Shown here: positions 1 to 32,000 of the stretch, piece by piece
Position numbering within the stretch: position 1 is the stretch's first letter
Layout of the letters: every line of letters begins with the position of its first letter
NCBI RefSeq assembly: GCF_032334135.1
Contig: NZ_JAVXUS010000005.1
Coordinates: forward strand, 158,618 to 190,617
Source: Halomonas sp. I1
Lineage (GTDB): Bacteria > Pseudomonadota > Gammaproteobacteria > Pseudomonadales > Halomonadaceae
DNA length: 32,000 nt
Direction of reading: 5' to 3'
Translations under genes and position numbers: made by a program
The notes under the pieces: generated by a model
Seen by the model: the letters and a program-made list of their open reading frames with translations, nothing else
Database searches by the model: none
Told to the model about the DNA's origin: nothing

Positions 1-1
1 C

Positions 2-709
2 GAGGCCGGCCACTACCGACCCATCGCCGAGGCGGTGAGCCGGGCCGTGCTGGAAGGGGCGCCCGTCGGCGGCACGCTGCACTGCCTGGATGCCGGCTGC
101 GGGGAGGGCTTCTATCTACGAGAGCTTGCTGAAGCAGCGGCCGAGCGCGAGGCCGCGACATCGACCAAGAAAGCCCGGGGCGAGGCGCCGGTGCTCTCCC
201 TGCTGGGTGTGGATATCTCCAAGTGGGCGGTGCTGGCCGCCGCCAAGCGCCAAAAGGCTGCCACCTGGGTGGTGGGCACCAACGCCCACCTGCCGGTGCA
301 GGCGGAGAGCCTGGATCGCGTGCTGTGCCTGTTCGGTTTCCCTGTCTATGCGGAGTTCGCCCGCGTGCTGAAGCCGGGCGGCGAGCTGCTGATGGTCGAG
401 GCCGGGCCGGACCACCTGCGCGAGCTGCGCGAGATCATCTACCCGAGCCTCAAGCCGCCCCGGGAGGGCGATGCGGCCGCGCCCGAGGGCTTCATGCAGC
501 AGTCCTGCGAGACGCTGCGCTATGCCATCGAGCTCGAGGGCGCCGAGCCCATCGCCGACCTATTGGCGATGACACCGCACTTGCACCGTGCCGGCGCCGA
601 AGGGCGCGAGAAGGCCGCGGCGCTGACCTCGCTTTCCCTCACCGTGGACGTGCGGTTGACGCGGCTGGCTCGCGATGGTGTGCCGGACCGGATATCCCCC
701 TCGATGTGA
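2..709 (+). CDS. rlmA: 23S rRNA (guanine-N1)-methyltransferase RlmA, 5'-truncated by the window edge
   Basis: The open frame enters from position 2 (EAGHYRPIAEAV...) and joins track ORF 35..709. It has the SAM-binding motif LDAGCGEGFY, then LKPGGELLMVEAGPDHLRELRE and LLAMTPHLHRAG. These are collinear with the C-terminal two thirds of E. coli RlmA as I recall it. Confidence 0.8.
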   Translation, partial: EAGHYRPIAEAVSRAVLEGAPVGGTLHCLDAGCGEGFYLRELAEAAAEREAATSTKKARGEAPVLSLLGVDISKWAVLAAAKRQKAATWVVGTNAHLPVQAESLDRVLCLFGFPVYAEFARVLKPGGELLMVEAGPDHLRELREIIYPSLKPPREGDAAAPEGFMQQSCETLRYAIELEGAEPIADLLAMTPHLHRAGAEGREKAAALTSLSLTVDVRLTRLARDGVPDRISPSM

Positions 710-821
710 TCGCCGGAGCCCTGAACGCATCCGTTGCACGAAAGGCGCTGTGAGCCCATGGTTCGCGGCGCCTGTTCATTTTAAGACCCCATGTCCACTC
801 CTTTGGCCTCCCTGTGGCTCG

Positions 822-932
822 GCGGTGTTTGCCGCCAACGTGGCAGGCGTGCCGCTGGACGTTGCGCGCATGCTGCAGATCGTGGTGGTCAGCACGTTGA
901 TCTCGGTGGGCACCGCCGGGGTGCCCGGAGGG
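822..932 (+). pseudogene. Short remnant of a dicarboxylate/amino acid:cation symporter (DctA/GltP family) gene
   Basis: The upstream extension of the yghU track ORF translates to AVFAANVAGVPLDVARMLQIVVVSTLISVGTAGVPGG. This matches the conserved FIAQ...LD...Q..L.....L.S.GxAGVxGxG segment of DctA/GltP transporters. There is no start codon and no continuation on either side. Confidence 0.45.
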
Positions 933-1034
933 GTCGAAAGGCAACCTTTAACAGGCTATCTTTCCCCTGTCGGAGGCAGGCGGCGATGTGGAAATGCATC
1001 GTCGCGCCTACAACGCACTCGCACAGGAATTCCC

Positions 1035-1904
1035 ATGAGCCAAGATACCGAGTACACCCCGCCGAAGGTCTGGACCTGGCGCCAGGCGAGCGGTGGCCAG
1101 TTCGCCAGCATCAATCGTCCCATCGCCGGGCCGACCCACGATAAGGAACTGCCGGTCGGTCAGCATCCCTTCCAGCTTTATTCGCTGGCCACGCCCAATG
1201 GCGTCAAGGTCACGGTGATGTTCGAGGAACTGCTGGCGCAGGGCCACGAAGGCGCGGAATACGATGCCTGGCCGATCAAGATCGGCGACGGCGATCAGTT
1301 CGGCAGCGGGTTCGTCGAGGTGAACCCGAACTCCAAGATTCCGGCGCTGATGGATCACGGTACCGAAGAACCGACCCGGGTCTTCGAATCGGGCGCGATC
1401 CTGCTGTACCTGGCCGAGAAGTTCGGTACGTTCCTGCCGGCGGACGTCAAGGCCCGGACCGAGGCGCTCAACTGGCTGTTCTGGCAGATGGGCAGCGCGC
1501 CCTTCCTGGGTGGCGGCTTTGGTCACTTTTACGCCTATGCGCCGGTGAAGCTCGAGTATCCCATCGACCGCTATGCTATGGAGACCAAGCGTCAGCTCGA
1601 TGTTCTCGATCGCCACCTGGCGGAGCATCGCTACCTGGCCGGCGATGAGTACAGCATCGCCGACATGGCCAATTGGGCCTGGTATGGCCAACTGGTGCTG
1701 GGCCGTCTCTATGATGCGGCCGAGTTTCTGGAGGTCCACACCTACGAGCATGTGGTGCGCTGGGCGCGGGAGATCGATGCTCGTCCGGCGGTTCAGCGGG
1801 GCCGCATGGTCAACCGAACCTTCGGCGAGCCTGAGCTGCAGCTTCATGAGCGCCACAATGCCAGCGATTTCGAGCACAAGACGCAGGACGTCATCGGTTC
1901 CTGA
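1035..1904 (+). CDS. yghU: Nu-class glutathione S-transferase, YghU-like
   Basis: The 289-aa product starts at MSQDTEYTPPKVWTWRQASGGQFASINRPIAGPTHDKELPVGQHPFQLYSL. It continues through GDGDQFGSGFVEVNPNSKIPAL and GGGFGHFYAYAPVKLEY, near-collinear with E. coli YghU. The longer 675.. track ORF is an upstream read-through. Confidence 0.9.
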   Translation: MSQDTEYTPPKVWTWRQASGGQFASINRPIAGPTHDKELPVGQHPFQLYSLATPNGVKVTVMFEELLAQGHEGAEYDAWPIKIGDGDQFGSGFVEVNPNSKIPALMDHGTEEPTRVFESGAILLYLAEKFGTFLPADVKARTEALNWLFWQMGSAPFLGGGFGHFYAYAPVKLEYPIDRYAMETKRQLDVLDRHLAEHRYLAGDEYSIADMANWAWYGQLVLGRLYDAAEFLEVHTYEHVVRWAREIDARPAVQRGRMVNRTFGEPELQLHERHNASDFEHKTQDVIGS

Positions 1905-2016
1905 GCTGCCGGACGTGCACATCGAGCGTCGTGGGCCTATGGTCCGCGACTCACTCGCCAGAACGGCGATGCTTCCTCCGTGACGCCTGCGTATCAGACA
2001 CGTGGACACAACGAAA

Positions 2017-2044
2017 CGGGGCCCGCATGAGCGGGCCCCGTTCA
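2017..2044. terminator. GC-rich hairpin between convergent yghU and the csp gene (bidirectional terminator candidate)
   Basis: Perfect 10-bp stem CGGGGCCCGC / GCGGGCCCCG (2017-2026 / 2031-2040) with loop ATGA. It is followed by TTCA on the + strand and preceded by AAA. Confidence 0.6.
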
Positions 2045-2084
2045 ACGAACCGCCAGGGTTCGCGTGCTCTCGTGATCCCTGGGA

Positions 2085-2291
2085 TCAGCCGAGAGACTTG
2101 ATGTTGGAGGCCTGGAGGCCCTTCTTGCCCTGGGTCACGTCGAAGGAGACGCTTTGACCTTCCTGGAGGGACTTGAAGCCTTCAGCCTGAATTTCGGAGA
2201 AGTGGGCGAACACGTCGTCACCGCCGTCGGCAGGAGAAATGAAGCCGAAACCCTTGGAATCGTTGAACCACTTGACGGTACCAGTCGTCAT
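2085..2291 (-). CDS. cspA: CspA-family cold-shock protein
   Basis: 68-aa product [52 protein letters not shown] with RNP1/RNP2 motifs. The sequence GAGAGGA lies upstream of the ATG at 2291. The track ORF start at 2372 is an upstream extension. Confidence 0.9.
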
Positions 2292-2668
2292 TTGAAAATC
2301 CTCTCGCGCTAAGCGCCTTGTAAAGTTTCTGGTATTACCCAGGATCAGTAGCGGGTACAACAAGAAATACAATTACAGGCTGTCGAAAAGAATCGAATGC
2401 TTCTGGAACCATGCTGCTTGCTCACCAACTGGCGCCACAATGTCACGCTGCCCCGCTGAGGTCAAAGACTTTCGAAGGCTGTTCAACGAGCGGGTGTATC
2501 GCAGGTTCGGCCGACCTGGGCGATGCGGGTCACCGGCTTGCCGGCGCCAGGCCCCGGTATAAGGGGGTGCCCAGGTGCTATCCTGGCGTGTTCTGCAAGG
2601 AGTAAATGAGCATTTTGAGGCCGATTTCAACACAGTATCACCGTGCGCAGGCACTGTTCGTACTGATC

Positions 2669-3556
2669 CTAGCCGTCGATGGTGAGGCGCCTGCCGGCGA
2701 TGCGGCCGGTGGCACCGTAGCGCCAGGGGCGGTTGTGCAGGCCGTGGCCGCTCGGCAGGCCGGTATAGAGCGGTAGCCCGAGCGGTGCCAGGGTCTCGGC
2801 GACGATGGCTTCCAGCGGCGTGTCGTCGTAGGGCCGGCAGCCCTCGAAGGTGCCCAGGCATACCGCGGCGGCCCGGTCCAGGGCGCCGCCGTGCACCAGC
2901 TGCCACAGCGAGCGTTCCAGGCGATAGTAGGGCTCGCCCACGTCCTCGAGAATCACCAGCGAACCGGGTGGGGCGCGAAAGCCTACTGGGGTGCCGATCA
3001 GGCTGGCGAGCGTGGCAAGATTGCCGCCCACGACGGGCCCTTCCAGAGTGGCTGGAGCGTCCGTGTAGGGTGCCAAGGGGTAGTCGAGAGATGTCGGCCC
3101 CTGAATCAGTGCCAGGGTCTCCTCGAACTGGCGCTGCACGATTTCCCGTTGATCGGCCTCGCCCTCGAGCACGCCGGCGGCGGCCTTGGCCACCGGCCCG
3201 TGGATGGCCGGCACGCCGTGGCGGTGGCAGTGATCGAGCAGCACTGTCACGTCGGAGTAGCCGATCAGCGGCTTGTTCGAACGCGCGAGGCGCGACCAGT
3301 CGATGCCATCGACCAGCTGGGCAGCGCCGTAGCCACCGCGCACCGCCCACACCGCCCGGGTCTCGGGGTCGTCAAAGGCGGCGTGAAGCTGGGCCAGGCG
3401 ATGCTCGCGGCTGCCGGCCAGGTAGCGCCTCGGCGTCTGCAGCGACTCATCGCAGCGTACCTCGGCGCCTAGTGCTTCCAGGCCGCAGATGCCGGCATCG
3501 ATGGCCTTGGGAGCGGTGTAGGACGACGGGGCGATGAGGCTGACGGCGAGCGGCAT
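2669..3556 (-). CDS. ldcA: LD-carboxypeptidase (muramoyltetrapeptide carboxypeptidase, S66 family)
   Basis: The start is at MPLAVSLIAPSS, preceded by GAGGAG. Family motifs include RGGYGAAQL, GYSDVTVLL (nucleophile Ser) and SGHG near the C-terminus. The track ORF extends artefactually to 3886. Confidence 0.8.
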   Translation of the reverse strand: MPLAVSLIAPSSYTAPKAIDAGICGLEALGAEVRCDESLQTPRRYLAGSREHRLAQLHAAFDDPETRAVWAVRGGYGAAQLVDGIDWSRLARSNKPLIGYSDVTVLLDHCHRHGVPAIHGPVAKAAAGVLEGEADQREIVQRQFEETLALIQGPTSLDYPLAPYTDAPATLEGPVVGGNLATLASLIGTPVGFRAPPGSLVILEDVGEPYYRLERSLWQLVHGGALDRAAAVCLGTFEGCRPYDDTPLEAIVAETLAPLGLPLYTGLPSGHGLHNRPWRYGATGRIAGRRLTIDG

Positions 3557-3689
3557 GGAAGACTCCTCGTGGGGCGAAAGGCGCAGCTCGGCATTGTCGA
3601 CGGGATCCGGCCGACTGTCACGGGGTGATGGTCTGCTTGGGGGACCTTGAGCGCCACCTCGCCTGTCGCGGGGTGGCGAGTCGCGGTCA

Positions 3690-4010
3690 TCAGGGTTTGG
3701 GGCCGGTGGTGGCCTGTTCGAAGAGCTCCGCCTTGGCATTGCGCATGATGTCTTCGCAGGCGGCCTGCTGGGTGAGTTCGGTGAGCAGCTCCTGGGATAT
3801 GATAAAGCCCTTGCCGAGGCAGTCGTCGACGTCTTCCCGCGATATCCGGGGCTCGGTGTAACAGTCGAGCTTGATCGTCCTTCCACCGCCGTCCAGGCGG
3901 TCGGCCAGCTGTCGCAGTCGCCAGGCGAGGCGAGTCTTCCAGTTGTCCGATGCTTCCGCGCCTTCGGTCACGCTCAGGGTGCAACGCCATTCGGGCTTGT
4001 AGACCTTCAT
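3690..4010 (-). CDS. Hypothetical 106-aa protein (no family recognised)
   Basis: An internal ATG of track ORF 3690..4067 is preceded by CAGGAGGTTCGC (strong SD). The product MKVYKPEWRCTLSVTEGAEASDNWKTRLAWRLRQLADRL... has high GC3. It lies between argP and ldcA on the same strand. Confidence 0.55.
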   Translation of the reverse strand: MKVYKPEWRCTLSVTEGAEASDNWKTRLAWRLRQLADRLDGGGRTIKLDCYTEPRISREDVDDCLGKGFIISQELLTELTQQAACEDIMRNAKAELFEQATTGPKP

Positions 4011-4098
4011 GCGAACCTCCTGATCGGCTTGGAAATAATGATCGATCCTAGGGCAGGCTCCGTCCAAGGAAGAACACGGCAGCCTGGCACCGTTCTGC

Positions 4099-4968
4099 TC
4101 AGGTTAGTTGCACCGTGCGCAGTGTGCTCGTCAGACGCTCCAGCAGGGCGCCGCTGTGCCGCCAGAAGTGCCAGTAGAGGGGCACCTCCAGGGCATGGCC
4201 GGGAGCGAGGCTGACCAGCTCGCCTCGATTGACCGCGTCCCTTACCTGCATCATCGGCATCATGCCGTAGCCCATGCCGGCACAGGCCAGGCGCACGAAG
4301 CCTTCCGATTCCGGGCAGAGATGATAGGGGAAGGGGCCATGGTAGCCGAACCGGGCGAGGAAACGATGCTGGAGTTGGTCATGGGGGCCATAGACGATGG
4401 CCGGTGACCGACGAAAGGCGCTTTCGGTCGGCCCATCGGGGAAGTGCCGCGCGATATAGTTCGGCGTGGCCATCGGGTGGTAGGTCATCGTGCCCAACGG
4501 TACACAACGTGCACCGGCGATCGGCTGGTCGCTGGCGCACAGGCAGGCGGCCACGTCGCCATCGCGTAACCGCTTGAGCCCGATATCCTGGTCCTCGATC
4601 ACCAGGTCCAGTAACACATCCTCGCGCCGGCAGAAGTCGCTGACCGCCGATGCCCACCAGGTCACCAGGCTGTCGGCGTTCAGCGCGATTCTCAGGCGTG
4701 GCGAGGCGACTTCGAGGGTCGGTAGGGCACTGCCCAGTTCGCGTTCCAGCAGGGACACTCGTTGATAATGATTGAGTAGCCGCTGGCCGGCCGGTGTTGC
4801 CGCCAGATGAGGGTGGCGGACCAGCACGGGTTGGCCGAGCCTCACTTCCAGTGCCTTGATGCGTTGCGATACCGCCGACTGCGAGAGCCCGAGCACGTCG
4901 CCGGCTCGCTCGAAACCTCCGGATTCCAGGACGGTCGCCAGGGCCTCGAGCAATTTATAGTCAAGCAT
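4099..4968 (-). CDS. argP: LysR-family transcriptional regulator, ArgP/LysG type
   Basis: The N-terminal wHTH FERAGDVLGLSQSAVSQRIKALEVRLGQPVLVR and the overall sequence are collinear with E. coli ArgP (IciA). It is divergent from a LysE/ArgO exporter gene. Confidence 0.85.
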   Translation of the reverse strand: MLDYKLLEALATVLESGGFERAGDVLGLSQSAVSQRIKALEVRLGQPVLVRHPHLAATPAGQRLLNHYQRVSLLERELGSALPTLEVASPRLRIALNADSLVTWWASAVSDFCRREDVLLDLVIEDQDIGLKRLRDGDVAACLCASDQPIAGARCVPLGTMTYHPMATPNYIARHFPDGPTESAFRRSPAIVYGPHDQLQHRFLARFGYHGPFPYHLCPESEGFVRLACAGMGYGMMPMMQVRDAVNRGELVSLAPGHALEVPLYWHFWRHSGALLERLTSTLRTVQLT

Positions 4969-4971
4969 AAG

Positions 4972-5012
4972 TTATACTGATGCAGTATTAGTAGAATGAT
5001 TTTTTAGTATAA
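4972..5012. promoter_or_regulatory. LysR-type operator in the argP-argO divergent region
   Basis: ATACTGATGCAGTAT (4974-4988) is a perfect interrupted palindrome containing T-N11-A. A third half-site forms a 7-bp inverted repeat, TTATACT (4972-4978) / AGTATAA (5006-5012). Confidence 0.6.
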
Positions 5013-5066
5013 CAGCATGTCGTTAATCTGGCGTCGCTATTCGCAAGCCAGTGAAGGACGATATCG

Positions 5067-5684
5067 ATGTTCGAAAGCTATCTGACCGGGCTGTTGGTGA
5101 GTGGTGGCATCATTATTGCCATCGGCGCCCAGAATGCGTATGTGCTGGGATTGGCGGTGCGGCGCGAGTACCACTGGTGGTCGGCCGGGCTGTGCATGAG
5201 CACCGATCTGTTGCTGGTGACCGCCGGGATGTTCGGGGTCAGTGCCATGCTGCTGGCGGTGCCGGATGCTATGGCGATCATGCGCTGGTTGGGCGTGACC
5301 TTTCTCGCTTGGCTGGCATTGCAGGGGCTCTATCGTGCCATCACCGGACGCCAGGGGCTGGTGCGTGCCGAGGCCGAAAAGCGGGGCCTGGTCCAGGTAC
5401 TACTGGCCACGCTGGGGGTGACGGTGCTCAACCCTCAGGTGTACCTGGATACCCTGCTGCTGATTCCTTCGGTCGGCGCACAACAGGAAAGTGCTGCCGC
5501 CTTTGTCGTCGGCGCCGGTAGTGCCTCGGTATTGTGGTTCAGCCTGCTGGCCTGGGGGGGAGCCCTGCTGTCGCCCTGGTTATCCCGGCCGCTGGCCTGG
5601 CGACTGATCGATGGCGGTATCGGGGTGATGATGGCCGCGATTGCCTTTCAATTGGCGGGGGAAGGGTTGAAACATGCCGCATGA
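5067..5684 (+). CDS. argO: LysE-family basic amino acid (arginine/lysine) exporter
   Basis: The product MFESYLTGLLVSGGIIIAIGAQNAYVLGLAVRREYH...LNPQVYLDTLLL is collinear with E. coli ArgO. AGGA lies 8 nt upstream of the ATG. Confidence 0.85.
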   Translation: MFESYLTGLLVSGGIIIAIGAQNAYVLGLAVRREYHWWSAGLCMSTDLLLVTAGMFGVSAMLLAVPDAMAIMRWLGVTFLAWLALQGLYRAITGRQGLVRAEAEKRGLVQVLLATLGVTVLNPQVYLDTLLLIPSVGAQQESAAAFVVGAGSASVLWFSLLAWGGALLSPWLSRPLAWRLIDGGIGVMMAAIAFQLAGEGLKHAA

Positions 5685-5701
5685 TGTGATGAGGGCAGCG
5701 A

Positions 5702-5737
5702 CAACACTCATTCAACGTTGAGTTTGTTGCTTTTTTT
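5702..5737 (+). terminator. Rho-independent terminator candidate after argO
   Basis: CAACACTCA (5702-5710) pairs with TGAGT..GTTG (5719-5729, 2-nt bulge) around loop TTCAACGT. A C and then T7 (5731-5737) follow. Confidence 0.5.
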
Positions 5738-5837
5738 ATCAGCACTATCTTAACTCTGGAGGAGATCGAACAGACGAACGACCGACAAAGGGGGGACCGA
5801 CGAATGCAGGCGGGCAATATGGAGCGTCGAGTCGCAC

Positions 5838-8800
5838 ATGAGGGATAGCCAAGTGCGTACCTGGCGCTTTTCCAGTGTGGTGCTGGTACTCGGGGTTGCG
5901 TTTTTGACGTTGACCTCCGGCGTGCTGCTCACGGCGGCCTATCTGGGGTCGGAAAAGGCACTGCACGCCGCCATGGGTCGAACCCAGATACGTGACCAGC
6001 GCCTGCTCGATGAGGTGTTGGCCGAACGTTTTCGTGCCATCCGTTGGCAGGGGGTCGAGGTGAGCCGTGATCCCGAGCTGCAACGTGCCTTGCGCGCTCG
6101 GGACATGCGGGCCGTGTCACAGGCTTTGGGTGAGCAGTTGAAGGGCGCGCATCGGTACCCTGTCGAGGCGTTTGTCGTTGAACGGGGCGATGCAGTCGCG
6201 GTCGCATCCCGCAAAACGAATGCCGAGGCTCTGCCAGAAGACGCCTTGCGCGAGCTGGTGCCTGGTGAAGGGGCCCCCCTGGGCGTCTGGCGTACCGCTT
6301 CCCGGTCGGGAAACGAAGGTCGGGATGACTGGCTGACGCTGACGATACGCATCGCCGATACGGTATCCACCGCTCCGGTCGGGCGTCTTCATGTCTTCGT
6401 CAGCCTCAGCGGCAATGCCTGGCTGGCGGACATTCTGCGCCGCATCTTCGGTGCCCTGGCGGTGTCGGTGGAGCGTGATGGCGAGGTGCTGTTGGCGAGT
6501 CAGCAGGCGGAAGGACAGTTGTCGGCATTGAGAAACGTGGATGCCCCGCCGTCTCTGCCTCACGGCACCGAGGCCGGGGTGTGGCGCGAACATCGTTGGC
6601 AAATCGACGACAGCGCCGAATATCATGTCCGCTCTCTGCTGCCCGATACCGCTACACCAGCGCTTCGCGAGATCTACCAATCCACTCTGCTGATCGCCGG
6701 CCTTCTGGTGGTCGTGCTTGGCGTGGCCTGGATGCTGGTCATGCGGCATCTGGCCGGCCGTGCCCTGAACAACCTGGTGAGTTATGCCCAGCGTGTCTTG
6801 GAACCGGGTGAGCCGCCGGCCTTCCGGGGAGGCCCCTTTCAGGAATTCAATCGCGTGGGGCGTGCCTTCGAGTCAATGCTGCGGCAGTCACGCGAACAGG
6901 AGAAATACCTTGCCGGCATCATCGAACATTCGCCTGACCTGATCTTTGTCAAGGATACCGATGGTTATCATCGTCTCGCCAACCGGCAATACGCGCGTGC
7001 CCTGTGGTCGGCGCCGGAAATGCTGACCGGCAAGCGCGACGAGGAGCTGTTGCCGGAGGCGGTACTGGGCCAGGCGAAGGCGTCGGATCATGAAGTGTTT
7101 GAGGGTGGGGGACCGGTCAAGTATGAAACGACCCTGCACACACCGGACGGCGAGCAGAGTTTTCTGGTGACCAAGTTTCCCATCGGCGACGATCCGGAGT
7201 CGCCTCGCTTGATGGGGGGCATCGCGACCGACGTCACCGATCTCAAGGAGACCCAGGAGCGGCTCGGACTGGTGCAGCGGGTCTTCGCCGAAACTGGCGA
7301 GGCGATCATCGTGCTCGACGAGCAGCGCCGTGCCCTGATTGCCAATCGGGCTTTCAGCGAGATGAGCGGTTATAGCCAGGTGCATACCACCGAGGCCATC
7401 CGAGCTTTCCTGCTCGAGCACCCGGAAGTCGCCAACCAGCTTGGCAGGGAGCGCCGCTGGCAGGGACAGTGCATCTTCGCGCATCGCGAGGGGGGCTCCT
7501 TGCCGGTACTGGTGTCGGTGACCTGCCTGCGACAATCCTCGGGCGTCAAGTACCATGTGCTGCTGTTCAACGACATTACCGAGCTCAAGCTGGCCGAGCA
7601 TCGCCTCGAGCATCTGGCTTGGTACGATCAGTTGACCGGTCTGCCCAATCGCAGCCTGTTCGCCTTGCGCCTCGATGAGGCCCTGCAGGGGGCGAGCACG
7701 ATGACGGCCGTGCTGTTCATCGACCTCGATCACTTCAAGGACATCAACGATACGCACGGCCATTCCCTGGGTGATCAGTTGCTTTGTCAGGTCGGGGAAC
7801 GGCTGCGTACCTGCATTCAGGCCAAGGATCTCGTCTCGAGATTCGGTGGCGACGAGTTCACGGTATTGCTGCGTGATATCGATAGCGAGACGCAGGTGGT
7901 GTCGATTGCCGACCGGGTCATGCACACCCTGGGGTGTCCGTACGAACTGGGCGAAGTGGAATGTGGCAGTACCGCCAGCATCGGTATCACGCTGTCCATG
8001 TATCATGGCGGGACCGCCGAGACGCTGCTGCGCAACGCCGATCAGGCCATGTACGAGGCCAAGGCGCAGGGCCGCCAGCGGGTCGTGCTCTTCGAGCCGG
8101 ACATCGATGCGCGGCATCAGCAGCGCCTGAGTTACGAGACGGGGCTGCGTGAAGCGATAGACAAGCAAGAGCTGTTCGTGCGTTATCAACCGCGTTTCGA
8201 CATCTCGGGGCGCCGGGTCGTGGGTGCCGAGGCACTGGTACGCTGGCAGAGCCATGAGCACGGGCTGGTGCCGCCCGATACCTTCATCCCTATTGCCGAG
8301 GGCACCAGGCTGATCGTCGAGATCGGTCGTTTCGTGCTCGGTGAGGCCTGTCGGCAGGCAGCGGCCTGGGCCAAGGCGGGCTACGCCGTGCCGGTCTCGG
8401 TCAACCTCTCTCCCCGCCAGCTTCGCGAGGAAAGCCTGTGGCGCGATATCCGAAAGGTGTTGCGTGAAACCGGGCTACCCCCGCGAATGCTGGAGCTCGA
8501 GCTGACGGAGACCATGCTGGTGGATAACATCGATCGGGTGTCGCCGTTGCTCCAGCGTATCCGTGCCATGGGAGTCCGCGTGGCGATCGACGATTTCGGT
8601 ACGGGTTACTCGTCGTTGACCTACCTGAAGCGCCTGCCTATCGATGTGGTCAAGATCGACCGTGCCTTCATTGTCGATATACCGGGCGACCGTGATGATG
8701 AAACGCTTCTCGAAGCCATCGTCGGCATGGCTCGGAGCCTGAACTACCGGGTCGTGGCGGAAGGTGTGGAGAGCGAGGAGCAGCGCGTCTTTCTGGAGGC

Positions 8801-8909
8801 GCTGGGCTGTGACGAGTTGCAGGGCTTCCTGCTGGGACGACCGGAACCGCCCGATATACTCTCGGCCCGCCTCGGTCGATCCTTGCGAGTCGCCTGGGGA
8901 GGCAGGTAA
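5838..8909 (+). CDS. Membrane-bound signalling protein: TM - periplasmic domain - TM - PAS - PAS - GGDEF - EAL
   Basis: Two hydrophobic segments (VVLVLGVAFLTLTSGVLLTAA and LLIAGLLVVVLGVAWMLVM) flank about 250 aa. Two PAS-like blocks follow, then GGDEF (SRFGGDEFTVLL). The EAL domain carries EALVRW, ELELTE, DDFGTGYSSL and QGFLLGRP. Confidence 0.9.
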   Translation: MRDSQVRTWRFSSVVLVLGVAFLTLTSGVLLTAAYLGSEKALHAAMGRTQIRDQRLLDEVLAERFRAIRWQGVEVSRDPELQRALRARDMRAVSQALGEQLKGAHRYPVEAFVVERGDAVAVASRKTNAEALPEDALRELVPGEGAPLGVWRTASRSGNEGRDDWLTLTIRIADTVSTAPVGRLHVFVSLSGNAWLADILRRIFGALAVSVERDGEVLLASQQAEGQLSALRNVDAPPSLPHGTEAGVWREHRWQIDDSAEYHVRSLLPDTATPALREIYQSTLLIAGLLVVVLGVAWMLVMRHLAGRALNNLVSYAQRVLEPGEPPAFRGGPFQEFNRVGRAFESMLRQSREQEKYLAGIIEHSPDLIFVKDTDGYHRLANRQYARALWSAPEMLTGKRDEELLPEAVLGQAKASDHEVFEGGGPVKYETTLHTPDGEQSFLVTKFPIGDDPESPRLMGGIATDVTDLKETQERLGLVQRVFAETGEAIIVLDEQRRALIANRAFSEMSGYSQVHTTEAIRAFLLEHPEVANQLGRERRWQGQCIFAHREGGSLPVLVSVTCLRQSSGVKYHVLLFNDITELKLAEHRLEHLAWYDQLTGLPNRSLFALRLDEALQGASTMTAVLFIDLDHFKDINDTHGHSLGDQLLCQVGERLRTCIQAKDLVSRFGGDEFTVLLRDIDSETQVVSIADRVMHTLGCPYELGEVECGSTASIGITLSMYHGGTAETLLRNADQAMYEAKAQGRQRVVLFEPDIDARHQQRLSYETGLREAIDKQELFVRYQPRFDISGRRVVGAEALVRWQSHEHGLVPPDTFIPIAEGTRLIVEIGRFVLGEACRQAAAWAKAGYAVPVSVNLSPRQLREESLWRDIRKVLRETGLPPRMLELELTETMLVDNIDRVSPLLQRIRAMGVRVAIDDFGTGYSSLTYLKRLPIDVVKIDRAFIVDIPGDRDDETLLEAIVGMARSLNYRVVAEGVESEEQRVFLEALGCDELQGFLLGRPEPPDILSARLGRSLRVAWGGR

Positions 8910-9020
8910 AGGACGCCGTCGGTGTTGACACCATGCCCTTTTGCGTCAGCCTGTGTTCGAACCTTTGGCCAGCTTGAGGTCCAAGGGGCGTCATATCACC
9001 ATTAATCAGGATGAACTGCC

Positions 9021-9794
9021 ATGAAACGGATGTTTCTTTTTTTCTATTTCCTGTTGGCCGCCGTGTTTCTGGTCGGGTGCGCGGCGGTGGAGCGGTCGGG
9101 AGCCGAGAAAGCCGAGGCGGCGTTTGGTGAATTGCCGGCCAGTTTCCGCGGGGAGCTGCCTTGTGCCGACTGTGCCGGCATTCGCTACCATCTGTCGCTG
9201 TTTGCGGATGGCGTCTACACCCTGGAAACGGTCTACCTGGGCAATGGCGAGGAAGGTCGCTTCCACGAGAGAGGCGAATGGTCGCTGGATGGTGCAGGCA
9301 AGACCCTGACGCTGACGGACGATGAAGGGGCTCGCTTGTGGCGGGTGCGTGATGCGTCCACCCTGGAAGCGCTCGACCTGGAAGGCCATGAGATCGAATC
9401 GTCCTTGAACTATACCCTGAAGCGCACCGAGAGCTTCGTCACCGAGACACTGGAGAACAGCTATTGGCGGCTCATCGAGCTGAAGGGCGAGCCTGTCCAG
9501 GTAGTGCAAGGACAACGCGAGGCGCATCTGGTACTGCATGGCGAGAATAGCCGGGTTGCCGGAGCCACGGGGTGCAATCGGCTATCGGGCAGCTATCGAC
9601 TGGAAGACGATCGGCTGAGTTTCGGCCCTCTGGCGACCACGCGGATGGCCTGCATGAACGAGGCCAATGTGGAGTCGCGCTTCCTGGCGGCGCTGGAAGA
9701 AACGGCCTCCTACCGCGTGCTGGCCGACCGACTGGAACTCTACGATGACGAGGGTGAGCTGCTGGCGCGGTTCGTGGTACAGCATCTGACCTGA
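9021..9794 (+). CDS. Lipoprotein with NlpE_N-like domain plus META (HslJ-like) domain
   Basis: Signal peptide with lipobox FLVGC. The block GELPCADCAGIRYHLSLFADGVYTLETVY is NlpE N-domain-like with CxxC. The C-terminal block WRLIELKGEPV...GATGCNRLSGSYRLEDDRLSFGPLATTRMAC is META-like. Confidence 0.75.
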   Translation: MKRMFLFFYFLLAAVFLVGCAAVERSGAEKAEAAFGELPASFRGELPCADCAGIRYHLSLFADGVYTLETVYLGNGEEGRFHERGEWSLDGAGKTLTLTDDEGARLWRVRDASTLEALDLEGHEIESSLNYTLKRTESFVTETLENSYWRLIELKGEPVQVVQGQREAHLVLHGENSRVAGATGCNRLSGSYRLEDDRLSFGPLATTRMACMNEANVESRFLAALEETASYRVLADRLELYDDEGELLARFVVQHLT

Positions 9795-9806
9795 ACGCTA
9801 CGCGTT

Positions 9807-9846
9807 GTCTGAAAACTGGCCGTGCTCGCCCATCTCGTTTTCAGAC
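9807..9846. repeat. Perfect 10-bp inverted repeat with a 20-nt spacer in a convergent intergenic region
   Basis: GTCTGAAAAC (9807-9816) and GTTTTCAGAC (9837-9846) are exact reverse complements. Confidence 0.6.
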
Positions 9847-9871
9847 AAGACTTACTTGTCGATTTCCCCCC

Positions 9872-9900
9872 GGCCGGCCCAGGTGGCCGGCCATCTTGTG
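9872..9900 (+). terminator. GC hairpin terminator candidate after the META lipoprotein gene
   Basis: GGCCGGCC (9872-9879) and GGCCGGCC (9885-9892) are self-complementary around loop CAGGT. ATCTTGTG follows. Confidence 0.4.
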
Positions 9901-9943
9901 TCGGCCGCCCGGGACCCAGGCGTAGACACGGTGCGGACAATAT

Positions 9944-10663
9944 CTACGGCAATTCGCCGCCATGATACACATTCTGCACATCCTCCAGATCGTTGAGCAT
10001 GTCGAGCAGCTTCTCGAACAGGGCGACGTCATCGCCTTCCACCGGCGTGGTGGTCTGGGGCACGAACTGGATCTCGTCGACCTCGAACTCGAGCTCGCCG
10101 AAGGCGTCGAGCAATGACTGCTTGGCTTTGGCATATTCGGTGTGGGGCGCGAAGACAGTGATGCGTCCGTCTTCGTTCTCGATGTCGGTGACATCGACAT
10201 CGGCCTCCATCAGCGCTTCGAGGGTGCCTTCCTCATCGTCGCCGTCGAAGGCGAGAATCGCGCAGTGGTCGAACATGTGGCTGACGCTGCCGGGGGTGCC
10301 GATCTTGCCCTTGCACTTGGTGAAGCAGGTGCGAACATCGCCGATGGTACGGTTGGGGTTATCGGTCAGACACTCGACGATGACCATGACGTTGCCCGGG
10401 CCGAACCCTTCGTAGCGTGCTGGCGAATAGTCTTCGCCCCCCACGCCATTGGCCTTGTCCAGTGCCTTGTCGATGACGTGAGCGGGGACCTGAGCTTTCT
10501 TGGCGCGTTCGATCAGGCCGCGCAGCGCCAGGTTGGCGTGAGGGTCGCTTCCCCCCTGCTTGGCGCAGACATAGAGCTCGCGTCCGAACTTGCTGTATAC
10601 CTTGGTTTTCGCGTCGGCCGTCTTGGCCATGGATTCCTTGCGGTTCTGGAAAGCCCTGCCCAT
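9944..10663 (-). CDS. YebC/PmpR-family DNA-binding regulator (YeeN-like paralogue type)
   Basis: The product [71 protein letters not shown]...[24 protein letters not shown] is collinear with the YebC/YeeN family. Confidence 0.85.
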
Positions 10664-10818
10664 TGCGTTGTCCTGTTGCCTGGATTCTCGTGCGGGATTC
10701 TACGAAACCGCAGGAAATGGGAACAGTCTTATTTCGGCTTCCTGCAACGACCGCCTACACTGGGAAAGCTCGTGTGCCTCTCGGCATGCGGGGCCAGCCC
10801 AGTTGCCAGGAGCCCGCC

Positions 10819-12006
10819 ATGGACTATCAGGCCTACCGTCATGCCCTCGCCGCGACCCAGAAAGGGAGCGAGTTGCCATTCGCCCCGGAGGAGTTCGAGA
10901 CTCGCCGCCGCGAGGTACGTCGGCGAATGCGCGAGACGGGATTCGATGCCCTGCTGCTCACTGATCCGGCCGATCTGTACTACCTGACCGGCTATCACAC
11001 TTTCGAAGTTTCGGTACATGCCTGCCTGGTGGTGACCGAGCATCGCCTGGTGCTGCAGGTGCCATCGATCGAGACCGGGCCGGCGGTGGTTACCGCCATG
11101 GTCGATGAGATTCTCGGCTACCGTTGGGAGAGCATCGAGGAGGTCATCGAACCGCTGACCGAGACGCTGGCGCCGCATGCCGTCATCGGGCTGGATGCCT
11201 TCAACGCGGGACTGCGTTTTGGCGTGATCGGCGAGCTTCAGGCCAGGCTGGGAAGGGCGCGCTTCCGCCATGATGGCGGTGAGCTGCTCGATCGGGTACG
11301 GATCGTCAAGAGTGCGGCGGAACTCGAGTATCTGCAGGAAAGCGCCCGTATCACTTCCCTGGGACTGCGAGCGGCGGAGGCGATCATCGCGCCCGGCATG
11401 ACCGATAACCAGGTGGCAGCCGAGGGTGCCAGGGCCATGCTGGCGGCGGGAAGCGAGTTCATGAGCCTGCAGCCCATCGTCACCAGCGGGCGACGCATCG
11501 GGACCATCCACGTCAATCACAAACGCCAGATGATCGGGCCGGACGAGCCGGTGTTCCTGGAATTCGGGGCGGCCTTCCAGCGTTATACTGCGCCGATGAT
11601 GCGGACTGCGGTGGCGGGAGAACCAAGCCGCGAGATGCGTGAACTCGGCGAGCTATGCCGGACGCTTGGCGATACTCTGTGCACGACCATGCGGCCAGGC
11701 AATACGTTCGATGAGGCGGCACGTGCCGCCGAAGCGGTGCTGACGCCACATGCCGAGCGGGTGTTCTTTTCCGGGGTCTTCGGTTATGCCGTGGGCGCTC
11801 AGTTTCCGCCGAGCTGGGTCGAGGGAACGGGGTTCATTGCGCGGGGACAGGATCGCATGTTCGAGCGCGACATGGTCTTTCACCTCCCGCTGTGCCTGCG
11901 CCTGCCGGGGGAGTGGGGTATCGGGCTGAGCGATACCGTCAGAGTCACGCCCGAGGGTGGTGTGGCCTTGACCGATAATGATTGGACGATCGCCATGTCC
12001 TCCTGA
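10819..12006 (+). CDS. M24-fold (creatinase / Xaa-Pro peptidase / ectoine-hydrolase-like) hydrolase
   Basis: The ATG at 10819 is preceded by AGGAG. The creatinase-type N-domain (FDALLLTDPADLYYLTGYH) and the pita-bread C-domain (AELEYLQESARITSLG...MTDNQVAAEG...) are present. Expected metal-ligand positions look substituted (see findings). The track ORF start at 10663 is an extension. Confidence 0.75.
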   Translation: MDYQAYRHALAATQKGSELPFAPEEFETRRREVRRRMRETGFDALLLTDPADLYYLTGYHTFEVSVHACLVVTEHRLVLQVPSIETGPAVVTAMVDEILGYRWESIEEVIEPLTETLAPHAVIGLDAFNAGLRFGVIGELQARLGRARFRHDGGELLDRVRIVKSAAELEYLQESARITSLGLRAAEAIIAPGMTDNQVAAEGARAMLAAGSEFMSLQPIVTSGRRIGTIHVNHKRQMIGPDEPVFLEFGAAFQRYTAPMMRTAVAGEPSREMRELGELCRTLGDTLCTTMRPGNTFDEAARAAEAVLTPHAERVFFSGVFGYAVGAQFPPSWVEGTGFIARGQDRMFERDMVFHLPLCLRLPGEWGIGLSDTVRVTPEGGVALTDNDWTIAMSS

Positions 12007-12125
12007 GCGGACCAATGGCGACGTTTCTGGCGCGACCTCGGATCAGACTCTTGACCTCAAGTTAGGTTAAGGAATTATCTTGCAGGCTCGCATTGCCCGT
12101 CCTGTCTTCTTTCGAGAGCGTCGCT

Positions 12126-14024
12126 ATGTTCCGTTATTTCGAGAATCTGGTGAATCCCTACCCCGAGGGTGAACCTCGGGTACCCCCGCGAGGGCTACTG
12201 CCTTTCATCGTGCATTTTTCCCGGCCGGTGGCTGGCCTGTTGTTGGCCATGTCGCTGGCTACCGCCCTGGTATCGGCCGCCGAGGTGGTGTTCTTCCACA
12301 CTATGGGAGAACTGGTCGACTGGCTGTCCAGTGCCGAGCGTGATGGCTTCCTCGCCGAGCACGGCTGGCGCCTGGCCGGAATGGGGCTGCTGGTCGTCGT
12401 GGGGCTGCCCTTGCTGGTGCTGTTGCAGTCGTTGCTGACCCACCAGGGCATCTTCGGCAATTATCCGATGCTCGGTCGCTGGCTTTCGCACCGCCATATG
12501 CTGCGCCAGAGCATGGCATTCTTTCAGGACGAGTTTGCCGGTCGCGTGTCGCAGAAGGTCATGCAGACGGCATTGGCGATCCGCGAAACGGTCATGAAGC
12601 TGATGGACCTGCTGGTCTATGTGGCCGTCTATTTTACCGGGGCCATGCTGCTGCTGGGGAGTGCCGAGCCCTGGCTCATGGCTCCTCTGGTGGTGTGGCT
12701 GGCGGGGTACGTCGCCATCATGTGGTTCTTCGTGCCTCGGTTGCGTGATGTGTCCATGGCCCAGGCCGATGCCCGGGCGCGCATGACAGGCCGGGTGGTG
12801 GACAGCTACAGCAATATCCAGACCATCAAGCTGTTCGCCGATACCTGCCGTGAGCAGGCCTATGCGCGTGATGCCATGGAGGGGTTCATGGGCACCGTGC
12901 ACCGTCAGATGCGCCTGGCCACTCGGCTGTCGGTGAGCCTGACGCTGCTCAACTCACTGTTGCTCGTCGGCATCGCTGCGATGGCGGTGGGTGCCTGGTA
13001 TCTGGAGGCGGTGTCACTGGGCGTGATCGCGGTGGCGATCGGGTTGGTGATGCGTATTCGCTTCATGTCCGACTGGATTCTGTGGGAAGTGGCCAGCCTG
13101 TTCGAGAACATCGGGACCGTGCAGGACGGCATCAATACCATCGCGCGGACACCGGCGGTACTGGATTCGCCGGATGCCGGTGAGCTCGATGTGCCCCGGG
13201 GGGAGATTCGTTTCGAGGCGCTACGGTTCGGTTATGAGCTGCCCGATGGCGAGGCGCGCCGCGTCTTCGACGGCCTGGACCTGACCATCGCGCCGGGCGA
13301 AAAGGTCGGTATCATCGGTCGCTCCGGCGCCGGCAAGTCGACGCTGGCCAATCTGTTGCTGCGTTTCTACGACCTGGAGAGCGGGGCGATCTGCATCGAT
13401 GGCCAGGACATTGCCGACGTGACCCAGGAGTCGTTGCGTCGCCGCATCGGCATGGTGACCCAGGATACTTCGCTGTTGCACCGTTCGGTGCGTGACAATA
13501 TTCGTTACGGTAGCCCGGAGGCCAGCGAGGAGGCGATCGAGCGTGCGGTGCGCCAGGCTCATGCCGACAGTTTCCTCGATGACCTGATCGACCCCCAGGG
13601 GCGCCGGGGACTGGATGCCCATGTCGGTGAGCGTGGCGTAAAACTGTCGGGCGGACAGCGACAGCGCATCGCGATCGCTCGGGTCTTGCTCAAGAATGCT
13701 CCGATCCTGGTACTCGACGAGGCGACTTCAGCGTTGGACTCTGAGGTCGAGACGGCCATTCAGGAGCAGCTCTATGCGTTGATGGAAGGCAAGACAGTCA
13801 TTGCGATCGCACATCGCCTGTCGACCATTGCCATGCTCGATCGCCTGGTGGTGATCGATGAAGGACGTATCGTCGAGATGGGTAGCCACGAGCAACTGCT
13901 GGCGCGGAATGGGCTCTATGCCGCGTTGTGGCAACGGCAGTCGGGTGGTTTCCTGGGACTCGATGCCGCCTCGAGGGCCGCCGAGCGGGATGATCGTCAG
14001 CCCATGGAGACGGCGACGCCATGA
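12126..14024 (+). CDS. ABC exporter, fused permease/ATPase (MsbA-like type I exporter)
   Basis: The start is at MFRYFENLVNPYP. Six hydrophobic segments precede the NBD with Walker A GRSGAGKST, signature LSGGQRQRIAIARVLL, Walker B ILVLDEATSALD and H-loop IAHRLST. Confidence 0.9.
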   Translation: MFRYFENLVNPYPEGEPRVPPRGLLPFIVHFSRPVAGLLLAMSLATALVSAAEVVFFHTMGELVDWLSSAERDGFLAEHGWRLAGMGLLVVVGLPLLVLLQSLLTHQGIFGNYPMLGRWLSHRHMLRQSMAFFQDEFAGRVSQKVMQTALAIRETVMKLMDLLVYVAVYFTGAMLLLGSAEPWLMAPLVVWLAGYVAIMWFFVPRLRDVSMAQADARARMTGRVVDSYSNIQTIKLFADTCREQAYARDAMEGFMGTVHRQMRLATRLSVSLTLLNSLLLVGIAAMAVGAWYLEAVSLGVIAVAIGLVMRIRFMSDWILWEVASLFENIGTVQDGINTIARTPAVLDSPDAGELDVPRGEIRFEALRFGYELPDGEARRVFDGLDLTIAPGEKVGIIGRSGAGKSTLANLLLRFYDLESGAICIDGQDIADVTQESLRRRIGMVTQDTSLLHRSVRDNIRYGSPEASEEAIERAVRQAHADSFLDDLIDPQGRRGLDAHVGERGVKLSGGQRQRIAIARVLLKNAPILVLDEATSALDSEVETAIQEQLYALMEGKTVIAIAHRLSTIAMLDRLVVIDEGRIVEMGSHEQLLARNGLYAALWQRQSGGFLGLDAASRAAERDDRQPMETATP

Positions 14025-14173
14025 TACGCGAGTCAAGTCACTCGAGTGCTGTTACCGATAAACCCCAGTATGGCTTCAGTCCGGCGGTGGCCATGCGTGG
14101 TCTGGCCGAGCCCGAGTGGTTGATCGAGCTCGTGGCCGAGGCCGTGCTGGAGGAAAACGACATGTTGCCGTGA
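14021..14173 (+). CDS. Candidate 50-codon ORF translationally coupled (ATGA) to the ABC exporter gene
   Basis: It is not in the ORF track (under 60 aa). The ATG at 14021 overlaps the exporter TGA (14022-14024). The product is MIRESSHSSAVTDKPQYGFSPAVAMRGLAEPEWLIELVAEAVLEENDMLP. The last ~30 codons are almost all G/C-ending, like real genes here. Confidence 0.3.
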   Translation: MIRESSHSSAVTDKPQYGFSPAVAMRGLAEPEWLIELVAEAVLEENDMLP

Positions 14174-14278
14174 TCGGCCAATGGGCATTGCGAGTAGTAC
14201 GGTTATGCCATCCATGCTGGGTCTCTGTTCGTTTGGAGGCCTTTTTGTATTCAGACCTCACCGATACCGGGAGCCATC

Positions 14279-14563
14279 ATGTTTCAGCATCCCAGCAATC
14301 GTCTTGACGATCCCTTGACGCTCAAGATTGGCCACGAAGAGCTGGTGATCCGTCGGCGCTACGAGACCCTCAGCATCGCCAATGATTTCCTTATCGCCAT
14401 CTGGTTTCTGGTTGGCAGTGTGCTCTTTCTCTATCCAAGCCAGGAAACCCTGGCGGTCTGGATGTTTATTATCGGCAGTTTCCAGTTTTTGGTGCGCCCG
14501 GCGATTCGCCTCGCCAGCCATATACACCTTCAGCGGATTCCTGATAGCGAATGGCAGAAATGA
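14279..14563 (+). CDS. Small two-TM membrane protein, YrhK-like
   Basis: The 94-aa product contains RRRYETLSIANDFLIAIWFLVGSVLFLYPSQETLAVWMFIIGSFQFLVRPAIRLASHIH. Two TM segments and the GS..F / RP.IRL pattern resemble the YrhK family as I recall it. Confidence 0.55.
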   Translation: MFQHPSNRLDDPLTLKIGHEELVIRRRYETLSIANDFLIAIWFLVGSVLFLYPSQETLAVWMFIIGSFQFLVRPAIRLASHIHLQRIPDSEWQK

Positions 14564-14689
14564 GAGATCAATGATGGGGCGATATGATGAGCACTGTTGT
14601 CGAGCTTTCTTTGCGGATATGCCAAAGGGGCCGTGCTTATGAAGAGTAGGCTAAGTGATCGCCGTTTTTATTCTGAGAGATAGACCTTG

Positions 14690-15000
14690 TTTTTGTAGGA
14701 AATATCCTCATTGATGTGGGGGGTACGACGTCTTTGCTTTTAGGTCTGGATGATGAGGTGCTTCCTGTAAGGTTTTTCCGTTGGTGATCGTTGTGTTTGT
14801 CAATGATAATCAGGGGGTGGTGGTGTCCATTATGTGGATAGTGTAATGAAATGTTTGTAGAGTGTCTTGGTTGGTCCGAAAATATTTCGGCAGGATTGAT
14901 GTGATGGTATGAGGTTTTGTGAACTATTGTGAAACAGTGTTGCTGTTTAGTGGTTGTTTAATAGATAATTCTTCTGTATTAAGATCGCGACCTAAATCAT
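14690..15000 (+). promoter_or_regulatory. C-depleted G/T-rich non-coding leader upstream of pgaA
   Basis: My manual count for 14701-15000 is T 115, G 87, A 65, C 33 of 300. No credible ORF is present. Confidence 0.5.
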
Positions 15001-15005
15001 CTTCG

Positions 15006-15030
15006 AATCCGTCATGGAAGACGGATTTTT
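15006..15030 (+). terminator. Hairpin plus T-run in the pgaA leader (attenuator, sRNA 3' end or CsrA-type site)
   Basis: AATCCGTC (15006-15013) pairs with GACGGATT (15020-15027) around loop ATGGAA. The T run spans 15026-15030 and then GG follows. Confidence 0.4.
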
Positions 15031-15204
15031 GGTGATTGTCACACCGTCCTGACGAGCCGTTGCATGAACAGATGGCGTTGTATCCAGTAGAGGAATTTTT
15101 CTTCGTATTGGTCTCGCCTTATAGCAGCAAGGAATTCTCGTTAATGGGCCTTTATTGGCATAACCATTGACGTGGGGCTCCATCGGACAGGCCAGTCGAA
15201 ATAC

Positions 15205-17256
15205 ATGTATATCACTGTACAGAGAAAAGGTAGCCTTGGCCGCCGTTGTCGGTTCGTTGGCTTAGTGTGTGGACTTTCATTTTGTACTATCGGTGCCGAA
15301 GCAGCCGATGACCAGCGTCTGGAAAAACTGCTCGAGGAAGCCACCGCTGAGCGCCATGAGCGTCAATGGCGCTCGGCATTGGCGCTCTATGAACGCGTGC
15401 TTAGGCTGGACCCAGATCATGATACGGCGTATCGCGAGCGTACTATCACCCTGTCATTGCAGGGTAGTGCCGGTCTAGCCTGGCATTATTATCAGCAACG
15501 CCCGGAGCTTTTCAATGCCGATGAGGCGAGTGGCTTCGAGCAGGACTATATCGCGCGACTCGCCGTATGGGGTAAGTTGCCGAGCAAGCCTTCCAACGAT
15601 GACATGACCCGCGCCTTGGAGGCTCAAGAGGCGTTTCTGACTCACCGGGACGGTGAAGTGCCGGTGCGTCAACGTTTCGATCACCTTTACATTCTCCACG
15701 GTTTACGCCGCCACGAGAAGGTTGTCGATGGCTATCGGAAACTGACGGAGGATGACATCGATATCCCACCTTATGTCTTGCGCATTGCCGGCGACTCCTT
15801 GTTGGCCATGCGGGAGCCTGAAAGTGCCGTTGAGGTGATGGAACGGGTCGTCGATGCCGACGTGGCGACCGCCGATGACCATGTCCTCCTGGCCTATGCC
15901 TATCTGGAATCCGGGCGTTGGCAAGAAGCGCTTCGGCATCTCGAACTCGAAGCCGAAGAGGAACGTGCCTGGTTGTGGGAGAGGAAGGCCCGACAGCCGC
16001 ATTCCAACTGGAATCGCTATTTCCTGGATTCGACTCTGGCGATGATCCGCAGTTATACGGGCGATCAACCGGAGGCCCAGGAGCGCCTGGAGACAATGGC
16101 GGGCATCGGGCCTCGCAATGCGGGGGTGCAGGCCAATCTAGGTAACCTCTATCTCCAGCGTGGCTGGGAGGACCAGGCGTTGACGCGCTTTCAGATTGCG
16201 ACCCGCCTCGATCCGAGCTTGCCGGATGGCTGGGTTGGTCAGGTCGATGCCCTTGCGGAGAAGCAGCGGGTGGGCGAGGCTCGCCAGGCGATGCAGCAAG
16301 CGATACGCCTGGCAGCCGGCTCGCCGCGGGTAGAACAGATGCGGCGAGACTGGCGGACCCGTACCGGCTGGCGTGTCAACGTCTCGACCGTGGCGGGACA
16401 CAGTGACGCGCCGAGCGGCGCGAACTCACCAACGGGCTCCGATGAGCAACGCCACCATCTTGCAGCATGGTCGCCCTTGCTGGGAGATCGCTGGCGGCTT
16501 GGCCTCCTGGGAAGCGAGCAGGCCATCGACTTCCACGGTGAACGCGTGCATGACACTCGCGGTGGGTTGGGCCTGCGTTATGCCCGGGATCGGCTATCGC
16601 TCGAGTCTCGTCTCGAGCGCAGCGACGATGCCTTTTCCCGCGATACGGCCTTCATGTTCGAACTGGACTGGCGCATCAACGAGACTCTGGACACCAGGGT
16701 GCGTTATGCCACGCACAGCCGCGAGGGCTCCCTGCAGGCACATGCTTCGGGCATTACTGCCGACCAGGCCCAGGTCGGCATCGACTGGTCGCCGAATGAG
16801 CGTCGTACCTACCAGGCTTCCGTTACGCAGATGGACTACTCGGACGGCAACCGTCAGGAAAGTCTATCGCTGAGTGGGTGGCATCGCTTGATGGATACCC
16901 CCGATGAGGCTCTCGGCCTGAGCCTCGAGCTCCACGCGGACCAGGCCAGTGATCCCGACACTGCTTATTTCAGTCCCGAGACCAGCGCTTCCTGGGAGCT
17001 CGGTGCGCTCTGGGAAGCGCGCACCTGGCACCGCTATGAACAGCACTTCATCCAGGATTTCGGCGTTAGTGTCGGTCAATCCTGGCAGCAGGAATACGGC
17101 GCGGACTGGGTTCCGACGCTGAGCTACCGACATCGATGGGGGATCGGAAACGGCCGGGATCTCCAGTATGGCGTGTCCTGGTCACGCCCCGTCTACGACG
17201 GTACACGTGAGACCCATCTTAGCTTCGATATTGGCATCACCTGGGGAGAACAATGA
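15205..17256 (+). CDS. pgaA: PNAG export porin PgaA (TPR domain plus beta-barrel)
   Basis: Signal peptide MYITVQRKGSLGRRCRFVGLVCGLSFCTIGAEA/ADD. TPR-like repeats are present (ALALYERVLRLDPDHDTAY, GNLYLQRGWEDQALTRFQIATRLDP). The C-terminal half is beta-strand-rich. It is the first gene of a pgaABCD-ordered cluster. The start is uncertain (GTG 15172, ATG 15205 or a downstream TTG). Confidence 0.85.
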   Translation: MYITVQRKGSLGRRCRFVGLVCGLSFCTIGAEAADDQRLEKLLEEATAERHERQWRSALALYERVLRLDPDHDTAYRERTITLSLQGSAGLAWHYYQQRPELFNADEASGFEQDYIARLAVWGKLPSKPSNDDMTRALEAQEAFLTHRDGEVPVRQRFDHLYILHGLRRHEKVVDGYRKLTEDDIDIPPYVLRIAGDSLLAMREPESAVEVMERVVDADVATADDHVLLAYAYLESGRWQEALRHLELEAEEERAWLWERKARQPHSNWNRYFLDSTLAMIRSYTGDQPEAQERLETMAGIGPRNAGVQANLGNLYLQRGWEDQALTRFQIATRLDPSLPDGWVGQVDALAEKQRVGEARQAMQQAIRLAAGSPRVEQMRRDWRTRTGWRVNVSTVAGHSDAPSGANSPTGSDEQRHHLAAWSPLLGDRWRLGLLGSEQAIDFHGERVHDTRGGLGLRYARDRLSLESRLERSDDAFSRDTAFMFELDWRINETLDTRVRYATHSREGSLQAHASGITADQAQVGIDWSPNERRTYQASVTQMDYSDGNRQESLSLSGWHRLMDTPDEALGLSLELHADQASDPDTAYFSPETSASWELGALWEARTWHRYEQHFIQDFGVSVGQSWQQEYGADWVPTLSYRHRWGIGNGRDLQYGVSWSRPVYDGTRETHLSFDIGITWGEQ

Positions 17257-19145
17257 TGGCGGCTATCATCGCCAAGTGTTGGAAATCCACGATGCTTTTT
17301 CTGGGTCTGGCCATGATGACATGGCCTGCTGTCGCGGCATCTGCTACTGGGCAGAACGTGTTGACGATCCTTTGTTATCACGATATTCGCGACCAGGTAG
17401 CCGATAGTGGCGATGCGGACCTCTATGCGGTCAACACCGAGCGTCTGGTCTCCTTCTTCGATTGGCTTCGGGAAAGCGAATTTAACGTCGTCAGCCTGGA
17501 CCAGGTGGTCGCGGCCTCCGAAGGGGAGAGAGCGTTACCAGAAAACCCGGTGCTGCTGACCTTCGATGATGGTCTGAAAAGCGTCTACACCAAGCTGTTC
17601 CCGCTACTTCAAGCTTATGACTATCCCGCCGTAGTGGCAGTGGTCACCAGTTGGGTGGAAAACTCGGACACTGAAGTGGAGTACGGGGCAGAGATATATA
17701 CCGAAGATGATTTCATGACGTGGGATCAGATTCGTGAAATAAGCGATTCTGACCTGGTGGAGATCGCCTCTCACTCCCACGACATGCATCGTGGTGTGCT
17801 AGCTAATCCCCAGGGTAATACCATGGCGGTGGCGGTAACCCGAGAATACTCGATGGGAGACGGGCAGTACGAGGATGATGATGTCTATCGGCAACGGGTA
17901 CGTGAGGATTTGGCGCGTAGTGCCGAGTTGATCGAGGCTCACACTGGCAAGGCGCCGCGTGCCGTGGTGTGGCCCTATGGCGAATACAATCGGATTACCA
18001 ACGAACTGGCTGAGGACGTCGGTATGCCAGTCACTTTCGGCCTGCAGGGAGCGTCGCAGCCATTTCATGAAGGCATGCCGTTGGCAGGATTGGAACGCTA
18101 CCTGATTTCCGATAATCCATCCCTTTCTGACCTAGCCGGCAAGATGAGGTTGCCGGTACCACCTACAAAGCGCATCGTCCAAGTCGATCTGGATTACGTC
18201 TATGATAAGGACCCGAAGCAGCAGCGGCGAAATGTCGATGCACTGATCAGTCGCATGTACCGGCTACAGCCGGATTATATCTTTCTGCAAGCCTTTGCCG
18301 ACCCAGATGGCAATGATGCCGCCGATGCGGTGTATTTCCCCAACCGTCATATGCCGATGCGTGCTAATCTGTTTAGCCGCGTGGCATGGCAGCTCTATAC
18401 ACGCGCCGATGTTGAGGTTTTTTCTTGGATGCCGGTGTTGGCATGGCAATTGCCGGATCCCCAACAACGTGAAGCGCTTTCATTACCAAGCCCCGAGCCG
18501 GGAGAAGTATTCAGGCTTGATCCGACCAATGTCGAGGCGAGGCGCATCATTGCTGAAATTTATGAAGATCTCACGGCGTCCAGCTGGGTATATGGCCTGC
18601 ATTTTCATGATGATGCCCAGCTGCGCGAGACGGAGCTACCTGCTCTCCACCCCGGTGACCCGCTGGCTCGGAGCCAATATCTGATCGATTTTACCCAGGA
18701 ACTGAAACATGCAGCGGGGCGCAACCGATCCAAGTTGAAGACGTCTCGCAACCTTTATCCCATGCCGGTACTGAAACCAGAGAGCCGTAACTGGTTTGCC
18801 CAGGATCTCGATCAGTTCTTGGCAGCCTATGATTATATCACGTTGATGGCCATGCCTTGGCTTGAAGGCAGCAATACCCCTAAACAGTGGCTCGAGTCGT
18901 TGGTCGATGCCGTACGCCATCATCCGGGGGCGATGGATAAAACGATCTTCCAGCTCCAGACCGTTGACTGGCGTACGAACAGCCGAACTCCCGGAGATGA
19001 GCTACCTGATTTGATGAGCTTCCTGGAGTCTCTGGGCGTACGTCACCTCGGTTACTATCCGGATGATTTTATCCTCGATAGGCCTCCGTTGCCTGAGGTT
19101 CGGCCAGTGATATCTCGCGACAATTTCCCTTACCTGAAGGAATAG
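17253..19145 (+). CDS. pgaB: PNAG N-deacetylase PgaB
   Basis: ATGA overlap with pgaA and GGGGAG as SD. Motifs include YHDI, VLLTFDDGLKSVYTKLFPLLQAYDYPAV, EIASHSHDMH, VVWPYGEYN, DLDYVYD, LQAFADPDGN and FSRVAWQL. These are collinear with E. coli PgaB. Confidence 0.93.
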   Translation: MMAAIIAKCWKSTMLFLGLAMMTWPAVAASATGQNVLTILCYHDIRDQVADSGDADLYAVNTERLVSFFDWLRESEFNVVSLDQVVAASEGERALPENPVLLTFDDGLKSVYTKLFPLLQAYDYPAVVAVVTSWVENSDTEVEYGAEIYTEDDFMTWDQIREISDSDLVEIASHSHDMHRGVLANPQGNTMAVAVTREYSMGDGQYEDDDVYRQRVREDLARSAELIEAHTGKAPRAVVWPYGEYNRITNELAEDVGMPVTFGLQGASQPFHEGMPLAGLERYLISDNPSLSDLAGKMRLPVPPTKRIVQVDLDYVYDKDPKQQRRNVDALISRMYRLQPDYIFLQAFADPDGNDAADAVYFPNRHMPMRANLFSRVAWQLYTRADVEVFSWMPVLAWQLPDPQQREALSLPSPEPGEVFRLDPTNVEARRIIAEIYEDLTASSWVYGLHFHDDAQLRETELPALHPGDPLARSQYLIDFTQELKHAAGRNRSKLKTSRNLYPMPVLKPESRNWFAQDLDQFLAAYDYITLMAMPWLEGSNTPKQWLESLVDAVRHHPGAMDKTIFQLQTVDWRTNSRTPGDELPDLMSFLESLGVRHLGYYPDDFILDRPPLPEVRPVISRDNFPYLKE

Positions 19146-19149
19146 ACCC

Positions 19150-20403
19150 ATGGTCGGTGACGTGATCGAGGCTATGCAAGCATTTGCCTTTCTCTATCCT
19201 GCGGTCATGGCGATTTTCTGGATGGGAGGAGGACTCTACTATTTTATGCGAAATGAGCGGAATGCTGGAAACGTGGATGCGCCTCCCTTGATCGAAAATG
19301 CGCCGCTGGTTTCCATTCTAGTGCCTTGCCACAATGAAGGGGATAACATTGACGAGGTGATCGAGACGTTGTTACTGCAGCACTATCCCGATTTCGAGAT
19401 TCTTCTGATCAATGATGGTAGTACCGACAATACCGCCGAATACCTGGACCGCTTGTCTGCACATCATGAACAAGTGCGGGCCATGCACCTGGATCGTAAT
19501 CTCGGAAAGGCGAATGCCCTGCGCATGGGAACCTTGGCAGCCCGCTCGGAATTTTTGGTCTGCATCGATGGTGATGCCTTGCTGCACCCCCATGCCGTGA
19601 CCTGGATGGTGGCACCGATGCTGGAGGACGCCCGGATCGGCGCCGTGACGGGAAATCCCCGTATCCGTAACCGTTCGACCCTGCTCGGCAAGCTTCAGGT
19701 CGGGGAATTCTCCTCGATCATCGGTATGATCAAGCGCACCCAGCATGCTTACGGCCGATTGTTCACCATCTCCGGTGTGATCTGTGCATTTCGCAAGCAG
19801 GCTTTGCACCAGATCGATTACTGGTCCACCGATATGCTGACCGAGGACATCGATGTCAGTTGGCGGCTGCAGATGGCCAAGTGGAGCCTCCGTTATGAGC
19901 CCCATGCGCTCTGTTACATCCTGATGCCCGAGACCCTTAAAGGGCTCTGGAAACAGCGCTTGCGCTGGGCAAGAGGGGGTTCTGAAGTGGTGTTGCGCTA
20001 CTCCCGTCGCATCGTGATGCCCGTCCAGTGGCGCATGTGGCCACTGTATTGGGAGTATCTGACGAGCTTGGTATGGGCCTATGTCATGGTTGGTCTCATG
20101 TTGCTGTGGGGTGTCGGCCTGTCCGGCGTCTTGCCCGAGAATTGGCCGTTGGCTAGCCCTTTTCCCCGTCTCTATGGTTTGTTGTTGGCACTCATCTGCC
20201 TCGGGCAGTTCTTCATCAGCATGCTCATCGACTCTCGATACGAACCCAAGGTAGGGCGCCATTACTACTGGTTGATCTGGTACCCACTCGCCTACTGGAT
20301 CATCAGCCTTTTCACGACGCTTGTTGCCTTCCCACTGACACTGTTTCGCCGGCGCGGCAAGCTTGCAACCTGGTCCAGCACCGATCGAGGATACAAACCA
20401 TGA
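19150..20403 (+). CDS. pgaC: PNAG synthase PgaC (GT2 family)
   Basis: Motifs include VSILVPCHNEGDNI, LINDGSTDNT, VCIDGDALL, GAVTGNPRIRNRSTLLGKLQVGEFSSIIG, TEDIDVSW and LWKQRLRWARGG (QxxRW). These are collinear with E. coli PgaC. Confidence 0.95.
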   Translation: MVGDVIEAMQAFAFLYPAVMAIFWMGGGLYYFMRNERNAGNVDAPPLIENAPLVSILVPCHNEGDNIDEVIETLLLQHYPDFEILLINDGSTDNTAEYLDRLSAHHEQVRAMHLDRNLGKANALRMGTLAARSEFLVCIDGDALLHPHAVTWMVAPMLEDARIGAVTGNPRIRNRSTLLGKLQVGEFSSIIGMIKRTQHAYGRLFTISGVICAFRKQALHQIDYWSTDMLTEDIDVSWRLQMAKWSLRYEPHALCYILMPETLKGLWKQRLRWARGGSEVVLRYSRRIVMPVQWRMWPLYWEYLTSLVWAYVMVGLMLLWGVGLSGVLPENWPLASPFPRLYGLLLALICLGQFFISMLIDSRYEPKVGRHYYWLIWYPLAYWIISLFTTLVAFPLTLFRRRGKLATWSSTDRGYKP

Positions 20404-20885
20404 ACGCTATCATTGCGTTACCACGACGCCAGAAGACCGCCATCATGATGGGATATAGCTTTTTCACACTCTGTGCCTGGTTGGGGTATGGTTACCTGCT
20501 GTTTCCCATGGTCGTGCTCATCATCGAGTGGCTCGAACTGCACGGATGGCACTCGTCATCGGCATTCCGGGTACCGCTCCAAGGAGGCGGTAGTCTGTCG
20601 ATTCTACTGCCGATGGCGGGCAGTGCCCTGGTCGCTTTCGTCTGCTGGGCGGAGTGTAGGCGGCTGCTATTGCGCTGTCGTAAACGGATGTACCAAGGCG
20701 AGCCTCTGTCACGGGAGTTACTTGCCAAGGCCATGAAGGCGTCGCCGGAGCTTGCCATGGCCATGATGCGGACCAAGAGGGGCATACTGCATATGGATCA
20801 ACATGGCATGCCGTTGAGATTGGCTCAAACGGTTTACCAGCGGGAAGCCACACCCGACGATCCGAGTGAGGTCCTGGTCTCCTGA
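20400..20885 (+). CDS. pgaD: PNAG synthase accessory subunit PgaD
   Basis: ATGA overlap with pgaC. The product has two N-terminal TM helices. The C-terminal tail (LSRELLAKAMKASPELAMAMMRTKRGILHMDQHG) parallels the E. coli PgaD tail ([30 protein letters not shown]). Confidence 0.8.
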   Translation: MNAIIALPRRQKTAIMMGYSFFTLCAWLGYGYLLFPMVVLIIEWLELHGWHSSSAFRVPLQGGGSLSILLPMAGSALVAFVCWAECRRLLLRCRKRMYQGEPLSRELLAKAMKASPELAMAMMRTKRGILHMDQHGMPLRLAQTVYQREATPDDPSEVLVS

Positions 20886-20914
20886 ACGATGTTCATGTCT
20901 TGGGAGGATGGAAG

Positions 20915-21088
20915 ATGGTTCGGGTGGCTGCTAGTCTACCACCTATCTTCGCAAGTGCTGTTTTGATGCTATCGGTTGCATTGTCGGCCGGTTGTTGTAT
21001 AGACCTCGAAATCAAGACGTCCAGCCAGCATCGGAATCGGCGGGAGTCATGGCGACGAATGAAGACGGTAGCGTATATATGTTCTTGA
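20915..21088 (+). CDS. Candidate 57-aa lipoprotein
   Basis: The ATG at 20915 lies 6 nt after GGGAGGA. The product is MVRVAASLPPIFASAVLMLSVALSAGC..., which carries lipobox LSAGC. No family was recognised. Confidence 0.35.
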   Translation: MVRVAASLPPIFASAVLMLSVALSAGCCIDLEIKTSSQHRNRRESWRRMKTVAYICS

Positions 21089-21098
21089 CCATGGAATC

Positions 21099-22070
21099 AT
21101 GACCATGCCCCTGAGATTGGTTCACCCCCAGGGGGGAGGGGCCGAAGTTGTCAACACCGAGTCTTCACTCGTGGAAATTTCCGAGATTGCGTTTGTCAGC
21201 GCAGGGACGGTATGCCGGGGGAGACTCTTTGCGCCACGCGGAGGGGAGGGGAGAGCCACTCTGGTAATGGCGCATGGCCTGGGCGGAACTCTGGGCGCCG
21301 GCTTGGTCGGCTTCGCCGAGCGCTTGTCGCAGGCTGGCATCAGAGTGGTCGCTTTCGACTACCGCTTCTTTGGTCAGTCCAACGGCAAGCCACGTCAATT
21401 GGTGTCCATTCAGGATCAGCTTACCGACTGGCAAGCGGCCTTGACCTTCGCCCAGCGTCTTGACCCGAAGGCTCCCCTGGTATTGTGGGGGACCTCCCTG
21501 TCGAGTGGCCATGTGCTGACACTGGCCTCCGAACTACGCAATATCGCGGCCGTGATCGCTCAGAATCCCATGGTAGACGGACGGGCGTCGATACTCGCCC
21601 AATGTCGAAGCGTGGGCCTTTCTCAGACGCTAAGCGTCGCGAAAGCCGGCCTGGAGGATCTGGCTCGGGGATGGTTCGGACGTGACCCGCTGGTTATCCC
21701 CATTGCCGGCGAACCGGGGCGTCTCGCGGCCCTGACTACCCCAGGGGCACTGTCAGAACTCCAGTCCATTGCCCCGGAGCACTTCGTCAACGCCATATCC
21801 CCCAGGGTATTACTCTCTCTCGGGTTCTATCGTCCGGTCCGACGCGTTTCTCGAATTCGCTGCCCGGTGCTCCTGCAGTTATGCTTGCATGACGCTGTCA
21901 CGCCAGTTGAAGCCGGTTATCGAGCTGCCGCCAGGATTGGAGCCCTCGCGACCGTCAAGACCTATGATGTCGGTCATTTAGATATCTATCGTGGTCCCGC
22001 CTTCCAGGACGTCGTCATGGATCAACTCAATTTCCTGGGAGCTCATCTTCCCGGTTCATGCGCACAGTAA
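21099..22070 (+). CDS. Alpha/beta-fold hydrolase
   Basis: VMAHGLGG (oxyanion region), FDYRFFGQSNG and nucleophile elbow LWGTSLSSGHV, with a C-terminal D...H (YDVGHLDIY). The substrate is unknown. Confidence 0.75.
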   Translation: MTMPLRLVHPQGGGAEVVNTESSLVEISEIAFVSAGTVCRGRLFAPRGGEGRATLVMAHGLGGTLGAGLVGFAERLSQAGIRVVAFDYRFFGQSNGKPRQLVSIQDQLTDWQAALTFAQRLDPKAPLVLWGTSLSSGHVLTLASELRNIAAVIAQNPMVDGRASILAQCRSVGLSQTLSVAKAGLEDLARGWFGRDPLVIPIAGEPGRLAALTTPGALSELQSIAPEHFVNAISPRVLLSLGFYRPVRRVSRIRCPVLLQLCLHDAVTPVEAGYRAAARIGALATVKTYDVGHLDIYRGPAFQDVVMDQLNFLGAHLPGSCAQ

Positions 22071-22096
22071 GATGCGGATGGATGGGCGCCACTGAC

Positions 22097-22128
22097 ATGT
22101 CTGGCCATATGGTTGGCCAGACATTTTT
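22097..22128 (+). terminator. Rho-independent terminator after the hydrolase gene
   Basis: Perfect 11-bp stem ATGTCTGGCCA (22097-22107) / TGGCCAGACAT (22114-22124) with loop TATGGT. The T run spans 22124-22128. Confidence 0.75.
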
Positions 22129-22166
22129 ACTTGCAGCGGATTCCTGACACCGAGTGGTAGAAGTGA
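22116..22166 (+). pseudogene. Diverged remnant of the 3' end of a yrhK-like gene
   Basis: GCCAGACATTTTTACTTGCAGCGGATTCCTGACACCGAGTGGTAGAAGTGA aligns without gaps to 14513-14563. My hand alignment gives about 40 of 51 identities. It translates ARHFYLQRIPDTEW*, against ASHIHLQRIPDSEWQK* in the intact gene. Confidence 0.6.
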
Positions 22167-22417
22167 ACTATTCTGACATTCAGGGGGGGGAGCGGAATGT
22201 CAAGAAGATTTTACGGAGTATGCTGTAGTCTGTAGCTGACATTTCGAGTGACTCTAGGGTGCGGTAAGCTAGTGTTGATCAGGCTTACAGTACCCTTGAG
22301 CCAAAAGGCGGGAGATAAATTGAAGTGAACCCCATGCATATTATCAGGGAAACGCTCGATAATGCGCCCGGCACTACGCAGTGCAGTGATCGACACGCAC
22401 GGGGCATGGCGTCGTGT

Positions 22418-23143
22418 ATGAGCAAGAAACTACTTTTGGGTACCACACTTGTGATGTCGTTGATGTTGAGTGGTTGCTCGGGGATGGGCGGCGGTGATGG
22501 TTTTCCCGATCCGAATGACGCCTACATGCAGGGCGGAACCCTCGAAACATCGCGTGCGATCCAGACGGTTCAGCCTAGCATGACCAAGGATCAGGTCCGG
22601 GACTTGCTGGGGAATCCCCATTTCTCCGAGGGGCTGATCAACGTCCGGACCTGGGACTACCTGTTCGATCTCAGTGACCACGGTCATCTGGGCAGCATGA
22701 TGTGCCAGTTTCAACTGACCTTCGATGGGGCGATGCGCGTCGAGGAGACGCGGTGGCGAACGGCCAAGTGTGCCACGCGCTATTCGACCATCCAGGCCGA
22801 GCCGATTGAGAGCGCTGGCATGGTGCAGCACTATCACCTTCCCGTTGCTGGTACGTTCGCGGAGGATGGGACCTTGACCAATGATGGACGGCAGGTGCTG
22901 GAAGAGTTTGTACGGGTTCTGCAGCGCGATTTCCTCGACCCCACGCTGGCCATCGGCAGCTATCCGGAACCGGGTCGGTATCGAGTACAACGTCAGGTCG
23001 TTCAACGTTTTCTGAAGGCTCGGGGCGGGGTGTCGGCCGACAAGGTGTCGCTCACCTCGGAGACCGTCTCACCATGTCGAGGCATCAACAGCGCCGATGC
23101 CTGTAGGGGGGGGCGGGTCGTTATCGGGATTCGTGAGCGTTGA
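22418..23143 (+). CDS. Lipoprotein with BamE(SmpA/OmlA)-like N-domain and degenerate OmpA-like C-domain
   Basis: Lipobox LMLSGC. MTKDQVRDLLGNPHFSEGLINVRTWDYLFDL...CQFQLTFDG is typical of BamE-like/OmpA-family lipoproteins. The C-terminus (VSADKVSL...PCRG...ACRGGRVVIGI) is OmpA-like, but the central motif looks eroded. An ATG at 22406 is an alternative start. Confidence 0.65.
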   Translation: MSKKLLLGTTLVMSLMLSGCSGMGGGDGFPDPNDAYMQGGTLETSRAIQTVQPSMTKDQVRDLLGNPHFSEGLINVRTWDYLFDLSDHGHLGSMMCQFQLTFDGAMRVEETRWRTAKCATRYSTIQAEPIESAGMVQHYHLPVAGTFAEDGTLTNDGRQVLEEFVRVLQRDFLDPTLAIGSYPEPGRYRVQRQVVQRFLKARGGVSADKVSLTSETVSPCRGINSADACRGGRVVIGIRER

Positions 23144-23165
23144 GGGAAGCAACGTTCGGCGACGG

Positions 23166-25550
23166 CTACGCGTTGGCTTCGTTCTCTGCGGCGTCTTCCT
23201 CATCACTCTCATCGGCAAGGTCCGGCTGTACCGGGAACATCAGCAGGAAGTGGGTACCGACGTTCTCGGTGCTCCGGCACTCGATGGTGCCGCCGTGCCG
23301 TTCCACCACTGATTTCACCAACGACAGACCCAAGCCATAGCCCGCTGACAGGCTGGCGCCGGAGCTGCGCTGATAGCTGTCGAAAATATGCGGTAGATCC
23401 TGTTCGGGAATACCGACCCCCTGATCCTGGAGCTCGAGTGTAATACCGTGTGTTGTCTCCCTGGCCGTGATCGATACGCAGGTATCGGGTGGGCTGTACT
23501 TGATGGCGTTATCCAGCAGATTGAACACCGCCCTCAACAGGTAGGCGCGATCGCCCTCTATCGGGCACTCGTCTTCGGCATCGCAGTCGATGGTGATGGA
23601 CCGCTGTTGTGCTGCCGGCCAGGCTTGATCGACGGCCTCCAGAATCACGTCGGAAAGCAGCACGAAGTCCTCATTCATGGCACCGAACTCGATCTTCGTC
23701 AGTTGCATGAAACTGTCCGTGAGCGTCAGAGCGTTGCGCGCCTGCTGCGCCACACGGTCGAGTAAATCGTCTTCGGACAACGGGGATGACGAGGAGCGCT
23801 GCAGATGAACCAGGGCCAGGATACTGGACTGCGGGGCTTTCAGGTCATGGGACAGGAAGCGCAGCAGGCTGGCACGCTGCTCTTCCGCCTGTCGTTCGCT
23901 GGTGACATCCACTAGTCCGATCAGCCAGCCAACCTCGAAGTCGTCGACAGCGGTAACCAGCTGAGACACCTTGAGATGGTAATGGCGCTCGTCACTGCCC
24001 TTGTAGAGGGAGTCGTCGAGCGCTCCGAGTCCATTGCTATCGTCTCCGCCGTCTTGCCCGGCGATGGCCCGCCCCTCCGGGATCATGACATCCAGCAGGT
24101 CTTGGATCGTACCTCTGTCGTCGATTCGGTAGCGCTGGAGCAGTTGCTTGGCCTGGGTGCTGGGCAGAATGATATGGCCTTGCATATCCACCACCAGGGT
24201 GGCGATGGGCAGTGAATTCATCGAGTCGGTAATGAATCGGCGCGTGTTCCGGATGCGAGTGATGGCACGCTCGAGGGCACGGAGACGCTGATGTAGAACG
24301 AGCCCCCACTCCTTCGTCTGCTCGGGAGCTGGTTCCGGAACGATGCTGGGTTCATCCTCGAGGCGTCCGATCTCCTGTTGGAACCAGCGCAACGCCGTGG
24401 TCTGGCTACGCCAACTGATGAGAATGCAGGCCGCGAGAACCGAACAAAGGCTGACCGTCGGGGGCCACCACCAGCCAGCGGCCAGCAATCCCCAGGTACA
24501 GAGCAGTACCATGACCAGGACGGCGAGTGTCAGCTTGGCCATGTACCGGAACTGGAATACCCAGACCAAAGCCATGAAGAGCAGCAAGGGGAGCGTGGAG
24601 AGCGCCGAAGATGCCCAGGCGGGAAGGTCCTGAATGATGTCGCCTTGTAGTAGCCCGCCCAGCAGGTTGGCCTGTATCTCGATGCCTGGCATACCCCCGT
24701 CGGCGCCACCGAAAGGGGTTGGATGGCGATCCCCCAGGCCCTTGGCCGTGGCGCCGATCATGACGATGCGACCCTCCAACAAGGAGCGGGGCAGTCGCCC
24801 TTCGAGGATATCGACGTAGGAGACGCGAGGATAGTGGTATGTTGGGCCTCGGTAAGGGATGCGGACGTCGATGTCGCGGTTGTCACCGGCCAGGAGGCGT
24901 CGAGTGGTATCGGAGGGTGTCGTGTGATTCCACGCTACCAGGTCCTCGTAGAGTCGCAGCGTCAGTTGGGGGGTGTGATTTTCCCGCAAATGAATACGGC
25001 GTACGACACCATCGAAGTCCGCCCTGATATCGATATGACCGATGCCGCCAGCCGCATTGCGGAGAGGGGCGATCGGTGGCAGGCGACTGGAATCCGCTGA
25101 GAGTCCATTGTTCTGCACATGGATCACGGGCAGGAAGGCATGACCATGACGCTCCAGAGCCCGGGCCAGGCGCTGGTCCTGGTGTGGCTGGCGTGCGGGT
25201 TCGGCAAACACCACATCGAATAGCACGGCGCTGGTGTCGGCATCGGCCAGGCGATCCAGCAGGCCCGCGTGTACGTCGCGCGGCCATGGCCACTGGCCTA
25301 ACGCTTCCAGACTGCGTTCATCGATGGCCGCGATCAGAATATCGTCACTTGGCGACAGTGTCTGAGTCGTCAGCAATCGGTCATAGATATAAGCATCGGT
25401 GAACCAGGAGCGTTGCCCTGCCCACCAAGAAAGCACCACCAATAGGATGCCGATCAATAGCCAAGTTTGGGTCAGACCACGAAAAAGACTATGGCTGGCG
25501 TGCGGCACCTTGCCTCCCGGAGGCCACGACGGTGGAGTCCACGGCATCAT
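23166..25550 (-). CDS. CHASE2-domain sensor histidine kinase
   Basis: An N-terminal TM segment is followed by CHASE2 (DDILIAAIDERSLEALGQWPWPRDVHAGLLDRLADA...VLFDVVFAEP) and three TM helices. A PAS-like block, the H-box LRFLSHDLKAPQSSI, the N-box LLDNAIKYSP, G-boxes DQGVGIP and GYGLGLSLV, and an acidic tail follow. An alternative GTG start at 25508 has GGGAGG 4 nt upstream. Confidence 0.88.
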   Translation of the reverse strand: MMPWTPPSWPPGGKVPHASHSLFRGLTQTWLLIGILLVVLSWWAGQRSWFTDAYIYDRLLTTQTLSPSDDILIAAIDERSLEALGQWPWPRDVHAGLLDRLADADTSAVLFDVVFAEPARQPHQDQRLARALERHGHAFLPVIHVQNNGLSADSSRLPPIAPLRNAAGGIGHIDIRADFDGVVRRIHLRENHTPQLTLRLYEDLVAWNHTTPSDTTRRLLAGDNRDIDVRIPYRGPTYHYPRVSYVDILEGRLPRSLLEGRIVMIGATAKGLGDRHPTPFGGADGGMPGIEIQANLLGGLLQGDIIQDLPAWASSALSTLPLLLFMALVWVFQFRYMAKLTLAVLVMVLLCTWGLLAAGWWWPPTVSLCSVLAACILISWRSQTTALRWFQQEIGRLEDEPSIVPEPAPEQTKEWGLVLHQRLRALERAITRIRNTRRFITDSMNSLPIATLVVDMQGHIILPSTQAKQLLQRYRIDDRGTIQDLLDVMIPEGRAIAGQDGGDDSNGLGALDDSLYKGSDERHYHLKVSQLVTAVDDFEVGWLIGLVDVTSERQAEEQRASLLRFLSHDLKAPQSSILALVHLQRSSSSPLSEDDLLDRVAQQARNALTLTDSFMQLTKIEFGAMNEDFVLLSDVILEAVDQAWPAAQQRSITIDCDAEDECPIEGDRAYLLRAVFNLLDNAIKYSPPDTCVSITARETTHGITLELQDQGVGIPEQDLPHIFDSYQRSSGASLSAGYGLGLSLVKSVVERHGGTIECRSTENVGTHFLLMFPVQPDLADESDEEDAAENEANA

Positions 25551-26754
25551 TCCCGATACCCGATACCTGCAATCGCCAGAAGAAGTCCTCCGTCGGCAGA
25601 TTGCGCAGGGTGACCCCCTGGCTCCCCGAGAATGACCGGCTCATGAAGGGGTCATTGAATGTCTCGTCTTCGGATAACTGTAGGCGATATTCCAGGCTAG
25701 GGATATCGGTCCAGTGGAAGACGTAGCCACCCTCGGTGGTCTCCAGGCTTGCGTTTACCGGACGATGCAAGACCAGTTGGCGGTCGTAGAGTCCCTCGAA
25801 GCCCTGGGCGTCGACCGCAGAACCGCGCGCATAGTAGAAACCTTGAGGGACCGCCTCGAAGGTAATGGAGCGTGAGTCGCCACGCTGCTCGCGAAAGATG
25901 GTCTGGAAGTCGGGGTCTCGTGCCAGTTGCACTCGATAGGTTTCGGCACCTGAGACGGCTGACAAGTCAACCTGCAAGGGTTGATCGAAGGGAGAATCGT
26001 CTTCCTTCAGAACGGGAGCGGGGAGAAGGTCGGTAATCTGGGCGGGGGACGTTGAGCTCGAGCGTGCCCCCTGACCGGCGGATACGCTGGTGGTGCGTTC
26101 TCCTTGGCTCAAGGCCACTTCGCCTTCCAGGGTACTGACGCGCGTGCCGTCATCGGCATATGTTACCCGAAAATGTGTACCCCGCACCCCGACGATCCCT
26201 GTCGGGGTGTCGATGCTCAGCACCTCGCGATGGTCGCGTTGCACCGGTACCCGAGCTTCCAGTTCGCCACGTTCAAGATAAAGGCGAGTGCTACGACGAT
26301 CCTGTCGCTTCAGGACCGCTCGAGAACTGGAGGGCAATACTACGTCCTCGCCATGGGGCAGGCGCAGCGATACGAAGGCATGGCTCGTGGTTTCCACGGT
26401 ATCGCCGGGGACAAGAGCCATGTCCTCGCGCAGCGAGATACGTTCGCCACTGTCCTTGACCAACCAGGCGGTGCCTTCCCGATGTCGAACCTCGGCGGTC
26501 AGATCGGGCAGGGGCGGTAGATCCAGAACGTCACCGGGCTGTATATGGCGAGGCTCCCTCACCCGATTGGCATCTCGGACGATAGGCCATTCCCTGGCTT
26601 CACCGCGGTAGCGTTCCGTGATCTCCCAGAGCGTATCGCCTGGTTGCACGCGATAGCGCTCGGACGAGATGTCATTATCGGCGTGTGCCGCCGAAACGAG
26701 CAATATGGCGGTAAAACAAAGCCCCGTCAGGCCATATCGATACCACTTGTTCAT
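25489..26754 (-). CDS. Secreted LysM plus FecR-domain protein with two C-terminal beta-rich repeats
   Basis: GGAG lies 7 nt upstream of the ATG. The signal peptide is ...LLVSAAHA/DND. The LysM block is YRVQPGDTLWEITERY...IQPGDVLDLP. FecR-like blocks are ISLREDMALVPGDTVETTSHAFVSLRLPHGEDVVL and TPTGIVGVRGTHFRV. The 3' end overlaps the kinase start. Confidence 0.8.
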   Translation of the reverse strand: MNKWYRYGLTGLCFTAILLVSAAHADNDISSERYRVQPGDTLWEITERYRGEAREWPIVRDANRVREPRHIQPGDVLDLPPLPDLTAEVRHREGTAWLVKDSGERISLREDMALVPGDTVETTSHAFVSLRLPHGEDVVLPSSSRAVLKRQDRRSTRLYLERGELEARVPVQRDHREVLSIDTPTGIVGVRGTHFRVTYADDGTRVSTLEGEVALSQGERTTSVSAGQGARSSSTSPAQITDLLPAPVLKEDDSPFDQPLQVDLSAVSGAETYRVQLARDPDFQTIFREQRGDSRSITFEAVPQGFYYARGSAVDAQGFEGLYDRQLVLHRPVNASLETTEGGYVFHWTDIPSLEYRLQLSEDETFNDPFMSRSFSGSQGVTLRNLPTEDFFWRLQVSGIGNDAVDSTVVASGRQGAARQP

Positions 26755-26859
26755 CTTTTCACTCCTGTGCTCGACATCGCATGAAGGAGATAGGTCATCG
26801 TGAAAGTATGTCTAGCATACGCTAAAGCGCGTCGAAACGTAGCCTGTAAGTGACACTTG

Positions 26860-27140
26860 TTCATTGTTGCTTGGGATGGTTGGTAGTGACTAACTGTTTT
26901 TTGAATTATGAAGCCTTGTTGTGGGGCTTTGTGGTTTTTTTACAGTGTAGATGTTTTTTTGGTGCGTTGTTCTTTATTATTTTTTTTATGTCAGTGTGCT
27001 ATTAAATTCTAAGGTGTGATTATAAGGTTTTTTGTTGCTTATGTTTTTAAGGTTTTTAATGATTGTTTTGGTGGTGAGTCATTGATGAAGAAGGAGAGAG
27101 TTTGTGAATTTAGATGAATAGTTTTTTGCTCGGTCTTGGT
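26860..27140. promoter_or_regulatory. C-depleted G/T-rich divergent control region between the LysM-FecR operon and the adhesin gene
   Basis: My manual count for 26881-27120 is T 116, G 62, A 48, C 14 of 240. It contains T6-T8 runs at 26897-26902, 26935-26941, 26954-26960 and 26980-26987. Confidence 0.5.
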
Positions 27141-27358
27141 CATGAAATTATGTAACAGCCGGTTCTTGAGAGTGCTGGCTGTGCTAGCGTCTTTCTCCGA
27201 AATTATCCGTCTCTACGTTTTATAGGGAAATCAGACCCGAGCCTTTGGCGGGCGTGTTTATTAAATGCAAGCCGAGATACCAGGTAAGGCGTCTGCAACA
27301 TGCAAATGGCTTATCGGCGTCAACGACAGAAGGACGCTGAGTAGTCGGAGGAATCGTA

Positions 27359-30300
27359 ATGAATAAAGTGTTCCGTCTGGTCTGGAATCGGCATGTCGGG
27401 CAACTGGTCGTAGCCTCCGAGGCGGCGCGGGCGCGTCGCAAGGATGGAGGGGCAACTGGCTTGGTCGGCTCTTTGCATAAATCGGCGCTGGCGGTGCTGT
27501 TCAGTATGGCCGCCGTCGGGGGTGCTGTTACCGTCAGTCCGGCGTATGGTGTTCAGCTTGGTGGTGGCATCGACTGTACTACTGATGATGGTAAAACGAG
27601 GCTCGCCGTTGGCACGGATGCCAGGGCTTGTTGGGACTTCGCTACCGCCATTGGTAGTGAGTCAAAGGTCAATGGAGAATATGGTACGGCGCTTGGCAGG
27701 TCGGCATTTGCTAAAAAATCTGCAACTGGGTTGGGGGTTAACGCCACTGCCTGGGATTACGCGGTGGCCGTGGGGAGTCAATCGGAAGCGAATCCATATG
27801 GCGTAGCCGTTGGGCGGTATGCGGATGCAGGTGATAGCGCTGTGGCCGTTGGTCGTAATGCCAGTGCTGTTAGTGATGCTATTGCCGTTGGTCGGGGGAG
27901 TACTGTCACCAGCGAGGGTTCAGTGGCAATTGGTCAGGGTAGCGATGCGGGAAACGTTACGTTGATCAATGAGCAGCTTCCTGCTGATGTCTATCAGCGC
28001 GGTGTGGCGCTGGGGAAGGGGGCGAGTGCTGTTGGTTCGGTAGCGCTGGGGCATAATGCTAAAGCGGGAAAACCGGAGGAGGCGAATTCGGGGGCGTGGG
28101 TAGGAACCGCGATAGGTGCAGGGGCGCAGGCGCTGGCTCATCGGGGGATTGCTATCGGCTCTGCGCGTAACAGAAATACGTATGCGAGCGGTACAAATGC
28201 CGTTGCCATGGGGAACGCAGTAAAAGCCAGAGGTAATAACTCAATTGCCATTGGTAATAGCCAAGCTCCCGAGGATGATGGTACCTGGACAAACTTCACA
28301 CGCCACCGCGCTGATGGTGTTCGGGCGGTGGCGTTAGGGTACTCTTCACAAGCAGATGGTGATAACTCGATAACTCTAGGTGCTTGGGCGCGAGCTACTG
28401 ACCATTCTTCCATGGCCCTCGGCAGAGAGGCGACGGCCAACAATGATGGTGCCATGGCTCTGGGGTCAGAATCACAGGCTTCCGGTTATCGGGCCATTGC
28501 TCAGGGCGTGCAGTCCACCTCAACTGGCAATTCTTCCATTGCTCAAGGCAGAGAGGCTAAAGCTGATAATGATGGTGCCATAGCCTTGGGACCGGCGTCC
28601 CAGGCCTCTGGTTATCGAGCCGTTGCCCAAGGGGCGTACTCTGCCGCCGGTGGAGAGAGAGCCATCGCCATTGGGGCTGGTGCTGAGTCTTCGCATACCG
28701 ATAGCGTGGCTCTTGGCTCTGGCTCAGTAGCTGATGGTGGTGGCCTTGCCAATGCGCCTTATCAGCCCGTTGATGTTGACGGCAATCTGATGGCGGTAGC
28801 GGCCCCGACCGCCAGCAGTGAAGTCTCAGTGGGAGACGTTGGCGGTGAACGGCGTATTACCAATGTAGCCGCCGGCTCGGCGGATACCGATGCGGTCAAC
28901 GTTTCGCAGTTGGCCGCCGTGGATACCAAGGCGGATTATGCTAGCCAGGGCTGGAACCTTTCCGTAGCTGGCGGTGGTAGTACCAATGTCGCTCCGGGCG
29001 GTACTGTCGATTTTGTTGCCGGAAACAATGTCGACATTGTGCGTAATGGCAATCAGCTGACCTTCTCGGCAGCTGGTGGCACTGGTGGCGGCAGTGTGCA
29101 CTACTACAGTGTCAATGATGGTGGAACCCAGCAAAGCAACTACTATAACGGTGGAGCGGTCGGTGTCGATTCCCTCGCTGCGGGGACAGAGGCCTATGCG
29201 CAAGGGGCATCGTCCACTGCCGTCGGTGATAATACATACGCCCAGCAGGAGGGGACGGTAGCGATCGGACGGTCCGCTGGTGCTTATGGCACTAATCACG
29301 ATGCCGGACAGGATACCTACTTGTACGATCGGGGTAATCCCTATCACTACCAGACTGGCAATGGCGAAGATATCGGCGAAGATGCGCCGCGACTCTTTCC
29401 TGATCGCCCCGGGCGTGCTGTCTCCATTGGGAAAAACACTGAGTCACGCGCGGGTGGCGTTGCGCTGGGTTCCGATGCTTATTCGCATAACTTTGGGGTT
29501 GCGCTGGGGGCCAGCGCCAAGGTTGATAAAATCGCTGGCATGGCGATCGGCCCCTCTGCGTGGGCAGGCGGTAACACCAGCCTGGCCATCGGCCGTCAAT
29601 CCGCCGCGGTGGAAGATTTCGCGCAAGCCTTGGGTAACCAGGCAGCAGCCAAGGGGCGCGGTTCTTTCGCGGTGGGCCACTCTGCAGTGGCGGAAGGCAG
29701 TCGATCAATTGCGATTGGTACCGCCGATCTCGATAGCGCCGGAGATACGGATCACCAGTCCGGTGTGTTGTGGGCGGAGCAAGGGCGTACTGAAGCTCTG
29801 GGGCAGGATGCTGTTGCGATTGCTAGTGGTGCGGTCGCAAGTGCGGATGAAACGATCGCGATCGGTACCGATGCCATTGCAAGTGGCATCCAATCGATAT
29901 CCATCGGTACCGCTAACGAGGTTTCCGGCGATGCTTCCGGTGCCATCGGCGAACCTAACATTGTCACGGGAGCCGGCTCCTACGCGTTAGGCAACGACAA
30001 TACCATCGATGCCGACGAAGCAGGCGCCTTCGGTAACCGTAATATGCTGGCCGGTACTGCCGATGGCAGCCGTATCATTGGTAACGACAGCAATGTCGAT
30101 GTAGCCGATGCCTTCGTGATGGGCAACGGTGCGGATGTCACGGTAGCCGAAGGGGTATCGCTCGGTAACGGTTCGATTGCCGACACCGGGGCAGGCATCC
30201 AGGGCTATAACCCGATCACCGGCGCCGCTGATGGACTGGATCCGGCCATCGCCGCTACAGCTAGCACCACCGGAGCGGTGGCGGTCGGGGATGCCTATAA

Positions 30301-32000
30301 TGGCGTCTATCGCCAGATTACCGGTGTCGCTGCTGGTACCGAAGACTCTGATGCGGTCAACGTGGCACAGCTTAAAAGCGTCAGCGACGTGGCCAACGCC
30401 GGCTGGGACATCAGTGCCCAGGGCGAAAACGCGACCAATGTGGCACCGGGCGAGACCGTCGACCTGAACAACGACGACGGCAACATCGTGGTGAGCAAGA
30501 CCGCCGACAGCGATGACGTGACCTTCGACCTGGCCGACAACGTGACCATCGGTGATAGCCTGACCGTCGAGGGCGACACCCATCTGGGTGACAACTTCGA
30601 GGTGGTCAACAACGAAGTCCACTACGATGGCCCGATCACCGATGAAACCCATGTCGTCAACAAGGAGTACGTTGATGGGGTGGAGACGCACTACTACAGC
30701 GTCAACGACGGCGGCGTGCCAAAGGGTAACTACGACAATGATGGCGCCACGGGCCTGGATTCCATGGCGGCTGGTGTGAATGCCAGTGCCGTCGAAGCCG
30801 GTGGTGTGGCGATCGGCAAGAACGCCACGTCCCTGGATCGCAATGCGGTCGCCATGGGCCTCAACGCCGAAGCATCGCACTCGGCCAGTCTCGCCTTGGG
30901 GCAAGATAGCGAGGCGTCTGGACAGAACTCCATTGCCATGGGTATCGACGCCAAGGCGACCGGCATCGATGGCATCGCTATTGGTAATGCGACGGATGCC
31001 GTGGAAAGCAGTACAGCACTGGGGGATCGGGCGGCGGCCGACCTTCTGGGCTCCGTGGCGATCGGGCAGCAGGCGCATGCGACCGATCAGGACAGCGTCG
31101 CGCTGGGTAGCTTTACGCAGACCTCGGAGGCCGTTGGCACCAGCAATGTCACGATCGACGGCATGACCTATGACTTTGCCGGCACCGATCCACTGGCGAC
31201 AGTGAGTGTGGGTAGCGATAGTTATAAGCGCACCATCACCAATGTGGCGGCGGGGCGTGTCTCGGAGTTCAGCACCGATGCCATCAACGGTTCTCAGTTG
31301 TTCGCCACCAACAAGGCGATCGAGAACGTCAGCGAAACTGCCAACGCCGGCTGGAACCTGAGCACTCAGGACGGCGCGGCTAGCAACGTGGCGCCGGACG
31401 GCGAAGTCAACCTGCGTAACGCGGATGGCAATCTGGCGATCAGCCAGGTGACCAATAACGGTCGCGAGGAAGTTACCTTCGACCTGGCCGACAACGTGAC
31501 CATCGGCGACAGCCTGACCGTCGAGGGTGATACCACGGTCAACGGTGACACCTACCTGGGCGACAACTTCGAGGTGGTCAATAACGAGGCGCACTACGAT
31601 GGCCCGATCACTGAGGACACCCATGTCGTCAACAAGAAGTACGTCGATGACTCGGGCGACGAGCTGATCGCCGAGGGCTTGAACTTCTCGGGCAACGAAG
31701 GCGAGACAGTCCACCGCGACCTGGGCGAGACCCTGGCGGTGACCGGCGAAGCCACCGCGGGCGACACCTACAGTGGCGCCAACCTGAAGACGGTGACCGA
31801 TCCGGCAACCGGCGAGATCGCGCTGCAGATGAGCGATCAGCCGCAGTTCGGCGACGTGACCATCAACGAGGGCGACAGCGGCAAGATCACCGGCCTGGCC
31901 CCCGGCGAAGATGGCACCGACGCGGTGAACGTCGATCAGCTGGAAGAGGTCAGCGACGTGGCCAACACCGGCTGGGACATCAGTGCCCAGGGCGAAAATG
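27359..32000 (+). CDS. Trimeric autotransporter adhesin (YadA/Hia-like), 3'-truncated by the window edge
   Basis: It is not in the track because no stop codon falls in the window; I spot-translated the frame at seven places and found it open. GGAGGA precedes the ATG. The extended signal peptide is MNKVFRLVWNRHVGQLVVASE. It has many YadA-head-type repeats (AVAVG, SIAIGN, AMALG, SVALG). Neck-type motifs include RRITNVAAGSADTDAVNVSQL, YRQITGVAAGTEDSDAVNVAQL and KRTITNVAAG. HYYSVNDGG and ANAGWN/DIS modules are also present. Confidence 0.92.
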   Translation, partial: MNKVFRLVWNRHVGQLVVASEAARARRKDGGATGLVGSLHKSALAVLFSMAAVGGAVTVSPAYGVQLGGGIDCTTDDGKTRLAVGTDARACWDFATAIGSESKVNGEYGTALGRSAFAKKSATGLGVNATAWDYAVAVGSQSEANPYGVAVGRYADAGDSAVAVGRNASAVSDAIAVGRGSTVTSEGSVAIGQGSDAGNVTLINEQLPADVYQRGVALGKGASAVGSVALGHNAKAGKPEEANSGAWVGTAIGAGAQALAHRGIAIGSARNRNTYASGTNAVAMGNAVKARGNNSIAIGNSQAPEDDGTWTNFTRHRADGVRAVALGYSSQADGDNSITLGAWARATDHSSMALGREATANNDGAMALGSESQASGYRAIAQGVQSTSTGNSSIAQGREAKADNDGAIALGPASQASGYRAVAQGAYSAAGGERAIAIGAGAESSHTDSVALGSGSVADGGGLANAPYQPVDVDGNLMAVAAPTASSEVSVGDVGGERRITNVAAGSADTDAVNVSQLAAVDTKADYASQGWNLSVAGGGSTNVAPGGTVDFVAGNNVDIVRNGNQLTFSAAGGTGGGSVHYYSVNDGGTQQSNYYNGGAVGVDSLAAGTEAYAQGASSTAVGDNTYAQQEGTVAIGRSAGAYGTNHDAGQDTYLYDRGNPYHYQTGNGEDIGEDAPRLFPDRPGRAVSIGKNTESRAGGVALGSDAYSHNFGVALGASAKVDKIAGMAIGPSAWAGGNTSLAIGRQSAAVEDFAQALGNQAAAKGRGSFAVGHSAVAEGSRSIAIGTADLDSAGDTDHQSGVLWAEQGRTEALGQDAVAIASGAVASADETIAIGTDAIASGIQSISIGTANEVSGDASGAIGEPNIVTGAGSYALGNDNTIDADEAGAFGNRNMLAGTADGSRIIGNDSNVDVADAFVMGNGADVTVAEGVSLGNGSIADTGAGIQGYNPITGAADGLDPAIAATASTTGAVAVGDAYNGVYRQITGVAAGTEDSDAVNVAQLKSVSDVANAGWDISAQGENATNVAPGETVDLNNDDGNIVVSKTADSDDVTFDLADNVTIGDSLTVEGDTHLGDNFEVVNNEVHYDGPITDETHVVNKEYVDGVETHYYSVNDGGVPKGNYDNDGATGLDSMAAGVNASAVEAGGVAIGKNATSLDRNAVAMGLNAEASHSASLALGQDSEASGQNSIAMGIDAKATGIDGIAIGNATDAVESSTALGDRAAADLLGSVAIGQQAHATDQDSVALGSFTQTSEAVGTSNVTIDGMTYDFAGTDPLATVSVGSDSYKRTITNVAAGRVSEFSTDAINGSQLFATNKAIENVSETANAGWNLSTQDGAASNVAPDGEVNLRNADGNLAISQVTNNGREEVTFDLADNVTIGDSLTVEGDTTVNGDTYLGDNFEVVNNEAHYDGPITEDTHVVNKKYVDDSGDELIAEGLNFSGNEGETVHRDLGETLAVTGEATAGDTYSGANLKTVTDPATGEIALQMSDQPQFGDVTINEGDSGKITGLAPGEDGTDAVNVDQLEEVSDVANTGWDISAQGEN
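30518..30677 (+). repeat. Intragenic adhesin repeat, copy A (stalk module VTFDLADNVTIGDSLTVEGDT...HYDGPIT..THVVNK.YVD)
   Basis: It is near-identical at the DNA level to 31472-31649, apart from scattered third-position changes and an 18-nt insertion in copy B. Confidence 0.85.
31472..31649 (+). repeat. Intragenic adhesin repeat, copy B
   Basis: See copy A. In addition, 30380-30431 and 31949-32000 (GTCAGCGACGTGGCCAAC[G/A]CCGGCTGGGACATCAGTGCCCAGGGCGAAAA) differ at only 2 positions. Confidence 0.85.

Follow-up and report, generated by a model that had tools for sequence, protein, structure and literature searches.

A pgaABCD–hydrolase block inserted at the 3′ end of yrhK in Halomonas sp. I1

Gene content of the locus

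We analysed a 32,000-nucleotide stretch of the Halomonas sp. I1 genome (contig NZ_JAVXUS010000005.1), hereafter called the window, in which a block carrying pga genes follows yrhK and a second, non-coding copy of the yrhK tail lies at the far end of that block (Table 1). The yrhK gene has stayed intact and under purifying selection. Its match to the YrhK family scores 89.6 bits against a Pfam gathering cutoff of 26.1, the C-terminal IRLxSHxHLQRIP motif is kept in the proximal repeat copy (c1) and in 120 homologues, and orthologues in congeners are 70–94% identical.

Table 1 Features of the yrhK–pga locus, with positions counted from the first nucleotide of the window.
Feature	Position	Strand	Evidence or remark
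yrhK (94 aa), intact, insertion target	14279–14563	+	Pfam PF14145, 89.6 bits
Proximal repeat copy c1	14500–14563	+	5′ part 14500–14530 diverged from c2; core 14531–14563
Inserted block, 7539 bp, 56.2% G+C	14564–22102	+	Missing in five congeners
pgaA leader/promoter region, AT-rich, 42.8% G+C	14564–15171	+	
pgaA (TPR + beta-barrel export porin)	15172–17256	+	PF21197, 1.3e-40; start uncertain
pgaB (deacetylase + GHL13 domain)	17253–19145	+	Pfam
pgaC (GT2 synthase)	19150–20403	+	Pfam
pgaD	20400–20885	+	PF13994; TIGR03940, 53.4 bits, over the 31.45 cutoff
Small ORF with lipobox (LSAGC), doubtful gene	20915–21088	+	No Pfam match
Alpha/beta hydrolase	21099–22070	+	PF12146 and PF00561
Intrinsic terminator (predicted) of the pga–hydrolase operon	22097–22129	+	11-bp perfect stem, 6-nt loop, T5
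Distal repeat copy c2	22103–22166	+	Orphaned non-coding yrhK tail; in-frame TAG 22158–22160; core 22134–22166
Native intergenic DNA and lipoprotein gene leader	22167–22417	+	Homologous to the DNA after the H. elongata yrhK stop
BamE-domain, TpgA-like lipoprotein gene, native downstream neighbour of yrhK	22418–23143	+	PF04355; weak NCBIfam TpgA match

PgaA, PgaB, PgaC and PgaD all gave Pfam matches, in the order pgaABCD, and by gene content and order the block corresponds to a predicted operon for PNAG synthesis. The PgaA match to the NCBIfam equivalog TIGR03939 (332 bits) lies under the cutoff of 366.65; the PgaA called at L151, a sister locus that carries the same insertion, is 682 aa long. 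Within the pgaA leader, a C-poor tract (14670–14947) is hypervariable relative to the sister locus. The small lipobox ORF is open in the window and in L151, and is interrupted by stops in G299 and G354, two genomes with related cassettes.

No integrase, transposase, relaxase or recombinase domain was found by Pfam in any ORF of 14564–22102, and Pfam and NCBIfam agree with the gene content, free of integrase and transposase, that an earlier sequence-only reading of this DNA had described. A recombinase is also absent from the gene list of L151, and Rfam at its gathering threshold gave no match in the window. The insertion landed beside an adhesin and biofilm-sensing gene neighbourhood.

The predicted terminator is the top terminator-like site of the region (−20 kcal/mol, z = −5.4), and its loop, 3′ arm and T tract consist of sequence from the distal repeat copy (c2), the 5′ half of which is thus predicted to form the terminator of the pga–hydrolase operon in the window. 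The equivalent hairpin of L151 is weaker (−12.3 kcal/mol).

Repeat pair, boundaries and empty site

The two copies of the yrhK tail constitute a direct repeat of 64 nt with 73% identity (47/64) at a spacing of 7603 nt, the largest direct repeat that a repeat finder returned in the 10-kb region. When either copy was slid along both strands of the whole 3,937,892-bp genome, the other copy was the sole match of at least 40/64, with the next best at 36/64, and the similarity is therefore not due to chance, in agreement with the earlier report that the yrhK tail recurs after the hydrolase gene. Both copies finish exactly at the position of the yrhK stop codon (14563 and 22166), as that report had placed them, whereas the repeat starts about 11–13 nt upstream of where it had been drawn; the translations given there for both tails are correct. 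The 33-nt core reads CAGCGG...CAGAAATGA, and the c1-type yrhK tail is CTCGCCAGCCATATACACCTT.

Similarity between the copies starts exactly at a GGCCA...TGGCC palindrome (14500–14515), and the GGCCA motif is present at the right junction (22103), upstream of which no yrhK similarity above shuffled controls was found. In c2 the YrhK motif is broken by R-to-W and H-to-Y changes and by a stop. With 25 of 31 positions still shared with H. elongata yrhK (24/31 for the 5′ part of c1), the 5′ part of c2 is a yrhK homologue rather than a chance resemblance, and its R and F codons occur in other YrhK lineages.

In five congeners (G021, G015, G044, G019 and G058, including H. elongata, H. eurihalina and H. 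almeriensis) yrhK directly adjoins the BamE-like lipoprotein gene, with synteny otherwise conserved, which is the empty site that the sequence-only reading had predicted. The window and L151 were the only loci found with the site occupied. Aligned with the empty site of H. elongata, the sequence loses homology at 14563 and regains it at 22103, and c2 runs on into native intergenic DNA, whereas the sequence after c1 does not. The empty sites and the contiguity of c2 with native DNA bear out an insertion into the end of yrhK, flanked by the tail of the gene on one side and by an orphaned tail on the other.

Along the left flank, divergence from H. elongata showed no visible breakpoint. A similarity of the DNA after c1 to the intergenic region of G044 (ATGATGG) was judged to be chance. 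The tree of a flanking CHASE2 kinase gene resolves only the clade of the window with L151 and that of G019 with G058. No second insertion at a yrhK tail was detected among 342 Halomonadaceae genomes, only the genome of the window having two yrhK-tail matches; the yrhK gene of G017 and the lipoprotein gene of G045 were rejected as further same-site insertions, their contexts being unrelated and lacking a recombinase. A transposon or IS insertion was also rejected, since there is no transposase and the repeat, at 64 nt with a 33-nt core, is not a short (2–14 bp) target duplication. Nor did the repeat finder list any inverted repeat that would pair one end of the block with the other.

Origin of the cassette and decay of the orphaned tail

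The lower G+C previously noted for the block was reproduced, with 56.2% in the insert and 57.3% in the cassette genes against 60–62% in the flanks and 63.6% in the genome; among the 1774 long ORFs of the genome, GC3 lies at the 5th to 21st percentile for the five main island genes and at the 1.7th for the small ORF (20900–21088). Across the 60 congeners searched, no PgaB was found that exceeds 46% identity to that of the block, and a search of 116 genomes of the genus with PgaA gave nothing at E ≤ 1e-30; G021 and G019 have their own pga loci elsewhere, just 43–44% identical. PgaA is 92% identical to P0122. The closest cassettes lie in G299 and G354, of another Halomonadaceae genus, in a different context and at about 50% G+C, with 68–82% amino acid identity (PgaA 68–70%, PgaB 72–74%, PgaC 82%; hydrolase 62–64%). 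The hydrolase gene sits at the same position in these two genomes and follows pgaD and a GNAT gene in Halomonas sp. V046, and it is a fixed partner of this Halomonadaceae pga subfamily.

A PgaB scan of GTDB species genomes turned up no close donor, the best match being Luteimonas at 52–54%; none of the loci from that scan had yrhK or the hydrolase beside pga. A plasmid search with the whole insert returned only conserved pgaB and pgaC segments on megaplasmids and no cassette, and an exact-protein look-up with the hydrolase gave no recorded match. Judged by composition and phylogeny, the foreign origin of the block is confirmed, and with the empty site, the deviant composition and phylogeny and the flanking direct repeats, the block is classed as a horizontally acquired island or islet.

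The window and L151 share 93.5–93.8% nucleotide identity, alike in island and flanks, and their divergence at 4-fold sites is 8–20% in island genes and 16–17% in flanking genes. This equal divergence means that a single insertion took place, before the two lineages split. The c2 copies differ at 9/64 positions, matching the 13.6% at 4-fold sites, through four post-split changes in the window lineage and five in L151 that are spread across both halves, whereas the c1 tail differs at only 1/64 nt. This comparison shows that c2 has drifted at the neutral rate. An ancestral c2, reconstructed from these two occupied loci only, mismatches c1 at 12/31 positions in the 5′ part and at 1/33 in the 3′ part (Fisher p = 4e-4), so the repeat was in two parts at the split.

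Two earlier claims did not survive this comparison. The differences that had been cited as evidence that the copies diverged as coding sequence before one was orphaned (GAT/GAC, S/T, GAA/GAG and CAG/TAG) are missing from the L151 orphan, hence arose recently in the window lineage and represent neutral decay. Similarly, the proposal that the element supplied a surrogate 3′ end fails, because the last 33 nt of both copies were essentially identical at insertion and nothing distinguishable was supplied. In the 31 nt upstream of the core, the differences suggest two different yrhK alleles. As a lesson of method, where a gene end and its orphan differ in a seemingly protein-like way, plain neutral decay can be the cause, and only the second occupied locus exposed this.

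Mode of insertion and known systems

We see about an even chance that the pgaABCD–hydrolase cassette integrated at the 3′ end of yrhK by one crossover in the last 33 nt, from incoming DNA with a diverged yrhK tail. The gain predates the split of this Halomonas from the L151 organism and would have come once their common ancestor had separated from the lineage of H. elongata; the closest sampled relatives of the cassette are in a Halomonadaceae genus of lower G+C. The incoming DNA, which we infer to have been circular or att-bearing, would have borne the diverged yrhK tail just downstream of the hydrolase gene. One reciprocal (Campbell-type) crossover, probably placed within the last 33 nt of yrhK, would then have produced, in order, native yrhK with its unchanged tail c1, the leader, pgaABCD, the hydrolase gene and a hybrid orphan c2, in which 31 nt from the incoming yrhK-like arm precede the 33-nt core and native intergenic DNA follows. 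Host RecA, working on some 33 nt of identity, may have catalysed the exchange, or else a site-specific recombinase that acted in trans or was later lost. The two-part ancestral repeat fits such a crossover. Against it count the shortness of a 33-nt stretch for recombination by RecA, the reliance of the ancestral reconstruction on two occupied loci only, the lack of an integrase, transposase or relaxase in the block, the lack of a second yrhK-tail insertion among the 342 Halomonadaceae genomes, and the related cassettes of G299, G354 and V046, around which no yrhK-like fragments or flanking repeats were found, so that nothing shows the cassette to own a yrhK-like attachment site.

We regard an integration of the e14/icd type as unlikely. 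In that case the crossover would have fallen at the 5′ edge of the repeat, near the palindrome at 14500–14515, the downstream part of c1 would be an element-borne surrogate and c2 the displaced native tail, and a short gene-conversion tract would later have made the last 33 nt uniform, not long before the L151 lineage branched off. Such a course fits the lineage-specific changes of c1, which are mostly synonymous and clustered at 14512–14530, the 5′ part of c2, as near to H. elongata yrhK as that of c1, and a similarity that starts exactly at a palindrome of the kind bound by recombinases. It also has a precedent in e14, where icd runs on into the prophage and icdC, a C-terminal pseudogene, lies at the far end (PMC13626634, citing Hill et al. 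1989). However, 32/33 identity beside 19/31 demands the extra conversion event, and the short stem lineage, for which only 1.6–3.8 changes are expected (a hand estimate from 4-fold rates), must accommodate six that are unique to the 5′ part of c2. The block carries no integrase, the yrhK site shows no repeated use in the 342 genomes, and the excess of lineage-specific changes in c1 (6 changes within the final 54 nt, compared with 9 over 204 nt of the remaining yrhK) is not significant (Fisher p = 0.09); native yrhK tails also differ among themselves by about 18–20%. That excess, in the 5′ part, would suit c1 rather than c2 as the import and would to that extent speak against the single crossover in the core.

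Still less probable, in our judgement, is homology-facilitated illegitimate recombination of a linear chromosomal fragment acquired from another bacterium, with a left end anchored through homology in or upstream of yrhK and an illegitimate right joint at GGCCA microhomology in the recipient yrhK tail, leaving c2. This process needs no integrase, matching the gene content, the right junction does lie at a short G+C-rich shared motif (GGCCA, 22103), and it is a documented process that has been invoked where displaced effector and Rhs modules leave 3′ regions orphaned (PMC5361080, citing de Vries & Wackernagel 2002; Meier & Wackernagel 2003). Against this, the donor must already have had the foreign cassette directly behind a Halomonas-type yrhK, a perfect 33-nt block beside a 61%-identical one is not predicted, and the left flank shows no breakpoint against H. 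elongata.

It is highly improbable that the block was ancestral and was lost in each of the five empty-site species by c1/c2 recombination: direct-repeat recombination does delete precisely, leaving one intact yrhK tail that looks like a never-occupied site, but occupancy is restricted to the clade of the window and L151, with the most divergent pair (G019 and G058) among the empty ones, so several independent precise losses would be needed, the cassette is below the genome in G+C and GC3, G021 and G019 carry dissimilar pga loci elsewhere, and the 3′ cores still agreed at 32 of 33 positions when the lineages of the window and L151 recently split.

Returning to the single crossover in the yrhK tail, a doubtful extension is that the cassette is an integrase-free mobile unit carrying its own copy of the target, which would loop out through the two tails and enter genomes with a similar yrhK by a RecA-dependent single crossover, its trailing tail doubling as terminator. 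Were this true, the cassette would move among Halomonadaceae without a recombinase of its own; the locus would represent a new mechanism only if recombinase-free mobility were confirmed.

As it stands, the locus is a clear-cut yet unremarkable instance of an island inserted at a gene end. It is a natural case of a complete biofilm-polysaccharide operon entering at a gene end with the gene unharmed, and it offers an empty site, an occupied sister site and a datable orphan fragment. From gene content, PNAG synthesis in this Halomonas lineage would be a recent horizontal gain.

To our knowledge, the tail of yrhK, a small membrane-protein gene, has not been described as an integration site. The locus is similar to e14 and phage 21 at E. 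coli icd in that a protein gene is targeted at its 3′ end without being broken, and a homologous C-terminal fragment remains as a pseudogene at the far end. The icd repeat is about 165 bp, whereas the Halomonas repeat is 64 nt with a 33-nt core, and the cargo is a polysaccharide operon and not a prophage; e14 also encodes its own integrase and still excises, unlike the Halomonas block, which has no recombinase gene. At icd, too, the two copies differ by few, largely silent changes (PMC13626634; Hill et al. 1989, cited there).

The T6SS effector–immunity and Rhs/CDI orphan modules likewise place foreign DNA beside a conserved gene, with the old 3′ end shifted downstream and no mobility genes (PMC5361080). 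Those modules swap a variable 3′ toxin domain and keep the immunity gene, whereas the end of yrhK was duplicated and not replaced, and its repeat has a sharply bounded identical core. Compared with pgaABCD of E. coli and other Proteobacteria, the block has the same four genes, order and domains and a long AT-rich leader, but differs in a PgaA below the equivalog cutoff and in the hydrolase fixed downstream of pgaD in the Halomonadaceae subfamily, with the GNAT gene between them in V046. Integrase-less islets, for instance decayed tRNA- or gene-end islands, are flanked by direct repeats, deviate in composition, carry adaptive cargo and have an empty counterpart site in relatives. The yrhK block shares all four features and differs from them in that, in the window, part of the orphan is predicted to serve as the operon terminator.

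Boundaries of the inserted block

A repeat finder identified the largest direct repeat of the region as a 64-nt pair of 73% identity, formed by the tail of yrhK (14500–14563, copy c1) and an orphan copy behind the hydrolase gene (22103–22166, copy c2). When each copy was slid over both strands of the whole genome, the other (47/64) was the sole match of at least 40/64, and the runner-up to either reached 36/64; the recurrence of the yrhK tail reported by the sequence-only reading is therefore real. The yrhK stop codon closes the repeat in either copy, and no yrhK similarity was found 5′ of 22103. The first 31 nt of c2, matching H. elongata yrhK at 25/31 positions, are by this similarity clearly yrhK-derived; they would encode AIWLARHFYL, in which R and F are present in other YrhK lineages, but W and Y substitute for residues nearly invariant among 120 YrhK homologues.

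The empty site that had been predicted, with yrhK followed directly by the lipoprotein orthologue, was found between the same flanking genes in H. elongata (G021), H. eurihalina (G044), H. almeriensis (G058) and two further congeners (G015, G019). Compared with the H. elongata site, similarity after c1 is lost entirely at the stop codon, and the DNA into which c2 runs on has its homologue in the H. elongata intergenic region and lipoprotein leader. This places the inserted block at 14564–22102 (7539 bp).

Gene order at the yrhK locus
Feature	Position	Family	Strand
ABC exporter	12093–14024		
yrhK (94 aa)	14279–14563	PF14145	
AT-rich leader (608 bp)	14564–15171		
pgaA	15172–17256		
pgaB	17253–19145		
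pgaC	19150–20403		
pgaD	20400–20885		
Small lipobox ORF	20915–21088		
Alpha/beta hydrolase	21099–22070		
BamE-domain lipoprotein	22418–23143		
CHASE2 histidine kinase	23166–25550		opposite

The lipoprotein gene truly begins with the ATG at 22418, upstream of the lipobox LSGC, rather than with the GTG at 22325 of the long ORF. In NCBIfam its product matches TpgA weakly and below threshold; TpgA is a peptidoglycan-associated protein that partners trimeric autotransporter adhesins, and the match fits a giant adhesin gene farther downstream. G019 and G058 lack the ABC exporter, their yrhK directly following the orthologue of the 10663–12006 gene (L012, L046), so gene content varies on both sides of yrhK. 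Fourfold-site divergence from H. elongata (L010; 9000–14563 / 22418–25550) is 15–26% for left-flank and 37–38% for right-flank genes, a contrast possibly due to codon constraint that differs between the flanks, or to an old recombination boundary here.

Age and foreign origin of the cassette

A protein search returned a PgaA 92% identical to that of the window; its 18-kb contig (L151) repeats the locus's order of ABC, yrhK, pgaABCD, hydrolase, lipoprotein and CHASE2. Nucleotide identity is 93.5–93.8% in flanks and island alike, both flanks being equally diverged, and fourfold-site divergence is 13.6% overall, with island genes similar to flank genes, indicating a single insertion that postdates the divergence from H. 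elongata and predates that between the window and L151 lineages.

The pga island is foreign to the host genome. PgaB is present in 9 of 60 congeners, always elsewhere in the genome and at only 41–46% identity; among them are H. elongata and G019, whose yrhK sites are empty. A close cassette occurs in only 2 of 342 Halomonadaceae genomes (G299, G354), both of another genus, with matching proteins that bear the names Halomonas sp. TD01 and Vreelandella alkaliphila (PgaA 68–70%, PgaB 72–74%, PgaC 82%, PgaD 53–57%, hydrolase 62–64% identity), in the same gene order and a different chromosomal context. The G+C content of these cassettes (about 50–52%) equals that of their surroundings, as does that of the Halomonas sp. 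V046 cassette (66%) its flanks. The window cassette has 57% G+C in a 3.94-Mb Halomonas genome of 63.6%, bearing out the lower G+C noted from the sequence alone. The codon-usage check proposed with it agreed: the five main island genes lie in the 4th–20th percentile of the genome for codon-usage fit (5th–21st for GC3), and the flanking ABC gene in the 47th–56th. A plasmid search found no such cassette, and no donor closer than G299/G354 was found among GTDB species genomes.

Within the Halomonadaceae pga subfamily (L149 and L150, the loci of G299 and G354; L152/L153, V046), the hydrolase is a fixed partner downstream of pgaD, with a GNAT acetyltransferase in between in V046; its best NCBIfam similarity, sub-threshold, is to UilS-type lactonases. 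In L151 the small lipobox ORF is open; stops interrupt its G299/G354 counterparts. In the pgaA leader, a C-poor, G/T-rich tract (14670–14947) is unalignable by blastn with its L151 counterpart (3220–3446), the remaining locus being 93.6% identical, and the base skew is kept in both (C 29/278 and 19/227); it looks like a hypervariable tract of constrained composition.

Decay of the orphan and mode of integration

Since the window/L151 split, c1 has changed at 1/64 positions and c2 at 9/64 (4 in the window lineage, 5 in L151, across both halves), which equals the neutral rate, so that c2 is non-functional as coding sequence and yrhK is under selection. The L151 orphan (...GATAGCGAATGGC.GAAGTGA) lacks the GAC, ACC, GAG and TAG codons, which therefore arose recently in the lineage of the window; their first reading, as "protein-like" divergence before orphaning, does not survive this comparison. 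When c2 at the split was reconstructed by polarising the differences, it mismatched c1 at 12/31 positions in the first 31 nt and 1/33 in the last 33 (Fisher p = 4e-4). Because post-split decay was uniform, this difference must go back to the insertion itself, when, judging from the reconstruction, a (near-)perfect 33-nt direct repeat (14531–14563 / 22134–22166) must have followed 31 nt of about 61–65% identity.

Two smaller features of the repeat were observed. Position 46 (14545 / 22148; GAT/GAC) is swapped, with T (c1) and C (c2) in the window and the reverse in L151, reflecting either silent-site homoplasy or a small exchange between copies. Two c1-specific changes (14503 C>G, 14512 G>C) complement each other, converting the native palindrome GGCCA(N6)TGGCC into GGCGA(N6)TCGCC and preserving a 5-bp stem (14500–14515) within the yrhK coding sequence.

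The orphan also appears to have a secondary role in the window as a predicted terminator. The top terminator-like site of the 9-kb region (22097–22124; -20 kcal/mol, z = -5.4), 27 nt past the hydrolase stop, is a perfect 11-bp stem capped by a 6-nt loop and trailed by TTTTT; only its first six 5′-arm bases (ATGTCT, 22097–22102) lie outside c2, which holds everything from the last five through the loop and 3′ arm to the T tract. The native yrhK counterpart has only the 5-bp palindrome GGCCA...TGGCC (z = -0.4), and the L151 hairpin is weaker (-12.3 kcal/mol), with an interrupted T tract.

A two-part repeat is what a single reciprocal crossover in the longest identical stretch of homeologous copies leaves, which favours Campbell-type integration, an account we give about an even chance of being right. 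Behind its hydrolase gene, the incoming DNA would have had a diverged yrhK tail, and one crossover within the last 33 nt of yrhK would have left c1 as native DNA plus core and c2 as incoming arm, core and native downstream DNA; the catalyst may have been host RecA, or a site-specific enzyme that either acted in trans or has since disappeared. No recombinase gene was found in the block in the window or L151, in line with the initial reading. An e14/icd-like integration, with its crossover at the 5′ edge of the repeat and a later short conversion tract, would use the c1-specific silent-change cluster at 14512–14530; however, the excess of c1-specific changes is not significant (p = 0.09) and native yrhK tails differ mutually by 18–20%, and we consider this route unlikely. 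Joining at the GGCCA motif by homology-facilitated illegitimate recombination seems more doubtful still. Ancestral presence with repeated precise loss is very unlikely in view of the distribution of occupied and empty sites and the cassette composition. No other insertion at the yrhK tail was found in 342 Halomonadaceae genomes, and the G299, G354 and V046 cassettes contain no yrhK fragment or flanking repeats.

Comparison with known systems

The locus has the anatomy of e14/icd-icdC, where icd continues into the element, at whose other end a pseudogene of its C-terminus is found (PMC13626634); a further resemblance is to orphaned 3′ ends that have been explained by homology-facilitated illegitimate recombination (PMC5361080). 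The insertion contradicts no established mechanism, its comparative picture is unusually clean, and recombinase-free mobility of the cassette is a testable possibility. The block, an islet that lies at the end of a gene and has no integrase, differs in being without any recombinase gene, in its much shorter repeat, whose identical core is sharply bounded, and in its cargo, a PNAG operon.

Follow-up and report, generated by a model that had tools for sequence, protein, structure and literature searches.

The 32-kb stretch of Halomonas sp. I1 DNA analysed here (the window) carries on its minus strand two overlapping genes, the first coding for a secreted LysM-FecR protein and the second for a CHASE2 histidine kinase; a giant adhesin gene diverges from the pair and a lipoprotein gene converges on it (Table 1). 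The first-pass annotation had reported an overlap of 20-62 nt, and both open reading frames were found again with an overlap of 62 nt if the kinase is read from its first ATG (23166-25550 on the minus strand, 794 aa, with ATG 25550 as the alternative start) or 20 nt if it is read from GTG 25508. The GTG is probably the true start, because in H. elongata and H. caseinilytica the GTG that gives a 20-nt overlap is the earliest start available; in the window it is preceded by GGGAGG, with the spacing GGGAGG-N4-GTG.

Table 1. Features of the LysM-FecR/CHASE2 kinase locus, in window coordinates.
Feature	Position	Strand	Evidence
BamE-domain lipoprotein gene, convergent with kinase gene	22325..23143	+	Pfam BamE 1e-12
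CHASE2 histidine kinase gene, probable start GTG 25508, 780 aa	23166..25508	-	ORF, Pfam, start from L001 and L006
Kinase core, HisKA and HATPase_c	23226..23876	-	Pfam, catalytic boxes
Periplasmic CHASE2 domain	24564..25445	-	Pfam 1e-54, AF2
LysM-FecR-FN3x2 protein gene, 421 aa, COG4254 member	25489..26754	-	ORF, Pfam FecR and LysM, AF2
Two tandem FN3/Ig-like domains, about aa 243-332 and 333-416	25507..26028	-	AF2 secondary structure, Foldseek
FecR domain, aa 118-213, with invariant G192-T193	26116..26403	-	Pfam 3e-17, Foldseek
LysM domain, aa 34-80	26515..26655	-	Pfam 2e-6, above gathering score
Sec signal peptide, aa 1-25, cleavage between ...SAAHA and DN, without lipobox	26680..26754	-	Read from sequence; low pLDDT
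AT-rich divergent control region, 604 bp, shared with adhesin gene	26755..27358	.	GC content
Conserved upstream motif ATGAACAAGTGTCAC, candidate regulator-binding site	26850..26864	-	Upstream alignment
Giant trimeric autotransporter adhesin (TAA) gene, 5' part, runs off window	27359..32000	+	Pfam

The layout proposed earlier for the secreted protein (signal peptide, LysM, FecR and two beta-rich repeats) is borne out by Pfam and by a confident AF2 model (pLDDT 85.8), the repeats proving to be FN3/Ig-like domains whose Foldseek matches are fibronectin type III tandems and the phage tip Ig_J domain. Its database match at 100% identity is named 'FecR domain-containing protein [Halomonas sp. I1]', and longer homologs carry PF24421. 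The LysM domain follows directly on the cleavable signal peptide, and neither a TM segment nor a cytoplasmic anti-sigma domain was detected by sequence, Pfam or AF2, in line with the earlier description of a protein that has no membrane anchor. The FecR domain resembles those of PupR (6OVK) and BDI_1681 (4M0N) with a Foldseek probability of 1.00, while in PDB profile searches the LysM domain matches LysM proteins including TsaP.

The kinase was likewise expected to have the layout TM-CHASE2-3TM-PAS-HisKA-HATPase, all of which holds except the PAS domain, which Pfam does not detect; the region where it was expected aligns only with the PAS region of PhoR/PnpS family models. The HMM searches thus recover LysM, FecR and CHASE2 alike. 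By hydropathy, the CHASE2 domain is preceded by TM1 (aa ~22-44) and followed by three TM helices (aa ~311-399), and its model (pLDDT 90.1, pTM 0.86, AF2) has no fold match in the PDB despite being confident. HATPase_c is clearly recognized (3e-27, Pfam) and HisKA scores 23.7 bits, under the Pfam cut-off of 26.9. The H, N, G1, F and G2 boxes are present as SHDLKAP (with the phospho-accepting His568), NLLDNAIKYS, DQGVGI, FDSYQR and GYGLGL, and the catalytic core is intact.

While the first-pass annotation called the module undescribed, the pair belongs to COG4254 (PIRSF 'LysM, PA4035') plus a CHASE2 kinase, and an operon consisting of a response regulator (RR), LysM/FecR, CHASE2 histidine kinase and, in some cases, DUF4136 was described and surveyed in 2016 (PMC5192318). 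We collected 80 related loci from Halomonas, Vreelandella, Alcanivorax, Pseudomonas, Burkholderia, Trinickia, Variovorax, Xenophilus and Undibacterium, which thus span Gamma- and Betaproteobacteria. The neighbourhood statistics suggested earlier, on how often a FecR gene precedes a CHASE2 gene, gave an unambiguous result: in all 79 assessable loci the FecR gene is immediately followed, on its own strand, by the kinase gene, the 80th locus being at a contig end. Because of this arrangement, the view that the two genes form a functional unit is supported. The searches also picked up members from Burkholderia and Pseudomonas (B. contaminans, B. lata and Pseudomonas loci), at E values of 1e-34 to 1e-51 in the case of FecR and 1e-47 to 1e-82 in that of CHASE2. 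As judged from homology and gene order, the window pair represents, in Halomonas sp. I1, a widespread operon that had been catalogued before.

The closest described counterpart is the Burkholderia 'BiofilmReg' operon, made up of a CreB-like RR, LysM/FecR (COG4254), a CHASE2-PAS kinase and DUF4136, with BCAL1443 and its downstream genes and Bcen2424_1436-1438 as instances (PMC5192318, PMC4324302). Order, strand and domain layout are all shared with the window pair and both proteins are homologous over their full length; against B. contaminans locus L021, FecR is 34% identical over aa 34-397 (E 1e-50), CHASE2 34% and the kinase core 33%. The differences are that the window pair has neither an adjacent RR nor a DUF4136 gene, that its genes overlap by 20 nt whereas those of Burkholderia are 10 bp apart, and that it sits inside a TAA adhesin island with a BamE-like lipoprotein gene downstream. 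DUF4136 is a lineage-specific accessory, since its gene is limited to Burkholderia and Trinickia loci; tblastn found none in the window. P. aeruginosa PA4035-PA4036 is a two-gene version of the operon (PMC5192318, PMC5812489) and, like the window pair, a FecR-CHASE2 kinase unit with no co-directional RR. Related Pseudomonas loci have a divergent RR, and the Pseudomonas proteins differ from ours in that their LysM is truncated, with matches starting at aa ~80, and in the lack of TAA linkage.

The kinase had also been described as an orphan. Indeed, no OmpR/CreB-type RR gene lies directly upstream of the window pair, and a search of the 32 kb for receiver domains or ECF sigma factors found none, as had been noted before. 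However, an OmpR-type RR is directly upstream or divergent in most related loci, and its ortholog P0095 is present on another contig of Halomonas sp. I1; it shares 84% identity with the RR that adjoins the pair in H. caseinilytica and 90% with that of H. elongata. The apparent orphan status is an artefact of the window and the assembly. In H. elongata the RR gene is part of the adhesin island, just beyond the divergent giant adhesin gene, and we infer that P0095 has the same position relative to the adhesin gene in Halomonas sp. I1. Adjacency of the RR varies in the family, two-gene forms lacking it being known from P. aeruginosa and P. thiooxydans (PMC5192318).

The divergent control region of ~600 bp that had been noted measures 604 bp, and the gene on its other side codes for a trimeric autotransporter adhesin with an ESPR, 15 YadA_head and 4 YadA_stalk matches, the H. 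elongata ortholog of which is 4385 aa long. The region has a GC content of 41% versus 60% for the window, contains one sigma-70-like site and gave no Rfam match. When the upstream regions of the window and L001-L003 were aligned, ATGAACAAGTGTCAC was the sole long conserved block. On the other side of the pair, the BamE-like gene beside the kinase gene is kept in L001-L006. The window protein is 32% identical to the H. elongata BamE+OmpA protein; Pfam detects no OmpA domain in it, and it is a paralog of TpgA, a TAA helper consisting of a BamE-like part and a C-terminal OmpA domain (bioRxiv 10.64898/2026.01.22.700529). Unlike TpgA, it is encoded beside the kinase gene and not directly after the TAA gene, which is where true BamE+OmpA copies are found in L081, L012 and L042. 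A TAA gene with a two-component system and a BamE-type lipoprotein gene as its neighbours has a parallel in B. cenocepacia BCAM0218-0224, a TAA cluster with an embedded histidine kinase, regulators and a lipoprotein (PMC3417366).

Linkage to TAA genes recurs in 8 of the 11 assessable Halomonadaceae loci and in 15 of 16 from Comamonadaceae, with gene orders that vary by lineage and with BamE-domain (TpgA-like) genes in most of them. None of the other 50 loci (Burkholderia, Undibacterium, Pseudomonas, Alcanivorax and others) shows it, so the regulon may differ between lineages. In B. contaminans, disruption of the orthologous RR abolished biofilm (PMC5192318), and when B. cenocepacia evolved in biofilms the same RR, Bcen2424_1436, was a target (PMC4324302). 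A screen for cytotoxicity revealed no phenotype for P. aeruginosa PA4036 mutants (PMC6605022).

The earlier hypothesis of a glycan or cell-wall-state sensor controlling adhesion is upheld by the TAA linkage and the Burkholderia biofilm phenotypes as far as adhesion is concerned, and is not supported in its connection with PNAG. The island, placed 1 kb from the operon in the first-pass annotation, in fact ends 2.3 kb from the kinase gene with two genes intervening. LysM domains bind GlcNAc-containing polymers, and with pgaABCD at this distance one could propose that GlcNAc glycans produced by the pga island, be they PNAG or chitin oligomers, are sensed by the LysM domain and that the system regulates PNAG-dependent adhesion. 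We regard this as very improbable: none of the 80 related loci contains pga genes, and the closest PDB relatives of the LysM domain, TsaP and endopeptidases among them, bind peptidoglycan. Moreover, the pga block (GC 0.49-0.56 versus 0.60-0.64 in the flanks) together with a hydrolase gene is evidently an insertion specific to the Halomonas sp. I1 genome, because H. elongata and H. caseinilytica (L001 and L006) have the ABC transporter, M24 and YebC genes immediately after the BamE-like gene. Going by precedent in its family, the LysM domain is more likely a peptidoglycan tether than a glycan sensor.

We consider it reasonably probable that the locus is a two-component sensing operon in which the LysM-FecR co-sensor feeds the CHASE2 kinase to control surface adhesion. 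The LysM-FecR-FN3x2 protein would be exported to the periplasm, tied to peptidoglycan by its LysM domain, and would, as the obligate synteny suggests, receive the signal as a co-sensor on behalf of the inner-membrane kinase's periplasmic CHASE2 domain. The kinase, with its core intact, would then phosphorylate the OmpR-family regulator, which adjoins the pair in most relatives and would in this lineage have been displaced beyond the giant adhesin gene. The output would be surface adhesion and biofilm genes, here most likely the flanking TAA genes, given their conserved linkage and the Burkholderia mutant phenotypes.

It should be asked, however, whether the LysM-FecR protein is on the input side at all. 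It might instead be an output or structural component of the envelope that is merely co-transcribed with the kinase: either a peptidoglycan-anchored scaffold of some outer-membrane machine, in the way that TsaP serves PilQ, or a protein that helps or anchors the TAA. Such a role would fit the match of the LysM and adjacent region to TsaP (3jc8, 6ve2), the weak match of residues 87-151 to the LapA retention module, the presence of TAA and TpgA-like neighbours in two families, and the annotation of the Leptospira FecR-domain matches Lsa33 and LipL45 as surface adhesins. We nevertheless think it rather unlikely, since the 50 of 80 loci that lack a nearby TAA gene keep the kinase throughout, the Burkholderia-type operon places the LysM-FecR gene between the regulator and kinase genes, and FecR-domain genes accompany CHASE2 across five unrelated output domains, which fits the input side. 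A TsaP-like secretin-associated protein in the strict sense was rejected: only the LysM and adjacent region match, and no pilus or secretin genes are found near the pair within the window. The co-receptor role is the best reading of the LysM-FecR protein.

The FecR domain also invites comparison with FecA-FecR-FecI, PupB-PupR and FoxA-FoxR, with which the window protein shares the periplasmic domain, in sequence and fold, and a Gly-Thr position. Unlike the FecR-type anti-sigma factors it lacks the TM, the cytoplasmic anti-sigma domain and the STN subdomain; the window contains no gene for a TonB-dependent transducer with an STN domain, and in place of the ECF sigma factor the output would go via the CHASE2 kinase. 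G192-T193 is kept in every one of 23 diverse homologs and aligns with the autocleavage site G181-T182 of E. coli FecR, the FecR sequence used agreeing with the literature in its length (317) and GT position (181). Both observations would suit a FecR-like proteolytic relay, in which self-cleavage at G192-T193 and regulated degradation or release of a fragment, rather than reversible ligand binding, switches the kinase. The Gly-Thr autocleavage chemistry is established for FecR and FoxR, although FoxR signals without autocleavage (PMC9249621). PupR, moreover, has an identical fold and no GT at the equivalent position, and we hold a proteolytic switch to be improbable. By FecA-FecR logic, the window pair would probably relay an envelope signal inward through the co-sensor. 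The LysM-FecR/CHASE2 architecture suggests that the input is a cell wall, outer membrane or envelope-state cue passed on in a FecA-to-FecR-like relay and not a diffusible small ligand.

Pairing with FecR is not confined to kinases. In 7 of 10 other CHASE2 proteins examined, with GGDEF, cyclase, HD-GYP or PP2C output, a FecR-domain gene adjoins the CHASE2 gene; the remaining three have no FecR neighbour within 5 kb. FecR-CHASE2 cyclase clusters have been noted in Campylobacterota (PMC9239204), and they resemble our locus in this adjacency and differ from it in their outputs and in a short FecR partner, often with a separate OmpA-domain protein and no fused LysM. It is conceivable, though we would put it forward only tentatively, that FecR-domain periplasmic proteins are general signal-receiving partners of CHASE2 whatever the output, and that with a peptidoglycan-binding element, either a fused LysM or a separate OmpA protein, they form a FecA-FecR-like trans-envelope relay. 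In Halomonadaceae and Comamonadaceae this relay would control adhesin expression by reporting the state of the TAA or outer membrane, such as load or contact with a surface, and Gly-Thr autocleavage might take part.

The main outcome for this locus is corrective: the module had already been catalogued, the kinase is no orphan and the PNAG neighbourhood is incidental. CHASE2 is a common and poorly understood bacterial sensor domain, and to our knowledge it has neither a known ligand nor a solved structure. Its near-obligate pairing with a FecR-domain protein that is probably tethered to peptidoglycan points to a partner-mediated, envelope-derived input, and the TAA linkage suggests a concrete candidate regulon for a CHASE2 kinase pair. 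If true, a general FecR-CHASE2 relay would be the first mechanistic handle on CHASE2.

Both minus-strand open reading frames described in the first-pass annotation lie where it placed them (see table), and its LysM, FecR and CHASE2 assignments were all recovered by Pfam. The module had been called undescribed, but the pair is a further example of an operon family that is known, though mechanistically uncharacterised. In B. contaminans, Voronina et al. 2016 (PMC5192318) described a 'BiofilmReg' operon of a CreB-like response regulator (RR), a LysM/FecR protein (COG4254; PIRSF 'LysM, PA4035'), a TM-CHASE2-3TM-PAS-kinase and a DUF4136 protein, and traced it through Burkholderiales, giving PA4035-PA4036 as the two-gene form; disruption of the RR abolished biofilm formation. 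The same RR, as Bcen2424_1436, and its CHASE2 kinase both feature in a biofilm evolution study of B. cenocepacia (PMC4324302), and the function of PA4036 is unknown in the literature (PMC5812489). We found the published layout again in our B. contaminans locus (L021), with the RR at 7153-7869, LysM-FecR up to 9227, the kinase at 9238-11625 and DUF4136 at 11651-12277. There is no universal fourth component: the kinase is followed by unrelated housekeeping genes in Undibacterium, Pseudomonas and Alcanivorax.

Features of the window around the LysM-FecR/CHASE2 kinase pair
Feature	Position	Strand	Remark
PAS-PAS-GGDEF-EAL protein gene	5838-8909	+	
NlpE+META lipoprotein gene	9021-9794	+	
Low-GC region upstream of pgaA	14025-15171		1.1 kb
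pgaABCD and alpha/beta hydrolase gene	~14100-22100		GC 0.49-0.56 versus 0.60-0.64 around
BamE-domain lipoprotein gene (lipobox LSGC)	22325-23143	+	TpgA paralog, convergent with kinase gene
CHASE2 histidine kinase gene (794 aa from ATG)	23166-25550	-	ORF
LysM-FecR protein gene (421 aa)	25489-26754	-	ORF
Conserved block ATGAACAArTGTCAC (ATGAACAAGTGTCAC)	26850-26864	-	Alignment of fixed-length upstream regions, window and L001-L003

Full-length relatives of the secreted protein are found in Halomonas, Vreelandella, Alcanivorax, Pseudomonas, Burkholderia, Trinickia, Variovorax, Xenophilus, Undibacterium and others. Scanning species-representative genomes with a narrower homolog alignment gave 273 relatives (a single-sequence scan gave none, and a broader alignment was too diverse for pattern design), and the best 80 of the 273 loci were analysed. 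Neighbourhood statistics bear out the proposal that the two genes form a unit. The synteny is obligate: in 79 of these best 80 loci the next gene downstream, on the same strand, encodes the CHASE2 kinase, and in the remaining one the contig stops 55 bp past the FecR gene.

The secreted protein has an N-terminal Sec signal peptide and carries a LysM (aa 34-80, 2e-6) and a FecR domain (aa 118-213, 3e-17, both Pfam), with neither a TM segment nor an anti-sigma region; it is 100% identical to a Halomonas sp. I1 protein annotated 'FecR domain-containing protein'. In its AF2 model (pLDDT 85.8, pTM 0.69) the LysM and a FecR domain rich in beta strands are followed by two FN3/Ig-like domains; Foldseek pairs the FecR part with two anti-sigma factors, PupR (6OVK) and BDI_1681 (4M0N), in their periplasmic signalling domains, and the C-terminal repeats with fibronectin type III tandems. 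Since the nearest solved relatives of the LysM domain are peptidoglycan binders, TsaP among them, we infer that it tethers the protein to peptidoglycan. Residues 87-151 (window 26302-26496) also match, weakly, the NCBIfam 'retention module' of LapA-type giant adhesins and the antifreeze/adhesin region of PDB 5ix9. The dipeptide G192-T193 (codons 26177-26182), invariant in 23/23 homologs, aligns with the self-cleavage site Gly181-Thr182 of E. coli FecR; the chemistry at the Gly-Thr of FecR/FoxR is non-enzymatic (PMC9249621). Judging from this alignment, the soluble protein might self-cleave, so that a proteolytic element is possible. PupR has no GT at the equivalent position, and in FoxR cleavage is dispensable (PMC9249621).

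The kinase matches CHASE2 (1e-54) and HATPase_c (3e-27) in Pfam, with HisKA below threshold, and its H, N, G1, F and G2 boxes are all intact. The PAS domain initially assigned to it was not recovered, as aa 401-560 gave no Pfam match even at E up to 10; the region aligns only with the PAS part of PhoR/PnpS family models. The overlap had been put at 20-62 nt depending on the start, and both starts are present, ATG 25550 (62 nt) and GTG 25508 after GGGAGG (20 nt). We take the latter as the probable one, because in H. elongata and H. caseinilytica the earliest possible start is the equivalent GTG, likewise with a 20-nt overlap. The CHASE2 region (aa 1-400) is modelled confidently by AF2 as an alpha/beta domain (pLDDT 90.1, pTM 0.86) bordered by one TM helix and three TM helices. 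A Foldseek search of the model against the PDB gave no significant match (best E 0.24), and no experimental structure of the CHASE2 fold appears to exist.

CHASE2 domains akin to this one come joined to several outputs: GGDEF, adenylate/guanylate cyclase, HD-GYP, PP2C and kinase. A FecR-domain gene is adjacent or within ~1.2 kb in 7/10 CHASE2 contexts examined, although two of these (P0291 and P0308) have a common layout and are not independent; in several an OmpA-domain gene lies between or beside the two. The other three contexts have no FecR gene within 5 kb; they are two cyclases, one of them beside a two-partner-secretion (TPS) exoprotein, and a kinase accompanied by a sigma-54 RR. Together with a FecR-CHASE2 cyclase cluster noted in Campylobacterota (PMC9239204), these counts make the association broad but not universal. 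The recurrent proximity suggests that FecR-domain proteins serve CHASE2 sensors on their input side. CHASE2 is again connected to a surface protein of the type V secreted kind in a metagenomic locus (L089, 1-6971): a CHASE2 adenylate cyclase lies directly 3' of a >2000-aa TPS-domain exoprotein, and the locus shows no FecR gene.

As first reported, the 32-kb window has no gene for a receiver-domain protein or an ECF sigma factor, yet the kinase is not the orphan it was taken for. In most Betaproteobacteria loci an OmpR-family RR lies directly upstream and co-directional; it is divergent in Pseudomonas, in Trinickia and in three species of Halomonas (L004-L006), and ~6 kb away in Alcanivorax. 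Vreelandella, the window and the closest Halomonas loci (L001-L003) have none within 8 kb. Halomonas sp. I1 does encode an ortholog (P0095), 84% identical to the query RR of H. caseinilytica, on a separate 10.9-kb contig. Its counterpart in H. elongata 153B (P0096, 90% identical to P0095) is on the same contig as the pair (L001), ~15 kb away and past the divergent adhesin gene. There, divergently from LysM-FecR and kinase, run a giant trimeric autotransporter adhesin (TAA; 4385 aa), a BamE+OmpA protein, an EAL gene on the opposite strand, the RR and a second TAA (3464 aa). The break in the Halomonas sp. I1 assembly probably falls within the repetitive adhesin genes, and by analogy its RR would occupy the same position; P0095 is the likely cognate RR. 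The EAL gene (L081, 8855-9598), which encodes a stand-alone EAL-domain protein between the TpgA-like and RR genes inside the adhesin island, suggests that c-di-GMP may feed into this circuit.

The proposed link to adhesion gained support. The gene divergent from the pair encodes a TAA (ESPR, YadA_head, YadA_stalk). Within 8 kb of the pair, 23 loci have homologous TAA genes and 24 have BamE-domain lipoprotein genes. Linkage to a TAA gene is seen in 8/11 assessable Halomonadaceae and 15/16 Comamonadaceae loci and is absent from the other 50. In Halomonas the TAA gene and the pair point away from each other, in Variovorax (L042) the order is TAA, BamE/OmpA, RR, LysM-FecR, kinase, and in Vreelandella (L012) TAA, BamE/OmpA, hypothetical, DUF6447, Sel1/SH3, LysM-FecR, kinase. 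That the linkage is kept although gene order is rearranged argues for a functional tie. BamE+OmpA proteins adjoining TAA genes are homologs of the TAA helper TpgA (bioRxiv 10.64898/2026.01.22.700529). No OmpA domain is detectable in the window's own BamE-domain lipoprotein, whose gene is kept convergent to the kinase in 6/6 close Halomonas loci, including three that have no TAA gene close by; the lipoprotein could be part of the sensor module and not go with the adhesin.

Rfam has no match in the window, hence no riboswitch in the long adhesin leader. A candidate regulator-binding site within the 604-bp intergenic region is the conserved block ~100 nt upstream of the LysM-FecR start, the only long one in an otherwise diverged AT-rich promoter region; L001-L003 have a second copy, ATATGAAC, ~35 nt further upstream. 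The GGDEF-EAL gene (syntenic in L004 and L005) and the NlpE gene, 14-20 kb from the pair, are more adhesion- and envelope-related signalling in the neighbourhood; NlpE in E. coli is the surface-sensing partner of Cpx.

The supposed PNAG connection fared worse. None of the 80 related loci has pga homologs, and in H. elongata and H. caseinilytica (L001, L006) the ABC transporter, M24 and YebC genes directly follow the BamE-like gene, the pga block between BamE-like and ABC transporter genes being missing. Given also its lower GC, the block looks like a horizontally acquired, lineage-specific insertion whose proximity is incidental, and PNAG sensing by the pair was rejected for want of conserved pga linkage. 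The 1.1 kb upstream of pgaA, with the lowest GC in the window (0.49) bar the adhesin control region, has no ORF of at least 120 aa and no Rfam match, and might serve as a long leader or control region for pga.

A co-sensor role for the LysM-FecR protein is plausible. Anchored to peptidoglycan by its LysM domain, it would touch the CHASE2 domain through its FecR/FN3 part and gate the kinase, and the RR would then act on the adhesin genes.
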